From: Bugula neritina
Taxonomy: Eukaryota; Animalia; Bryozoa
Assembly: GCA_964035545.1 (NCBI GenBank)
Contig: OZ037768.1
Span: forward strand, 10,448,741-10,512,740
Direction of reading: 5' to 3'
Length of the DNA: 64,000 nt
The position numbers and the translations under genes are program-made. The notes beneath the pieces were generated by a model. That model did not search any database. It had not been told where the DNA came from and saw nothing but the letters and a program-made list of their open reading frames with translations. Position 1 is the first letter of the stretch. The number at the start of each line of letters is the position of its first letter. Below are positions 1-64,000 of the stretch, piece after piece.

Positions 1-2178
1 GAAGCAGACGGTTGGAGAATTTTTCACAGAGGTAGTTTCACAAGGCCAGTCGGCATTCCTGGATATGCCGGAGGAATACAGAAATAAGGTACTGACGAAC
101 GTCTTCATAGCAGGGTTGAACGAAGCCCATCAGAGGGATATCCTTCTGAAGGGTGAGCTCACCCTGCAGCAAACCTTAGAGGAAGCAAAAAAGCTGGAGG
201 CAGTAGACGGGGCATTCAAGACACAAAAAATAAATTTGATAGAGTCAGAAATAGTTGCTGAAGTGAATAACACCCGGAGCCAAGCAGAACTCATAGCTCC
301 TCTGCAAAAACAAATAGATGGACTGGCTGAGCTAATAAAAGCTCAGTCAGTAAGATCCAAAGAGCAAGCGGAGAGAAATTACAGAAATAATAACTACCAG
401 CCCAACAGATACCGCGGTAGAGGACGCAGTAGTAACCGGGGTAACAGTAGAGGTGGCTATAGCCAAACACAGCGCTACCATAACCAAAGCGCCCACAACC
501 AGCATCAGGCCCCTTTTAACCAACACGGAGGACCATATAACCACCAATCACTACACAGATACAATAATGATCGAACAGGTCAAAACTACGGCAATGGGCG
601 TGGGCAAAACTCTTGGCCCTGCAAGTCTTGCGGGAACCAGCACTATGGGAGTGTCACAAATTCTGAGTGTACATATACTGGGTTTTTCCTAATGATTATA
701 TACGAATGTTCATAAATATTCTAGACTGATCAAAGAGATGGGTCATTGTTCATTGTTATTGTTTTCATTAGTCATGTTAACTACTGCCCAGCAATGTAAA
801 CAAGGTGTTGCGCAATAATTGCGAAATAACCATGGAAATTCCAATGTTTTGTTTTGTTTTGATTTTCTATAAATAGTATTGGCATGTGGGGAATGTTTTC
901 TACTAGAATCTTCTGTACTGGAATGCTTGAGAATATTCTAGAGCTTTTTGTTTACTATAAATACTGAGGCAGTTGTGTTTACAGTTCAGTTCATTCTCGG
1001 AGTTCATTTTTATACATTCATCTGTGCATATCTTACTAGAGAAATAAAGTCTACTTATATCCACAACTCTATTACTCACAACTGGATTAGCAAGCTGTAT
1101 GCTACTTGTCTATACACTTCTGACTACCAGACTTTTCGAACTCGTCACACTGCTACCAACAGTTTTGTGACAGGGAGCAAATGCTCTAATGTGAATGTCG
1201 TCAGCGACCTCGGTCCTGACCAGTTTGCATTCCAGTTCCTAAATCAAGATCCAGGCCAGGAACATGTTGATGCCGTAGAACTGACTCCCAAAGCAAAAAG
1301 ACCGAAGGCCAAAAGTAGAAGAGGTGGCAAGAAATTCTCAGTCATAAATGCAGTACAACTGGCCATGTTATGCTTGCTAAGCTGCTTCATTGGCTGTGGA
1401 GCGACCCCGGTAGAAGCAAAAAACCCCATGGTATGCGGCTCTCACCATACTGACCAACCCCACTTGTTCCGACTGAGCACTAACTACACCTGCCCCGGAC
1501 ATGACAAGACTGACCCTAAACGACAACCCCAGCAGACTAAAATCATGGTGTACAAACCTAACACGATAGAGTGGGAATCGCTAGCATATCAATGCAAGAA
1601 GTTTAAATCGGTAGTCACCACGTTGGTGTCTTTCTTCTCCGATGTGAAGGTCCGTGATGCTCACATAGAGAACCGGCCTATCATGCAGAGAGAGTGCACC
1701 GACATGGTTGCCTCTAAACACTGTGACGCGGGTGAGCTTAAGGGTGGAAATGGTGTCTTCACTACGCGCAACAAGGTCGAAGCAGAGTACAAGCATTGCT
1801 GCAAGAAGCGATTCTTCTCAAAGTATCAGTGCAGCATAGTTAGAGCGACCGTGTACAAAAGGCACGAGAATAAGGAATTTGAGTCCACTGCAGGTGATGT
1901 CCGTCATTGCAAATATGACGATGGAAGCTGCAGATTGGACGACGGTTCCATTCTCATATGGGAACCACGGAAGTAGACCTACTGCAAGCACACGGAGTGC
2001 TACACCAAGGAAGGCACCTTATTTGACAACTACTTTGTCAGTAGTGACCATTCAATGGCCTTGACGTTTGCCCGATATGGAATCAACTCGACGAAGAACT
2101 GCCATGGCAAGTACACATCGATGTCTGACCAAGAGCTGATGTTAAGGTTCATGACGCCGCTCCACAACATTACTATTC
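1..2178 (+). mobile_element. Truncated copy 1 of env-bearing Gypsy LTR retrotransposon (gag C-terminal half plus env N-terminal half), interrupted by a solo LTR
   Basis: Highly similar to 4022-5694. ORFs 65..715 and 948..1976 match the 4086..5915 protein. Premature TAG at 1974-1976 where copy 2 has CAG. Similarity stops near 2178. Confidence 0.92.
652..1172 (+). mobile_element. Solo LTR (521 bp) of an unrelated LTR retrotransposon
   Basis: Ends TGTCACAAA...TTTGTGACA (9-bp inverted repeat). 5-bp TSD GGGAG at 647-651 and 1173-1177. The empty site is visible in copy 2 (tatGGGAGcaaatg near 4688). TATAAATA at 956, TCAGTT at 986, AATAAA at 1043. Confidence 0.93.
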
Positions 2179-2562
2179 TAAGCATAGTCTGATATAAGAG
2201 CATTGACCATAACCTATTGCACTAGCATCTAAAAAGTGATGCAGCTTAGTTTTGACAATTGTATCAAAATTAGCTTAATATAAGCATCTAGGTATTGCTA
2301 CATTGTCTAACATGTTAAATTCATGTTTCCAGGAGAACAACTGAGCACTAACAGCTTCATTTACATATAGACTGCAAAATCTTTTTGCCACACAGTATAA
2401 AAAGGAGATAAAAAGCCTAGGGGTCAAATAAAGATGCTACTGTTGACAAAATTCCACGCTTTGTAGCTGGCTCGGCTTGTTTGAGATTCATTGAGAATTT
2501 AAAATTGCCAGACTGAGTGCACCATTTAATGCCTAATGCTCTTTCTATGGGCAGAACACTGT

Positions 2563-3193
2563 TGTTGTAGTGGAATTATGGACTTTAGACTTATTCAATT
2601 CTCATTCTACATTCTCATTTCCTTACGCCCAGCTACACCCCACATTAATATTAACTTTCCATTGTTATACAGATTAGAGACAATTAATGTCATCACAATA
2701 GCCAAGCTGTCTCCTACTGTCTGTAACATGTACTAATTTCGTTACAATTATAATTACATTTTCGCTTTGAAGTCAGTTGCTATACGTCAAACACCCTGGT
2801 CCTGCAGCTTCGTGGCTTTATCCTTATATGGAGATGCAGCCACCCTTGTAAAGGCAGTAACCTATCCTGAGATAGCTGACGTGGACCAACCGGCAGGAAG
2901 CCTAAGTATTACAGCCACTCTTGTAATACTGCAGCCTATCCTGAAGCAGCTGACGTGGAGCTAACCGGCAAGAAGCATCTTGCTACACCCAACAGCTATC
3001 TGAAGTCACTTCTCTGTAAGACCCAGCTTCAGGTAGACGCACTCAGAACGAGAGGAGTTATCTACAATCTACAAGGTAATTACCATAAAGTATATGCATA
3101 TAATACTGTTATAGTAAATCACTAAGGCTTAGCCATATTAGTAATAGCTGTACAGTAAGTTATAGCGGGATACCACAAGTTCCCGTTATAACA
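2563..3193 (+). repeat. 5' LTR of the env-bearing Gypsy element
   Basis: Direct repeat of 21185-22234, starts TG and ends CA, followed by a PBS. It contains an internal duplication (cctatcctga...ctgacgtgga...aaccggca twice) that is single in the 3' LTR. Confidence 0.9.
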
Positions 3194-3195
3194 TT

Positions 3196-3206
3196 TGGTG
3201 GAGGTA
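3196..3206 (+). promoter_or_regulatory. Primer binding site, probably tRNA-Ala
   Basis: TGGTGGAGGTA lies 2 nt after the LTR end and is complementary to the ...UACCUCCACCA 3' end typical of tRNA-Ala. Confidence 0.75.
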
Positions 3207-3687
3207 CCATTTCGGTCTCCCCTCTCGTATTGCCTAGCATTTAATTGCTGATCACTGAGGTTAACCACTCGGTTATACTTGGCTTAGGTAGCTATTACTG
3301 CCAAGCTATTGTATTGACGGCTCCCACAAGCTTGAGGACAAGCTATTTTTAACTTAAGGTGGAGTTTAGAGTTCATTGAGTGTATTAAAAATCACTTTGG
3401 AATAACCACAAAAATAGGCCTAAATAATAATTGAACATATTACATACAGAACTGGTCCCACGACACATAAATTAAGGCAATACCTAAATAAGCGCTATAG
3501 AAATACAATAAAAAATTCTAGTGGTTGACCTGGAGTCCCGGTATCTAATACCAAACAATATATTAGTACTGTCAATTTTGAATTACAAGACTCAACTCCC
3601 TTTTTATAAACTTTATTATTACTTGTTGCTGTGTTATCAACACTACTTTTGCTGTTACAGAAATTAGTACCGTTAAACAAAACGAAC

Positions 3688-4800
3688 ATACCCACCGCCA
3701 ATCCATTCCAAACGCAGATAATAGCAAGCGTGGCACCCAACTTGGATAGCCTGCCATCTTTTTCCGGCGACTCTACTGAGTCCTGGGAGAATTTTATAGA
3801 GAGGTGGGAAGTCCTGGTGGCCCCCAGCGATATGATAACGAACAACTAGCCCTCGCCATACCTGCCAAGCTCACTGGCTCAGCTTGGCAGACATATCGAA
3901 AGGTAGTGAAACAGGCGCCCGGCTGTGCCAGCAACTACACTGCACTTAAACCCAAACTGGCTACAATGTTTCAAAGTAGCAACCCACTGCTAGGGAAGAG
4001 CCTCTAGAAACTGTCACAGGGGAAGAAGACTGTTAGAGAATTCTTCACAGAAGTAGTTTCACAAGGCCAATCGGCATTCCTGGATATGCCGGAGGAATAC
4101 AGAGATAAGGTACTGACGAACGTCTTCATAGCAGGGTTGAACGAAGCCCATCAGAGGGATATCCTTCTGAAGGGTGAACTCACCCTGCAGCAGACCTTAG
4201 AGGAAGCAAAAAAGCTGGAGGCAGTAGACGGGGCACTCAAGACTCAAAAAATAAATTTCATAGAGTCAGAAATAGTCGCTGAAGTAAATTACACCTGGAG
4301 CCAAGCAGAACTCATAGCTCCTCTGCAAAAACAAATAGACGGTCTGGCTGAACTAATAAAAGCTCAGTCAATAATATCTAAGGAGCAAGCGGAGAAAAGT
4401 TACAGAAGCAATAACTACCAGCCCAACCGATACCGTGGTAGAGGACGCGGTGGTAACCGAGGCAACAGAAAAGGTGGCTATAACCAACCACAGCGCTACT
4501 ATAACCAAGGCGCCCACAACCAACATCAGGCCCCTTTTAACCAACATCAGGCCCCTTTTAACCAACAGAGAGGATCATACAACCACCAATCACTACACAG
4601 ACACAATAATGATCGCACAGGTCAGAACTACGGCAATGGGCGTAGACAAAATCCTTGGCCCTGCAAATCTTGCGTGATCCGGCATTATGGGAGCAAATGC
4701 TCTAATGTAAATGTCGTCAGCGACCTCGGTCCTGACGAGTTTGCATTCCAGTTCTTAAATCAAGATCCAGGCCAAGAACACGTCGATGCCGTAGAACTGA
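3688..4800 (+). pseudogene. gag: Gypsy Gag (capsid plus CCHC knuckle), decayed
   Basis: LPSFSGDSTESWENFIERW capsid start, LSQGKKTVREF motif, RG/N/Q-rich region, CX2CX3HX4C knuckle at 4662-4700. Lesions: 1-nt loss in the C-run near 3821 and TAG at 4005-4007. The start is inferred as ATG mutated to ATA at 3688. Confidence 0.85.
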
Positions 4801-4850
4801 CTCCCAAAGCAAGAAGACCGAAGGCCAAAAGTAGAAGAGGTGGCAAGAAA

Positions 4851-6864
4851 TTCTCAGTCATAAATGCAGTACAACTGGCCATGTTATGCTTGCTAAGCTG
4901 CTTCATTGGCTGTGGAGCGACCCCGGTAGAAGCAAAAAGCCCCATGGTGTACGGCTCACACCATACTGACCAACCCCACTTGTTCCGACTGAACACTAAC
5001 TACACCTGCCCCGGACATGACAAGACTGACCCCACGCGACAGCCCCAACAGACAAAAATCATGGTATACAAACCTAACACGATAGAGTGGGAGTCACCAG
5101 CTTACCAATGCAAGAAGTTCAAATCAGTAGTCACCACGTTAGTGTCTCTCTTCACCGACGTGAAAGTCCGGAATGCTCACATAGAGAACCGGCCTATCAC
5201 GCGGGGAGAGTGCATCGACATGGTTGCCTCTAAACACTGTGACACGGGCGAGCTTAAGAGCAGAAATGGTGTCTTCACTACGCGCAACAAGGTCGAAGCA
5301 GAGTACAAGCACTGCTGCAAGAAACGATTCTTCTCGAAGAATCAGTGCAGCATAGTTAAAGCGACCGTGTACAAAAGGCATGAGGATAAGGAATTCGAGT
5401 CCACTGCAGGTGATGTCCGTCATTGCAATTATGACGAAGGAAGCTGCAGATTGGACGACGGTTGCATTCTCATATGGGAACCACGGAAGCAGATCCACTG
5501 CAAGCATACAGAGTGGGACATCGAGGAAGGCACCTTCTTCGACAACCACTTCGTCAGTAGTGACCATTCAATGGCCTTGACGTTTGCCCAATATGGAATC
5601 AACTCGACGAAGGACTGCCATGGCAAGAACATGTTGATGTCAGACCAAAGGCTGATGTTAAGGTTCATGACGCCACTCCACAATGTTACCATTCGCAACA
5701 ACGTCACAGCCACATATCAAATTGTAGGCTTGTATGCGTCTACAATAAACGCAGTAGCACAAGCTCTGGCGTTAGAACAAATCACCACTGCACAAAAACT
5801 ATTCTGGACTTCATACTACTATTCGTGTCACAACACTGCCCAAACCATTAACCTCATCACTCTCTTACTTGAAAGACATCTCACAACAGCAGCAAGACAC
5901 GTTGCAATTGAGTAACGTGGTCGCGAAAGCCGGCCTAGGCTACTTAGAGGTGTACCCCTGCACTGAGTTGGAAAGAACTTCTTACCAACTACTGGAAATG
6001 AAACACAACAACTGCACCAACTACTTGCCGATACAAATATCTATAGCTAGTCTCGAATCCATTGGATATCTGGACCCTATAAAAAACATAATACACCCTG
6101 ACTCATACAACGTAGACTGCACCCACAAAGAGAAAGTTCCTGGGAAATTGGACGGTATTATTTACTTATATTCATGGAACGAATCTCTAAAACTGGCCCC
6201 AAACACTACAATTCTATCCCTGCCAAACATCAACTTAGGAGCTACTCCCTTGGAATTACACGAGAACATCTTCAGTTGTGCACATAGACTGAATCGGACT
6301 GATTTTAGTCATCACCACTCCTTAAATGCTATCCTTTCAACACTCAACCGCCAAGCACAGGTGTTGAAAACCGTTGGAGTTGTTAGCTCCTCACACTATA
6401 GACTAGACAAAAATAGAATAGAGACTCAAGAAGGCATACTGGGTAATTCATATTTCTCCTTCTTGTTCGGAGGTCATGTAGCCTCAGTATATGAATTGTG
6501 GACCATGCTAGCAAATCTCATTGTGACGATTGCTTCAGTTGTCTTCGTTTCAAAGAAATTATACTATCACCTGTGCATCAGATACATCTGCAAAAGGCGT
6601 GGCGGAATCGTAGTAGATGCTGTGGACATCATAGAACAAAGTAGAACACACCAACCAACAGCAGAAGAGACTAGGACAGCCACGGAATTGCATTCTTTAA
6701 TAAACCCCACTCATTCCCAAGTAGAAAGTACAACCCCCATTTCTGCTATTAACTCAAACACCCCACCAGCAAGGTTATACCCTGCACTTGAGGATATGAC
6801 CGAAACAGATGACATCGCTTGGCCTTCTTGGACCAAGCAAGCCAGGCAAAAGTCTTCACAATGA
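4851..6864 (+). pseudogene. env: Envelope glycoprotein, class III fusogen-like (gB/chuvirus/rhabdovirus G-like), in frame with gag
   Basis: Signal peptide FSVINAVQLAMLCLLSCFIGCGATPVEA. Cys-rich ectodomain (AYQCKK, ITRGECIDMV, CRLDDGCILIW, TTAARH, LEVYPC, CTNYLPI, GYLDPIKNII..DC) with many NxS/T sites. TM anchor near 6480-6550 and a cytoplasmic tail. One frameshift near 5902. Confidence 0.85.
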
Positions 6865-7184
6865 CTAGCCACGCCATTGCCGAAAACCGCTCCCCAAGTA
6901 TTGGGAATTCTGGATAGTCGCACCTGTCGAACAACAACAATAAGGGCAGAGGTAAACGGCAAGAGGTGTACCGCGTTAACAGATGCTGGCGCATCCATAA
7001 GTATTGTGAACTGCAATATCGCTGCCAACTTAGGGTTGGCACTACAACCACAAAAGATTAAGGCAAGGGGTGTTACCAACAGCTCCTTAGACATTCTCGG
7101 GAAATCGGACGTAGTGATTACAATAGGCAAAGACACAAGAGTAGAACATTCACTCTTCGTGGCCAATGCAATTACTCACGACGT
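6865..7184 (+). pseudogene. pol: Pol N-terminus: retropepsin-type aspartic protease, truncated
   Basis: AEVNGKRCTALTDAGASISIV active-site motif (D-T/S-G variant). Cut off just before the expected ILG motif. Same frame as env after TGA. Confidence 0.88.
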
Positions 7185-7349
7185 TTACTGAAGTGAACTC
7201 GATATTTTTGAAGTAAAACTTGAAACTTCAAGTTAATACCTTTAAATACCTTTTTAATACCTTTAAATCCACCCCGTTTTCCTTTCTGCTTTGGCCCGCG
7301 GAGCTCTGGGGGCTTCCAGGGATCGTGGGGTTTCTGCCGCTTCTTAGGT

Positions 7350-8156
7350 CCGTGGGCAGCTCGAGCGGCGGTGTCCTCTTGTGCCGCATCTCCAGCAACG
7401 GGTAGCTGGTCTGGGAGTCTCTACTCCTGGTCTCTTGTACTCCATGGGATTGCTGTATGTTATGGTCGCCACCAACTGTCCCAACATAGTCAAAAAGCGG
7501 TCGACCTCTGTCTCCAAAGAAGGGCTAGCAGTAGCGGCAGCTACTCAGACCGGATGGTCTGGTTCTCTAGTGGTTCGCGGGATAGTCTCTATCGCTCTAT
7601 AGAGTTGCTCGGCCCCCAGATATGCCTCGCTTTCCTGGATTGCAGCCTCTTTTGTGGTCACTCCTCTCGCTTGTAACTGGTGGTGGAGGCCCAAATTGTT
7701 GAGGGATTGTACAAAAGCCTCGAACGTATAGCGCCGTCTGTGTGTTTCTGGCAGGTCGCTATACGCGATCCGTGCCAGTCTCTTCACCAGAGTAGCGTGG
7801 TCCGGAAGTGGTGTACATGTTTTGCGGAGCAGTCCCTGTAAACGGGCCTTGGCGTCTGCGACAGGTATGCCAAAACGGGCCCGTAGCGCAGCAATGATCC
7901 CGTCTACGCTAGGTCTCAGCCCGTACGGCTTGGCTTGTTCCGTCAGTGCCATCCGTAGTTTTATCAGGGCTACTCTCGGCGGCCATTTTGTAATGGCTGC
8001 AACTTCATGGAATTCCCGAATAAATTGTTCAACATCTTCAAGGCCCGTGAAGGCGGGAGCCTCTAATGTATATTTATATGCCTCCTCTTCGGCCTCGGGA
8101 GAGTTTACGATAATGTCTCGCTCACCTTCTTCAGTTGAAGCTGTACTTTCGGCCAT
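7350..8156 (-). pseudogene. gag: Gypsy Gag of the second element
   Basis: APAFTGLEDVEQFIREF...ALRARFG capsid motifs. CWRCGTRGHRRSSC (CX2CX4HX4C) lies near 7355-7400, beyond a premature stop. Confidence 0.85.
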
Positions 8157-8198
8157 GATGCTCTAATGTTTTTCCATCGTCTCCAAACAGTAGCTAGG

Positions 8199-8216
8199 AT
8201 CCCACCGCTGCCACCA
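8199..8216 (-). promoter_or_regulatory. Primer binding site, tRNA-Leu
   Basis: 18-nt complement of the tRNA-Leu 3' end AUCCCACCGCUGCCACCA. Confidence 0.9.
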
Positions 8217-8484
8217 CTGTTGTGATTTACACAATACTAATGCCTGGTTCCTAGCTTGTAATTATGATTTGGTTATCCGCAGCAATATAGGGCTTGTGAT
8301 AAGATTAAAAGAGATTTATTTACAATTACATACTAATAAAATGATATAAGAAAGCGCACGGAATAAAGTATTACATCTTCCTAATTGCTAGTACACTCTC
8401 TCTACTGACAACCCTCTCGTTACGCATCGCTGGGGGCTGTGGCTAGGGGGACACGTGGACGCGCGTATTGCGCGCTCCACTACA

Positions 8485-10128
8485 ATAGCACCGCGCACCA
8501 TAGCGGCAAGCAAACAAGCTAAGCACTACTATTAGCAATAGCGTGCCTAGCCCCAAAATACTTATTATAAGGCCCCCATTTTGGTCCTCCTGAGCTGAGA
8601 ACAGCCCAGCAAAGTCGAATTCAGTAACGTTAGACCCTGTAGCATAGAGTGGCATATAAACTAGGAATGCTTACTCAAAGAGGCAATTTGATTGATATGA
8701 CTATGATGACGACCCTATACTGCTACTGCTTTAAACTAGACAATAGGTCTACTTACTAACCCCGCGTAACAGGCAGATCGGTAGTTGTTTCTAGGATATT
8801 CGGTGCTGTGCTGTACGGTGTAGAGGCTTCCCTGAGGCACTCTAGCACTCTCCCCCACCAGTAGTTACAATGTAACAGACAGGTCCAAAGGGCAAGGGTC
8901 CATTCAAGTCAATATAAGCAATAGCCTAGTGAATACATATATCAACCCCCCTCCCCCCCCTCAGTTAGATACTAACATATAACAGTCTGCTGATACCAAC
9001 AAATCTACCCCAATGCTTACTAACCCCTTGAGGAGTAAATAGAATAACGAATGGCAGGAGCCATTCCCTTTTCTTTTTATTGAGTGAGCAGCTTAACAGC
9101 TAGCAGTGGGTACCAGTGGCCCACTAGATCAATTATATATAATCATAACACAAAACACTGAAGCCGAAATACCCACTAGTTGAAGTTTTCTTTTTTTATA
9201 ATTATTATCTACTTACCCACTTATTTCAATATTAACCAGATAAAGATGGATCTATATGGGTGTATAAGTAACTAAAATAACTGTGAGACAAGTTACAACC
9301 AACAACACCCATCTCATTAAGTCTAATGACCATTATTGCCAAGTACAACTTCACTCTTGTTGATTAGAATTTTCTAATGTCAATACTACTCAACCAGACA
9401 TATTGACATAGTATCTATTAGTATTGACACCGCAACTAGTAGCAACACTGCAATTATTGTGGGTGGGTAATTCAGTCAGCAAACAATCCACTCATTAGTT
9501 TTACTTTAAACTTATAGTCGCAATACTGTACTGAAAATTTATCATTTTTTAAAAAAGAATTAAGTTTCAAAGTCAAATGGGAAATTACACTTAGTTTTGG
9601 TTATATCGTTTCAGGACATTTCCCTTCTAGACTAAAACTTTTACACGATTACAATTTTTAATTACTGAAGTAAACTCGATATTTTTGAAGTAAAACTTGA
9701 AACTTTAAGTTAATACCTTTAAATACCTTTGAAGACATAGAACACTTGGAAACACTAAAGGTTATAGAAGTGCGTCATTTGTTTTACAGTGTGGGCTAAA
9801 GGTTGGTAATTGTGTTAACTTTTTTTTACATGAACTCTCTGGTGTCTCTAATGGTTCTTGGTAAGAAGCTTACCATGGTACACTAGTGAGTTTGCATAAT
9901 TGGATGTTAGTTCACTGCGGGCAGAAGACCTAGTAGTTATTGACATATTTTAACGATCTCGTCTGATTTCGTCGTATGCCATTGCTAAGATTGAATGTTG
10001 TTCTTCTTTCTCCAGGATTTTCATGAGGAGATTGAGTCGGTAAGCCCTGCATCTCTGTTTGAGAGGCTGAAGGCCAAGCTGAGAGCATACCTCGGTTACA
10101 CTTTCTCGTCCCTTTTTTCCAGCAATAA
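8485..10128. repeat. Duplicated block, copy A (LINE 3' end plus about 1.2 kb of flank)
   Basis: Near-identical to 13424-15058. A third short piece lies at 7185-7267. Confidence 0.95.
9710..10128 (-). mobile_element. LINE 3' fragment (ORF2 C-terminus and tail)
   Basis: GRESVTEVCSQLGLQPLKQRCR...LPRTIRD and the AAAGGTATTT tail repeat. Same family as 14655-20650. Confidence 0.85.
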
Positions 10129-10413
10129 GCGAATACAATTGGTGGCTGATTAGGTTTACACTATTTCTATTTTTATTCATCTTTTTATTTGGAAAAAACA
10201 AACTATTTAATTGTCACGCGCTCTACGAGTTGACCTGCAACGGCAAACTAGGCTAATTAACAAAACTAGGGCCAAGGCCCCTAATAATAGCCCAACCGAT
10301 AGGCCAGTGTATCCTAAAAAATAAACACATGATTTTGTGAGCTAAGTGGTAGTTAGATTTGTTGTTAACATATTTACAACTGGTGTATACATATACAATA
10401 ATAAGAAAACATA

Positions 10414-13355
10414 TAGGGGTAAGTGGGGCAGTCTGGACCGTTTTTTAGTTTTTTACATATTTTGAACACGCTATTGGTGATATGCACAATTTAACGAGAA
10501 AATATGTTAGTTTTATATGTTGTGCTGTCTATGAAACACTTAGATAATTAAACTTCTCTATTTTCTCCTCGTCACAACCAATTAAAAATGTCTTCTCAAA
10601 AGGTCCGAACTGCCCCATAGTAGGGGCAGTTTGGACCAAAAGAAACAATTTTGTTTGAACCACACAGGAATTTTTTTTGTTATTTAAATGTAAGTATATT
10701 GTGCACTCTATGTAACATACCAGCATTAAAAACATGATGTGATTGATATTTTACATATAACATGTCCATATATTCACTAAGCAATAAGCAATGTTGTTCG
10801 GATATAATAATGAACGTAATATAATGCTTCCATTAAGTTCTGTTGACTAGAACTATAGTTTGTTAGGAGTGTTGTAGACGGTAGACCTTCCATCTTGCAT
10901 ATACTGCGATAAATCAATGTTGAATGTGAGCTTTTTACACGTGCGCTCAGTACCACCAGAACTTGTTGGGGTAGGTAACAGAAGCACCAGGTCGCAAATA
11001 TCAACTGTAGCAACATCTTCTTGCACTGGTACAATAAACTGCCTGTTCCCTACGCTCTTATAGAATGATATTACAGCTGTATCTTCGTCACGTTGAATAG
11101 AGTGGACAACCCCAGGAAAACGACGAACATTTTTCTTTCCCCTAAGTGCTGCTAACACGTAGCTTCCAACGTTCAGTTTGTCTGCCGTTATAGCTTCCAC
11201 ATCAGCCACCTCGTCCTCACTCGATGGGTCATCAGTATCATCATCAATTGGTATGGCAAAGTCTTCCTCACTACTGCTGCTATCTTCCTCTCTAGCAATC
11301 TTTCTCTTTTTCAATATTGATGGTTTTTTTGTTTTTCTAGCAATCCGTTCCATTTCCTCTTTCTTAAGTTAAATCTTTGTTGGAGTGTTGGTCAGAATAG
11401 TTGTTTTTCTCTTTCTGTTGCATTGTTTGGTTTTTCTGGGTCCAGCTTTAGCAAATGGTCGTACCTGTTCCGGTGTGATAGCACTTGGGTTGTTGGTATC
11501 CGCAGAATCACTAGATGGAGATGTCTGGCCATCAGAAGTAGTAGTTTGCTTGATAGAATTGTCAGAAACAGAGGCTACTACACCATTACATTCGACTTCA
11601 TCATGGTTACTTGGTTGGGGGCGATCAGTAACATATGATGAGAGAAAATCATCATCACCAAAAGCATTGCGATCTATTGGGCAAATACCAGGCTTTCGGA
11701 ATCCGCTTAAGATGTTGCTGGGTGTCATGGCTCTAGGATAAGCTAAGCTTAGCAAAGATGCCATATTGTAAATTGATAATGTTTGGCCAGGGTTACTCAA
11801 ATGCCACGATGTACAAGCTTCGTTAAAATATCGCTTCAACGGGCCATATACTGCAATGTCCAGTGGCTGCAGTTTATGGCTGCAATGTGGTGGGAATGTT
11901 AACATCACCACTCCACTCTCCTTGGCCAAATCTATGGCATCTATGCTTGTGTGGCTATCATGATTGTCCATCAACAGTAAGACAGGCCTATCTTTAGATG
12001 CTCTAGTATGCAGTTTGAAATGACGAAGCCACTCTATAAACAGTTCTCTTGATATCCATCCTGATTGACAAGCAGCACCTATTGAACCTACTGGAGCATC
12101 ATTAAGCATGAACTCTCGATATTTTACTCGAGGAAAGATCAACATTGGGGGAATACTGTTACCACCAGCACTAACAGCGACAACCATTGTGATCAAAACT
12201 CCTCGCTCAGCTGATGTTACATGACCAACTTGTCGGCACTTTCTATCTGCAATGACCTTTGGTGGTTTGTGTACAGTTGTAAGGCCAGTTTCATCCATAT
12301 TGTAGATTTCTGAAGCAGCAAACTTATATCTTTCCATTACCCATTGAAGATTGTCAAAAAACTGGTTAACATTCGCTCTGTTAAAGGCGGTACCTCTACT
12401 GAGGCTGTTAGGCTCTGGTTTTCTTAAACTTAGATCTGTGTGTCGTTTCATAAAGCCACTGATCCAATCTTTACCTGCACATTGTTCATAATCCCATGAT
12501 TTAGGATATGTAGCACCTACTTTTTTAGCATACTCCCATGCAAACTCCCTGGTCTTTTTCTTAGAAAGCCCGTGGTTCTGCTTTGCTGCCAATTTTAAAT
12601 AGTCCTCCAACATCCTCTCTTGCTCAGCGGTAAAGACTGCACGGCTTGAAGTAGATTTGCTATATGACATGTTAGATCCCTTAACCTTAGCCTCATCAAC
12701 ATAGCGTCTGAGTGTAGTACGTGAGACATTAGAATTTCTTGCTACTTGACGCAGAGATTCTCCAGCTAAAACCAATTCTACAGCTTCCTTCATTGCCATC
12801 TCAGAGACTTTTACCCCCTGTTTCTTTTTCTTGTAACTCCTAACCATGATGACGATGTTTAATCTAAAACAGTAAACAGAAAACTCTTAAATTGTAAAGC
12901 TCTACTCCATATCCCTTAGTGGTAATCATGCATTCTGTGGGCGGGGCACTTTGGACAGCGGTCCAAAGTGCCCCTATGTGTATGGGCCAAACTGCCCCAC
13001 CTGTCAAAATTTATAATTTTCTTATATATCTCAAAACTTGATTTAGCAAGATATGTTAGCAATGCATGATGATTAACTATGGTCATAGATGTTTGCATGC
13101 ACCAGATATGAATAAATTGTACAACACACATGACTTCAAAAATCTCCATTGAAAATAGTTTATCAAATTTTATTTATAAATATCTGCTTACCTCTTCTTC
13201 TAGAATAGCAGCATGTGGACAAAAACAATATGGCAGACTTTTTACATCCTCTTCTTGGTTTTCCTAGAAGAAAGACAACTCAAAACAAATTAGATTTAGC
13301 TGCAGATTGGGTGGTCCAAACTGCCCCTGTGTCCAAACTGCCCCACTTACCCCTA
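10414..13355 (-). mobile_element. Complete pogo/Fot1-like (IS630-Tc1-mariner) DNA transposon
   Basis: TIRs TAGGGGTAAGTGGGGCAGT(C/T)TGGAC at both ends, flanking TA duplication, and internal copies of GGGGCAGTTTGGAC near 10602-10638, 12942-12998 and 13313. Confidence 0.95.
10853..12847 (-). pseudogene. pogo-family DD35D transposase (about 664 codons, one in-frame stop)
   Basis: N-terminal psq and CENP-B-type HTH domains, NMDETG, LLMDNHDSH and LQPLD with 35 residues between the last two Asp. ORFs 11369..12847 and 10853..11353 share a frame, separated by TAA at 11369-11371. Confidence 0.93.
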
Positions 13356-13399
13356 TACATACAATATATACATATAAGCAGTAAAAAGAAAGAAAAGTT

Positions 13400-13823
13400 A
13401 TTTGGGGTGGTTCTATACTCTATATAGCGCCGCGCACCATAGCGGCAAGCAAACAAGCTAAGCACTACTATTAGCAATTGCGTGCCTATTCCCAAAATAC
13501 TTATTATAAGAACCCCATCTTGGTCCTCCTGAGCTGAAAACAGCCCAGCAGAATCGAATTCAGTAACGTTCGACCCTGTAGCATAGAGTGGCATATAAAC
13601 TAGTAATGCTTACTCAAGGAGGCAATTTGATTGATATGACTATGATGACGACCCTATACTGCTACTGCTTTGAACTAGACGATAAGTCCAATTACTAACC
13701 CCACGTGACGGGCAGATCAGTGGTAGTTTCCTCCAATTCCACGGGTGTACTGTAAAGCGTGGAGGCACTGCTAAAGCATTCTAAAACCCTCCCTCGCCAG
13801 CAATTGCAGTGCAATGGGCAGAT
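13400..13823 (-). other. Cryptic spliced gene or pseudogene for a small Cys-rich single-pass membrane protein (second copy at 8485-8884)
   Basis: Exon 13700-13823 ICPLHCNCWRGRVLEC...TTTDLPVTW between CAG and GTTAGT. A phase-compatible TM exon starts at 13575. Differences between the copies are strongly biased to synonymous sites. No start codon found. Confidence 0.5.
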
Positions 13824-15058
13824 CTGAAGGGCAAGGATCCATTCAAGTCATTATAAGCGATAGCCTAGTAAATGCATATATCAACCCCCCTCCCTAGTTA
13901 GATACTAACATATAACAGTCTGCTGATACCAACAAATCTACCCCAATGCTTACTAACCCCTTGAGGAGTAAATAGAATAACGAATGGCAGGAACCATTCC
14001 CTTTTCTTTTTATTGAGTGAGCAGCTTAACAGCTAACAGTGGGTACCAGTGACCCACTAGATCAATTATATATAATCATAACACAAAACACTGTAGCCGA
14101 AATACCCACTAGTTGAAGTTTTCTTTTTTTATAATTATTATTTATTTACCCACTTATTTCAATATTAACCATATAAAGATGGGTCTATATGGGTGTATAA
14201 GTAACTAAAATAACTGCGAGACAAGTTACAAGCTATACTTACATCAACCAACAACACCCATCATTAAGTCTAATGACTATTATTACCAAGTACAACTTCA
14301 CTCTTGTTGATTAGAATTTTCTAATGTCAATACTACTCAACCAGACATATTGACATAGTATCTATTAGTATTGACACCGCAACTAGTAGCAACACTGCAA
14401 TTATTGTGGGTGGGTAATTCAGTCAGCAAACAATCCACTCATTGGTTTTACTTTAAACTTATAGTTACAATACTGTACTGATAATTTATCATTTTTAAAA
14501 AAAAATTAAATCTCAAAGTCAAATGGGAAATTACACTTAGTTTTGGTTATATCGTTTCAGGACATTTCCCTTCTAGACTAAAACTTTTACGCGATTACAA
14601 TTTTCAATTACTGAAGTAAACTCGATTTTTTTGAAGTAAAACTTGAAACTTAAAGTTAATACCTTTAAATACCTTTGAAGACATAGAACACTTGGAAACA
14701 CTAAAGGTTATAGAAGTGCCTTATTTGTTTTACAGTGTGGACTGAAGGTTGGTAATTGTGTTGACTTTTTTTTTGTATGAACTCTCTGGTGTCTCTAATG
14801 GTTCTTGGTACACTTGTGAATTTGCATAGATGGATGTTAGTTCACCGCGGGCAGAAGACCTAGTGGTTATTGACATATTTTAGCGATCTCAACTGATTTA
14901 GTCTTATGCCATTGCTAAGATTGAATGTTGTTCTTCTTTCTCCAGGATTTTCATGAGGAGATTGAGTCGGTGAGCCCTGCATCTCTGTTTGAGAGGCTGA
15001 AGGCCAAGCTGAGAGCATACCTCGGTGACACTTTCTCATCCCTTTATTCTAGCAATAA
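13424..15058. repeat. Duplicated block, copy B
   Basis: Near-identical to 8485-10128. Confidence 0.95.
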
Positions 15059-16632
15059 ACCTCACTGCCCTGTGCTGTAACATTTCCAGAGACTCGATGT
15101 CTTTAGCTAATGTTGGATCCCATACGGTATCTGCATACTCGAGGATGGGGCGGCCCAGACTAGTGTAGACCAGTAACGTACCTTCTCTGTGGCCTTATAT
15201 AGAACATGTTAAATTGCTCCCAGAATTTTCAAGTGTAATATGCTGATCAAATTTAAAGTTTGACTGCATTACAACCCTCAATTATGTTGAGTCTACCCAA
15301 TCTATCTTTGCTTCACCTTGCTTGTACAGAGGTTTGTTATTTTGATTGCCAAACGCTATGATTTTGCATTTACCTTCATTGAAAGGCATTTACCAATCAA
15401 CTGACCATTTGTGTATGGCATTGATGTTTTCCTGGAATGTTGCAGCGTCTTCTTTTGTGTCAACAGCCTGATACAGTAGCGTATCATCAGCATAAAGGCT
15501 TACACTGCAGTTTAATTTTAGTGGGAGATCATTAATATATATTAGAAATAGTGTTACACCTAGGACTGAACCTTGTGGAATCCCTGAGGTTACTTCTAAT
15601 TCTGAGGAAAATTTTCTGTCAATAACTACTTTTTGTTTTCTATGTGTCAAAAAATTTTGAATCCAGTTTACCTGTTGTGGATGTATTTCTGGTATTAGTC
15701 TTAATTTTTGCATTAGTAGACGATGAGGCACTTTGTCAAAAGCCTTTTTGAAATCAAGTACCATAGCATATGTGGTTTTTATTGTTTCCTTAGTTTTTGC
15801 TAGTTCATGGTATATGGCACAGAGTTGTGTTTCACAAAACCTGCCTCTTCTGAATCCGTGTTGTCTGTTGTAGAGAAAATCATGTATGGTTCAAATAATG
15901 AAGTACAATGTGTTCCATCATTTTGCATGGGATACTAGTTAGTGATATGGGGCGATAATTACTTGCTACCACCTTATCTCCACCTTTGTGCACTGAGGTG
16001 ACATACGCAAGCTTCCACTGGGCGGGTAACTTTTCTGAGTCTATTGAGGCTTGAAATACCTGTTTTAGGCACACAGCTGACATCATGACATCCAAAAGTA
16101 AATCTGGTTTGCGAATTCCATCAGGTCCTGGAGATTTTCCATTTGATAAACTGTTTATCAATTTAATGAGACCTTCAGTAGTTATCTCTGTAGGTGCTGC
16201 CGCAGTTTTTCTAGTTGAAGAGTGTTTGAAAATTGCTGATCTTTACAGAATTGATTCTGAAAATATTTGTTGAGGATGTTTGCACACTCTCGCTTCTTCA
16301 GTGATTTTTCTTTGTCAACTATTCAATTTTATACTGAAATCGCTATTTGACCTAATATTTTTAGGTGCTTGTAAAAAGGTTTAGAGTTACCTTTTTGAAG
16401 TGGTTTGCACAACTTTTCTATTAAATGTTCTCTTTTTTCTGTTGACATCCAGTTTTACTAGTTCTTCTTTCTGCATGGTATTTATGTATAAAATATGTGT
16501 CGCCAATCTCTTTATACTTTTTCCAGGTTCTTCTACTTTTTTGTATTAGTTTTTTCGTTTTCCTATTCATCCATTCTGGCCAGCTGTAGTTTTTTGGATA
16601 TAGCAACTTTGTGGGGATATTGTTGTATTTTT

Positions 16633-19085
16633 TGTGGGTTGAATAGAACTAGTGCCTGAACATGCTCTTTGTTAGAGAGAACAAGATGTGTTGTACAGTT
16701 GAAGCAATCTTTATTGAGTCGAATAATATAATAATTAAGATCCTCTGCCATTGAGCTTCAGTAGTAGACTGAACTACACTGGAGCTCGCTGGTTTTTATA
16801 TACAGCAAGAGATAGGGTTTTTCCTTTGTTGCCGAATCGGAGGTCCAAAACGACGACCTTCGGCATTTCGGAAGTCCGAAATGCCGATCTCGGGCAACAG
16901 GAAACAAGCACATGCAAAGATCCACCACACACACCTCCCATCGGAAAGTACACTTTCCGATAAGAGGGAATGTGACACCAGTAACAAAAAGAAAAAAAAT
17001 GACCAATGCAGGGGACAACACAAGAAGTTTTACACAAAAAATGGTATGACAGGTAAAAATAAAAAAAAATAACAGCATGCGACACATAAACTACAATATC
17101 ATGCAAAATAATAAAAACAAAAGAACATGCTCCCTCCACCAGTGTCAACATAAAACAGTCTTATTGCTGGTCTGTGTCGCCTGCCCGCTCCAGACGGCTC
17201 ACGCGCCGTCTTAGCTCCCCCAACTCCTCCTCATATCGCCTCAGGCGCAGGGACCGGACCTCCTCCTCCAGCTGTATGGATGCAGTGTGGCCGGTGGCGC
17301 TATGCCGGGGTCGTCTTCTTCCTCCCGTCGCCGAGGGTCGCTGACTCAGGCCCGGAGATCCGGACCTGCCGCCTTCGACCCGTGCCAGCACGACCCGAAG
17401 TGGCTGGGTGGCCGCTGGTTGAGGTGTCACGACGGGCTCCTCTTCTACCTCCCTGATTGGGCGGCATGCGGGAAACCCCTGGGCGAAGGTAGCCCGTTTG
17501 CGGGGGTCCGCGACATGGGGCAGCACCAGGTCCCGGAATTCGGGGAAACTGGCCTGATCCACCGCAAACGTGTGGCCCGTGTGGCAGCGCGAGATGCGCT
17601 GATGTCTCAGCACGTAATCGCGCTGATAAGAAAATTCGCCATACGGGCAAAACACGTTAATGTAGTGCTGCGGGGCGTGAACCCGCAGCCGCCGTGTGGA
17701 GGAAAACTTCCTCCGACACTACTGGCAGATGCGGTTGCCCGGCTCGCCGCATGTCTGGCCAATTTTCAGGTTGGTTTCCCGGGAAACCCAGTACTGGCGG
17801 GCAACCAAAGCCCGAGGCAAAGCCAGTATCTGGGAGCTATCTTCCTTCTCTGTGGGCTCCCCACCGAGCAGTATGCCCTGCTCCTCCCCGGCTGAGAGCT
17901 GGAGCTCAACCGGGTTAGACCCAGGGCCACTTGCGGTGGTGGGAGGCACCCCGGTCGGTGGAGCGGCGCCCTGCTGGCTGCTGGGAGTCGGAACAGGGGC
18001 CGGTGGAGGGGGGGAGTTGGTATAACTCGACCTGACCTCATCTACATCCATACAATTCCCTACAACAGATAGGAGAGGCTGTGACAAGCCGATCTCTCTA
18101 TCGCCGAATTTCGGCATACACTTATACGAGACTAAGCTACAAACTGGGGGCCGAGATGAGTCAGAGAGTGTGACTGAGCCCACGTCTTGGTCCAACAAGA
18201 AGTCGTGGACAGGGTCACCTTCCAGATCCATCTCGGTCTCGGGTTCTAATAAGTCAGATTCTAAAGAATCTAACAAACTCCAATCAACATTAGCTCGGTT
18301 GGACTCCGTTTGTGGAGGTTCCAACCTTAAAGGAATACCTGTAGTGACGTTAGTAGTTTCAATGAGTGTAGCATCCATGTCCGAGTTGGAGTTTGGTTGT
18401 GATTTAAAATTATAATTCAAATTTTGTTCGTTAATTTTCAAATTGAGTGCTGCTGGCGCGGTGGCTGTAGTAACAATGGCCGAGCCTCGTGTTTCAGAAT
18501 TATTACCTGCAACGGCGATGGCCACGTGATCCGTGGGAATTCCCATTAAATATTGAAATGACAACTCAGGCAATCGCGGCCCCCCGAAATTCGGTCTGAG
18601 TTTTCCTTCTGTCGGTGGAATTCTCTGGAGTATTGGAGGAAATTGCCACCCAAGGCAGGGTAGTCTGTAGAATTAGGGGGACTAGGATCACGAGGGGATA
18701 ACTCCAGGCGTCCTCCTGCATAATCTGCCAAGTATCTAGGAGGTTTTCTGTCCCTCTGGCTCCTTTCAAGCCGTACGGGTTCTGTCAGGGCTTGCGATTC
18801 TTCGACTACTGCGGTGGGGGAGGGGGGTCCTGTCATCACTGGCGCTATGGGCGGGGACGTCTTCCTCCAGTTGGGGTGGTACCCTCGGGGCCTGTGATTG
18901 CCGTAATTGTCGCCCCTGCCTTTGTTGCTGTTCTAGTTGCTCCAGTAGGGCGGCCTATTCACGTGCTGCCTCTCTCTGAATGACAACTTTCACCTCTCTG
19001 GGTTGGGTGACTCTCCCTCGATGGTTGGGCTGGCGATTGGGCTCTAAGAGGGGTGGAGCCTGACCAAAATATTGCCATTTTGGGC
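16633..19085 (-). mobile_element. Third Gypsy element, 3' fragment (integrase tail, accessory ORF, PPT, 3' LTR) inserted in the LINE
   Basis: GC-rich block with the RLERSQRDRKPPRYLADY integrase-end motif. LTR 16633-16929 (TGTGG...CCACA) with TATATAAAA and AATAAA. G-rich tract at 16930-16940. Confidence 0.82.
17161..18573 (-). pseudogene. Accessory ORF: acidic and Pro-rich region, C2H2 zinc finger(s) and C-terminal coiled coil
   Basis: ORFs 17719..18573 and 17161..17655 are the same frame split by one TAG. The joined sequence gives CQxCRRKFSSTRRLRVHAPQH, a canonical C2H2 finger. Confidence 0.75.
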
Positions 19086-21176
19086 TCTGGCCAGTCCTTG
19101 TGTAAAGTGATTCCACATAGCATTAGGGTTTGTCATTTTAGCCAGCTGGTTAGTTACTTTTTGCATCAACTCATGGTATTTGACTATATTGACATGTTTG
19201 TATAGTTTAATTTCTTTTGGCAGTGATAAAAGCTCTTTTGGTTTATGTTGGTTTAGTTGAGAAGTTACTAAATAATGATCACTTATTTCTGGGGATATTA
19301 CGTCAATGTTTTTCACTAGTTTAGGAGAATTAGTGCATATTAGATCAAGGGTGTTACCAAAAACATGGGTTGGCAATTTTACTAGTTGCTGAAGGTTATT
19401 TTCTTTTAGGAAAGTCAGGAAGTCAAGGTGAATTTTTTGTGTTTGGCGTTTTGTTTAAGGCAAGCTGTTTGCTATTCTGTTTCTGGAAAGTTCATGTCGC
19501 CTAGAAAATAGTTTTGTAATCAGGGTGTTTTTCCATGACTTCTTCATTAGCAGCTCTTAGTTGATCTATGTTTTGGAGGTATACGTAAGGTCTGTAGTAA
19601 CAGCAGATTAAAATATTTGGCTCTATTTTAACGAAGACGAGTTCTTTAGTAGTGGTCAGGTTTATTTGTCTGGGGTTAAGATCACTATCTAGTGCAACAA
19701 GCACTCCACCACCTCTATGATTTCGATCTTTTCTGAATACAATTTTTTTGAGTTAGGGATTATACCTTTGCTCTGTATTGAGCAATCAAGATGGGTCTCA
19801 GTGAGACATATGATGTTAAAATCAGCACTTGAAGATTGTAGATCTGCTGTTTTTCCTTTAGCTGACCTGATGCTAGATAAGAGCATTGTTAAAAAACCGT
19901 TTTCTTTGGGGGTTTGTGCTGGTTTCATCACTTTCCATTCCCCCGATGGCTGTTTTTGTTCAATGTGTAGGTTTCTGATACGGTATTTTTTCTCAGCATC
20001 AGATTGTTAGTACTCTCTTATCTGTTCTCTTAGAGCCCATTCCTGGCTTCTTACTTCTTGACACGTGTCCAACTTACAGAAAATATTTTTCTGCTTCAAG
20101 CCTGAGTTTACTCGCTTCACGAACTCCCACTTTTCAGTCTCATTCTCAAATGTGAGCTTTATTGGTCTGGTATCTCGTGTTATCTTTTGTTCTTTTCCGT
20201 CTCTTTCCAGTTTTTTCTTGCAGCCTAGCCTGAAAGCCACAAGCGGGGACCTCAATTTCTTGAAACACTTTTGTTTCAAAAAGTTGTTCACCTGGTCTAT
20301 GGCTTGAGTCCCTTCTTCTTCGGCTATGCCATATAAAATTGCATTCAGTTTTCGTGATTCTGTTTCATTCATTTGGTGTTGCTTTTGAATCAATTTTTCT
20401 GCATTTTCATTAGATTCAGCTGCAATTTTGTATATGATTTTTGTTTTCTTCTCGGTGTTTGGAGTTTTCTGTCGTAATCGCTTTTAGTTCCAGGATTTGG
20501 TCATTGCTTGATTTTAAAGCAGTCGCATATGTCTGTTGCATTCTAGTTATTGATCTTTCAATCACATCTAACTTGTTCATGGTGGTCTTGTGTTGGAAGT
20601 TTAAATTTTCGCGGCCGCCATGTTGAACCGGAAGCCGTAAGATTGAACGCTACTACTACCAGTACTACCGAAACTACGTACATATTTACATCGTAGACAT
20701 ACCAACTGAACCCACACTATGATACAAATGTAGAAATAATTAGTACTATCCAACTTATCATACTGGAAGACATACTGAAAACTGAAGCTTATAAAAGTAT
20801 TAAATTAAAATTGTGTCAACACAAAAACGTGGCTTATACTTAGAGTTATAGTTATGATGGAGAATCGCGCCAATTTACCGGTAATTACACAATGACACAA
20901 CCCTGCATTCTTGCCACCCGAACATCATCAATATTAATTAGATCCGCTGCAACAAATACTCGGAACAGCTTAACATTGACACCATTTCCTCATCCTAGTT
21001 AGTAATAGTCCCAGTAAGTAATAAGTAGAACGCTCTGATCAACACCAATTCACTCAGACGAACCACTTACTGACTCACCCCCATATCCCAATTTCGTAAG
21101 TAGAACCTTATTATAATCTCAACCTACATTATGATCACATCAGACACATAGCAGGAGCTATGCTTTTTTTTTCGCT

Positions 21177-21184
21177 GGGAGAAA
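21177..21184 (+). promoter_or_regulatory. Polypurine tract
   Basis: GGGAGAAA preceded by a T-run, directly before the TG of the 3' LTR. Confidence 0.7.
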
Positions 21185-22234
21185 TGTTGTGGAATTATGG
21201 ACTTTGGATTTATTCAATTCTCATTCCACATTCTCCTCTCCAGACCCCCAGCTCTACCCCACATAAATTAACTTTCTATTGGTATGCAGACTAGAGATAA
21301 TTAATGTCATAACAATAGCCAAGCTGTCTCCCACTGTCTGTAACATTTACTAATTTCGTTATAATTGCAATTACACTTTTGCTTTGAAGTCAGCTCTGAC
21401 TCGTCAAACATCCTGATCCCTGCAGTTACGTGGCCCTACCCTTATATGGAGATGCAGCCACCCTTGTAAATGCAGCAACTTATCCTGAGCAAGCTGACAT
21501 GGATCTAACCGGCAAGAAGTCTCTTGCTACACCCAACAGCTATCTGAAGTCACTTCTCTGTGAGACCCCGCTTCAGGTAGACGTAAGCCAGAACGAGAGG
21601 AGTTATCTACAATCTACAAGGTAATTACCAGGGTTGGGGTAATTGTAATCTGTAATTGTTTGTAATTAATTACATTTTTTCAAGTAATTGAATGTAATTT
21701 GTAATTGACGTATAAAAATGTAATTGTAATTAATTACATTGCTAATGTAATTGAATTTTACAATAACTTTATAATTACATAACAATTACTTCAAATTTTT
21801 AAATCTTAGAAAGTTCATATTTTACCTGCCTTGCCTACTGTTCAATAAAAAGTTCAGAATAATTTAATGTCGTATTTATCACCCTATTCGTTACTGTTGA
21901 GAACAAAGAAGGTTTTCAGTTGTCAAAATTGCCCCTGGTAGTTGGACCCCAGAAGTGAGATTATATAACTTTTATTTGTCTCTTGTGAGAACAAAAGTAC
22001 TTGTAATTAATCACATTACCATGTAATTGTAATTAATTACATTTGTTTCAACTGTAATTGTAATTCGCAAATTATCATGTAATTGTAATTAATTACAGTC
22101 ATATGTAATTGACCCCAACCCTGGTAATTACCATAAATTATATGCATATAATACTGTTATAGTAAATCACTAAGGCATAGCCATATTAGTAACAGCTAAG
22201 TTGTAGCAAGATACCACAAGATCCTGTTACAACA
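21185..22234 (+). repeat. 3' LTR of the env-bearing Gypsy element (contains a MITE)
   Basis: Direct repeat of 2563-3193 once 21629-22123 and one TSD copy are removed. Confidence 0.9.
21629..22123. mobile_element. Non-autonomous hAT element (MITE)
   Basis: 12-bp TIR CAGGGTTGGGGT and 8-bp TSD GTAATTAC (21621-21628, 22124-22131). The empty site is in the 5' LTR near 3076. Subterminal GTAATT repeats. Confidence 0.93.
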
Positions 22235-24989
22235 ACTGTAAAAACTTTACACTACTCTACAGATGTTAAAGACTCTAAAGTACAAATATTCTCCATGTTT
22301 ATGCTGCTTATCTTGATGCCTTGGTGACTAATATTTCTAATATTTTATTTTGTATTACAACACAGGGAATAGCTATAAAGTTAAAATGTTCCGACAAATG
22401 ATTGCTGAAAAGATAAAAAGGGCATCGGTTGGTAATGGCCTGGACCAACTTCAGTAGCGATTAGTGATTACAGTACGAGCTTGTCATGCTGTGTTTGCAA
22501 GAACATGTTGGACATCCTGTTAGCAAGGTAAATCACCATGGGATCTAGTCCTGCTAGCAAATATTTAACTGAAGCTGCGTAAAAATTGTATACACTAGTG
22601 CACAGCGGAAATATCCTCCTAGACTCATGGCATTGAAGTTCCTAAGATTATTTAAATTGTTATACATACCTTAATATTTTATTCACAGTAAAGTAATTTG
22701 AATATATATGTAGATAATTATTTTAATAAAATTTTAGAATTATTCATTTTTAGGACAATGCAGGCTATCTTCCTATAGATGACCCTGTTAAAGAAAAAGT
22801 GCAGCAGGTAGTCACAGATCTGCACATAACAGAAACCCTCTCATATACTTGTTATCATACGCAGATGTATTTTTTATATTTTCATGCGTTGATGTTATTT
22901 GGAATACAAGCTACTACTCATCCATCATTTTTATAACTTTTGTATCATAAAAGACAAGCAGCCAACACTGGGATAGTTACAAATTTTATTCAGAGATATG
23001 TTTAAATACCAAGTATATTGAATGATCAGTAATTAAATTTGACAGAACTTTATTGTAAGTCTTGCCATAACAATAAAAATAAATATAAACAGAAATGGTC
23101 ACTTTTAATATAAGAAAGGAATAAAAACATATTGATATATATTATTGAAAACTATTCATAATGTATATACTAATAACAATATTAATGCTATACACTAACA
23201 TTATGAGTAATATAGTTTAACAGCAGCTGTGTTTTGATTTACCAATAATTTAACTTTGCTTCTAAAAGTAAATAGATATTTACACAAATTCTTGAACCAA
23301 AATTTTAAATGTTGGTGTGGTTCAATGTGTGAGTTAAAGCTAACGGTTAAAGAACATAATAATTATGTTGATCATTACATTATTACATCGTATGTTCTTT
23401 GAGTTGGAGCGCACCGTGCACAATGACAATCTCACACATCAACAATAACACGTGCGCTAAACAGAAAATATTCACCAAACTAGATGTAGCGCCAGATTAC
23501 TGCATATAGAACTAATCATTACCATTACAATTGAGTTCTTCTATAAGCAGCTCAAAGTTGCGTGTGATTGAGTGCAGTAGTCTAGGCTTCTCGAGTTTAT
23601 AGTTGAGGATCTCAGTGGTAACGCCTCCAGCTTAAAACTTGAGACCTTCAACTACTGCACTCAATTGTTTCTAACTGGGGGCTGTTTATAAATAGCTTCA
23701 ATTAAAAGTGCGAAGTCAGTGTCACGACAATGTTATACTCATGTGCAAGCTTCTGCGACATATTTGAGAGTTATCCTTTCTTTAAAATTATGGCCAGAGG
23801 AGGGTTAATTAACTCATTAGCATTCCGATTTAATAATCCCTGGTTTGATATATAAATTGTTCTATTTCAACAGTTGAAGTCAAACTAATTGTACTTGGCA
23901 ACAAAATTTAATCAATTTTCTTCAATTTGTTTTTACAACGATGGACTAGCTTCTATACATTATTGATTGTGTGTGTGTGCACGTGTGTGTATAAAAATAT
24001 TTGACAAACTACATTTATGCAGCATTAAAACCACTGAATCAAAAGTTATATTTCAGTGATCAAAACATTTACGAGCCATCAGCTACAAATTCAGGATTGT
24101 ACAGTGGAGGAGGAAAGTTAGCTGTACCTACTCACTTTTCTCACAGTTTTTCTTTTGACTTATAAAAGATGCACATGAAGAATATAACCTTCACTTTATT
24201 GACAAAATAATTGTATTATGTTATTTTTTGTTTGTATTGATGTTAAAGTTCTTTAAGCAATAACTGTGGTTAATGAATGTAAATTCAACCAGATTATTTA
24301 TACTTTTATGCTACAGCTTTATAATTATATGGAAATACAGACTGTTGACAATAAGCAATAATTTCAGCTATCGTTTAGCATCTGTGCTGTTGCAAGTATT
24401 ATAGCTATAACCAGCCTAGAATGTAGAGAATCCAAAGGCGCTGGCCACTTAGAACTTGATTAGCTGGTGAGTTACATTTGCATAATATATAACAAAGTAC
24501 AATTAAATATGGTATGTAGCAATTGTAAATAACTATAACTTATAAGTTATAACTTATTGGGCATAGCATCCTAATTTATAACACTATTCTATATAACTTA
24601 CTAGGCTTAGCTTCACCACACAACTTGTTACCCGGGAACGTAAATTATTGTATGAGAAGACAACTTCAAAATTTGTATAACGAAAGTAGGTTATTTAAGT
24701 ATCTCAACCTCTCAATTTAAAGTTCATCACTCATCGCCAATTAGGCCGTAAACTATATATTAGTTTTCCGTCATTTCTACGTCTTATAACATGAAAATTG
24801 AAGTAAAACTAGTAACTAAACCATATTTTATTTTATTAATTACATTTCTAAATTTTTACATGTCAGTAAAAGTATTCCGCTGTTCGGATAACCATTTAAA
24901 TGTCTCTGCCATTCTTGCATATCAAGTTGCGCTTGACCTTACTCTAACTTATATTTATCCTTTTTTTCAACTACAACCGTAAATTCAAC

Positions 24990-25223
24990 TCGTATTCAGT
25001 ATAACTATAAGTATAAGTATTCTATTGCTAATAGTAATACTAATAGTAATAGTAATAGTAAATGTAATACTTATACTAATACTAATAGTAATAGTAATAC
25101 TGTATTATTATAAATATATCAACTAGTACATTTTCTATTACTATTACTATTAGTACAACATTAATTATGTTACGCTAAGTATTAGTATGACTCTAACTCT
25201 AAGTATTACTGTATTACTACTAG

Positions 25224-25270
<47 letters not shown>

Positions 25271-26030
25271 GTAGTACTACTACTACTACTAATACTACTA
25301 CTACTACTACTAGTCTTAGGTTTATTATTAATATTATATTCAGTTTCACTTATTTATAATAATTATTTATTTATAAGCGTAATAAATGAATGTTACAATG
25401 ATTAACTATAACTATAACCTGTCTCAGTAACTGAGAGTGACTATCAGTATCACTATCACTATGAGTATGAAGATAAGTATCAGTATGTCACTATGAGTAT
25501 GATTATGACTATGAGTATCAGTATGAGTATAATTATAATTTAAACTAATACTAATAGTAATAGTAATACATTATGAGTATACATTTAATTTTATACTATA
25601 ACTATAAGTATAACATTAAATATACTGAGTACTAACACTCTAAACGAAATTCTAAGTCTAGGCATTACTATTACTAACTATTAGTATTAGTATTACTATT
25701 ACTATTAGCATAAGTAATACTAATAGTATAACTATAAGTTTTACTTTTAGTTATTACTATAAGTAGTATAAGATTAGTATAACTATAAGTATAAGTATAA
25801 CTCCCTATAACTAATACTATAAGTATAACTATAAAAGTAAGAGTAAAACTGAAGGTAGTAGGAAGCCTAAGAGTAAGAGTAACTCAAACTTAAACTGTAA
25901 GTATTACTATTACTAATACTATTACTATTAGAATTACTATTAGTATTACTATTACTATTAGTATTAATAATAGTTATACTAAAAGTAATACTAATAGTTC
26001 TATTAGTACTGATTATAAATATAAGTATAA
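24990..26030. repeat. AT-rich simple-repeat tract including an (ACT)n microsatellite near 25215-25312
   Basis: Runs of TAATAG, TACTAT, ATAACT, ATGAGT and ACT. Confidence 0.9.
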
Positions 26031-26041
26031 CCATCGTAATT

Positions 26042-26592
26042 GGGTTTCGTTCCAGATAGACGCTTCCCAGTTAGACGCTTCCTCTTTAAATGCTTCCCAC
26101 CTAGATGCTTCCCATTTGGACGCTATATATTTATTTTGGTACAGTTTTTTATAGCAATATACCTATACATGCCTATATAACTGTTGTATTGATTGCTAAA
26201 CATGAAATAATAGTCAATATAAATAATCTGGAAAAATATTCCAATTTTCACAGATTTGTGTGGAACAAAAAATCAGCAATACATTAATAATAAACATTAT
26301 CTATAATGAATACTTATTTATGAAATATTTTTTCAAACAACAAGAAGTATAGAAAATGCAAAATTATAAGATAATGCAGATCAAAGGAATTTATTTCAAA
26401 ATTCAAGGAAATCTAATAATGCCTAAATATACATATATTTCAGTAATATTAAATAAATTGCTCATAAAATACATATATTGTTCCAAAATAAATAAACAGC
26501 GTCTAAATGGGAATCGTTCACGTGGGAAGTGTCTGAGTGGGAAATTTAGCCTAGCGTCTAACTGGGAATCTAATGTAATCTAATGACACCCC
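26042..26592. mobile_element. Decayed foldback/MITE-like element
   Basis: Arrays of TTCCCANNTAGACGC on the left are mirrored by GCGTCTANNTGGGAA on the right, around an AT-rich core. No clear TSD. Confidence 0.6.
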
Positions 26593-28216
26593 ATAATTGT
26601 TATGCTCACGGTGACAGTCAGCATGTTTTTATTATCATGGTCAGTTGATTTTATTTTATTTCAAGTTTAACTGATTATCATCACATGATTTAACTTAGAG
26701 AATCACCATAAGATAGGTACTGTTAGTGTAACTTTTGGACTTAGTATTACACTATTAGTATTGCTATGAATATCTCTAAGTCTAGGTTGTTATCATAACT
26801 ATCTGTTATCGTTATTTATTCTTTCTTTGGATTTTATTATGAAAAATGTTATGCTTTCACTGTTCCTATGTGTGTGACTTTCACTTTGGTTATTTCTTGC
26901 CTTCATCTGAGTTTTCATTTTTTTAAATTGATTATCTTTTAATGGTAACCAATAATAGTGACGCTCACAGTGTGTGTGACTGTAAGCAATAAATTTTGAT
27001 TTGACATTCCAAAGGTAAAACTGAACATAACTACTAAATCTATACTTGGCTAACAAATGAAAATTCATCTACAACGGCAATCACAATTACAATAGCATAT
27101 TTATATTCACTCTCATAGTATAACTATAAGTCATGAGTCATATTGACTATTCCGTTTTAAGTACGTGTACATATGCTGATATTATAATGACAATGACTAT
27201 CACTGTAAGTCCAACTATGAATATATTCTTTGATACTGCACTACTGGCCATTGCCATGAAAGCCTACTTAAATTTCATATATAAATATAATGAAGGTATG
27301 TTTAACTCGATAACTTCCTAAATATAATTATCTTTCTAAACCTAAAAATGTTCTATATACAATTAGTAATTAGATCATCACTAACTCAGTCACTAAACAC
27401 TTCTTCAAACAACTATTTTTGTCATTTAACTCATGCATGTTTCTTTACATATTACATAATAAGTAATATCTTCCCTAAAATTCAAAGCCTATTGGGTAGA
27501 TATATAATTATTAATTAAGTATGTTCTTAAAAAATACTCGTTCCAAGACCAAAATGATAATTAAAGAGTTTATACAATATGGCTATGTTTTTTACTAGTT
27601 AGTCGGACAAATCTAAAAAACGTAAAAAATTTCAAGATGTTTTCATAGATTGACTAGAAAATTATTGCTTTTAATAATAATTGATTTTATATAATTAGCA
27701 CATATTCTTAATAACCTTTAACAGACTAGTAATAGAATTTAAAAAATAATCATATTGAAAACTTTGGCAAAGTATACACAGGATAGCTAATCTAGTGCTT
27801 TTATTAGTTATATTAGTGCAGTTTTTAGATATTTATAAAACTTTTGTAATATGTAATTTATTCCAAGCTTTTTTTTAAATTATATGTTCATATTATTTTG
27901 AGCTGTCAACACTATATGATGTACTATAAATTTATGGAAAGCGGCAAACAACACTACCTGATGAATAAGAAACAGTAAAACTACACTATAATGAAACTAA
28001 GCAAAAAAAATCTTTGCTGTAAAGTTTCTGTTTTTTTTAAAATAATCAATTTTAAGAAAAATTAAACAAGCTTGTTGATGACATATAAAGCCAGCCTCGA
28101 CAGCATGTTTCTCTTTTTTGTAAGCCTATTGTAACATCCATACTTTGTGATTTTGCTGTAATTAATGTGGTTTTCATTTCGTAGTATTTTTGCAGGGTTA
28201 TGACCAGTGCATCACA

Positions 28217-31200
28217 ATGGGAAAATCTGACAGTCCTGGACTAATATACCGAAACATTGTTGTTATAATTAGCATATTATTTATTGTAAGTTTATTTAAA
28301 TTAATAATTTCATGCATTTTTCGTGAATTAAGGCTCAAATAAAACTGATATCTAAGTTGTTACTACCTGTGGAATACCATTATTCTTCTATTGGTTGAAC
28401 TGATGATATTTTTCTTGTTTTTTTCAGCTGTTTTCGATTGCCATTCTTTCTGCTGGAATATGGTTCTTCATTGAAAGAAACTACTTATCCTCTGTGACCA
28501 GGAGTGACCTTTTTAATGCAGGGTCAATCATCCTCTTCGTATGCGGTTGTGTTATATTCATTGTATCTTTCATTGGATGCTTTGGCGCTTATAGAGGAAT
28601 AAGACGGATGTTACTAGCGGTAAGAGTTAATTTCACTTTGTAAATTCTGCTGCTTTTATTGCTTCAATTTTTCATGTGTATGTTATAGGAAATCCTCACT
28701 GATTGTTGGTATTAATTTATATTTCAGTATTTTGGAATCAATTTGGTGGTTGTTATTCTGGCAGTGATTGCTGGCTGTGTTGCTGCTGCCTTCCACGGTG
28801 AGGTAAGACAACTCTATTCTGCTAGTCAATGGGGAAACTTTAAATTTGTGCAAAATGAATCAACAATAAACATGGATGTTCAGGCCGTTTGAAATACTGT
28901 AGTTTATTTGTGGTTCCTTTACAGATTGGGAGTATTGTGAAGTCTAACATGAATGAGACGCTAATAACTCGTTACAGGAATAACACACATAATACAACTC
29001 TCAACAGAATTGTAACGCAAGCTTGGGACAGAATGCAAGTTCGAGTGAGTTGGGAGTTGTCACATTTGTGAATCTCTAAAGGTCCGTACTTTGTGAAATG
29101 AATCTCAGATGGGTGGTTACTGTGTAGCCTGTGATCGTGACTTTGTGTTTTTGCAGTTGAATTGCTGTGCTGTTGAAGATGAGGGCTGGGAGGTTTACCA
29201 ACAATCTTCTTGGTACCAATACAAGTTACACAATAATTACGGTGAGAATTACTCATATAAAAGCCGCATGATTGGAGTGAAAATATAATATACTTGTTGT
29301 ATGCAGGCTTTACCTTACACTGTCACTGGCTTCACTAGTATGTATAACACATTAGTATGTTGCTTTACTTTTGTGTTTTAAAAGTTTTATAGACTGAAGT
29401 ATTATTTCAGAAATAAGCAAAATAGAGCTGGTTCCAGAAAGCTGTTGCAGACGTGCTACGTATGACTGGGAGAGAATTATCAATCAACGGATATGCCAAA
29501 CGACGCAAGGAGGCCCTCCCAAGACCTCTCAGGGATCTCCTAATTATTTCCTGAACTATGATGTAAGCATTTCATAGCACAATGCTTAGTAATGAAACTC
29601 GCATAAGTTTAGAGTCACTATCCCTGTGAGAATCCCTGGTGGAAAGGGTTTTTTAAAGCCTGCTAAGGATTTTTCTAATGTGGCACAAGAGCAATTATGG
29701 CTGAGTGCTCTTCCTAACATGTTCACCATCAGTATTAAAGGATTGCTCTATCTTAGTTTATTACAATCACATTATAATTATGAACTATAATCTAATGTGT
29801 ATGCAAACAATTGTGACTTTGCAAAGGGATATGTGCCTAGAAAACAGCTTTTCAAAATTCCAATTTTGAGGGAGGTAAAATTTTCAGCCATAAAAAAGAA
29901 TAGCCTATTACGTGACGTGTGAACGCCAGTAACTATGCTGCACGTGCTAACTATAACGCTAGTATTCAAGGTTGCTGAGCACAACATCAACCAATAACGC
30001 TCAAGCAGTTACAGTGCGCTATATAGGTCAGCTTTGGTGCGCCCGTAACATTGCACAATCTGACCTAGTTTAGATCGATCGCAGGCATTCATCCTAAAGA
30101 ATGCATGTTTTTGCAATGCTTTTTTCTAATGTTTACAAGCAAAATATGGCCTAATGTTATCACATACATGTTATTTAACATGTCAAAAAACTATAGATTG
30201 AGATAATTCACATTTGCACTTCTATAAACATACAAATTACGAGCTGAAAGATCACATCTCACAGTCATATTTCTATAGTTATTCATTTGTATAGTCACGT
30301 GACCAGCAGGAATGCTGGCGCTGTTACGTCACATTTCCCAGCTCATTTCAAAATCGGCGTTTTGGCTGTTACCAATCTACACCCTCAACTTCAACTAACT
30401 TTTTCTACCTTTGGTCAAATGCTTTTTGTCAATGCATGCTTAGAAAAACACAATATTATGTGTGTTTGACCTAAATGGCCATTTATTAGACAAGATAGAG
30501 CAATCCTTTAAGACTGACCTGTCTTCACTAGGCCAGCGCAATGTTTGACAATACTGTGGTGTAATGTAATGTATTTAGTCATAAAGTTGTTACTATATTG
30601 ATGTATGTTATTTATTTATATTACATGTTTCTGTACATTGCTTTCCATAATTCGTATATCGTTGTGTATGTACAAGTAACAATATGTTTTTCTTTGTAGG
30701 GATGTTATAATGCTGCAAAAAAAGCTTTGAGCGAATTAATTTGGTTTGTGTTTGGATTTGGCTTTGTTTTGGCAGCCCTAATTGTAAGTATTACTAATTT
30801 TCAAATTCTGACCAAAGTTTTTAGATACAGGCAGTATAATTATAGAAATTTAAATTATCTAAAGTAAAATACTGCATCAGTAAGTTATAAATGTTGGATG
30901 TAAAATTAAGCTGTCAATATGTTCTTGTCAGTAGCACTTTGAATGGCCAATACAAGGATTTAAAGTAGGTTGGGGTGAGATTGAAGAGGGTAAGTACTAA
31001 GTTTTGGTGTGTTCAAATTCATTCTAAAACAAAAAATAATTTTATGCAGTTGCAGATCATGGAGTTTGGTCATTGTGTAGTTGTAGAGCAGTAAATAAAC
31101 TTTTACATGCCACATATTTTATGTATTCAACTCACTTCTCTATTTCTAGAGTAAACTTGAACTCTTACCAGCTCATATTCGGTTATGTGTACTTTTCAAT

Positions 31201-31376
31201 TGAAAAATAAGATTGTATTGTATTATAACAGAATTCAAATTTTGATGTGGTTGTAGATTGGCGGCATGGTATCTGCTATTTGTCTGGCTAAGAAGATTAA
31301 GAAAGCTCAAAAAGAGAAAGTCATAGGTGGAAGGTCACCCAACCGAACCCCTGGCCGTCGTATACATGAATATTAA
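28217..31376 (+). CDS. Tetraspanin (CD151/TSPAN11-like), 8 coding exons, 298 aa
   Basis: Exons 28217-28285, 28428-28619, 28728-28802, 28925-29044, 29157-29241, 29411-29562, 30700-30783 and 31257-31376 splice in frame with GT-AG. Four TMs, FIGCFGA, WDRMQ..LNCCA, VPESCC, GCY. Confidence 0.93.
29606..29734 (-). mobile_element. SINE fragment (same family as 40036-40245)
   Basis: Reverse complement of the body and tail of 40036-40245. Another fragment lies near 31932-32030. Confidence 0.7.
29739..30507. mobile_element. Non-autonomous Kolobok-like DNA transposon in a tetraspanin intron
   Basis: 16-bp TIR AGGATTGCTCTATCTT, TTAA TSD on both sides, 5'-AGG termini. Confidence 0.8.
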
Positions 31377-31931
31377 TCTGAAAAAACAACCCTAATCAAT
31401 AAACACTTTGTATTTACTTTACTCAGTTTTTACTGCTCTACCTTTTGTTAAGATTTTATGCTATGTTTTCTCTGAGTTACATTCCATCAGTCTACATTCC
31501 AAATAACTATATTATAATGTATAATATTTTAGTAAATGAATGCATGCTTTTGCTACTCAAATCGATTTTTGGAGTGTTTCTACTGTATTTGTATATATAT
31601 TTTATGTAAACAATTTTTCAGTAATACTTAAAAATAACATTAATAAATACCAATCTGAACACTTATGTATATTATTCTATATGTATACATGCAACACAAA
31701 ACATTTGTATCTCTGAATACAAGTTGAACTTGCTACTTGGTCTACATATTGGCTGATAAATATCTGAATAGGAAGCAGCCAGCAAACACATGATTTAATA
31801 CTATTATAGTTTAATTTATACCAGTAATTTTCTTATTGTAAGTTGCATGCGGCTGTGCTACTTCTCCCAACTAACTTTAAAGCTGTCAAACCCCCTCTAC
31901 ATGCTTCAGCTAGTAATTTTAGAGAACCTCA

Positions 31932-32030
31932 CACAAGTTTATAGCCGCTATCCCGTGAAAACCCCTGACGGAAAGAGCTTTTTATAGTGGGCTGAAGACT
32001 TACGGATTTGGCACAAGAGCAATTATTTGA
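31932..32030 (-). mobile_element. SINE fragment
   Basis: Matches the 3' half of 40036-40245 in reverse. Confidence 0.6.
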
Positions 32031-34056
32031 AAGAATAATGCTCATCTGCAGGAACTGAACGTATTAATAGATAATATCACGCGTATCTACTTTGATTAAA
32101 ATTGTATATTTATAAGAGTTCACTCATACTGTATTCGTATGATATTTGGTGGTTAATTAGTTAAGGTATAAACCCCATTAATATAATTGCTGTGTACTGT
32201 CACCAGTTGAATAAAACCAAGTTGATCATAAGCCATAGCACACTTTAATAGCTGTAGGCCGGTGGTTAAGTATTCTATGAATGCCAGGTATTGATAAAGC
32301 AGTAGGGATGTACTTAATTGAAAAGTTAATCAGTCGATTAAAATTTCCACAAGTCTAGACTCTAGACTCTTAACCCCGTAGCAAAGCTTCAGTTAGAAAG
32401 TATATAATGCATGTTTAGTATATTTGTAAATAAGAAAAGCATAATTAAAAAGTTTGTAATGGTTTAAGGCAGATACAGATTTACACCAGCTTCAGCAATA
32501 CTTAGAAGTTGTCTGACTATAAAATAAAGCAAGCACATTTCAACCCATGCAAGCACCAAACCACAAAACCAAAAAAGGAATCTGCATTTTCACATTAAAT
32601 AGGACAGTTTACAATGCATGATTGTGAGCAAAATATGTAAGATAAGTGCTAAAACATTTAATAGTTTACAAGTTGTCCATTTATTTTCTAAAATCTGACA
32701 AAAGTTTAACACTAAGATATTCGAATAAATTTAAATTCGCTGTTCAACATTTTGAATGGCATGACAACAAATCTAGAGCTTTATTTGGCTAATAAATATT
32801 TTGCACTTACTTTAGTTGATTTTAGGCTGCAGAATACAGATCTCTAATACTTGTTTAAAAGGTTTATTCTGGGCCACAAATAACAGTTCATGGAAACTTG
32901 ATTAATGCAAAAACAAAAAAAAATGTCCCAGATGACATCAATGTTCACAGCCACAATAATATATTAGTAAATATATTAGACCTGCTACCCGAACAGGACA
33001 AAGCGAATATAGGTGAGAATAGGTGAGAATAGGTGAGAATATTAGACACGCTGCAAACTAGGGGATAGAGGTGAGTTTGCTTCAGCAGTTTTTTAGTAGT
33101 TTTAGCTGTACAATTTTCTGTTATGGAATGTTATGTTATGCTTATGAAATAAGGAAATTTTAACTAAACTATCAACTCAAGCTAAGTGAAAAACATTTGT
33201 GCATCTAATACATCATAAATGCATTGCAGCATGTATTTTAGCTTGAGCTGACAGTGTAGGACAATATTATTAGCTTACATCATTACAAGCTGTAGACTGT
33301 TGTGCATTATGTAACTTATCTGACGATCGTGGTGGCATTCAGCACAGATGACAAATGAGTAACAATACTTGCTAGTTGCTACAGCAGCATTGCGAATTAA
33401 ACAACAACCTGCAGAAATATTTTCTATTTGCGTTTTCTTTAGAATTTACTATGGTCTAGGAAAAAATAGTATATGTAAAATTTGTCGAAGTATTATATGT
33501 GTGGTGCTACTTATATAGTTTATTTCCTGAAAGTGAATTGTTGCATAATTTAAACTTGACATAAGCAGAAACACTGAAAATTTAGACATTCTCTCTACAA
33601 AAATTCATAAAACTCAACAATTATAGCTAAGACACTTGCAAAGGCTCAATTGCAGCCTATTTATGTTTTATACTATTATGTTTCACACATTGTAATGGTT
33701 TTTAAGTAGCGGTTTTTTATGATAAATTCTCACTTCTTTTAGTAAAATTTATCTATTTGAGAGGTCTATTACTTGTACAAAAACAAATCAGACAATTTAG
33801 AAATTATATTAAAATTAATGTTTCAATTTTCTACCAATGACCTTAAAAATCTTTTTAAGTTCATCAATTATGACAATACCAATATTATAAATCATCGATA
33901 CATTTCTGGTACATATGCATAGTGTACAATATTTTATTTAATTAAATGTATATTCAAAGTAGAGTAACATTAAATAAAGAAATATACTTGAGGTAACCTA
34001 TGTACATTACAATATAATATTTACTTATCAAGTGCCATAAACAGAGCTTAAACTTT

Positions 34057-37000
34057 CTAAAGATACAAGCTCGCGGCAAACACAATGTCTCGTTTTATTT
34101 GACGAATTCCTTCGGCAAATTTATTTTCAAGGTCTGTGTTTCCAATGGCTTTGGCAGCCTGACAGAGTTGCCTCAATGTCTCCTCAAGTTGCCTCATGCA
34201 CCTTATTATACTCCCCTCAAATATGTCGGTCATCTTGCAAATTTGAGCAAATGTATGACCTTTACACCAGGCGCTGACCACATCCATCATGCCCGGTACA
34301 AACTTCTGCACGTATTCGTCTTCATCGATGTCTAGCTTAGCCTCTTTGCTAACCTTAAAACCAAGTTTAGACTATACTGAATATGCTGAGCTGTTTACAA
34401 ATTGGCAGTGTTACATGTATACAAAAACTGGGCCACGGAGTCATAGCATTCTAGCTATATACGTACTAACACACAAGATGATACCTTCTTTGTAGAAGAC
34501 ATCAAAAGTACATCAACACAAGTATTCTCTAAACTCTTTACAATATTGAACTACTAATAGCCATTATATAAACCAGCTACAGATGTAAAGCCTTACTGAA
34601 AGCTGTAAAACACACAGTACATTGAAAACATGTCCAAGTACTGACTAGATTACCTTAGCGATTCGCCGGGCAGTGTCCTGCATGATTCTGAGAGGTCCCG
34701 AGAGCTCAGCACTCAGTTTGGTCGCCTCACCACTCGTCTTCTCCTCAAAGACAAAACAGCTCACAAGTGCACACACCTAGAAATATGCAGCCAAGTCTAA
34801 GTTATACAAGAAGAAATAAACTAACCACTTTCTAATTAGCATTGGAGTTCCTCAAGCAACCGATTTTCTTGAGTAATTGTAGTGCCCAGTGGATCTGAGC
34901 TGCAAACAGTTTACACAACATTATAATGTAAGCGTGTTGGTGGCAGAAATTTAATGCAGAAAAATCTCGCTAAAAATTACATTAGTCTATCAAAATAAAT
35001 CCCTCAATATACTTGTTATAGCTTGTTTTTAATGATGTGAATTACTTAAGATTGCATTTAACTTTTCGTACAAACATTCACACCACAATGAGTTACATGT
35101 TGAGTGAAATGTAAACAACTAACGGACTGATCTGGCTGTCGTTTCATCTCTAAACATGATAGGAATGGAACTCTGTGTTTCTTTAACAAAAATATAATAT
35201 ACAACTAATTTCTAAATGCTTCCATCATTTTAAGAATAATCAAAAGGCTTTCACATTCCTAAAGCAGTAAATCACAACAAAACACACTCCAGAGTTACCT
35301 CCCTAATTTACTTGATATTCACTGCAGATGAGTGAGCACGTTCTGCTGTGATTGTACACCAATGAAGCGTTACACAGATTGGTCTAAGCTTGCATATTTT
35401 GGATGCAAGAAGAAAGAACAGCCTCTCCAGAACATGGTAAGTGGATAGCTGGATACTGGTTACACCAGAACAACTTGAGTGTGGTTATATCAGAACAGAA
35501 TTGACAAGTGACTCTCACCTGAGGCACCTCAAGATCGTTGAAGACGCCATTAAATAAAAGCTCTGTCAGCAATAGTTCGTCGGCAGCACTTATCTCGCAG
35601 GCAACCCTCCCCTTCAACTCAATAGCGTCTGATGCACTTGCATATCCCAGACGACGCAAAACCCGTTTCCGACATTTCAGCTCATCCATTTGCAATAAAG
35701 ACCGCTTCTTCTTCAGCTCAGTCTGCCAGAGATTACATGCATTGCATGATCAGAGTGCCAATATTATGTACAAGGAGGCAGAACTCAATGAAAGATTAAC
35801 AGAGACAAAAAATTGGAAGCATTGTAAATTTGTATATTTTTTGCAAAATTGAACCCATCAGTCGGTTGTGAGAGAGTTTCAATGTTGGGAATCTGTTCGT
35901 AGATTAAATGTTGGACCAAATTTTAACACATAATTTAAAATAAAGTAAATTACAAGTTAAACCAGTGTATGAGACCCATCATTTCCAGATATGGCTAATT
36001 GAGAACTAATACGAGTCCGCTACCCTAAGATAAACATACTTTGAGTGATTTGATTTCCCCTGCTACTTTTTGCTTCTCTGTGTATATTGAAAGCATCTGA
36101 GGCAGATTGGGGTTTGAGTGTAGCTCGTGAGTTTCCATCCTAGATAGGTTAACATACGACACTTGATAATTCACAAAGAACCAAGATACTAAAAGACAAG
36201 AATACACTGGCAGAAGCTCAGAAAATCAACTGCTAAGGAAAAGATAAACAAACTATAGCTTTTAACCTTTCTTCAAACGCTTCAATTTTTTGCACAATGT
36301 CTTTCAGCTGTGGATCCTTTATACCCATATCTTTAATAGGGTCGAGTAAGGGGAGGCCAGCCGGGAACCTCTTTTCCACTTCCTGTATAGATTTGAGAAC
36401 ACTTTGGCGATTGTCTCTGGACTTCATATCACTTGGCAGGTACAACCTGACAGCCGAGATCTTTCGTATTACAGAAAGCAGGACAGGAACCACCTGTTAC
36501 AATATAAACATATAATCATGCAGCTACTGCAGAGACCTAGTGTAGAAAACAACATTTACTATAGAAAGCAGAAGATTGTAAGACTACCTATTCTAATTAA
36601 GCACTACTTGCATATTACAAAAACCGATATACCACCAATAAACAGCTGGTGTTAGTGGCACCACATGTGGGAACTGTAGACCAAATTGGTAAATAAATTC
36701 TTAAATGGTGATTTCCACTCACCAGATCAAAACAAGAATACGCAACACGTTTCCATACATCTGGTAATCCAATCAAGTAGTCGAGTCACATACCTGCATT
36801 TCTCCAAGGTGAGGTGCTTCAGGTGGAGATATCATGAATATGTCTTTGCTTTTAGCCGCCTCTTTACAAACATTCATTAGAACTTCTACTGTATAGTCAA
36901 TTGTCTCCTCCTGATGGTATTTATCTTTTTTCACTGCTTTGTGAAAATTGACCACAGCTGCCCAGCCAAATGTCTTTTCATTGTGTTTTATATACAATAA

Positions 37001-40000
37001 CCTAAAAATCACAGAGTGAATAATTTAGAATATCTCACCACGAAACACCAGAATTATAAACTATGGGGACAACTTCAAACAAATGTTAGCAGCAAACTTC
37101 GCCACAATTTCATTAAAAAACAAATAAACGGTTCAGCTGCTAAAATCTTTTGGTATTCATTAATAATATTGTAAAATCATATTAAAATGTAGGACAACTC
37201 CTAATTAAGAATACATGTGCTTCAGAATAGAAAGTTGTTATCAGCAAACTAAATATAACAAAATGCACGACAGTGTAGCTGTATACCAGCATACCTTCCA
37301 GGTTGCAAAAACGAGAGCAAATATTTTGGTTTGTGAATAAACTTCAGGAGAGATTCGCTGAGATTATCTAGCTGCTCTCTTATCTTGTAGTAGGAGAACA
37401 GGAGTTCCTCCCTCTCTACCTGCAACATATTGAGTAATCACTCAGCACACACCAACAGCACACACACGGCTAGTTGCTAGTTGCGTTACAACATTGTTAC
37501 ACTGTACTTAGATGTATAATTAGTATAATATAGAAGTAAACTATATAGTTACATGTTACATATGATCTACCAGTACAATGACTGAGGCTTTGTACAAAAC
37601 TGTGTTTGATCCATCAATCACTAAGGCATGGATATCTTATGATATGTGAACATGTATTTCTTATTAAACTACTGATATATAATGCTACGGGTACTAGAGT
37701 CTTTACCTTAATATTGTTGTGCTCAGTTTCTAAAGCCTTAAGTTTGTCTGTTAAGCCAGGCAAACTGGAATAATTCTGGAATTGATAGAAGGATCGTTCT
37801 AACATGTATTCAGGATTAATTTCTTCGACTCTCAACAGGTTTAGCACCTAAAGATAAAAGAGGAAATAGAGGATACACTTTTTGTGTGGAGAATACTACA
37901 GTAGTTTAGTATAGGCAGATAGTAGCATAGGAGTACATAGTAAAAGGGGTAAAGCCTTGGAACATACCATATTATATGTGAGACGAAAAGCTGAATTTAG
38001 AGGATCAGCTTTTCCTTGGAGAATGAGTTTGGCAGTGGCTGGACTCATTCGGTCGTCTATCATCTGTATAACTATGCCTGAGAAGAGTATGCAATAGCAA
38101 GTCAACACAACATTATCTTCACATTTCTGTAAATTAAAAAAACTCATTTGCTTCCTTTTAGACTTGGGAACGAAAACAGAGTAAAATAATTTTTTCCCAA
38201 ATACAACTGTGCTCAAACTAAATGTGACTGCTTAAGCATGAGTGACTATTTTGACTATATTCTATATTGGACTGTACTTGGCTTTCAGGTGAAGAGAGAA
38301 TGTAATGCACACACCTCTGTCATCAAGACCACGCCTCCCAGCTCGCCCGCTCATTTGAATATACTCTCCCGACGACACCCATCTATAGTCTTGACCATCA
38401 AACTTCCTAGCACTTGTAAACACCACCTGTAACATGCCAATACTGTACATTCAATACGCCGACATTTATGAATAAAATATTTTCACTATAAATTATCACA
38501 AAAGTAAAATGTTTCAACATATTCAGGACGTACGGTTCTGGCAGGCATGTTTAGTCCCATAGAAAATGTTTCTGTAGCAAATAGAGCTTTGATTAGGCCT
38601 TCAGCAAAGAGAATTTCTATGGTTTCCTTAAGTAGAGGCAAGAGACCAGAGTGATGAATGCCGATACCTAAAAAGAGTAGAAAAGTTATGATGATATTAT
38701 AATCTTTACAAAAGATTCTAGGTGCACTATTTGTATTATTGAAGGAATAAGTACAATGTGAACTAATCCACTCACAATAAAAAATAAAAACATAGAAAAT
38801 AAAGCATTGGGATGAAATAAAATTTAGTAAATCTATAAACTTGTGGCAGACATAATCCACTAGGCAGATGCTTAGAGACTTATACACACACCTTTCTTGA
38901 GAAGTGGTAAAACATGCTCTACATAGGGTAACTTCTTATCTTCATCTGATAGCGTGTCTATAGCATTGTTGAATACCTCTTCAACCAATGCTTTTTCTTC
39001 CTAAACACAATTGAATATTTAAAATGTTTATGAAAACCCTACATCCAGCATTGCACTACACCTGGCAAAATAATAACAGGATTGAAAATACTCTTGAAAA
39101 ATACAAGTTTAAAAACAGTAACAGGGTTGAGTTGCTTCTACCATAAAAAGTAATAATGAAGGAAAACAGGTGACTGTAATATGCAGGCACAATAAGCAAA
39201 AGGTAATATGAATTGTGCTAAGAAATGGAAAATTTAATAAGAAAAGACAATGGATAGGACTCACTTTAGTATTAAACTCTATTTTCGCCATCTGCAGAGC
39301 GTAAGCTTCACAATCTTTCTTACTGAAGCTGAACACAATGACGGGGGCAAAATTACGCTCCATAATCATCTTGATGATCCTAAAGCAGTTGGTTTCTCCT
39401 TTGAACCCACCTTTCCTTCCCTTAGCTTCACCTAAAGTGTTGTAGACATAGTTTCTGTGATAAAGATGTGTTGGCTGTAGAAATATTGCAAATGCTACAA
39501 GCCCAATAGTCACATAATTTACAAGTATGGACAGTTGGTGACAAGATTTCAATTATTCCAATAAAATGAACCATAACAGTGCTTGATTCTCTATTTTACA
39601 TCAACTACACAGTTTTTCAAACACTTTCAACTTACATAGAAATATATGGAGATTTAAATAAAATCCAGTTCGTACACAAAAACTCATAAGCTCTGAAATC
39701 TAAAGAAAAACCAATTTCCGAAATTATGAATCATCAAAACCCATTCAACCTTTAGAGGCATCGCCAACATTCAGCAAAGACGCCATTGCTGTGTTAAAGT
39801 TCTGTTCTCTGAAGTTTCCTTGCTCATCAACAACAAGGTGAAGGCCATCGCCGCCAGCTGGGTATATGTAGTGCTGCAGGGGAGTAGGTCTGTAGTCAGT
39901 GTACACAACGTGACACGGTTGGTGGTGCAGATGGGCCACCCATTCAGCAAACTGTAATTGATCAACAATCAAATAGATGCTAACTTTGAAGCAACTGGAT

Positions 40001-42405
40001 AACTAGTTAGATGCATTATTGAAAATACAACTAGAGAGCGGCTGTGGTCTAGGGGTTAAAGCATTTGCCTAGTAAGCATGAAGTCATGGGTTCGAGCCCG
40101 ACAAAGGCCATTGGTGATGTTAGGAAGAGCATCCAGTCATAATTGTTCTTGCGCCCCATCTGAATAAGTCCTTAACCCTATTTAACAAAAAAACCCTTCC
40201 ATCAGGGGTTTTCTCACAGGTATGGTGACTATAAACTTGCCTGAGTTTTTTTTATTGAAAACACAACTATTCACAATTTCCTCTCACCTGAGTAGCGTTG
40301 GGAATGGTAGCGGAGAGAAAGACGTAATGCACATTATCAGGAAGCAAGATTATCGTTTCCTCCCACACAACACCTCTGTCTTTGTCTCTCATGTAATGAA
40401 TCTCGTCAAATATAACCCATGCAACCTCCCTCATGATCTCAGACCCTCTATACAACATACTACAAACACAGAGAAGATTAAATAAATACTAGAGTATGTG
40501 CCAACGATTGGCTATAGCAGTTTTAATTTCAGCAGCAGAATACAAATAGCATGAAACCGATATCAAAAATATATAATATATATAATATTGATATGCAGAA
40601 ATGAAATATAGCCTGATAGTAAGATAACATTTCATAACATTCATCATAAAAAGAAGTTTTTGTTGTATAACAATTGCTATATCATTGCAATAAAAGCAAG
40701 CAAATTTAGAAACTTTTCAATACAGGAAACCCAACTGCAGCAACACAGCTTCTTTAGATGTTGAAAAGGCTCGGCAGCTACCGATACGGGGTAATTTAAT
40801 GTTTATAAATTGCAAAAGACAAAAGATGGCCCCAAGAGATGTTCACAGGATATTTCTGGCCTCTTTTGTCATAAAATAACTCTATAGTGCAATCTAGACT
40901 AAATCTTGGGTTGTCTAACAGTAAAAGAAGTGAAGACACATAACTTTGATACTTAATCATTCCCTTACAACAAACTCAGAATATTTGGCAAATACAATTG
41001 ACGAATAGTCAAACCTTCTAAGAATTTCGGTGGTCATGACCAAGCAGGACGCACTCGGGTTGATGGTCACGTCGCCCGTCATTAGACCGACATCACCAAA
41101 CTCTTCTGACAATTCTCTAAACTTCTGATTACTAAGAGCCTACAGCAGTACAGCCTTGTTATTAGCGAGTGGTGGAAGTATAACGTGAAGAGAGAAAGCG
41201 GCACAACTGATAAGTACAAAACAGTACACATTAATGGAGACAAGAGATAGCTTAGTTCTCAAGTAGAACATAAAATGCACCACTTAAAAATCATCATAAA
41301 CAACATGACTTGGTTGATATTTTTTATCTTGTGAATATTTCCAATAGTATACTAGTATATCATTGAAACCATGTGACAATAGCTAACTTTTATAATAGCT
41401 GCTGCAAATTTTATATTAATGTAATAAATTTTTGAAAAAGCCGTTTTGCAGTATATTTTGCCCTTAAATTTCAAACAGCATATTTCTGAATATGTAATTG
41501 AAAAATTAAAAAAATGTTAAAATAACAGAAAAATTTAAAAGCATGTATTAAAAATCAAAGATATATTCCAGTATTTTCATAAATAGAAAGTTACGCTTAA
41601 ATACCTCACCATTTATTCCGAACGTATCTTAAGACACTAAAAGCTTTCACAGGGTGGTATGTGTATTTAAGACAGTAACATGAAAAAGAAATGATATACC
41701 TTAATAGGGGATGTATAGATTACTCTTTGCTTAGCTTTTAAAGACATTGCGATAGCATACAATGCAACCACAGTCTTTCCAGCCGATGTGTGAGCAGAAA
41801 CCAGCACCTGCAAAATGCAATGAGAAATAAGAACGGCAGAAGACTATTGAAGTGCTAGTTATTTCACTTGACAGACTGTATCATATCTCCACATTATACT
41901 TACTGATTCAGTGTTTTCTAAGCATAGAATAGACTCTTTCTGAAATGGATCCAATATAAAAGGGTATTCTTTAACTGGCGGTCCTGTGACAGCTTTCAGT
42001 GGTTTATACTCCATATCTGGAGGTAATGCTACTTCATGAGTGCAAGATTCCAATGTGTCAATTTGATGAACTTGCAGTCTAGGCAAATGGTCCATCAACC
42101 TGTGCAATATAAATGTGACGACTCAAAATGAATCTTCATTAAATGCCTATATAAGTGTTTTGACTGACATTAAATATATAGGTAAGCTCTTACCGCAGTT
42201 CATCTACTATAGCCATTTTAAGTTTTTTTGTTTCTTCGCCATGACTTTCCTTAGCTTCTACTCGCCTTCGTTTCAACACTTCAGTAAAAGACTGCTCTTC
42301 GTTGGGTGTTTGTTTAGCTGGTGGTGAAGCGTGTGCAAAAGCCACAGGCTCTGAAGGAGTTTCTGAGTCTCCAAAAACATTGAACAGCTCATCCACGTCA
42401 GCCAT
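34057..42405 (-). CDS. MTREX: Exosome RNA helicase MTR4 (SKIV2L2), about 19 exons
   Basis: [77 protein letters not shown] and C-terminal [13 protein letters not shown], across GT-AG exons. Confidence 0.97.
40036..40245 (+). mobile_element. tRNA-derived SINE in an MTR4 intron
   Basis: A box TGGTCTAGGGGTTAA, B box GGTTCGAGCCC at 40089, a non-tRNA body repeated elsewhere in the window, and a T-run end. Confidence 0.8.
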
Positions 42406-43128
42406 GACAGCTACTCTTTAGCTGCTAACAAATATTATTTGAAACCTAACTTTCTGAAGTCTCGGTGCTTTGTAACAATCATATTTAATGATGTAGGTTT
42501 ATTTGTCTACAAAAATTACATTACTAAAAAAACAAAATATAAAACATGTACAACTTGGTTTACATAAAAAGAAATTTATAAAAAAATAAAATGGTAAAAG
42601 CTTGCAAATTTTCCCACTAATACTAAATCTTATGTGTAGATACAAGAACTCAAATTGTTAAAGGAATTATTATAGAAACCAGCTTTCACGTGAAGGTCAG
42701 TTACAGTGACAAATCCTAGCATTTTTATTTTTTCCTCTTTTCACCCAGTATTCACCAGGAACAGCTATATCATTGATAATTGTATGAATAATTGTTGCTG
42801 AAAACTATTGGTAAACAAACACAATGACAATATCAAGCTCCTTAGCCTTGGTGAATCTGTTGATGTTGGTATGTATATAGAAAATTAAAATACGATACAA
42901 TTTATACTCACATTGCTACGTGTCATTAGATTACTATTATTATTATAAATATTATTTATTAACTTAAGTTTACAATAAAAGTAAGTGCCAAGAAGTAAGA
43001 AATCTTAACACAAAACTGAAAACAGTTGCGAAGGTCAAGGCAAAAATGCAAAATTAGTATTACTATTAGTATCAGTATGAGCATGACTACTACTGTCTAC
43101 TGAGTAATACCCACTAATACTAATAGTA

Positions 43129-43819
43129 GGTACATCAAGTATCCTTTAGCCCCGCCTACTTTCGCAAAATCGAGTGGCATCGATAGCCCGAGCAAAATCT
43201 GGAAAGCGTACAGTGCAGAAAACCTGTTTAGACCTCTTTTTGATTTGCTAATAACTTTTAGTATAGTTCATGCAGAGAAAATTTGAAGATATCATTGTGT
43301 AGCAGAGCCTTTTATTAAACTGATTTTATGATCACGAACCCCTTCAAATCCTCTGCTCCTTGTAGTAAGTAGTGTTGAAGTATAGTAAAAATCCATGTTT
43401 TTCAATCGATAATCTAAGTTATAATTTGTGACAGATATGCAAAATGAATATATTTTAATACCATCTCTAAAGGTTTTCTATCAATTGAAGTATTAATATG
43501 ATGATATAATGTTTTAGCTATTTAGTTATAATGATTTAAGTCGAAGGCTATGCTCGAGATTTGTAGATTTTTGAAATAGCCATTACGCTATTGTTGCTAA
43601 ACGCATGAAAATAAGTGGGTTTGCTAAAGCATTCATGGCGTGAAGATTTAATTGCTCGGGTATCTGGTTGAACGTCATAAATTTACAAGTTAATATCTGC
43701 ACTTGTAGTTGATCTTGCCTGTTGAGAGTGCATTGAAGCTCACTCAAATTTTCTTGTCTAGCGATCTAACCTAATATTAAACTGTAAAGCGTGACTTGAA
43801 AATTATCATTTGATGTACC
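43129..43819. mobile_element. MITE with TA flanks
   Basis: TA-GGTACATCAA...TTGATGTACC-TA terminal inverted repeat. Confidence 0.65.
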
Positions 43820-44240
43820 TACTAATAGTAATATTGTTACTATTAGTATTACTATACAGACTCAATAGTATTATACTATTACTATTACTATTAGAGTATT
43901 AGTATTACTATTAGTATAAATGTATTACTAATAGTAATACTAATAGTAATACTAATGCTAATAGTAGCTAAATACGAAGAGTACCTAAGTCTAATAAGTA
44001 TAACTTAAAAATAATATTAATAAGTAATAGTATTACTATTACTGTATTAGACTAATAGTAATACTAATACTAATAGTATTAGTAAAGTATTACTCATTTA
44101 ATGAGTCATTTTGATTTAGTTTTAGTTATTTACAATTACTCATTACTGTAAGTGTATTAGTATTACTATTACTATTACTATTAGTAATAGTATTACTATT
44201 AGTATTAGTATAAGTATAACTATTAGTATTACATAGAATA
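43820..44240. repeat. AT-rich simple repeat (TACTAT/TAATAG)
   Basis: Degenerate hexamer repeats like those at 24990-26030. Confidence 0.8.
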
Positions 44241-44598
44241 TCAATCTCGATATGCAATATTTATGAATATATCTATTTTATTAAAATTAATCTTAAATCA
44301 CTATGATTAAAATGATTTCTTGAGACGTGCACAATAAATATAAGTTTTAGCCCATATTATTATAGCTATATGAATATGAATTCCGATACAACTAATGATA
44401 ACGATATATTAAAATTTTCACGCTTTCTGTCGGAAACTACCAACATTAGGGAACGTCATCCGCAAAGAATTCACACCGCACCAAAGTTTTACTATTTTTC
44501 ACTTTAATATTTAATTTATTTTTGTCATAATTTTTTAATTAGATTAAAATATTTTTAGCATCTTTTAACTTCTTCCATAATATTTTGCAACAAGTCTC

Positions 44599-44611
44599 AG
44601 GTCATTGCCCT
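44599..44611. promoter_or_regulatory. IR1 ecdysone-response-element-like site in the presumed EcR promoter region
   Basis: AGGTCA-T-TGCCCT, one mismatch from AGGTCAnTGACCT, upstream of a strong donor (ggct|GTAAGT near 44749). Confidence 0.55.
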
Positions 44612-45629
44612 TTAGCCTCAAATTGTTTGATGAGCTTATCAAAAGGCTTGACTAGTCAGCCAGACGTTAATTGATTTGGACCTCTCAAACGTTTTGGTTA
44701 GAAAATTCCCTGGCGAGAAGTGAAGGACAGGACAACGACCTGTAGGCTGTAAGTGAAGCTTTGGCTCTATTAAATTTTATTACTTTTGTATTTATATTGT
44801 TGATTTGAAGCATATCCATATTGATGTTGTGCAATAACTAGTAATTATAAATATTAGCTCAACTTATCACTACCAGGTTGAGGTTCACCGTTCGGTTCAG
44901 GTTAGAACTTTAGAATCCAAGTTCCCAGCTGCTCAGCCTCAGGCTCATGACTCATCTCAATCTCAATCTGTGCATTTACTTGTAGTTTTAGTTCACAGCT
45001 AATGCTATCACAAACTGACAAAGCTATATTTGTGCCAAAATCTATGATTTCATAACTCCAATCACAGCAGAACCATAAAATAAAAATATTATAATTATAC
45101 TATTATAGTTTTAATATTAATCCTACATATTAATATTGAATTTGATATTCATATTGATATTTGATATTGATTATGATATTCGGATCCATAATCATTAATA
45201 ATGATGCTAATATAAATCTGATAATGATGATCATCACGACACTCACACTAATCATGATGAATAGTTTTAAACAAACATTACATACATAAATTATGACAAT
45301 CATAACTGATCAAGTTTAACTCAATCATAATCATAATGGTCATCATACTCATAGTGATGATGATAATGATAATCATAATCATAATGGATATAATATTATT
45401 CAACCTTAAGTTTATAGCCATTTTGATATTAAATTTGATATATCTAATAGCATCACTACTAACATTAACATTATGATTATCATATTCATACTCATATCGA
45501 CAAAAATTATATTGATATTCATAATGATATTCATTATCATATTTTTGTGATTGTTCATATTTATATTCAATATCAAGTAATCAAGTTCACACTAGGAAAT
45601 TCCCCAAAAAATGTTGAAATTCTCGCATA

Positions 45630-46015
45630 TAAAACTCTGTGTAGACTTCTCCTGGAATATACTGCTGAGGTATGGGGCCCCGTGCAATAAGAATATGATA
45701 ACAAAATTAGAAGGTACTCAAAATGGGGCTGTACGGTTCATTAAAAATTTAAAGGGTAGAGAAATATCAGTAACAAATGCCAAAATTGACCTAGGCCTAG
45801 AAACCTTAAGAAAGCGTAGACAGTCACAGAGAATTCCTTAATTGTGCTGTATTACTGCTAATGAGGATTTATTTCCAATCCTAAATAACACTCTTTCATC
45901 TATGAAATCCTCCACTCATAACATGAATACCCGTATTAACGCCTTCAATGCTATAGCCTGCGATTCCAGCCTGTACCTGCAGGGTTTCCTGTTGCACACT
46001 GTCCCGGAGTTAGTA
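45630..46015 (+). mobile_element. Decayed LINE 3' fragment (ORF2 C-terminus)
   Basis: LLEYTAEVW...KLEGTQNGAVRFIKNLKGRE.SVT...LGLETLRKRR, related to the LINE at 14655-20650. Confidence 0.75.
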
Positions 46016-49000
46016 GTAGGTGTAGTAATGAGTATAAGTTATTATTATAGTTATTATTGCTATTAATATTCAAGGTCATTGTTCTTATTATTATTATTGT
46101 AGTTTATATTATTAGCAAACATGAGATTTACTGATTCTATTTTGCAAAGGTGTCATTTATAATTTGAGCTAAATGATACTTACATAAAAGGCGTTTTTGA
46201 CACTTCTGTTTGTTGCCTTATATTGTGAAATATCTTTCTGCAGTATCCCGTAACTTTTTGGTTAGATTCAGTCAATTTTATAATTTTAAACACATCCCAA
46301 AATAAACTTTTAAAATTTCCTTGTTCATCTCACAATGAACCATTGTTTTACTAATTGTTTGGTTTATTTGTTTTGCAAATATTGCAACATACTTCATTTC
46401 GTGAAAATAAATGTTAGTGAATTGATCAGCTGAGTTGCTTTGTTTGCACATATTTGAGTACACAACTAGATTTGTACACCAGAAGTATTTTCAGATTTTC
46501 TAAAACAGTTTTTATTTCATTTGGAATTGCTAATTTGGAAACTAATTTGAGATTCGTTGAGTAAAAGTACTATTAGTATGAATGCTGTATTTGGTATTGA
46601 TTACTGGTGTTCTTTTTTCACAAAGTTTAGCAGCTACAGTTCAAAAGATACAGTGCGTGTTTAAAATAATTTATTTAGTATTAATTTATGATGCAAAGAG
46701 TGTGCAGTTTCATTTTTTTTACTTGTTTGTAAGCTTTTTTATAATTTTATATAATTGGCTTCAAAGGTTTCTGCTAACTGAATGGAAACTTTTATAAACT
46801 ATTTAAGTTTAAAATACATCTTTAAAGGAAAAGTGTAAATGCAGCTATAAATAAAAATATTTTCATAATTGCAAAGCATCAAGTTATGAAACTAAAAGCT
46901 TAAGAAGCAATCAAATACGTAATGCAAAACTTTGTAAAAAAGTTTTAAACTTTTGTGTTTTATATTTGTCTAAACCGGATTATTAGTATTTTAATAAAAA
47001 ATTTTAATTTGATTGTGCCTGTTTGCTCTGGTTTCTGTAAGCAGAGGTAAAATTTTATAAATGTACGGAAAATCATTTTATAAAAAGTTTGACCTGCTAT
47101 TGCGAGTTTGACCTGCTATTGCTGGCCCATGTTATGTTTGCGATTGCCTTGTTTTCTTCAAAAAATGTACCAGTTTTTTTCTGCAATCTTTTTGCTGACT
47201 AGGGTTATGCTCTGTATACCGCCACTACTTTCCAATCAGTGATGTTACGGCTGACCCACTGAAATCTATAGTGTATTAGGAAAAAATAAATTGTCATAGG
47301 ACTGTACCAGTAGTGGCAAAGTGGTGTGGGTTTTTTTACTGATGTTAAGTGTTTTATTCAAAACTACAGTAATTGTAGCTCGAAAAATATAAATGTTACA
47401 GGTGGAAAAATGTACATATATTAGTAAAAACCCAAAGATAATAATTGATAATATATAATAATAAATAGGATAGTATTTAACTTACAAATTTTAACTCACT
47501 TGGGAGATTAGGTCCTCACTAACAAGTCTAATAAAAAGAATATGTAGAGTAAAATATGTGAAGTAAAATATGTGGAATATGTTAGAGCTGTTGTTTCTGA
47601 ATTCAAAGAAAATTCAACAAAACAGTATAATAAGAGAGGCAAACTATAGAAAAGCTATACTGGTAGCAAAAACAGCTAATAGCACTAAAAAAATTAAAAA
47701 AAGAACACGGTTCATTTGTAATATACCAATACAATAACCAATACTGTCGCATCTTCACAGTTGGTAACCTGGTTTTTCTACAACGACATTGGATGCGGAA
47801 ATAGTTGAATGTTTTCTAATGTATTTTTGTTGTCTGCACTGTACTGTAGGTGACTATCAAAAGTTTCAGACACTTTGCCGCCTGGCGTTGTTATATTTTT
47901 GCAGACTTTTGAGCCCAGGTAAATGGAATTTTGTGCAGCTTCAATGACCTTTCTATTAGTCCTTAGTATTGAGTCAGCATTTTTCTTTAACCAAGTACTT
48001 TAGTTTGATTTATTTTTGCAAGCTTTATAGAAAAGATTCAAAGTGTCTTCGGGCGTTTACCTGAGTGCATAATGTTGTCCAGTGCTGAACATTATTTTAC
48101 ATATTACTAAAACAGCTGCAAAAAGCTATATTGATTTATTGAAATATTGAAAAAGTTTTGAGTGTGTTCCTCAAAAAGCAAATGGGAACCCAGTACCAAC
48201 AATAAAAATACAGTTTATATCTTAGTAGTGTTGATGGTCCAATAAAAGCTTATGTTTGGAAACTTTGGATTGCTCACAAATATCAACAAGTCACAGTATG
48301 AAATAAATATTTTGTACTTTTTTAGCTTCTTTTTTTGCTACTGATGTTTACTTTTTGAAAAATGGCAGCATATAGAAATTGTTTTGAAATTTTTTATTGC
48401 ATTCATATTATCTCGTATATCAATTTAACTGAAAAGTAGTTTGCAATAAACGAAATGTTGGGGATTAATAGCTTTCCTTTTAGGCGCCAGGAGTATCTCA
48501 CTTTGGAGTTGTTCTCTTTTCAATAAATTATGTTTGTAAAAATAATGGGAATTGTATTTTTGCCTCTGCTGTTTGGTCTAAAAAACTAATAGTATCTATT
48601 CTAATGCATGATAATTCTAATAAATCTTTTTCACCATTGCTTTTTTGTAACACATGAATAATCCTAAAACAATGCAACTCCAAACTTGATTGGTATTTAA
48701 GTGAAATTATTTTGTAAATATTGCTCACATTTTTTAATCAATATATTGAAAGAATTTGGTTGGGCAAGTTTTCAAGTGTGACATGTGACTGTTATATAAA
48801 TTATATTATTGTTTGGTGTTTCCGGTAAACATTACTCTCTGATGCATACAATTACAGTTGAGATAATTTGAAATTAAGCATCAGTGTGTTAATCTTTATA
48901 ATAATATGCACGGTGCATTAAGGTGGTTTATGAAAAGTACATATTATTGTAGAAAACGTGGACCCGTTTCCTCAATACTATTTGTTATTTTTAATGGTAC

Positions 49001-51936
49001 ATTATTAGCTATGTCCTGTTAGTCAGCATTCTTGGCAAACTATCATGTTGCTGGTTAATGTAATTTCTATTTATGCTTCTCATCTTTGGCCCATCTATTA
49101 TTTAAATTATTCAGCAACTTGCCTTCTCCTAAACTCACCTAATATTTACAGTCACAACCTCTTTATGAACCTGTAGTGATGAGGTATCATGTAAACATAG
49201 TTGCTTGCTTTAAACTTTTCTGCCAACATGCCGTTAGAAATCTCAAAGCAGCACAGAATCATTTTCAGAAATTACCAAGGACCCCTTTTGGCATTCAATT
49301 TATAAGCGTAGCTTCATCAGGTGTGCATGCTAGGCTAGACCCCCTACTCACTTCTTCCTCATCTGATAGGGCCATAGCACTGCAAGTATGCTAGTACCAC
49401 TTCTCTAACTGCACTAAATAGTGTTTTTGCATTTTCCACATGTATTCACCCAGTAAAGTTAAAGCAATTGTATAAACAATATTTAATTTAAATTTAATAT
49501 ATTCAGAAACGGGGAATGTTCAACTGATTAGCAGGTCTAAATCCCACATTACTATTATGTAGTTTTAAATACCTAAGAGTTTAGAAATGTGGGGGAAACT
49601 GTATACTCTTTAATATCTTCTGATATAGCTCTACCAAATACGTGATGGTGAATTTTGCATTTTATGAATAACTTTTAACAAAATGTAAAATGGCAATATC
49701 GATATCACAGTGCTGTTATTTAGTCGTTACCAGCGGGTGAAATGTCAATTCTCAGTATTTATCAGCTAACGTCTACATACTTATAACATTTTTCTACATT
49801 TGTAGAACACTCAAATAACTTTTTGATAGGCAATATACTTTTTTAATTTATAAAATGACAATTTATTTTAAATCTTATAATCATATATAATTATATAAAA
49901 TATTCCAATATTAATAAAAAGAAGTGGGTGCCTCAACTCCAAACTGTTGAGTGGATGATTATGTTGCTTGAAAACCTGTCATGGTGCATTTAAATATTAT
50001 AAGGCTATTGATTAAAATTATATTAGAAAATATGTTTTTTCATAATAATGACATAACAACTGTAGATTGAGTAGAAAATGACTATTAATAATTTGTGTTG
50101 CGGTCATGTTCTTGAAACTGATGTTGAAAGAGGATGACAGAAAACTTTTCGATTTCGATTCTTGTGTTAACTCAACATTCTGCTGCAATACCCTATACTT
50201 TTGAATTCAAAGCTTTACCAAAAACCATGTTGGCAATCAATTGGTATATCTTATAGTTCACCCAGATTCTATGTTGTTACGTGCTATATAATCCTATTAT
50301 AAGAACATCTAAAATATTTGTAATATAAGCAGATATTGAGTGTTCGTTCACTAGTGAAAATGGAGATATAAAGCTAAACCTATTCTTGAGGCAAATACCA
50401 TGACTGGAAATTGCATTGACAGCATGCAAGTGTTGTGTCTAGTAGCATATTTCGTACAGTAAATGGGTTCTGTAAGTATGCTATTTTTCTAATAGTTTAT
50501 AGTATTTTCAGCAATTTCAAAAAGGGCCCTCTTTAAGCACCCAGGTTTCAAAATGAGCATGGTGGCTAACGAACAAAACTCATGTAAGAAATAAGGCTGC
50601 CAGAATGGTACATAATTGCACCAGTTGGATCAACTACAGCTAATATATTTCAAAGAAACTTTTGGAATGATTAATAAATTTAAGAAAAGTAATTTATTAA
50701 TTAATAAAATTGAATATATATAATAATGTTTATTATTTAAAAGCAACTTGAAAGATTAAATTCATTGTCCATGTTTCAGCACACAAATTTTCACTTGTCT
50801 GCACTAAGGCTTTTTCGAAAGTTAGAGTTACATGAAAATCTAGGGAAGGCTAAGTATTATACCCACGGGGTTGAAGACAAGCTGAAGTATCACAGTTTTA
50901 CTAAATCCATTATTTAGAATTTCTTTTGAATTCATATTGATTAGCCTTTGCCTAGTGATAAATACTGCTTCTGACTGGCTAACATCTGCAAGGATAATGA
51001 TCTCTACTACCCAACCGCATATGCTATTATATAACATAGAGGATTGGGTATTATGTAATTTGTTGATATTCCCCAGCATATAATAGTTTAGTTACTACAG
51101 ACTCGGTCTGTGACAAATACTAGCTAATGGTGGTATAGCAGGCTGGTCATTAACTTGTTATGTAACAGCACCAGACTGCGGTGAGCTGACTGATTCTGCG
51201 TAGCTTATAGAGCAGTATTTCTAAAAGCCAGTGATCTTCTTACTGCCAGTCGGTTATTGGAGCTGAGTGGGGCAAGTCATAGCTCAGTAGGTAGATGGCT
51301 GTAGTCTCGACAGTCGGGACAAGAGTCAATGTACATATATTCTTAGAGTTTACTTGTTTCGTTGCAACTATTGTAGCAAAATTTAAATTGCAGTAAGTTT
51401 TTTGCATGCTCGATCGTCTATGTTGCTTACAAGAGCTGTCTATGGCTAACATTCATATGGATCCGGGTTTTCAGTTGTAAGTTACGTTTTACTATCTATA
51501 GTTTGTGTGTGGAGTTCACCAAGGAACCAGTGTTAGCATATCTCTGCCCAAGGACTATTCAAGGATTTTTTCCTTAGCCTGTCACTAGTAGTTCGCTATC
51601 AATCATTTGTTCATCTGTTATAAGAGCTTTGGGCTGATGTGTTGAACTTTGCCAGGGTGTAAAATAAAGGTGGCAATATAAATAGACTGTGATGTTCCAC
51701 TTCAGCTGTCAGCTTTGCGGGAGTTGTTACAAAAAACATCACGTTATAGGGAAGGCTTATTGGTTACTTCATACTATTGTGTGGTTTTCAGCCCAGTAAT
51801 GCACGAATAGGTTTTGAGCATGCTTACCAGTCCTTACTAGAGTTTAATACGCTTTATTTTTCACCACGTATAATACTCTGGAGTGAAATGTTAAATGGTT
51901 TATTTCAGCCGAGAGGTCATACCAGGAGGCTTACTT

Positions 51937-54900
51937 ATGTCGGAGTACCCAATGCCAAGTTTCTCTGCCAGTGGCAGCTCTTCGTCTTTTTTAAATAGTG
52001 GAGATTCTTTTTCCCCTGTAGACTATTTGCCTCCTCATAAGAAACAGAAAAACTCGGGAGTTTCTTATTTGAATGGTGGAGACACATACACTCAACACGA
52101 ACATCTTCCAATTGCTAATTCTCTATCTAGAAAGAAACCTAAAGGCTGCGGAATGCCTGGAAGGAGTATAGAGGAAGAGCTGTGCTTAATTTGTCAAGAT
52201 CGGGCATCTGGCTATCATTACAACGCCCTATCTTGTGAGGGTTGCAAGGGTCAGTAAATCTCCAGTTCAATTTTTTGTAGTTTTATCATTTCCTCTATTA
52301 TTGTAAGACCTGGCTTGGAAACTTTGTCATTAGAAGTATATTTTAAACTAAGAAAACAAATTCATATGGCTAATCACACCAGTTGAGAACATTTCTCGAT
52401 ATTTATTTTATACCTCCAACTAGCTCAAAGGCCCATAATTTTGTATTTATTTAAGCAGTCTAAAAAGTAATACATTTTTGACATCAATGTTCGGAGTGGT
52501 TCTGTGCTTTATTCGGAAGTATTCAATTTTATGCCTGGAAATAATGCTATGGAGCTAACTAGTTGTTAAATAACTTTGCAGACTGTTGTTACAGCAGCTA
52601 AAGTGCTTAATGAAAGTTGCTCCACAACATTTAAATGAAGAATAGAATAAGGTGAAGATTTTATAAGAATAATAGTAATAGAAATTTATAGTTTTGTGAG
52701 TCGAGCATTTTGGTATTTACTATTTTCAAGTTGAAACCCCAAAACCATTCAAGTAAGGAAAGTATGTACAAATGTACAAAAGAAGATAGTCATATTGATT
52801 CAACTCTGATACTGCATCTAATAAGATGTGAGTTGATGTATTCACAGGTTCTAAACATTACATTACATTCAAATCACTTGTATCTCACCCTGTAATCAGC
52901 CTAACTATAAAATTGTACTCAAATGGCCAAATGCTGGTAGCTGGCAATAGTGCACATGGTTAAAAGGGCTAGTTTTATAAAGGTCAATGTAATGCAATCA
53001 AAGAATTAATTTTTAAAGCATAATTGAAACTAATGAAGCACAACATAAACACATATGATGAGTATTTGTTTGAAAGAAATTGTTATCTCAATCTTCACTC
53101 TTGAACAACACATGTTGATAATCACCTAAATTGAAAATAGTTCTCATCTTTTCACCTTCAACTATTGCTTTTCTCAATTGCCTGTTCATAATCTTAAATA
53201 TAAGTATTACTTTTATGGTAACTGGTGGTGGTCGACCATGGCATTAATATCAAAATTTAAAAAATAATGCTTTACTGCTGGTTTTTTGGAGTGAAATATA
53301 AAGCAAACTAGCAAGATGATCCGCTACGTGGTGAATATATTTCCTATGTCGTCTATTCTTCACTCATGGCAATTAATGCCCCCCTTCCTAAGTTACTAAA
53401 CAACTACAATCCTCTCTCCACCCCTTCTGTCTCCTGCTCAGTCAGTATCCAGCAAGGCAAAGAAAGTACAACTGAACTCATGCATGACCAGCATTTGATA
53501 TTGTCATATACATTCAGAGTAGGGTTACTAACTATCACCTACACAGTACACAGCAGCTACCCTACTAAGCAATGTCTCCTTGAATATGAGATCTGATTTG
53601 GCTAAATTTGATTGATTAGAATTCACAACTGCTACGCTCTTCAAGTGGTGGAGTGACTAAACTAGATATCCTTAGGACAGTCATCATGAAATGCTGTTTC
53701 CAGCTCTCCTTTGTTGTGAATCATGTGAAATTTAATGACCCTTTTTACGTTATTCTGAATTTTGATGAGTTATAATCTTGCCAAGTAGTTACTAATATCA
53801 GCTAGTCACTCTGTCAAATTAGATGCTAAACTCTTGATGAAATAGTGGAAACTGATCAGCTCACCTACAGTAAAAACTTGAAAGTCAAATGGCTTCGTGG
53901 TTATTAAATCTCCTGGAACAGATGAAGCTTTTCCCACCACAAACTCTTTCAACCACAAAATTCACATAATATTGTTTTGCTGCATTAATAATAGGCATTG
54001 GGTAGGCAGGGATGAGCAAGTAGCATAAAACTATGTAGATTAAAAGAGTTACCAGCGTGTGACCAACTTGACTGTGCTAACAGCAATGGCAGACCAATGA
54101 CCTATCATACATTGACTGCTAGTCTAGGCCTGTCTGCTTGGTTTACTTCCAATATATTCAAGTCTCTGGATGATTAACAACACATAGTATAACCATATAA
54201 TGTTATGCCATCACATTTTTATGTAAATTGCCATAAAAACCAGACTGGGCAGCACATTTCTACTTCACCTTCAAGTGGTTTCATGTCCTGTTGCACATGC
54301 ATAGTCTGTGATACACAACTCAACCTACCCTGGCTTTATAAGTAATAAAGACCTACTTTTAATCTATTTTGATTAATTTTAATTACCCTAGTTTGAATTT
54401 TCCATTGTTGCTTCTAATTCAAAAAATCCCCTGTCGCTGCATCTGTTACAGGGATTGCGTAAATCATTAACATCACGGGCTAAATATAAATGAGATATAA
54501 ATCTAACCAGTGCTTCACGCTTGCGTGGCAACAGGCTATTTAATTATATATACGTCCAGGCGTGTCATGTACGTGTGCATATTAAGCATACAGTATACGA
54601 GGTCAATGATCAGCAAACCAATAATAGAATCCTAATTCTTAACCATGTTTAGCACGTGAGTTATTTTCCATGCATTGTGCATTGCTAGATAACTCATCAG
54701 CTTGTGTTGTTTTTAAATTGTGTGTAAACTTAAAAATAGCCACTGGTTGAGTCTGACTGCCATAATAAAGGCTAGTTTATCATTACAAGTGAAGCATAAC
54801 TGTCTATTTATGGGGGCATCGCTCTAGGAAGCATGTCTCTCCAGAGTCTACCCAGTTTTATTTCCAAATACTAGTAGACTGTAAATCATAACAGAGAAAT

Positions 54901-57900
54901 TCTCTGAAACCTAAATAAGTCATCATCATACACTCATCCAGGCAGCTGTTGGCTAATAAACTAGCAATAGTACATTCTAATTAGCCCTTGTAAGCTCACA
55001 CCTTAGGTCACACTTGCTAGTTCTAGTCTGCTTCATTCACTCCCAATTATTGCCAATTCATCAGCTCTCTGCCTTCAACTAAGACAGTAGTAGTATTAGA
55101 AGTTTTGAAAAAAACTGGTGGAATTATCAAAATCTGTGCTTTCAAAACTTTTACAGCTACACCAAAAGTCTTATTGTGAACTTGTTGGGCCAAACTTTAG
55201 CCCAACACTAAAACACTTGGTTTGTTTCATCTGTGTTCTAAGACCAACTATCTTTTTATAAAATCACTTTCTGGGATTTTGGCAGCTATAGTATTGACGT
55301 TTCATAGCATTGTAGTCATATTCATATTTGTATGGCACTGAATATGTTGGCCATACAACTGTCTGGCTGACAAAATATGTAAAATATATGTAAATCACAA
55401 CAGACTGCAAATTGCTTGGTCTCTCTATTTGCGTTCACTTGATTTGGGCTTCTCCTGTTTCCGTTTCATTAAGTATATTTCTGACAATTACAGGATTCTT
55501 CAGAAGAAGTATAACCAAGTCAGCTTCCTACGTTTGCAAATATGGTGGTAGGTGTGAGATGGACATGTGGATGAGAAGGAAGTGCCAGGCTTGCCGGCTG
55601 CGAAGGTGCAGAGAAGTGGGCATGAAAGAGGAGTGTAAGTATCCTGTCTGTCTGTTATATTTGTGTAGTGGGGCCACATTGGTCAGGTTATGTGGGCTGG
55701 AGTGTAACTAGCCATCAGCTAGTATAATTCCTAATATAAAACAATCCCTTGGTCTGGCCAGACACCATAGTATATCACAATCACTAGCATTATTGGTAGA
55801 AGACCTCATCAATCTGGCTAAAGCACCCCAGGCTTCATACCACTCATGGGATTTACTTCGCCACAAGTATTTTTAGGTCTAACATTGTTAGGAAGCCATT
55901 TTATAACAGTTGATGGCTTGGAAGTAGATTTATATTCCTATTAGCATACTTTCTAGACGTGCCATTTACCAACTCGATGAAACAAAATCTCACAAACTCT
56001 AACTGAGTGGTTATATTTGCAGGTTTGCTCTCCGAGGAGCAATGTAAAGCTAGAGATGCTAGACGAAAGTCGAGGCCTGGTTCAACATCTAAAGGTGAAG
56101 AGGCCAGTACCTCCCATGAAAGAAATAACAACACAGTACACAGAAACAAAACTGGAAGGGGGGCGTCAACAAAGGGCAAGGATCCAATCAAACCATCCAA
56201 ATCAAGTGAGTTGAAACCCTACCATGTGTTCATGATGTTCTGGGAATATGTGGGAAATTTAAAGGCATTTTCAAGAAATATAATACTTATTTTACCAGTT
56301 TTAAAGGTTGGGTAGTCGGAAAATTATTTCTTGCTTTTTTAAGAGGCACATGATTGCCAAGTACCAGTGTTAGTTTTGGCTGTTGGCACTTAGTGCTACC
56401 TGGTGACTAGGTGTAGTGAAACAAACCTATGTGGTAGTGCAGGTATAGCAGCCCTGAGATGCAGGCTGTGTAATGTTGCTAGGGACGTATCCTGTAGGTA
56501 ATGGCACTGAACTATGTTATAGCATGCAGTCATTGACCCTCATAATGGAGGCCGTGCGCCTGCTTGCCAGCAGCTCTTATATTTTAATCAAATTAGATCT
56601 ACAAGCAGGGCTAGTTAATAGTTAGTGTGTCTCAACTAGTACTACTACTCTACTATTTCTACCTCTTCATTAATGATGTACCAGTGTACCACAGTGTATA
56701 TCTCCCTTTATACTGATAGACCTGCACCTGCACCCAGTATGGGAGGGTATGCTAGGGTGTCCAGTGATGTACATCTGCTACTTTGTTGATAGTGTCTGGA
56801 ATAGTGGATAATCACAAAAGACTTAGTTCCACAGATTGTGTGTTCAAAGAGAATCCTTTAGAGACTCTGCCAGATGACATCCGAACTCTGATAGAGAGGG
56901 TAGTCATATGTCAAGACAGGTACGAGATGCCAGACGCTGATGAAGTCACCAGAGTGCTGTCCCTAGCTGTGAGTGTTCACCAATATATACCCTTCTACTG
57001 ATCTCACCAAACCTAGCTCTTTGTGAATTTTCTAAGGAAATGTTTGTCTTATTTGAAGAAATGCTTCGATCCATCTAATCCTAAGGATGCCAAGGAGTTA
57101 CTGTTCACCCAGCTAGCACAGTTCACCGTGCTGTCAACACAACTGGTGGTTGACTTTGCCAAGCAGATGCCATACTTCTTGGATCTCTGCATGGATGACC
57201 AGATCAAGATGTTGAAGGTGTGCAGTAGTTTACTAGCTGCTCGGAGCTGTTACATTTAATGATTTATTTACTGTCAAAACTATGTTTTCAGTCACAGCTA
57301 GTTATCAAATGTCTCCTAGGTGCTTTCAGAAGTATTGCTCATTCTCACTGTATCTAGTTGTTTTATGGTCGTATCTCAGCCAACATGTTATCTCTAGTTT
57401 GCCAACAAGACGTGAAGAAACTGTGTTTTGATTAGTCTTGTTAATTGCCAAGCATCCTGTTTTTGCAGGGCACAACTTGTGAAAATCTAATGCTGCGAAC
57501 AGCCCGTCAATACCATCCTGAGTCAGACACTGTAATCATGGCTGATGGAAAAGCCTACACTCGGAACACATTGTGTTTTGCTGGTTTGGAGAGTCTGGTG
57601 CCCCCCATGTTCAACTTCTGTGAAACTCTCGCCAATATGAAAGTAGACAATGCTGAGTTTGGACTTCTCACTTGCATCAGTTTGTTCTCAGGTAGAAATT
57701 TTAGTTTCTCGCTACTCTACGGCAACCATTTTGTGGTTGAATACGTTTGTATTCCCTAGTGTTTACACACAGGAGAGTGTGCATGTACTTTCTTTCTTCC
57801 ATCTTCTCTTAACTGTGTAATCAATAGTCTACACTGTCTACACTCTACAGGATGTGGAAATTGTCTACGGCCATTTAAACTTTCTCTTTTGTCTTCGTAT

Positions 57901-58743
57901 AACGTTCAACTACTTTTTCAATTTCAATAGCCGCTATTGTAACTATAGCTATTAAACAGGTGTGGAAGTTTGAGGTGAAATACATAATTCAATGGGTATA
58001 AAGCACCATATCATGCATGTATTACTTCAGAATGTGAAAAGCAATTGCTATCCGTATATATTTATATTGCCAAAGGTATATAATACTACACTGGTTTTTT
58101 GTTTTTGGGTGTAGATATCATTAGCAAACTTTAGTGGGAAAGTAATGGGTTGCTCTGTGTAAATTCACAGTAATGGTGCAAGGTTTATGCTATCATTAAA
58201 AATATATTTGTAGCAATAACCTTGGCTGACCTTTATCTTATTGCATTTGTGTTGCTGGAATTTCTTTGAAATTTTGTCCAATCCACTAAAGCTTATGGAG
58301 TTTATTCATTGATGTGTTTCCTAGGGTACAAATTCATTGGCAAGTTCCATCAGGCAATTATTGGTCATGAATTTGAAACACATTTTCTGGCATCTTGTTG
58401 CCCTGAGAGCCAACTGCTATTAGCACATTCTTTGATCTTCAACACTTTGCTGTAAGAATAAATTTCTAACCACTGTGCTGTAATTTCTAAATAATTTATT
58501 GTAGAGAGAGTTGGGCTAAAAGAGCCAAAGAAAATTGAAAAATTTCAAGACGTTTACACAAAGGCGTTGGAGCATTATTGTAACTCTAAAGTCACAAATG
58601 GCAACAGACGTTTTGCTAAGCTGATAATGAAGATGATAGACTTGAGGACATTGAATGCCATCCATTCTGAGATGTGCCTGTCTTTAAAGATCAAAACTGG
58701 CAACTTTCCTGGAATACTATTAGAATATTTTAATGTTGGTTAG
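51937..58743 (+). CDS. EcR: Ecdysone receptor-like nuclear receptor (NR1H), 7 coding exons
   Basis: Exons 51937-52249, 55494-55634, 56023-56205, 56835-56968, 57059-57217, 57469-57691 and 58505-58743. [36 protein letters not shown]...[42 protein letters not shown]-2 ILLEYFNV. The start codon is inferred; upstream exons are possible. Confidence 0.93.
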
Positions 58744-61700
58744 GGGCTAATTTCTTACTATTCACTACATACAATTATGTCTTTCCTGTCTCTTTGTATA
58801 TGATACCGGTAAAATTGTTAATAATTTTTATTAATATTATCTTATTGCTATACATACATGCTTATGTATTCATGCACAGCTGCATTATTTGGCCTACTAA
58901 TAGCTTCCATCTTTGCCTGGAAGCTGAAACAAGGATGTTTTTGAAGATATTTGTTTTAATATCATATAATAACCAGCTTTTACCCAAAATTCTTCAGGAT
59001 ATCTTGAGCCAGTAAGCTGGGAGAATTCATATTTGGTGTTTTTTAACGTTTGATCAATTTGTATTTTATATTATTAAACTATGTAATGTATTGCATTTGA
59101 TAATTGTCTATTAATAATTTGATAGTTGCTGTGAGAATAATGAGATGTGTAAATAGAGGTGGGGACTTGTATAATTTTGCTGTAAAATATTTAAGTTACA
59201 TATTTTTATATTTGCAATATATTTTATGGTCTGAAAACTAATTAGTTGCTTTTATTCATTATAATCAGAGATCTACAATAATGCTAATTATTAATACACC
59301 TGTACATAATTTTAGGTTATGTGATGTTGTTTTTTATAATAAATCTGTTAATTTAATCCGTTGTCTTTTAGTGGAATTACCCATATTTCATGTAGGTAGA
59401 TTTATTGTTACATGGATGCTCAAACATATTGCATATTATGCTAACAATGATCATCATTTTAGAGAAGCTAATTAAATTCATTAAATCGTAGCCTTTCATT
59501 GTGAATAGATTTGTTAAAGATTAGCAAACTGATTATAGTGAAATTGTAAAGGTCTTGCTATGCTTGTGGTATCCTTGTACTTAACTCTGAATTGAGCTAT
59601 TCATTTTAAATTATAGATGAGAATTTAAATGGGAGGTTTGATTTGAAGAGGTTGAAATTTGCTGCCAATGAGTTGGCTTCAATAAGTGCTGGAGGGCAGC
59701 AGACTAGTTCCAGCTAAAGATAGCATATTATATTATCATAGGTGTTAGAAGCAATATTTAATGGTGAATTCATACCTTTATTTTTTATGCTAGCAGTGAT
59801 ACCCCATGACTAGTTTTGAAAATTTGATGGCCTTAGTGTATTTAATTAGCAGCTGAACATTTATACTATTGATAAGTATTTGAATTAAAGTATAATAGAA
59901 CTACTACTATAGTAGTATTATTACATATTGATGCATAGATACCCCACTGTAGCTTGCCCTATCAATATTTTACAAATAATGGGTTCCTGCGTAGCAACAA
60001 ATTATTACTTCAACAATTGTTATTGAAATACAGCACACTAAATTAGTTTACACCAGTTGCTTGTCATATTTTAACCACATTTCCTTAAAAGGCGATTTGT
60101 AAGCAAGATTGATTAATGGTAGAGGCAAATAAAACTATCCATGCTATTTTGTGATTGTACTATGTTGCTTACCACCAACCAACCTAAATACTCTAACATT
60201 TACAAGTCTGCAGTCAACTACAAGGCATTCCTACTGTGATGGCCGTATCAATAACTTTGTGCTGGATGAACTGAAATTGATTTTATTTGCGTCACAACCT
60301 CGATGTGATATAAATTTAGATGAGTTGGCAAAATGACTGCATGATGCATGGACACCTGGGTAAACTTCCCTTCATTTTTTGCAATAACGTTCGCAGAAAA
60401 AGTTTGGTTATCTATGCCAGGTACCTACTGCACGAGATCCTCTACGGCATAACAGTATAAGCATAAAAACGTGCACTTTGAACTTGTCCCAACCCATGCA
60501 TAAACGACTACCTACAAGGGATAGTTGGCTGATAGTAGCTTGCTAGGAGAAAGATAGAGTTTATTAGCTGACGTAATGTGGTAGTCATGCATGTGAGCAT
60601 TATATACCAAACCCTCTAGGACCTGGAGGGTATAATAGATGTGCCCACTGAAGCTGTGTGAAATATTTTTTAAATCATTTTCTTAGAAGCAAAGTAGCTA
60701 CACCTAAGTTTTAAGGCAATGAAAACTAGGAAACATTTCAACTTCTAGTTTTACTTCTTTATAAAGTCAAAGCCTTTTTATTGCAAAGCAATAGAAAGGT
60801 ATTTAAAAAAAGAAGCTTTGTGTAGTGTGTTGAATCTTGAAAAAAAATTAAATCAAGGCTAAAAGCCTAGCCAGTCTATAACAAATTCTCCAAAAAACCG
60901 TGTTTCTCAATTTGCTGCAAAAAGCAGTGTTGGAATGAAATGCAACTAGCAAGTGGTTCAAATCTAAAATTTTAAATAACTGATCAAAAACAACTTTTTT
61001 GTGTTCTCAAATTATGCTGTTATAAACAACACATGGAACAGGCTGGGCTAGGTCAAACCATTATAAATATTATATATAGTCAAACATTATAAATGTAATC
61101 AATATTATTGAGCAATATTAGCCCACATGATCATTAAAAAGCTCTTAAAATATTTAGGGTTTATTAAAATTTAAAGTATGCATTTAATAGAAAGTTGAGT
61201 CTAAAATCTAAATGATGATCTCAAATACAATGAAGACAATTTTATGAGCTTAATGTCAGTTGATATAAATCATATATTAGCCTGTAATACAAAGGGGCAG
61301 CGCTATTACCCTGGGCTAGTACCAGTGTTGTCTAATGACAACACTCTACGTCAACATATTTTCTCATGTTTCACAATACTAGCTTTATCTGTTTTTAAAA
61401 CTCTGTTATGAAAGGATATTAGGTGCATTGACTGATGAGTTGAATGCCTTCAACAGCCTATGAGGGCAATGACACTTGGGAGATTATTTCAGCATTCGTA
61501 GTTGTGTAGCTTTATGCTGTATGGTGGGCATAGCTACAGAATAACAAAATTAATGCTAATGTTATGATCGTATGAAATTCTTATGGTTTGCTAAATCAAT
61601 TTTAACTTTCCGCTTTTATGCTTGATGCTACTGTGTCTATCTGGATAAATGCCATCTGGATAAAATTAGTGTGGTTCAATTCACACAGCAATAAATCTTC

Positions 61701-63401
61701 ACTGTAATTTATTTTTGAGAGATTGTGAAGTATCTAACCTAATTTTATTGAACAATATAATTGCTAACAAAAGTTACAGTGGATTCCTGCAAATTAGAGG
61801 TGAACTGGCTATAGTAACTTTGACAGAAAATTGATCAAATGGAAAAGCTATAACTTATTAGACGTACTTGATGGAAAAATATCATCTATAATCTAGCGTT
61901 GCTTATTCCTTTGGTGCAGTCTACTCCGGTAGCACTCAGTTTAAGTTTTGCATCCTCAGCCAACCTAAGAGCCATGAATTGAATACCAGGAGTACAGTGA
62001 GGCTAAAGTACATTGATACAAAACATTATAGCAACACGAATTGCACTTCAATATACTTTGCTATAATATTGTAGCTACCAGCACCTGCACATCAAAGAAC
62101 ATGAAAGATTATAAAATTAACATAAAAGAAAATTAAATCACCTATATTGTCCATGTAGATAGTAGCCACTGACCTAGTAGTCTATTGCAGCAAAATAATT
62201 TTTTATGCTTTCATTAATTTCACCCGGAAGAGTTATTCATTCAATTTGAAATGTTGGCTACTAGTCGACTATGTGGGTTGTAAACTTGACTGCAATGCCA
62301 TTTACTTGACCTCTAAGTAACTCTTTGTTTCCATATGGAAGTCAGAGTCGACATTATTAATTTGACACTATCTTCTGACTTTGTACAAGAGTTGATGGCT
62401 ACGCAGCCAACTCCATTATAATATTATGTATTCAGAGAGACCAGCTATATTTATCTCAGCTTGGCAAGGATCACCACAAGAAAGCGCTGGGTGCTGCTGC
62501 AGGCAAGCAACACACAAAGACCGTAGTCCGACAATGCTATAACTAGACTGAGATGATGTAGACACTAGCCGAGGTCGTTCACCCAGCTGTCCATCTAATA
62601 ATTTAATGATGGGTCAAAGACCACTGGAAGTTATTATCTGCTGATATTAGCACAAGATGTGGCACGAATCCACAACCCAATGGACCACTACTAGCCACTG
62701 ACACAACAAAGGCTGTCCCTCCAATCTCGATAATGGAGGAAACAGTTTTGAAGGCAAGAGCTAACTTCTATGGATAGAATACGCAGATGTTTAAGTCACA
62801 CAGTGCAGCAGAAAGTTGGATTTCAATTTGTCACCTAACCAGTACACAGAAAGAAGATTAGAGAAACTGACCCACTCAATATTTACATATATTTGTTGGT
62901 TTGTTTTGAATGTGGGTGCAAAGTGGGTCCTTTCATCAATATTGAATCCAAAACTACAAAAAAATGATGCAATTTTGCTTTCAAAGTTTATTATGAAATA
63001 ATAAAGATAAAACGCAAAATAGGTAGAGAAATCCTATACATTGCTTATTTACATGAAAATTAACAGCATTAGTGAATAACAAAACTACTCCAGCAATACT
63101 AACTACAAACAGTAAACCATCATCACATTATTAACATTTTAGATCGCAAACTAAATATAATAAATAATCGATGAGGGTTTGTAAATAGAGCCATAGCAAG
63201 AAAAAACTGAGCAGTTGGTGACCAACGTAACGACTGCCTAGATAAGTCTTGTGAAAAATTGTATAATAATATAATATAGACTGCCATAAAACGATGTTGA
63301 ATGACTGAAACCCAGTCATTCAACATTGTAACCTTGTTGCCGATATATTACTGACGAGAACGATATTACACAAAACAACTCTAAGATGCAGCAATGGGTA
63401 G

Positions 63402-63600
63402 TCATTGGGAGCCTCGAGCCTGTGACCGATTCTGATTGCATGATTTTGCAACCGTCTCAAACAGCCTGGCAATTTCCGGTGAACAGTGCACAAAGTCATG
63501 GCCCCAAAACTTGTAAACCTGATTTCTAATAAGCTCAATAAAGGTGACAAGAAGACCCCATGGGTGCGGTCGGTTTACTATCAATCTTTCCAGCAGTACT
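63402..63600 (-). CDS. CNOT1: CCR4-NOT subunit 1, last coding exon (gene continues beyond the window)
   Basis: [24 protein letters not shown]...FVHCSPEI C-terminal signature, with acceptor TTTTGTAG at 63601. Confidence 0.95.
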
Positions 63601-64000
63601 CTACAAAACAGATACAATACTAGTTTATGCTAAATAATTATATTAATGTTTAGAGTGGCTGGGATTTAGTAGTAGTAGACAGGTAGCCAGTAGCTCTCTC
63701 CTAGCAACCATAATTTATAACCATGCTACATTTAAAATTTAGATGGTAGATAAATGACCCTCAGCTAGGGAATGGCCTGTTCACCCTGCAGTTTACATGA
63801 CACAGCAGACTATAGCAAAGGACTGACTGACTGGCCTACCTAGAGAGATCAGTCAAACTATTTTATAATCCTCAAAGGTCGACCTTTAGTGTTCACATTC
63901 CAACAGGATGTGGATGTAGAAGTGCAGTTTGTATTCTTACTGAAGAGATGACCTTCAGTTCATGAACTTTCTGTTTAATCAAGGGGATCTGCACCTCCGT

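Follow-up and report, generated by a model that had tools for sequence, protein, structure and literature searches.

A Gag-Env fusion with a gB-type envelope protein and a candidate readthrough stop before the protease in an LTR retroelement of Bugula neritina

Retroelements that place env ahead of pol have been described before. The planarian Burro/GYPSM1 was called the first case of env lying in frame between gag and pol (Arkhipova and Yushenova, 2019; PMC6431247); its env resembles mononegavirus fusion glycoproteins and forms part of one giant ORF of ~4,900 aa that also includes accessory domains and for which a stop before the protease is not reported. Non-canonical nematode ERVs likewise have env before pol (Sacco et al. 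2022, as cited in PMC13524379), and GAG-ENV-POL elements with a gB-type env were described for Bryozoa, Nematoda, and Platyhelminthes by Chary and Hayashi (PMC13524379), whose prefilter tolerated up to five stops. These include the bryozoan HSV/gB-type “ancient errantiviruses” of cysteine type C2b, especially Cpal_errantivirus_4, _5, and _6, which share gene order and a gB-type env with the element studied here: over the first 45 aligned positions, its env and that of Cpal_errantivirus_6 agree at about half, with an ES[TP]AGDV.HC block in common, the likeness to this and the other C2b rows being by eye only. Word searches found no mention of gag-env fusion, readthrough, frameshift, or polyprotein in the main text of PMC13524379, neither readthrough nor fusion is mentioned in the available text of its preprint, and the searchable text of PMC13517186 held no retrotransposon passage.

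A second group of known systems uses an in-frame stop to set the ratio of two products. Such stops occur at gag-pol or pol-env in MuLV (gag-pol), SIRE1 (pol-env), and Tca2 (PMC2194720), and in alphaviruses as the type II readthrough motif UGA-CUA (PMC3159437); UGA CUAG has also been cited as favoring readthrough in mammals (10.1101/2021.04.18.440353), while a yeast reporter showed no readthrough directed by the sequence around the in-frame UGA of Tca2 (PMC2194720). In the element described below, by contrast, the stop falls between the Env cytoplasmic tail and the protease. Literature searches turned up no earlier account of an env-pol junction with a stop or readthrough, a scope that leaves supplements or the authors' repository as places where one may be annotated. 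The novelty that the initial annotation had attached to the layout as a whole was overstated: the Gag-Env-Pol order itself is already published, and the part without a precedent in these searches is the env-pol stop with its putative readthrough.

The window analyzed here is a 64,000-nt stretch of Bugula neritina DNA (GCA_964035545.1 OZ037768.1:10448741-10512740), and all features of its two gag-env copies lie on the plus strand. The more complete copy (copy 2) opens with a probable 5' LTR (2563-3193; TG...CA, 5' edge placed by eye) that matches a second copy at 21185-22234 at 85-89%, followed by a primer-binding site (3196-3208) complementary to the 3' end of tRNA-Ala, by eye against the tRNA-Ala end given in supplement 1 of PMC13524379. 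The second, solo LTR-like copy at 21185-22234 itself contains a further insert (~21630-22120), which bears a short target duplication. Behind the primer-binding site lies the N-terminal half of a capsid (3706-4007; tblastn with proteins P0003 and P0160), in which a frameshift (near 3,820) and a stop (4005-4007) interrupt the reading frame. One stop-free frame (4008-5915) then carries the C-terminal half of the capsid, an Arg/Gly/Gln-rich region, a zinc knuckle (CX2CX3HX4C; 4662-4700), a spacer, a predicted internal signal sequence (4806-4934), and the first half of env, which bears out the initial reading of a capsid and knuckle continuing without a stop through a basic patch (4806-4850) and a hydrophobic segment (4869-4919) and VEA (4926-4934) into a Cys-rich glycoprotein. 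The ectodomain (4935-6492; eight N-glycosylation sequons) changes frame near 5,900 and runs on through a predicted transmembrane (TM) anchor (6493-6558) and a predicted cytosolic tail of ~100 residues (6559-6861), with a YPxL late-domain motif at 6775-6789 and a conserved WPS block at 6820-6831, to a TGA at 6862-6864. An aspartic protease, also placed after env by the initial annotation, follows in frame (6865-7184; Pfam Asp_protease_2, E 4.8e-6), with its catalytic Asp at 6982 within a DAG motif rather than DT/SG. It is cut off by an insertion at 7185, where a second LTR-type element, on the minus strand (7185-8480) and containing a short gag-like frame at 7545-8162, has entered.

The order gag, env, pol, the gB-type ectodomain between a signal and a TM anchor, and the 5' LTR with primer-binding site are those of the published GAG-ENV-POL gB-type Ty3/gypsy elements; env as a separate ORF 3' of pol, as in canonical gag-pol-env errantiviruses, is not the layout found here. 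Gag and Env share one frame, as in Burro and the nematode ERVs, but the uninterrupted Env-Pol frame of those elements is absent. The protease was the sole pol domain present: reverse transcriptase (RT), RNase H, and integrase of the element were not found within the 64-kb window, and the 3' LTR was likewise absent from this copy. Pfam gave no match for the gag or env frames of the window and Rfam none in 2300-8500, and related DNA was not found in scans of metagenome contigs or viral contigs.

A single open frame from 3688 through pol, as first proposed, was not what the copy contains, being interrupted by two frameshifts, the stop at 4005-4007, the TGA at 6862-6864, and the insertion that ends the protease at 7184. 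Position 3688 itself reads ATA, with no start codon, and capsid homology starts only near 3,710. Because other letters (500 and 1,280 of them) precede 3685 in two contigs of other copies, and because relatives have roughly 300-350 residues N-terminal to the capsid, the Gag start has probably been lost from the window copy. Contigs from four sequencing runs in three studies covered all 30 bins of the element, which makes it a multicopy family, and the window copy is a defective member of this multicopy LTR retroelement. Two of the runs covering it were guessed to be RNA, contigs by their nature being unable to show expression. By contig comparison, all four runs depart from the window at 4005-4007 (the stop) and near 5,900 (a frameshift), and one does so at the frameshift near 3,820. 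Because other copies read differently at these sites, all three internal breaks are damage; the TGA at 6862-6864 apparently is not. In three of the four runs a contig joined 5085 to 6385, skipping 1,299 nt of the window, a multiple of three, whatever letters lie at the join; the ends are not GT..AG, and most of the ectodomain would be lost while both membrane segments are kept, so this is possibly a natural env-less derivative that retains the topology. None of the eight joints listed had GT..AG ends, though such contigs can show presence only and say nothing against splicing.

The fusion of Gag and Env is genuine and is a family trait. It recurs in a truncated copy at the start of the window (copy 1, 1-2178), in which gag (1-651) is separated from the signal and env (1173-2178, with a stop at 1974-1976) by a solo-LTR-like insert (652-1172) of 521 nt with TG...CA ends and a 5-nt target duplication, lying inside the knuckle. 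The frames on either side of the insert are in phase, as had been claimed for this copy once the solo LTR is removed, and the two copies are 88.5% identical in gag and 92.1% in env. Beyond the window, a full HMMER scan gave 336 matches at E<=0.001 (150 listed), and 169 proteins were gathered, 158 matching the env profile and 122 the env N-terminus. At least 150 residues lay upstream of env in the same chain in 68 of these 122, and 50 of the 68 carried a knuckle; removal of five cluster duplicates and one BEL/Pao protein left 44 nonredundant relatives with knuckle and env in one chain. Many of 64 proteins scanned against Pfam likewise combined Retrotrans_gag or zf-CCHC with a Monjiviricetes/gB fusion domain, and two chains ran from Gag to integrase without a stop: P0146 (Caenorhabditis tropicalis, 2,450 aa) and P0159 (2,327 aa). 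Named near relatives came from the bryozoans Bugula neritina (the cluster of P0152, 52% identical to P0151) and Watersipora subatra. A protease-site motif, V-[NHD]-x-[VIL], was considered as a general feature right after the knuckle and was rejected (2/42, against a background of 2%); a narrower form, counted in five near relatives, had 13 occurrences among 3,424 cytosolic and two among 2,631 lumenal residues, a post hoc count that serves as a lead only.

A shared frame does not by itself fix how Env is made, and most Env might instead be translated from a Met near the signal on a subgenomic or spliced RNA, in which case the Gag:Env ratio would not be 1:1. The window has an in-frame ATG in good context at 4881; a Met stands just before the signal in P0151 and P0001, both other copies of the window family, and in P0014; and 54/122 records start near env (<150 residues before it), a class in which fragments, internal start calls, and real stops are indistinguishable. 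Against such an RNA, Met was not clearly enriched before the signal (24 of the 44 relatives versus 19 expected), and the stretch from knuckle to hydrophobic segment was open over a median of 146 codons in the same 44 chains. We consider a separate env RNA unlikely and favor translation of Gag and Env as one chain. The 25 residues before the hydrophobic segment were net positive in 41/44 relatives, and a model of the natural copy P0151 (mean pLDDT 76) showed an N-terminal helix (residues 2-16) corresponding to the predicted signal, a TM helix (544-580), and a disordered tail. Together with the lack of a clear Met excess, the charge bias and modeled helices support the Gag-signal-Env polyprotein and the topology predicted by the initial annotation.

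Env itself is of the gB-type class III, an assignment drawn from profile and model comparison. A profile of 58 env homologues matched herpesvirus gB structures (E 1e-14), and the top Foldseek match was HSV gB in the PDB (E 2.6e-21) and nyavirus G among viral models (E 3.8e-31), with low TM-scores of about 0.24; phmmer with the window env half found no match in the PDB. Flavivirus and alphavirus structural polyproteins also carry capsid, internal signal, and glycoprotein in one chain. The resemblance is an analogy only: the window element combines LTRs and a primer-binding site with a retroelement Gag and a fusogen of class III. The env family was also seen in other settings: P0139 is a BEL/Pao polyprotein with env 3' of pol, NADAR and SPRY domains share the chain with env in P0026 and P0149, respectively, and in P0032, P0062, P0065, P0075, P0080, P0100, and P0103 a large insertion, of about 100-350 residues or longer, separates the ectodomain halves.

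For the window lineage, the proposal of an open frame leading straight from the Env tail into Pol was not supported, as the TGA at 6862-6864 intervenes. A quick tree was built from 50 env rows: the window itself and 57 TM-bearing proteins minus 8 cluster duplicates. It placed the window in a 10-row clade (SH-aLRT 95) in which 10/10 rows ended 78-144 residues after the TM segment, a row being scored as a stop where its protein record ends, so that contig ends or decay are possible record by record. Among the 40 rows outside this clade, 24 ran into a protease, 10 ended at a similar distance, and 6 did otherwise. The nearest outside pair includes P0094, whose in-frame protease is 36% identical to that of the window, and the order PR-RT-RH-IN, that of a Ty3/gypsy-type Pol, was found in the more distant env relatives P0052 and P0146. 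P0146 and P0098, both from Caenorhabditis, show the layout gag-env-pro-pol with an open env-protease junction, unlike the window element. The nematode ERVs of Sacco and colleagues reportedly form one continuous gag-env-pro-pol ORF. Within the window's clade the tail ends aligned in a single [WF]P[ST] block, and the last residue was Gln in 6/8 lineages against 5.4% Gln in the tails, with the window family counted once and related lineages treated as independent; outside the clade, 1 of the 10 rows ending without a protease had a terminal Gln, and these 10 rows weigh against tying such endings to a readthrough stop. The stop after the env tail is thus apparently shared by the closest relatives of the window element.

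One could still hold, with the initial annotation, that active copies have a single open Gag-Env-Pol frame and that the TGA is damage in the window copy. Fully open chains do exist among relatives (P0146 and P0159), and the window copy bears three other lesions. Yet its own clade ends at this place throughout, and P0153, another copy of the window family, terminates at the same residue. The other lesions, moreover, show as differences in the runs, whereas the 40 best-supported differences listed for the four runs include none at 6862-6864 (979 others lie outside that list); in two runs contigs match the window as far as 6867, and a variant (X3) lacks 12 nt just upstream of the TGA with the frame kept. 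An open frame in active copies of this lineage is accordingly quite improbable, and the stop more probably belongs to the element. Its setting, CAA-TGA-CTAG (6859-6868), supplies the UGA-CUA type II context with an in-frame downstream ORF, as read in one copy, and CTAG follows only 11 of the 2,456 TGA triplets in the window (0.45%). Type II (UGA-CUA/CGG) sites also have an extended 3' stem-loop; the one downstream of this stop is weak (z about -2.2 to -2.7; at z -2.5, 4/200 shuffles were as good, and 4/55 element windows fold better).

From these data we infer, with a probability of roughly 0.6, that Gag-Env is the main product and that Pol is made by occasional readthrough of the in-frame TGA, the 3' context of the stop coming from one copy. 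One genomic RNA would be translated; Gag would be cytosolic and tethered by the internal hydrophobic signal, signal peptidase would free Env into the ER lumen, and the TM anchor would return the chain to the cytosol. There the UGA would stop most ribosomes, yielding Gag-Env, while a minority would read through to give Gag-Env-Pol, so that structural protein would again outnumber enzymes, as is usual, though through a switch located behind env rather than behind gag. Cleavage by the element's own protease would next release Gag from its tether and Pol from the tail of Env, and ESCRT would be drawn in for budding by the tail's late-domain motifs. Whether the clade as a whole has rebuilt its structural-to-enzyme switch along these lines, with a membrane-spanning Gag-Env, Pol arising through UGA readthrough where the tail ends, and ESCRT budding leading from one unspliced RNA to a budding particle, is in our judgment an even chance.

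Two further accounts leave Gag-Env as a product and seek Pol elsewhere. If Pol came from its own RNA, through a spliced gag-to-pol message or an internal promoter, the stop would be a true end and its context chance. Pol would then need not be made behind two membrane crossings, a junction promoter is known in Tca2 (PMC2194720), and the weakness of the stem-loop speaks for this account too; left unexplained would be the in-frame protease, the rare CTAG context, and the recurrent terminal Gln, and the sister lineages P0094, P0156, and P0159 carry the protease directly on the Env tail. A separate pol RNA seems to us unlikely, if slightly less so than the separate env RNA weighed above. Alternatively, the clade may be nonautonomous for Pol, supplying Gag-Env and borrowing enzymes from open-frame relatives. 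No close relative with the window's protease in a long protein was found in a word-index search, itself a weak one, and no RT lies in the window; set against this are a recognizable protease kept in frame behind the stop, contigs of other copies that continue beyond 7184 with different sequence, and close env relatives annotated with full POL in PMC13524379. We regard borrowed enzymes as the most improbable of the alternatives and retain readthrough as the preferred source of Pol.

The cytosolic tail offers a separate line of evidence. Late domains are defined by the motifs PT/SAP, PPxY, and YPxL. Such motifs were present in 7/8 tails of the window's clade, where shuffled tails averaged 0.46 and 0/5,000 shuffles reached 7, and in 6/24 protease-continuous tails, for which the shuffle mean was 1.2. 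These motifs fit a cytosolic tail, and their presence suggests real, ESCRT-driven budding, as judged from tail sequences. Published single-frame gag-env-pol elements leave open how a low enzyme dose is achieved and how particles assemble from a membrane-spanning polyprotein; the window lineage offers a testable answer in a leaky stop after the Env tail, for which sister lineages without the stop are natural controls.

Other mobile elements crowd the same window. An open 505-codon frame (11369-12886, minus strand) encodes HTH and DDE_1 domains of a pogo/Tc5-like transposase and is flanked by two ~1.65-kb repeat copies (8485-10128 and 13424-15058). Farther along, decayed LINE-like RT fragments (15390-20480, minus strand; RVT_1, E 8e-23) have a GC-rich minus-strand stretch (16700-19000) nested among them.

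Follow-up and report, generated by a model that had tools for sequence, protein, structure and literature searches.

The window, by which we mean the whole stretch of 64,000 nucleotides that was analysed, contains on its forward strand a retroelement copy that begins with a 5' LTR-like repeat with TG...CA ends (2566..3193), a second copy of which, at 21185-22234, is 85-89% alike, interrupted and possibly a solo LTR. The repeat is directly followed by a primer-binding-site-like sequence, TGGTGGAGG (3196..3205), presumably a match to tRNA-Ala, and the 9-mer of this site is also found upstream of gag in three of the related loci described below (L007, L009 and L010). Next, a broken gag remnant (3736..4859), delineated by tblastn with the Gag-Env protein of L007, carries a frame change between 3807 and 3831 and a stop at 4005, its 3' part sharing the frame of env (ORF 4008-5915). 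The env gene (4860..6861) encodes a class III fusogen resembling herpesvirus gB, in which an internal hydrophobic signal segment comes first; the gene product is 84-93% identical to P0001, a close and intact Env, and the gene has a frame change near 5902. An Env transmembrane segment is specified at 6496..6552, and the part downstream of it, which includes the YPxL late-domain-like motif YPAL (6778..6789), is predicted to be cytoplasmic from the sequence and from the two hydrophobic segments present in each of four scanned relatives. The env stop with its conserved context (6859..6867) is followed by the start of pol (6865..7184), encoding an aspartic protease in the env frame, without Met and with its D-A-G at 6982-6990. 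Folding places here the 5' arm (6871..6882) and, within protease codons, the 3' arm (6957..6969) of a predicted long-loop stem, which is family-specific and of putative function.

This copy is decayed. The protease is truncated at 7184, where an unrelated repeat (7185..7253, with further copies at 9662-9730 and 14608-14676) starts in place of the remaining pol, and contigs of runs X1, X2, X4 and X5 diverge into other sequence at 7183-7185. No reverse transcriptase, RNase H or integrase of the element family was detected in the window by tblastn, the Pol sequences of the relatives matching the protease only; no 3' LTR was found for the window copy, which is cut, and Pfam returned no match on its gag or env pieces. 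The terminal repeats of the relatives L007 and L009 measure 55 nt only. A second partial copy of the element occupies window positions 1-2178, being 89-92% alike; it contains approximately 520 additional bases (652-1172) and lacks the junction.

At 6859-6868 the sequence reads CAA TGA CTA G, composed of CAA (6859-6861), TGA (6862-6864) and CTAG (6865-6868). According to the ORF list, the TGA terminates a 362-codon frame-1 ORF encoding the Env C-terminus, and it is followed in the env frame by 108 Met-free codons with the D-A-G protease site at codon 40; this post-stop frame matches Pfam Asp_protease_2 with an E value of 4.8e-06. The junction as described in the initial annotation, i.e. a CAA TGA CTA G beyond which the protease continues in frame without an ATG, can thus be read directly from the window. 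Since the 9-mer CAA-TGA-CTA by itself is not rare in 64 kb (five found, 2.2 expected), its weight derives from its conservation in relatives. The context CAATGAC[A/T]A flanks five of the 2456 TGAs in the window and five of the 1728 TGAs across four representative related loci, and four of the latter five are the junctions.

Relatives were retrieved by a metagenome scan, which returned 12 loci (10 real and two false), and by a genome scan, which yielded one further false match; a scan of viral contigs found no relative. The false matches (L011-L013; 58 residues, unrelated context) were removed before counting. The 10 real loci make up four families, 98-99.8% alike within a family, with L002/L004 and L007 being 73% alike, and the four families with DNA seem to be drawn from one series of assemblies. 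CAATGAC[A/T]A is present at the junction of all 10 loci; in nine of these the env frame ends at the junction TGA and pol lies in the same frame, while in L010 env is frame-broken with the junction kept. Identities between families range from 38-63% for Env and 29-82% for the protease to 53-84% for Pol. In the four representatives the pol ORF is intact (1289-1312 codons), and the junction TGA is the sole stop in 2029-2486 codons, alongside 25-36 TGG codons.

With the family of the window included, the context CAA-TGA-C[A/T]A occurs in five of the five families with DNA, and the invariant block at the junction in a five-way alignment is CAATGAC-A; the terminal stops of pol are TAA or TAG, without a common context. 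The spacer from the stop to the catalytic Asp measures 38-43 codons and, because its length varies and is always in frame, indels within it must have preserved the frame. In L004, L007 and L009 the catalytic Asp precedes the first Met, which in L001 stands six codons ahead of this Asp, at codon 32. Upstream of the stop, gag and env constitute one ORF of about 1140-1400 codons (658-4194 in L007 and 1468-5001 in L009), and a hydrophobic signal segment lies inside it. All five families have D-A-G as the protease active site, which is mostly D-T-G or D-S-G in the continuous relatives considered below.

Among the matches listed for close copies of the window element (40 of 45 rows; contigs from four runs), no substitution was seen at 6856-6867, and 6868 G>A was present in one contig of each of the four runs; of the 27 records listed, six span the stop with at least 31 letters to either side. 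None of the runs listed as carrying the element is recorded as RNA. A 12-base frame-keeping deletion at 6844-6857, just ahead of the stop, is also seen in close copies, and the end of P0001 is shorter. On these comparative grounds, the TGA at the junction is not decay but a stop inherited with the fused gag-env ORF: the initial annotation had envisaged that other copies might carry a sense codon at this position, the TGA then being a product of decay, and TGA was found in 10 of 10 loci.

In order to extend the comparison to proteins, 157 sequences were screened, 18 of which continue beyond the membrane segment of Env and terminate with no match to Pol. The final residue is Gln in 12 of these 18 proteins, as compared to 4.8% Gln in their tails; among the 12 Gln-ending proteins, one repeats P0008, and P0058 represents a cut continuous form. 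A CAA codon at -1 is not universal, because P0004, P0007, P0010 and P0012, which lie within the clade, have Ser, Tyr, His and Asn as their stable final residues; these proteins may rely on a different context or reach Pol by a different route. In 26 more distant proteins env runs into the protease without a stop. A quick tree was constructed from 32 rows chosen for Env coverage, other proteins being excluded. In this tree, which is midpoint-rooted with long branches and in which five of the 32 rows fill under half of the columns, the 18 stop-side rows cluster together (SH-aLRT 98), adjacent to a cluster of four continuous rows (98), and the other continuous rows plus one ending row (P0027) fall outside both groups, a topology which suggests a single gain of the stop.

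The element fits the Ty3/gypsy GAG-ENV-POL, HSV/gB-type errantiviruses that were described in Bryozoa, Nematoda and Platyhelminthes by Chary and Hayashi (PMC13524379), with which the elements analysed here share the gene order, the gB-like Env and the Ty3/gypsy-order Pol. Among the matches listed, Env domain I-II of the bryozoan Cpal_errantivirus_4, 5 and 6 (supplementary file 2 of PMC13524379) resemble by eye the Env family of the elements analysed here, a likeness from which a bryozoan host may be guessed. The main text of that article mentions neither readthrough, frameshift, splicing nor polyprotein, nor late domains or ESCRT, and is silent on how Pol arises and on gag-env being one ORF. 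The gag-env-pol order was established by tblastn in the window, and in L007 and L009 by Retrotrans_gag and Monjiviricetes_fusion matches in ORF1 (those of L007 being below curated cut-offs) with Pol in ORF2. The order protease, reverse transcriptase, RNase H and integrase, which is that of Ty3/gypsy, was found in four of four scanned relatives, the window keeping the protease only.

The initial annotation had proposed UGA-CUAG as the signal at the env stop, this being a context in which mammalian AQP4 and LDHB undergo readthrough. The same holds for mammalian OPRL1 and MDH1 (PMC13517186), and UGA CUAG is present in the window copy, but its G is not kept across the family: the fourth base is G in the window family alone, is A in some of the close copies, and differs in the relatives, where positions +1 to +4 read CAAT (L001), CTAT (L004 and L007) and CAAC (L009). 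Expressed as RNA, CAA UCA of L001 and CAA CCA of L009 fit the type I hexamer CAR-YYA, and the window, L004 and L007 carry CUA, the type II motif; both are known readthrough motifs, and adenines at -1 and -2, which all families possess, are a known readthrough feature (PMC3159437). CUAG is hence not the conserved signal, since two relative families have CAR-YYA and two have CUA, and from the alignment it is the form that C[A/U]A takes in one family. When compared to established systems, CAR-YYA in L001 and L009 recalls the tobamovirus type I signal UAG-CAR-YYA, although the stop is here always UGA, whereas UGA-CUA in the window, L004 and L007 recalls the alphavirus and tobravirus type II signal (UGA-CUA/CGG with a 3' stem), but without a stem in common. 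Both types thus occur here at one homologous site.

The full model of the initial annotation combined readthrough with a long-loop stem acting as a needed, alphavirus-like stimulator. The pairing it described is present in both the MFE and the centroid structure of the window, where the arms 6871-6882 and 6957-6969 form 11 bp including one G-U (z -2.52; 4 of 200 shuffles as good; pair probabilities 0.77-1.0). A needed stem is favoured by the frequent association of 3' stems with type II motifs (PMC3159437) and by the duplex formed by +4..+25 with +46..+140, which, ranked against positions of the same size, is within the top 0.3% in L001 and in the window, the rank of the latter being biased, as the window had served to shape the test. 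The corresponding ranks are top 6% in L004, 20% in L007 and 19% in L009. The register varies by family: the 11-bp stem of L001 pairs with different codons than that of the window, and the stem of L004 is absent from the MFE structure of L007. Folding z values of +1.5, +1.2 and -0.5 for L004, L007 and L009 are non-significant (three of the four relatives), RNAalifold across families revealed no common long-range helix, and L004 and L007 have identical codons from -1 to +3 with no raised synonymous conservation beyond.

Close copies, among the matches listed, vary at four of the 12 bases of the 5' arm. The change 6873 G>A improves a pair by converting G-U to A-U, and one change falls in the bulge, while changes at 6877, 6878 and 6969 break pairs in the register described for the window; no two-sided, i.e. 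compensating, change was seen among the matches listed. The role of the stem is doubtful because a conserved register, covariation and synonymous-site conservation are all lacking, and we regard a needed stem as unlikely, albeit the best placed of the alternatives. Of the features through which the initial annotation proposed to verify its model, neither the conservation of CUAG nor the covariation of the stem was borne out. The 3' stem may help in some families and is not the common signal.

With respect to the Env protein, a structural model of P0001 (mean pLDDT 52) gave Foldseek PDB matches that, among those listed, are all herpesvirus gB, the best being HSV gB with an E value of 4e-18 but a TM score of 0.25. 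In four of four scanned relatives Gag-Env contains two hydrophobic segments, at the start of Env and before the tail, and a cytosolic location is predicted for the Env tail and for whatever is joined to it. YPxL and P(S/T)AP are retroviral late-domain motifs that normally reside in Gag. Across 19 Env tails (the window, L001, L004, L007, L009 and 14 proteins), YPxL is present in 15 (0.41 expected from shuffles), P(S/T)AP in nine (0.32 expected) and PPxY in four (1.07 expected). At least one budding-type motif was found in 18 of the 19 tails, as opposed to one match in 7927 ectodomain residues, these sequences being related and hence not independent. YPxL also occurs in three of the four nearest continuous relatives, and env may have been inserted into gag ahead of the late-domain region of the latter.

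Considering that one conserved stop separates the fused gag-env from an in-frame pol, the Pol enzymes are likely to be produced by occasional readthrough. We propose, with a probability of roughly 0.85, that Pol is made by readthrough of the inherited env stop, guided by CAA-UGA-C[A/U]A, to generate a Gag-Env-Pol polyprotein. The core of the earlier interpretation, namely that Pol arises by bypass of the env stop rather than of a gag stop or by a frameshift, is strongly supported by the comparison (10 of 10 loci), while its CUAG context and the conservation of its long-loop stem did not hold. The majority of ribosomes would stop at the TGA to yield Gag-Env, and a small share would read through into pol. 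The internal signal segment would place the gB-like ectodomain in the lumen, with cleavage from Gag, and through the second membrane segment the tail, bearing its motif-predicted YPxL and P(S/T)AP late domains, would come back to the cytosol. Pol would then be attached to a minor share of the Env tails, enter budding particles with them and be freed by its own protease. The local nine bases would serve as the main signal, with the 3' stem as a possible helper in some families only. This proposal is to be read against DNA from four families, two of them 73% alike, against the Met that precedes the catalytic Asp in L001, and against the Candida element Tca2.

Tca2 is one of several retroelements in which a single in-frame stop sets the product ratio, together with Moloney MuLV (gag-UAG-pol) and soybean SIRE1 (pol-stop-env), its own arrangement being gag-UGA-pol; its junction contains a minor promoter and, in a yeast reporter, gave no readthrough (PMC2194720). 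Tca2 is the precedent for an alternative in which Pol is started separately, through an internal promoter, reinitiation or a non-AUG codon, or is reached by a Tca2-like non-canonical bypass, and the Met at codon 32 of L001 would agree with such a start. Initiation at an AUG, however, would cost part or all of the protease in five of five families, including that of the window, and a separate start leaves both the CAA at -1 and the kept frame unexplained, for which reasons we deem it improbable. A marginally weaker candidate is an RNA spliced from gag to pol, env and the stop being removed; Copia, setting its gag:pol ratio by splicing, provides a precedent (PMC2194720), and AG dinucleotides do follow the stop in every family. 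Yet the alignment has no invariant AG column and no common acceptor phase before the protease, the kept env-pol frame and the codon-phased readthrough motif would go unexplained and, as a weak argument from contigs only, no joint was seen near the junction in the contigs compared; splicing is therefore considered improbable as well. That the TGA results from decay in a continuous ORF or from chance, or that it encodes Trp or Sec, is very improbable despite the breaks elsewhere in the window copy and the existence of continuous env-pol relatives, seeing that intact relatives at approximately 40% Env identity have the identical TGA, that one TGA versus 25-36 TGG per element leads to rejection of a changed genetic code, and that the four nearest continuous proteins are not artefacts of TGA read as Trp because Trp is absent from the 45 residues that precede their protease.

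Readthrough of the env stop would differ in its arrangement from the systems compared here. In MuLV the stop after Gag is UAG, accompanied by a purine spacer and a compact pseudoknot, whereas here a UGA follows the tail of a membrane glycoprotein and precedes Pol; in SIRE1 env lies after the stop, whereas here Pol does and env lies before it. The nematode NERV element is said by Sacco and colleagues (2022) to be one continuous gag-env-pro-pol ORF without a stop. In NERV env likewise precedes pol (cited in PMC13524379), but in the elements analysed here a conserved stop gates Pol. MuLV readthrough amounts to approximately 5%, and retroelements need approximately 20:1 Gag to Pol (PMC2194720). 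Neither the element family nor retroelement readthrough is new, while no published account was found of the env-stop-pol geometry, of the two interchangeable motifs or of the late-domain-like Env tail. No published description of env-stop readthrough into pol was found in a search that had most subscription papers outside its reach, and PMC8310308 and PMC5408684 yielded nothing bearing on it.

Taken as a joint statement, to which we assign about even odds, this lineage of invertebrate errantiviruses would possess a Gag-Env polyprotein with the topology of a structural polyprotein of RNA viruses, with ESCRT late domains on the Env tail and Pol packaged as a readthrough extension of Env instead of Gag; the stop would have been gained once from a continuous gag-env-pol ancestor, restoring a low enzyme-to-structural ratio, and the type I and type II motifs would since have been interchanged at the site. 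Readthrough of the env stop offers an answer to the production of Pol in GAG-ENV-POL errantiviruses, a matter not addressed in the main text of PMC13524379 and, if true, would represent a retroelement Pol that reaches the particle on an Env tail, a route unlike that of a Gag-Pol fusion. One homologous site with either classic motif, together with stop-free sister lineages, would furthermore provide a natural series for the origin of recoding signals, and for annotation it carries the warning that in-frame stops of this sort are not decay.

Elsewhere in the window, a DDE_1/Tc5-type transposase ORF (11369-12886, minus strand) lies between 1.6-kb direct repeats (8485-10128 and 13424-15058) that are 91% alike, and a 205-codon ORF (7545-8162, minus strand) is gag-like by eye with no fitting Pfam match. 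A reverse-transcriptase fragment is present at 15390-15890 on the minus strand (RVT_1, E 8e-23), and long low-complexity TAC/TAT/AGT arrays occur in both orientations at 25000-26040 and 43050-44270.

Follow-up and report, generated by a model that had tools for sequence, protein, structure and literature searches.

Two blocks on the minus strand of the window, the 64,000-nucleotide stretch of Bugula neritina DNA analyzed here, are near copies of each other except within one patch of 124 bases. The question is what this patch is, and how it came to differ so strongly from its counterpart within surroundings that hardly differ at all. An earlier note on the sequence had proposed that the patch is a hidden exon, swapped between old alleles of a surface protein under selection.

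Alignment with blastn placed block A at 8485-10128 and block B at 13424-15058. The blocks are direct repeats, 4.9 kb apart on one sequence, and are 90.5% identical over 1661 columns when gaps are counted. Outside the patch, 69 of the 1491 aligned bases differ (4.6%), and the 43 gap columns lie mostly at two indel spots. When identity was calculated over a sliding 40 nt, values of 0.9-1.0 were obtained nearly throughout, the exceptions being the two small indel spots and the patch. The gap-free minimum of 0.575-0.70 was reached only over 8761-8900 in A and 13700-13840 in B. Within the patch itself (8761-8884 in A and 13700-13823 in B) 43 of the 124 bases differ, compared with 69 of 1491 in the remainder of the block (Fisher p = 2.6e-22), and the outermost differences, at 13826 and 13703, are no more than 3 nt from the exon edges that the earlier note had given. 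The near identity of the blocks apart from the patch, the sharp boundary of the divergence and its much greater age in the exon than in the flanks were all borne out.

The differences within the patch follow the codons of the minus strand. The third, first and second codon positions account for 26, 10 and 7 differences, respectively (chi-square p = 7e-4). Of the 41 codons, 10 are identical between A and B, 17 differ only synonymously and 14 change the residue, so that the earlier hand count of about 17 synonymous differences was reproduced exactly. The proposed frame contains no indels or stops in either copy and is the sole open frame in both, the other two being interrupted by stops in each. 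The peptides that had been read from it, ICPLHCNCWRGRVLEC...ETTTDLPVTW in copy B (13700-13823, minus strand) and the homologous TCLLHCNYWWGRVLEC...ETTTDLPVTR in copy A (8761-8884, minus strand), were confirmed exactly. By the Nei-Gojobori method, there are 23.2 synonymous differences on 29.0 sites (pS 0.80, saturated and too high to be corrected, so that dS cannot be estimated from the A and B exons) and 19.8 non-synonymous differences on 94.0 sites (pN 0.21). The resulting pN/pS is 0.26, and the synonymous excess has a Fisher p of 2.4e-8. The 124-base patch is a real protein-coding exon, rich in cysteine and in serine and threonine, and the claim that the listing of open reading frames had missed it holds on the codon-position pattern and the single open frame. 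Selection on the exon was seen only in its purifying form (pN 0.21 vs. pS 0.80); there was no sign of diversifying selection, and the comparison of A with B gave no excess of amino acid change, that is, no dN/dS at or above 1. Transitions and transversions number 30:13 inside the patch and 49:20 outside, the changes are symmetric, and nothing points to a special mutation process. A tblastn search of the window with the exon peptide returned only copies A and B.

The sequence adjoining the exon in copy B has the features of a splice junction on either side. Read directly, ccttgcccttcag| precedes the exon, with a CAG acceptor at 13824-13826, and G|GTTAGT follows it, with the GT donor at 13698-13699. 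The exon ends in phase 1 and, across a predicted 163-nt minus-strand intron (13537-13699 in B, 8598-8760 in A) with a G|GTTAGT donor and a ttttcag acceptor, reads on in frame as A-QEDQDGVLIISILGIGTQLLIVVLSLFACRYGARRYIEYRTTP. These motifs suggest that the Cys exon is spliced in phase 1, from G|GTTAGT to ttttcag|, to an exon encoding a transmembrane helix. Against this model, GTTAGT is not a strong donor, and copy A has, 4 nt downstream, a better-looking GTAAGT whose use would break the frame. A weak hint in favor of the donor site is that contigs of the public runs X9 and X10, from two studies, stop at 13698/13699, whereas those of the DNA run X1 continue; none of the runs is listed as RNA, and X4, X7, X9 and X10 are taken as RNA only by guess. 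No contig joining 13700 to 13536 was found among the contigs of the public runs, and those presumed to be RNA, their status being guessed, pass through the intron and are uninformative on expression.

The predicted transmembrane exon begins AQEDQDGVLIISILGIGTQLLIVVLSLFACRYGARRYIEYRTTP... in copy B (13403-13536, minus strand), where it is identified by its hydropathy and by three database proteins. In copy A it occupies 8485-8597 on the same strand, the likeness to B ending at 8485 after ...CRYGAR. The Kyte-Doolittle score over 19 residues is 2.52 in B and 2.83 in A, and the basic residues CRYGARR come next. This exon lies 163 nt from the Cys exon and differs between the copies at only 6 of 107 bases, so the old divergence is confined to the Cys exon. 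The three database proteins (P0003-P0005, from JGI data) are 65-66 residues long and 86-91% identical to the transmembrane exon, with the helix conserved. Each has ...RTTPNN or ...RTTPQS before its stop, which makes the membrane exon of the family a terminal exon with a 17-residue tail. All three begin at an ATG inside the predicted intron, which may be the choice of a gene caller working on short contigs, and the FS residues that are invariant in their alignment coincide with the ttttcag acceptor. Among the variable places listed for the contigs, third codon positions account for 8 of 12 in the membrane exon, for 6 of 13 in the final 73 nt of the intron and for 3 of 7 further up. Given the ATG at which these proteins begin, the membrane exon could yet be a stand-alone small ORF of 65 residues. 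A separate small transmembrane terminal exon, GYTGLSVGLLLGALALVLLISLVCRCRSTRRARDN followed by a stop, lies between the blocks at 10207-10313 on the minus strand (Kyte-Doolittle 2.76). It has a ttttttag acceptor and an AATAAA at 10184-10189, 18 nt downstream, and is only faintly like the membrane exon of the family (tblastn E = 0.07).

The predicted product would be a small single-pass membrane protein in which a hairpin with four cysteines is followed by a stalk of Ser/Thr, the membrane helix and a tail of 17 residues. The earlier description of it as a surface protein is, with a transmembrane exon adjoining, a reasonable prediction for a protein of the surface or membrane. No convincing first exon or signal peptide was found by three-frame reading of 13824-14460, where a short first exon would easily be missed. 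The upstream stretch ...FTPQG|GTTAGTAAG at 13955 was tried as an exon and rejected; its donor motif and phase fit, but it has neither a start codon nor an acceptor. An 11-nt motif, GGGGTTAGTAA, is present both at the exon donor (13690-13706) and 255 nt upstream (13955-13975), after the open ...FTPQG; the repetition may be fortuitous or may mark the remnant of another exon. Pfam searches of 49 of the 91 upstream minus-strand ORFs returned only a weak DUF match on the LINE tail and the DSHCT exon of a helicase.

Database relatives of the Cys exon were sought at several levels. Against longer proteins the peptide had six candidates, none at E <= 10; no relatives were found among proteins of near its length, and the ESM Atlas gave no usable match. 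Two matches at E <= 0.001 in a library of 1.84 billion representative proteins were rejected, these being repeat proteins that share only short Ser/Thr motifs (ETTTDLP; RVLHCP..TPYS). Pfam returned no family at E <= 10 for either 41-residue peptide and none at E <= 0.1 for the 50-residue ORF, with the proviso that HMMER filters can drop very weak matches.

The peptide had been likened to an LRR N-terminal cap, which we take to be LRRNT (Pfam PF01462). The cap has the consensus spacing CPxxCxC(x6-9)C. The motif CPxxCxC...C is whole in copy B, where the four cysteines are spaced C-P-x2-C-x-C-x7-C, and a partial third version of the exon, read by hand, keeps CxC. In copy A it is CLLHCNY, the proline and one cysteine having been changed. 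The motif LxxLxLxxNx[LIVF] was present in none of the 91 minus-strand ORFs of at least 45 residues between 8000 and 35000, and no LRR family was matched by the 49 of them that were scanned with Pfam. The AlphaFold2 model has a beta hairpin at residues 6-16 (strands 6-9 and 12-16), with pLDDT 76-80 over the first 20 residues and a mean of 64, which is low confidence; for this model, Foldseek found no PDB match at E <= 10 and VIA none with Z >= 2 among 48161 chains. With no Pfam match at E <= 10, no LRR-like ORF upstream and no fold match, the cap idea, which comes down to the cysteine spacing of copy B, was not supported.

Neither copy in the window appears intact. In copy A, TGG (tttgg|) stands where B has CAG (ttcag|), so the acceptor AG is missing. 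Moreover, there is an in-frame TGA 24 nt upstream of the exon, and within the exon Cys8 has become Tyr and Pro3 has become Leu. The missing acceptor AG, the lost cysteine and the truncated last exon make it probable that copy A is a pseudogene fragment whose exon is dead. Past the end of A, copy B continues to match the other copies of the family for another 21-28 bases, and loose contig ends fall at 13403/13396 in all four runs. Beyond 13403 copy B departs from the family, the stop of its relatives is missing, and a 2.9-kb pogo-like transposon follows. The status of copy B is doubtful, and it may be a pseudogene fragment as well.

The pogo-like DNA transposon, at 10412-13357 (minus strand), does not belong to the gene family. 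Its 27-nt terminal inverted repeats are 96% complementary, and it carries an uninterrupted 505-residue DDE_1/HTH frame and a second frame of 171 residues. In runs X4 and X7, a contig joins 10404 to 13401 through 96 different letters and without the transposon, so that the insertion may be recent or polymorphic. Run X4 also has contigs 97-98.5% like the transposon.

Further copies of the family were sought in the contigs of public runs over 13380-14100 at 80% identity, X1 being the best DNA run. For this stretch of 721 nt, X1 has 22 contigs, 4 of them at >=99% identity, 5 at 95-99%, 9 at 90-95% and 4 below 90%; X4 has 17 contigs, X9 has 5 and X10 has 8. The listed X1 pieces differ from the flanks of B by 5-13% (for example 6/126, 14/171 and 40/317). 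A 532-nt contig of X7 fits 13513-13742 and 13816-14042, with the intervening 73 nt reported as "same length, diverged", and two X1 contigs join across the exon core, one from 13730 to 13827 and the other from 13649 to 13789. The core at 13755-13779 was not covered in four runs at 80% identity, a hole that by itself proves nothing. In a search of metagenome contigs, a 20-nt flank pattern matched no stretch, and of 83 matches to a peptide pattern none was confirmed by tblastn.

Additional versions of the exon were read by hand from loose contig ends that enter it, after reverse complementation. The version covering codons 21-30 is TLHSTVAELQ, compared with TLYSTPVELE in B; 11 of 30 bases differ, with two codons identical, four synonymous and four changed. 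Over codons 17-26, a second version has DSTSAFHSTA for SSASTLYSTP in B (12 of 30 bases; one identical, three synonymous, six changed). The third, SNCNC at codons 3-7, differs from the LHCNC of B at 5 of 15 bases and keeps both cysteines, one of them through a synonymous codon. A fourth loose end, LHSTAVELQ, resembles the TLHSTVAELQ version, but its register as reported is off by one base, which may point to a frameshift in that copy or to an offset in reporting. Together with A and B, the three versions read in register bring the number of exon versions to at least five. Across the family the exon versions are 35-40% apart and the flanks 5-13%.

At 33 listed variable places in the flanks, A agrees with B against the others at 23 and with the others at 10; these places were ascertained against B and are therefore silent on whether A or B changed. 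In their flanks, A and B are each other's nearest relatives. Exchange between diverged copies, the substance of the earlier proposal, is the best explanation of the locus. However, since both versions lie 4.9 kb apart on one sequence and more versions exist in the contigs, the partners are paralogs and not alleles.

The origin of the duplicated blocks was considered next to their surroundings. On the minus strand, both blocks start in LINE sequence that encodes the C-terminal tail of the reverse transcriptase (...LEYADTVWDP...LQHRAVRFIARIKG...). In block B, this LINE tail takes up the upstream 450 nt, and the reverse-transcriptase gene reaches to about 16242, with an RVT_1 domain at 15390-15890 (Pfam, E = 8e-23); block A starts inside the same tail. 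Only B extends upstream into the reverse-transcriptase domain, and A is preceded by unrelated sequence. The shared start in the LINE tail, together with a continuation in B alone, fits a duplication at the DNA level with a break inside the LINE. From a third, 69-nt copy of 9662-9730 at 7185-7253, the end of the LINE is tentatively placed near 9662/14608, which would leave about 785 nt between it and the exon. Inspection of the block ends revealed neither poly-A nor a repeat or microsatellite tail, and likewise neither terminal repeats nor a target duplication. Because poly-A, tail repeat and target duplication are missing there, the pair is read as a DNA-level segmental duplication with one break within the LINE and not as retrotransposition. 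3' transduction or retrotransposition of the block was rejected, since 8485/13424 carry neither poly-A nor a tail and the introns have been kept.

The first 24 kb of the window are dense in mobile elements. Two plus-strand copies of a retroelement-like unit (1-2000 and 4008-6864), 95-96% identical in their shared parts, have a gag-like region rich in Gln, Asn and Arg, a CCHC-like motif and a Cys-rich, envelope-like frame of 635 residues; no Pfam family was matched. The end of a very high-copy element with a 205-residue frame, likewise matching no Pfam family, lies at 7545-8236 on the minus strand, and loose ends of 11 X4 contigs fall at its boundary at 8236. Repeat copies 86-96% alike at 21185-22197 and 2566-3149 have the highest summed contig depth in all four runs. 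Within the LINE-rich region, the minus-strand stretch 17164-18672 is GC-rich (48%) and has frames of 185 and 317 residues without Pfam matches. Farther along, 25000-26050 is AT-rich (27% GC), with degenerate 3- and 6-nt tandem repeats rich in CTA/GTA. Exons of an Mtr4/SKIV2L2-like RNA helicase are found on the minus strand at 34060-39552 (DSHCT at 34060-34371, E = 1.5e-34), with more helicase-like ORFs at 35-39.5 kb; the last exon, on the strand of the Cys exon, ends about 20 kb upstream of it. A nuclear-receptor-type zinc-finger DNA-binding exon was recognized by reading at 51895-52257 on the plus strand.

The reading we favor, with a confidence a little better than even, is that a coding exon within a local duplication of 1.65 kb was overwritten in one copy by a gene-conversion tract from a paralog. 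A LINE would have inserted upstream. The 3' part of the gene, from the LINE tail through the transmembrane exon (1.65 kb), would then have been copied at the DNA level to a site about 400 bases farther downstream, in a recent event. In a subsequent step, a conversion of about 130-200 bases from a third, long-diverged member of the family would have overwritten the exon in A or B, the converted tract extending about 30-50 bases beyond the exon at either end. Gene-conversion mosaics are recognized by a discrete, highly diverged tract within a duplicate that is otherwise little diverged, and such a tract was found here. Furthermore, the putative tract, placed at 13672-13874 by the step in divergence and with no strand assigned, has inner flanks (13672-13699 and 13824-13874) that differ at 12 of 79 positions (15%) vs. 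57 of 1412 (4.0%) elsewhere, with p = 1.6e-4 for limits that were chosen post hoc, after the data had been seen. The 15% is close to the 5-13% that separates the flanks of other copies from those of B. Possible donors with homologous flanks exist, in the form of the 22 X1 contigs in four identity classes and the three related membrane-exon proteins. No copy carrying exactly the exon of A or of B was seen among the contigs, which counts against the conversion reading and leaves its direction, A or B, undecided.

Two observations argue against a single tract. The divergence step coincides with the exon edges to within 3 nt, more closely than expected of a random tract, and the contrast between exon and flanks is family-wide, so that one conversion event explains the window but not the family. 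At the level of the family, conversion would run through the similar flanks and halt at the diverged exon, sharpening the island to the exon edges. It is probably in this way, by conversion stopping at the diverged exon, that the exon versions stay apart and the flanks alike.

The possibility was also considered that the A/B pair is old, its flanks homogenized by repeated conversion and its exon versions kept apart by selection or by heteroduplex rejection, in the manner of exon 2 in the MHC genes of birds and mammals. Such a history would be in keeping with the step at the exon edges and with the family-wide contrast, in which the flanks of other copies are 87-95% like B and the exon cores are unalignable at 80% or of the "same length, diverged" kind. 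It is hard to reconcile with the sharp block ends, with a LINE tail and 1.1 kb of intron uniformly diverged by 4.6%, as in one young duplication, and with an adjoining transmembrane exon that is young too (6/107). Moreover, the inner flanks differ by 15%, as an imported tract would give, and not by 4%, and there is no excess of amino acid changes indicative of selection for difference. We consider an old pair unlikely, although it retains an appreciable share of plausibility.

It is rather doubtful that the unit of Cys exon, intron and membrane exon is the cargo of a low-copy mobile element that transposed recently, with lineages recombining in the exon. Several copies exist in the genome, the LINE tail lies directly upstream on the same strand in both blocks, the region is full of mobile elements and no host-like 5' exons were found, all of which would suit an element. 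However, the LINE end as tentatively placed by the third 69-nt copy is about 785 nt away from the exon, on its upstream side; the block ends are free of poly-A, of a microsatellite tail, of terminal repeats and of a target duplication; and a mobile element would be expected to yield more contigs. As to which element family carries the segment, a question the earlier note had raised, none appears to carry the exon; the LINE tail is upstream in the block and the pogo-like transposon lies between the copies.

Mutation aimed at exons, which has reportedly been proposed for the toxin exons of cone snails, would here have raised the divergence after a recent duplication, with purifying selection acting on the result. 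Synonymous and non-synonymous divergence in the exon both exceed that of the intron, and the flanks just outside are mildly raised. Even so, we regard this as very improbable. The fraction of differing positions drops from 63% of third positions to 15% and then to 4% within a few bases, the transition:transversion ratio is equal inside and outside, the changes are symmetric with no single-base bias, and pN/pS is 0.26 compared with values near or above 1 in toxin-like cases. That the patch is merely a non-coding divergent spot, its open frame and codon pattern arising by chance, is scarcely credible, for despite a peptide without database homologue or Pfam family and the lack of a spliced contig, the codon-position skew (p = 7e-4) and synonymous excess (p = 2.4e-8) are strong, no stop interrupts the frame in A, in B or in the three partial versions read from contigs, synonymous codons preserving the cysteines, and canonical splice motifs in B accompany a frame continuous into a conserved membrane exon.

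The earlier exon-swap reading was right in kind, then, but the exchange would have been between paralogs, and both copies in the window are probably relics. A coding exon that is undetected by ORF lists and homology searches can be recovered simply by comparing how two local duplicates differ. It belongs to a small gene family without relatives among 1.8 billion representative proteins, in which an ectodomain exon is far older than its surroundings. Events of this kind are known; it is the gene family that appears to be new. If the family is expressed, it would offer a compact case of conversion and divergence carving exon-sized islands, and might come into consideration for a role in surface recognition in a host that carries symbionts. 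Should the copies be dead, as A seems to be, the locus is an ordinary mosaic pseudogene. A bolder reading, to which we give little credence, is that the family consists of lineage-specific tiny membrane receptors whose ectodomain exons are ancient cysteine-knot cassettes moved between loci across homogenized introns; were it true, surface diversity in this symbiont-hosting animal would be maintained and reshuffled through germline exchange of single-exon cassettes.

Several known systems resemble the locus in part. Any likeness of copy B to LRRNT caps would lie in the cysteine spacing and the predicted hairpin. However, what comes next is not a series of repeats but a Ser/Thr stretch and a membrane helix, and copy A is without the proline and one cysteine. 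In venom and conopeptide genes, a hypervariable mature-peptide exon is accompanied by conserved introns. As here, a small cysteine-framework exon differs between paralogs whose introns and neighboring exons are alike; those genes, however, have dN/dS near or above 1 and encode secreted products, whereas here synonymous change dominates and a membrane anchor follows. The introns of MHC genes are younger than exon 2, and in MHC class II B, exon 2 is far more diverged across paralogs than the flanking introns, as is the Cys exon. For the black grouse MHC, the published study describes concerted evolution that homogenizes sequences at different loci (PMC3652749). The present exon differs from MHC exon 2, which has an amino acid excess at the binding site, in its pN/pS of 0.26, and it has no likeness to it in sequence or fold. 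The mosaics produced by interparalog gene conversion in globin duplicates, of which the bank-vole beta-globin genes are a case according to the report on them (PMC6209878), differ in that the tract here is almost exactly one exon, the donor is inferred and the family is unannotated and without known relatives. In both, nevertheless, a short foreign tract lies within near-identical duplicates, the same family offers potential donors, and the tract has the typical length of one to two hundred bases.

Follow-up and report, generated by a model that had tools for sequence, protein, structure and literature searches.

Sequences added behind the integrase of LTR elements set where these elements land or how they are expressed, and the chromodomain is the well-studied case. 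Among the complex retroviruses, the transactivators Tas of foamy viruses and Tax of deltaretroviruses are encoded in separate reading frames and translated from spliced mRNAs; neither is known to have C2H2 fingers. Known C-terminal additions to integrases, such as the chromodomain, serve targeting (PMC3605345). In Gypsy_Ds1 of the ostracod Darwinula stevensoni, pol carries an atypical in-frame extension of 250 aa past the integrase with a coiled coil, which has been proposed to mediate integrase interactions; the extension had no detectable homologues and has no zinc fingers (PMC7998251). In Cer1 of Caenorhabditis, a member of the Gypsy family, an accessory region in the env position, in frame with the polyprotein, encodes part of CERV. 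This protein has a zipper-like helix and a Cys-rich loop resembling a metal site, is needed for genomic RNA export and is made from a five-exon spliced mRNA, which demonstrates that being in frame with the polyprotein does not prevent a region from giving rise to a separate regulator (PMC10309623). Ginger1 DNA transposons have transposases that hold a full Gypsy-like integrase, including the GPY/F module, together with C-terminal additions such as protease domains in one protein; they have terminal inverted repeats, their termini resemble LTR ends, their target duplications are CCGG or CCGT, and the Ginger families are small and of low copy number (PMC2836005). Finally, DNA-binding domains have been fused to integrases and transposases in laboratory constructs (PMC3597653, PMC1874657).

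The locus analyzed here is the broken, 5'-truncated 3' end of a likely Ty3/gypsy LTR retrotransposon that lies in a LINE; its zinc-finger tail may, tentatively, be viewed as a regulator of the element. The window, that is, the whole 64,000-nt stretch of Bugula neritina DNA under analysis, contains this fragment as an insert with a GC content of 52.8%, as compared to 35.6-37.0% in the LINE flanks. Other copies of the LINE skip the insert, with joints at 16207->19067, 16486->19078, 16623->19110 and 16576->19069. The insert and its surroundings are as follows.

16624..19068, minus strand: the insert, a 5'-truncated retroelement 3' end (post-integrase Pol tail and candidate 3' LTR) in the LINE, delimited by the LINE copies that skip it
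19069..19074, minus strand: left copy of the 6-bp repeat CAATAT, resembling a target-site duplication (sequence and empty site)
16617..16622, minus strand: right copy of the CAATAT repeat (sequence and empty site)
19069..20483, minus strand: 5' part of the host LINE, with ORF1 and an endonuclease-like region assigned by position (ORFs; paralogous contigs bridge the insert)
13424..16623, minus strand: 3' part of the host LINE with reverse transcriptase (RVT_1 match)

The RVT_1 match is at 15390-15890 (Pfam, E 8.1e-23), and this 3' part of the LINE is repeated at 8485-10128; the pieces of the 5' part (19069..20483) had no match in Pfam. In paralogous LINE contigs, 33 letters separate 16623 from 19110, and the empty site was deduced from these by visual inspection. 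A TCAGGC repeat at 19063/16659, considered as the insertion junction, was replaced by CAATAT, as these contigs show the empty site. The CAATAT repeat did not arise by normal integration, because the 5' junction falls inside pol.

Past 19065, other copies continue upstream, and their contigs concur on a single sequence there (3, 5 and 8 contigs in X1, X2 and X3, with an agreement of 0.96, 0.91 and 0.92, respectively). The window copy is therefore truncated and not complete, and gag, protease, RT, integrase and the 5' LTR are all missing from it. Pfam detected no LTR-type integrase, RT or RNase H in the window among 118 of the 139 stop-to-stop ORFs of at least 70 aa; the other 21 are alternative-frame or antisense ORFs overlapping those scanned. 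The window contains no direct repeat of the insert or its ends, including a second LTR, and no inverted repeat was found between the two ends of the insert. As the window copy is truncated, the missing second LTR is uninformative about the family. A gag/protease element at 1-8.2 kb was considered as the missing 5' half and rejected: it lies on the opposite, plus strand and has no sequence in common with the insert. The initial annotation had described a Gypsy element with a zinc-finger frame downstream of an integrase. What the window holds is a 2.45-kb, 5'-truncated fragment nested in a LINE, lacking a second LTR, and Pfam found no integrase domain there; the part of the description that stands is the integrase-bearing, Gypsy-like family, which is recognized through relatives of the fragment.

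The end of the insert that follows the Pol tail has the layout of an LTR, which is called a candidate because the window contains one copy only. The following features were read from the sequence.

17130..17140, minus strand: purine-rich tract just before the candidate LTR, resembling a polypurine tract
16624..17127, minus strand: candidate 3' LTR, 504 nt, TG to CA
16802-16793, minus strand: TATA box in the candidate LTR
16772-16767, minus strand: Inr-like TCAGTC in the candidate LTR
16715-16710, minus strand: AATAAA in the candidate LTR
16860..16887, no strand assigned: perfect dyad with 13-nt arms and a 2-nt spacer, ~100 nt upstream of the Inr-like site; z = -6.2
16934..16967, no strand assigned: second dyad with 16-nt arms (88% complementary) and a 2-nt spacer, ~180 nt upstream of the Inr-like site; z = -6.0

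The TATA box is situated 32 nt ahead of the Inr-like site. The z values come from folding with DNA parameters, in which 0 of 200 shuffles were as good as either dyad. The segment 16719-16909, which holds the perfect dyad, has a summed contig depth 20-fold above that of its neighbour, and the perfect dyad may be a separate high-copy repeat, a host-factor site or an RNA hairpin. Neither Rfam nor tRNA scans had a match in 16400-19200 or 16400-17300, and a tRNA-derived SINE, considered for the 3' region, is without support from these scans.

The coding part of the insert was initially described as a frame of about 470 codons with one stop. This frame was recovered on the minus strand, where it runs from 18573 to 17161 (471 codons) with a single in-frame TAG at 17721-17719, and every peptide quoted from it, namely the acidic tract, the Pro-rich linker, both fingers and the coiled coil, is present. 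Its start, however, is not at 18573: tblastn with relatives extends it upstream, first as frame -3 (18833-18525) and then as frame -2 (19068-18823). The complete tail consists of the following parts.

18823..19068, minus strand: first segment of the Pol tail, frame -2, with a TAG at 18957-18955 (tblastn of P0161, P0163, P0164, P0167 and P0170)
18525..18833, minus strand: tail segment in frame -3, with the basic motif R-x-R-K-P-P-x-Y-L-x-D-Y at 18764-18720 (tblastn)
17164..18582, minus strand: frame -2 again, with an acidic Pro/Ser-rich linker, the finger core, a second linker and the coiled coil, and the TAG at 17721-17719 (tblastn of P0001, P0002, P0005 and P0006; alignment A1)
18285-18223, minus strand: acidic tract (peptide present in the frame)
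18166..18285, minus strand: acidic-hydrophobic motifs D-W-S-L-L-D... and D-F-L-L-D-Q-D-V-G (read in the frame)
18012-17935, minus strand: Pro-rich linker (peptide present in the frame)
17512..17826, minus strand: conserved core of an N-terminal helix, finger 1, finger 2 and two further helices (identity, AF2, PDB profile)
17727-17665, minus strand: finger 1 (C2H2), with the TAG between its two cysteines
17649-17581, minus strand: finger 2, degenerate or atypical (peptide present in the frame)
17271-17188, minus strand: C-terminal coiled-coil helix (peptide present; AF2 helix in the relative P0011)
17161..17163, minus strand: TAA stop closing the Pol tail (ORF reading)

P0001 is 75% identical to the segment 17164..18582 over 407 columns (tblastn). 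The damage to the reading frame thus amounts to two TAGs and two compensating frameshifts, and two outer segments in frame -2 with a piece in frame -3 between them are the pattern expected of one ancestral ORF with two such shifts. In P0144, P0161 and P0164 the segment matching 18525..18833 is in the same frame as its neighbours on both sides. The pattern C-x2-C-x12-H-x3-H of a classical C2H2 zinc finger, interrupted by the stop in the window, is intact in relatives, and their alignment is consistent with the earlier guess at the original form of finger 2. The three tail frames of the window had no match in Pfam. The window copy is dead and without function of its own, and its zinc-finger frame is not a stand-alone gene.

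The connection of this tail to an integrase is provided by related proteins. A search with the window frame 19065-18769, in which the TAG was entered as X, identified 11 proteins (E 3.1e-19 to 1.2e-10), all of them partial (178-366 aa) and starting inside or behind the integrase. Four of the 11 (P0164, P0168, P0169 and P0170) match SH3_Tf2-1, the integrase C-terminal SH3 domain (E 3.7e-6 to 5.4e-4), with scores of 20.5-27.4 bits that lie under Pfam's 30-bit cut-off; no such match falls within the window itself. There are also weak matches to MLVIN_C (P0164, P0169 and P0170) and Integrase_p58_C (P0169 and P0170), a G-P-Y motif is visible in P0164 and P0169, and the atlas neighbours are integrase C-terminal clusters. 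In P0161, P0162, P0164 and P0167, a single frame covers the SH3 domain, or just its last strands, as well as the tail and the basic motif, P0164 being the only one of these four that also has an SH3 match; P0163 starts just behind the SH3 domain and likewise has this tail in a single frame. These integrase-linked tail relatives are overlapped by P0144 and P0005, of which P0005 runs on into both fingers. Because relatives read the integrase C-terminus and the tail in one frame and the overlapping relatives reach the fingers, these sequences make it very probable that the module is a ~635-codon C-terminal extension of Pol in intact relatives, with ~440 residues between the SH3 domain and the fingers.

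This integrase-finger link is pieced together from overlapping partial proteins of different contigs and from the frame pattern of the window. No single sequence with both an integrase domain and the fingers was seen among the relatives, no protein longer than 650 aa occurs among the best 150 of the 273 matches to the family profile, and a search with P0004 returned no longer fused proteins. Neither RT nor RNase H was seen in any relative, the tail relatives being partial; no Chromo match was found by Pfam in the window frames or in any scanned relative. Scanning metagenome and viral contigs with the family alignment revealed pattern matches only and no relatives, and phmmer of P0170 against the PDB sequences gave nothing. 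The separate gene in the env position that had been proposed initially is at odds with the close relatives P0161, P0162, P0164 and P0167, which read the tail in one frame with the integrase C-terminus, whereas the SH3-bearing tail relatives support the membership in a Gypsy-like element family that bears an integrase. The possibility that the insert is a retrocopy of a host zinc-finger mRNA standing on its own was also considered and rejected, since other copies continue upstream consistently and the relatives join the tail to an integrase domain.

The parent element was probably a Ty3/gypsy-type LTR retrotransposon. A parent of the Ginger1 type, in which a transposase with a Gypsy-like integrase carries extra C-terminal domains, would also account for an addition behind a GPY/F-bearing integrase, for ends resembling those of an LTR and for relatives in none of which an RT was seen. 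Such a parent is improbable, however: a truncated 5' end is typical for copies that derive from cDNA, the 3' end combines an outward-facing TATA/Inr pair, AATAAA and a purine tract in a U3-R-U5 layout, the integrase end has a very high summed contig depth, in contrast to the low copy numbers of Ginger families, and the flanking repeat is CAATAT instead of the Ginger1 tetranucleotides.

The following observations suggest that the module has been maintained in the family. Ten database proteins match the frame 18573->17161 with E values of 1.6e-190 to 4.2e-47, which places this frame far beyond chance. Profile A2, built from eight of these ten, matches 273 protein clusters at E<=1e-3. The mean pairwise identity is 67% in the finger core vs 35-41% in the linkers, and across 70 relatives three zinc ligands never vary, while a further four Cys/His positions are retained in at least 90%. 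The second acidic-hydrophobic motif is kept at 41-55% identity in P0004, P0006 and P0012. Eight close relatives placed in a tree form one clade with 99/99 support. The conservation on which the initial annotation had made its reading depend is thus present: both other copies and diverged relatives retain the frame, and their zinc ligands hardly vary.

It could be argued that the module is a passenger, i.e. a piece of a host transcription-factor gene that one subfamily picked up at its pol-LTR junction and that is of no use to the element. Most contigs with the same integrase end part from the window copy near 18992-18995, so that the tail marks a subfamily; the finger core is absent from the relatives P0166 and P0144; and the module is present in two NCBI gene models from the bryozoan Watersipora subatra. 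Yet the zinc ligands, the core and the helix persist in element-linked copies at 41-76% identity, as does the basic tail motif in P0004 and P0008. Over such a divergence, a passenger evolving neutrally would have decayed, and there is little to recommend this explanation. The module is widespread, its 273 clusters including two bryozoan gene models, and one may ask whether there has been exchange between host transcription factors and retroelements.

The fold of the module could be predicted in part. Pfam gave weak C2H2 matches only in 19 longer relatives, zf-C2H2_4 in P0040 reaching 27.7 bits vs a cut-off of 27, and a PDB profile search returned tandem C2H2 fingers such as those of HIC2, Aart and SALL4 (best E 3.7e-8). 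In the AF2 model of P0011, the pLDDT is above 90 over residues 1-120, the finger being a beta-hairpin and a helix, and about 96 in the C-terminal helix at residues 187-225. Two copies of this helix are predicted to form an in-register parallel pair with a score of 0.43, as compared to 0.02 for the best of three controls. The predicted contacts join residue i to residue i with a 3-4 spacing, the runs agree in 100% of the contacts, and the partner pLDDT is 71. Among proteins whose structures were solved as pairs of one chain, 21 of 30 attain the mark for a dimer, as compared to 0 of 23 single chains (17 of 29 and 0 of 30, respectively, for eukaryotes); that it is attained here may reflect a resemblance to solved coiled coils. 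The earlier proposal of a dimeric protein agrees with the prediction that the C-terminal helix pairs with itself as a parallel dimer. Foldseek had no match at E<=0.001 in the PDB or among viral structures, VIA-wide matched only the long helix with a Z of 4.5 or less, and an atlas look-up of P0004 retrieved generic C2H2 clusters only, under 0.9. The AF2 model of the 553-aa P0004, computed from eight sequences, has a mean pLDDT of 38.4, which is no basis for calling the linker disordered; the 64% of disorder-promoting residues in its composition is a hint only.

A finger pair followed by a helix might instead bind the element RNA for export, packaging or translation control, in the manner of CERV. 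The env-position origin of part of CERV, its zipper-like helix and its Cys-rich loop are reminiscent of the module, and both U3 dyads would, as judged with DNA folding parameters, make stable hairpins in the 3' end of the transcript. The module, however, has no resemblance in sequence or fold to CERV or any RNA-binding domain; Pfam, Foldseek with its PDB and viral libraries, and VIA-wide yield only C2H2 fingers and a single helix. Such an RNA-handling role is unlikely.

By combining these data, it is possible to outline how the intact element might use its tail. The ancestral frame comprised ~635 codons, starting right after the integrase SH3 domain and ending with the TAA at 17163-17161. It opened with a conserved post-integrase segment, to which a variable Gln/Pro-rich spacer and the basic motif were joined; then came the acidic Pro/Ser-rich linker with the conserved acidic-hydrophobic motifs, the compact two-finger C2H2 core, the second linker and a 40-residue helix. 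The module thus appears to be laid out like a transcription factor, with an acidic motif, DNA-binding fingers and a dimerizing helix, the acidic motifs being activation-like as read by eye. The prediction is that parallel dimers of the module bind DNA, and it might be an element-encoded DNA-binding regulator of its own LTR, an assignment that we make with some reserve. The target of the regulator would be the candidate U3, in which the two dyad-symmetric sites with 2-nt spacers lie upstream of the TATA/Inr pair. Cleavage by the element protease could free the regulator from Pol, or a spliced mRNA could encode it, as is the case for CERV in Cer1.

Alternatively, the fingers and the coil could stay on the integrase via the long flexible linker and dock the intasome on specific DNA sites, much as the chromodomain works in chromoviruses, except that the DNA would be recognized directly. 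Known targeting domains are fused in frame to the integrase, which favours such a tether, and in four relatives no stop separates the module from the integrase C-terminus, with which it shares one frame. The fingers are similar to tandem C2H2 pairs that bind DNA, the predicted dimerizing helix would suit a multimeric intasome, and the interactions proposed for the coiled coil of Gypsy_Ds1 offer a precedent. On the other hand, the SH3 domain and the fingers are far apart, the acidic-hydrophobic motifs would be superfluous for a tether and are nevertheless kept, the same module occurs in proteins of 400-650 aa without an integrase-like part, and the sole insertion in the window, truncated and with a 6-bp repeat, is aberrant. 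Tethering of the integrase is possible, if doubtful. Slightly less probable still is the more specific notion of a marine-invertebrate Gypsy lineage with a natural integrase-zinc-finger fusion, in which the dimeric two-finger module steers the landing site. We prefer the regulator of the LTR, which we place slightly ahead of the integration tether.

A conserved C2H2 pair behind the integrase, predicted to dimerize, would be a different solution from that of the chromodomain: direct reading of DNA by a Pol product. If the module steers integration, it would provide a natural model for site-directed integrases and a counterpart of the engineered zinc-finger-guided ones. If it activates the LTR, self-regulation in the style of complex retroviruses would extend to the Gypsy elements of invertebrates. 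In a survey of titles and the first parts of abstracts, with Repbase-type entries and subscription journals outside it, no C2H2 fingers with a coiled coil behind an LTR-retrotransposon integrase were encountered, which is weak evidence that such a tail has not been published.

The described systems each share some of the properties of this family. As in the chromoviruses, an extra module that reads nucleic acid or chromatin is in frame behind the integrase GPY/F (SH3) domain, but it consists of two C2H2 fingers and a coiled coil ~440 residues behind the SH3 domain, and no chromodomain was found by Pfam. Gypsy_Ds1 has in common with it an atypical in-frame pol extension containing a coiled coil, whereas the extension of the window family is ~635 codons long, with a conserved finger core and 273 related clusters. 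CERV is similar in its origin from an env-position accessory region in frame with the polyprotein and in its combination of a zipper-like helix and a Cys-rich loop; it has no sequence likeness to the module, is made from a five-exon mRNA and acts in RNA export. The transactivators of complex retroviruses, to which the initial annotation had compared the protein, are like it in that an element-encoded factor is proposed to act on its own LTR, and are unlike it in that the close relatives of the window frame show one frame with the integrase. Ginger1 also joins additional C-terminal domains to a Gypsy-like integrase, but these are protease domains, and its inverted termini and tetranucleotide target duplications contrast with the LTR-like 3' features and the 5' truncation of the window fragment. 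The engineered fusions likewise link a DNA-binding domain to an integrating enzyme; they are laboratory constructs, of which the window family would be the natural case.

On the minus strand, the frame from 18573 to 17161 comprises 471 codons with a single TAG at 17721-17719, as the initial annotation had it (about 470 codons, one stop), and every peptide quoted there is located in it. The TAG falls between the two cysteines of finger 1. A search with this frame, the stop being replaced by X, returned 10 proteins (E 1.6e-190 to 4.2e-47), with 39-74% identity in the search itself and 39-76% in the alignment made afterwards. A profile built from eight of these ten and searched against 1.84 billion representatives matched 273 clusters at E<=1e-3, of which 106 reach E<=1e-10 and 39 reach E<=1e-30. 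In 70 relatives, three zinc ligands never vary and four further Cys/His positions are retained by 90% or more; relatives keep one ligand that the window copy lacks, in agreement with the original form that had been guessed for finger 2. Pairwise identity within the set formed by the window frame and the 10 relatives closest to it averages 67% for the finger core, 46% for the helix, 41% for the first linker and 35% for the second. In a tree of 70 cores, eight close relatives form one clade (support 99/99). Judged by its sequence, the frame is thus a real, conserved protein module. Only three members of the family have names, in each case 'uncharacterized protein' of the bryozoan Watersipora subatra; two are isoforms from one gene model, and the third belongs to a second model. 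The 59 other rows are unnamed. The finger core occurs twice in each of three proteins, P0016, P0159 and P0040, the first two being gene-model isoforms from W. subatra.

The integrase that the annotation placed upstream of the frame was not recovered: a Pfam scan of 118 of the 139 window ORFs of at least 70 aa contained no LTR-type integrase, reverse transcriptase or RNase H. The scanned ORFs gave a single retroviral-type match, to an aspartic protease (6865-7188) encoded on the strand opposite to the frame. The reading frame continues upstream of 18573, though with a shift. A basic motif near the N-termini of the relatives P0004 and P0008 has its window counterpart at 18764-18720 in a different frame, and P0144 reads the basic-motif region and the downstream part in a single frame. 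When the relatives are aligned to the window by tblastn, they follow frame -2 at 19068-18823, frame -3 at 18833-18525 and frame -2 again at 18582-17164.

A search with the window frame 19065-18769, its stop as X, found 11 proteins (E 3.1e-19 to 1.2e-10). Four of them contain the C-terminal SH3 domain of integrase (SH3_Tf2-1) at E 3.7e-6 to 5.4e-4, below the Pfam cut-off; weak matches to MLVIN_C were found in P0164, P0169 and P0170, and to Integrase_p58_C in the latter two. At its start, P0170 has the last part of an integrase core. In P0164 (366 aa) a single frame extends from the SH3 domain through the 19068-18823 segment and a Gln/Pro-rich spacer to the basic motif, and further into the opening stretch of the annotated frame. 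P0161, P0162 and P0167 show the same run, and P0163, which starts just behind the SH3 domain, has the same tail in a single frame. P0005 overlaps with these tail proteins and then continues through both fingers. The simplest reading is an ancestral single frame of about 635 codons, which in the window copy would now be broken by two TAGs and by two frameshifts that compensate each other. The module is therefore very probably a C-terminal extension of Pol behind integrase. It appears not to be the separate gene in the env position that had been proposed, at least in this subfamily, as relatives read the integrase end and the tail in-frame. Among the relatives found, none has an integrase domain and the fingers in one sequence. 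No match of polyprotein length was obtained in a search among longer proteins or among the best 150 of the 273 profile matches, the longest of which has 650 aa; the sources are for the most part short contigs.

A retroviral-type integrase like that of Gypsy elements is indicated by the SH3_Tf2-1 likeness, a visible G-P-Y motif and the atlas neighbours, which are C-terminal clusters of integrases (scores 0.90-0.96). The roughly 500 nt after the stop have LTR-like features, as read from the sequence.

Features of the candidate 3' LTR
17140-17130, minus strand, purine tract
17127-17126 and 16625-16624, minus strand, candidate LTR ends TG and CA
16802, minus strand, TATATAAAA, 32 nt upstream of an Inr-like TCAGTC
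16715-16710, minus strand, AATAAA

An outward-facing promoter at the 3' end is a property of a 3' LTR. Contigs of other copies, assembled from three read runs of the same organism (X1, X2 and X3), extend past 19065 (3, 5 and 8 contigs) with a consistent continuation (agreement 0.96, 0.91 and 0.92), so the window copy is truncated; this 5' truncation suggests a cDNA origin. The parent might instead be a Ginger1 DNA transposon, in which the transposase is described as a Gypsy-like integrase extended by C-terminal domains (PMC2836005). Because reverse transcriptase was seen in no relative this reading is retained, as a very improbable one.

The insert has a GC content of 52.8% (56.7% in its coding part) against 35.6-37.0% in the flanks, and lies between the two halves of a single LINE that has the same orientation.

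Parts of the host LINE
20483-19069, minus strand, 5' half with ORF1 and an endonuclease-like part
16242-15390, minus strand, reverse transcriptase (RVT_1, E 8.1e-23)

Paralogous LINE contigs from the three runs bridge the insert, with joints from 16207 to 19067, 16486 to 19078, 16623 to 19110 and 16576 to 19069. In one contig, the 33 letters between 16623 and 19110 are, by eye, the homologue of 19108-19076. The empty site, also read by eye, would be CAATAT, now present on both sides of the insert (19074-19069 and 16622-16617). Together with the joints this delimits the insert to about 19068-16624, or 2445 nt. No direct or inverted repeat is common to its two ends (best local scores 20 and 17, versus a maximum of 25 in 100 shuffles), and the window holds no second copy. 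Either a one-ended or aberrant cDNA insertion or a later deletion may account for how the truncated piece came to lie in the LINE. The window copy is a dead fragment, and the interest resides in the family.

The surrounding window is animal DNA.

Host exons in the window
28407-28640, plus strand, tetraspanin exon
34060-40488, minus strand, MTR4/SKIV2L2-type helicase exons
51895-58740, plus strand, nuclear hormone receptor exons (zf-C4 and ligand-binding domain)
63405-63629, minus strand, CNOT1 exon

Several other repeats are present. A retroelement-like block at 1-8200 (plus strand) is partly duplicated (1-715 resembles 4022-4693, and 1173-1472 resembles 4689-4988, at 89-96% identity). It comprises a gag-like end with one zinc knuckle, then a long Cys-rich frame (942-1976; 4700-6864) that is env-like by eye, its start resembling a signal peptide and a hydrophobic stretch lying close to its end, followed by Asp_protease_2 at 6865-7188 (plus strand, E 4.8e-6). 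The block has no other Pfam match and no sequence in common with the insert. At 10856-12886 (minus strand) lies an open 505-aa pogo/Tc5-like transposase (DDE_1, E 2.1e-20, and HTH domains), with a 171-aa acidic frame directly behind it. Direct repeats of 1.65 kb bracket the pair (8485-10128 and 13424-15058, 92-96% identical in six segments and 78% in one) and resemble the 3' parts of two LINE copies. A sequence of 470 nt, possibly the 5' region of the LINE, occurs at 2566-3039 and again, ahead of LINE ORF1, at 21185-21583 (86-89% identity). The segments 24700-26100 and 43800-44300, in a stretch where GC is 27-31%, are AT-rich arrays built from units of 3 and 6 nt (ACT/AGT type).

In X2 the summed contig depth reaches about 89,600 and 78,400 in two bins of 19031-19064, the final 35 nt of the segment on the integrase side, versus 4,200-7,000 on the fingers, these sums not being copy numbers. 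Several contigs depart from the window sequence near 18992-18995 with a consistent continuation of their own, and P0166 and P0144 have different ends, without the finger core. The tail is therefore the mark of one subfamily within a larger group with a common integrase end, and P0166 and P0144 represent either a deletion form or a second type of tail. Both keep the post-integrase segment and the linker, and end in a different, Cys-containing helix-like stretch. Compared with the remainder of the insert, the summed depths at 16719-16909 and 19031-19064 are 10 to 100 times as high.

The AlphaFold2 model of the relative P0011 (70 sequences) has a pLDDT above 90 for residues 1-120, and its order is helix, finger 1, finger 2, two helices and a 39-residue C-terminal helix with pLDDT of about 96. 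In a PDB profile search both fingers align to tandem C2H2 pairs (HIC2, Aart, SALL4; best E 3.7e-8); fold searches (Foldseek against the PDB and viral structures, and VIA-wide) found nothing beyond C2H2 fingers and the helix. For two helix copies a parallel, in-register pair is predicted (score 0.43 versus 0.02 for the best of three controls), with 100% contact agreement between runs and a partner pLDDT of 71. The pairing mark was reached by 21 of 30 proteins solved as same-chain pairs and none of 23 solved as single chains (17 of 29 and 0 of 30 for eukaryotes). That the helix passes may be due to its resemblance to coiled coils of known structure. The linker ahead of the fingers is acidic (15-18%) and Pro/Ser-rich. 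Its short acidic-hydrophobic motifs are kept at 41-55% identity in P0004, P0006 and P0012, and similar ones are seen by eye in distant members. The arrangement of such motifs with a putative DNA-binding finger pair and a predicted dimerising helix is that of a transcription factor.

The candidate U3 contains a perfect dyad at 16860-16887 (13-nt arms, 2-nt spacer; z = -6.2) and a second at 16934-16967 (16-nt arms, 88% complementary, 2-nt spacer; z = -6.0), neither equalled in 200 shuffles. The depth of the segment with the perfect dyad is 20-fold that of its neighbour, so this dyad may belong to an unrelated repeat; in other copies, 16719-16909 contains variable runs of TTCGG-like units around it. 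Given the transcription-factor layout and the two candidate dyads, an element-encoded dimeric regulator of its own LTR is therefore favoured, as a tentative choice at less than even probability. The regulator would be freed from Pol by protease or splicing and would then act, as a dimer, on the LTR of the element. Cer1 offers a precedent for separate expression of a region that is in frame with the polyprotein (PMC10309623).

The main alternative, only slightly less probable, is that the module is a tether steering integration. Its in-frame fusion to integrase would suit such a role, and there is a precedent in the chromodomain, described as a known addition behind Gypsy integrases (PMC3605345). 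Among the papers listed in the literature searches there was no description of C2H2 fingers with a coiled coil behind an LTR-retrotransposon integrase, which is weak evidence that the arrangement is unpublished. Varied third ORFs are reported for bdelloid elements (PMC5408684), and the ostracod element Gypsy_Ds1 is described as having a 250-aa coiled-coil extension behind its integrase, without homologues (PMC7998251).
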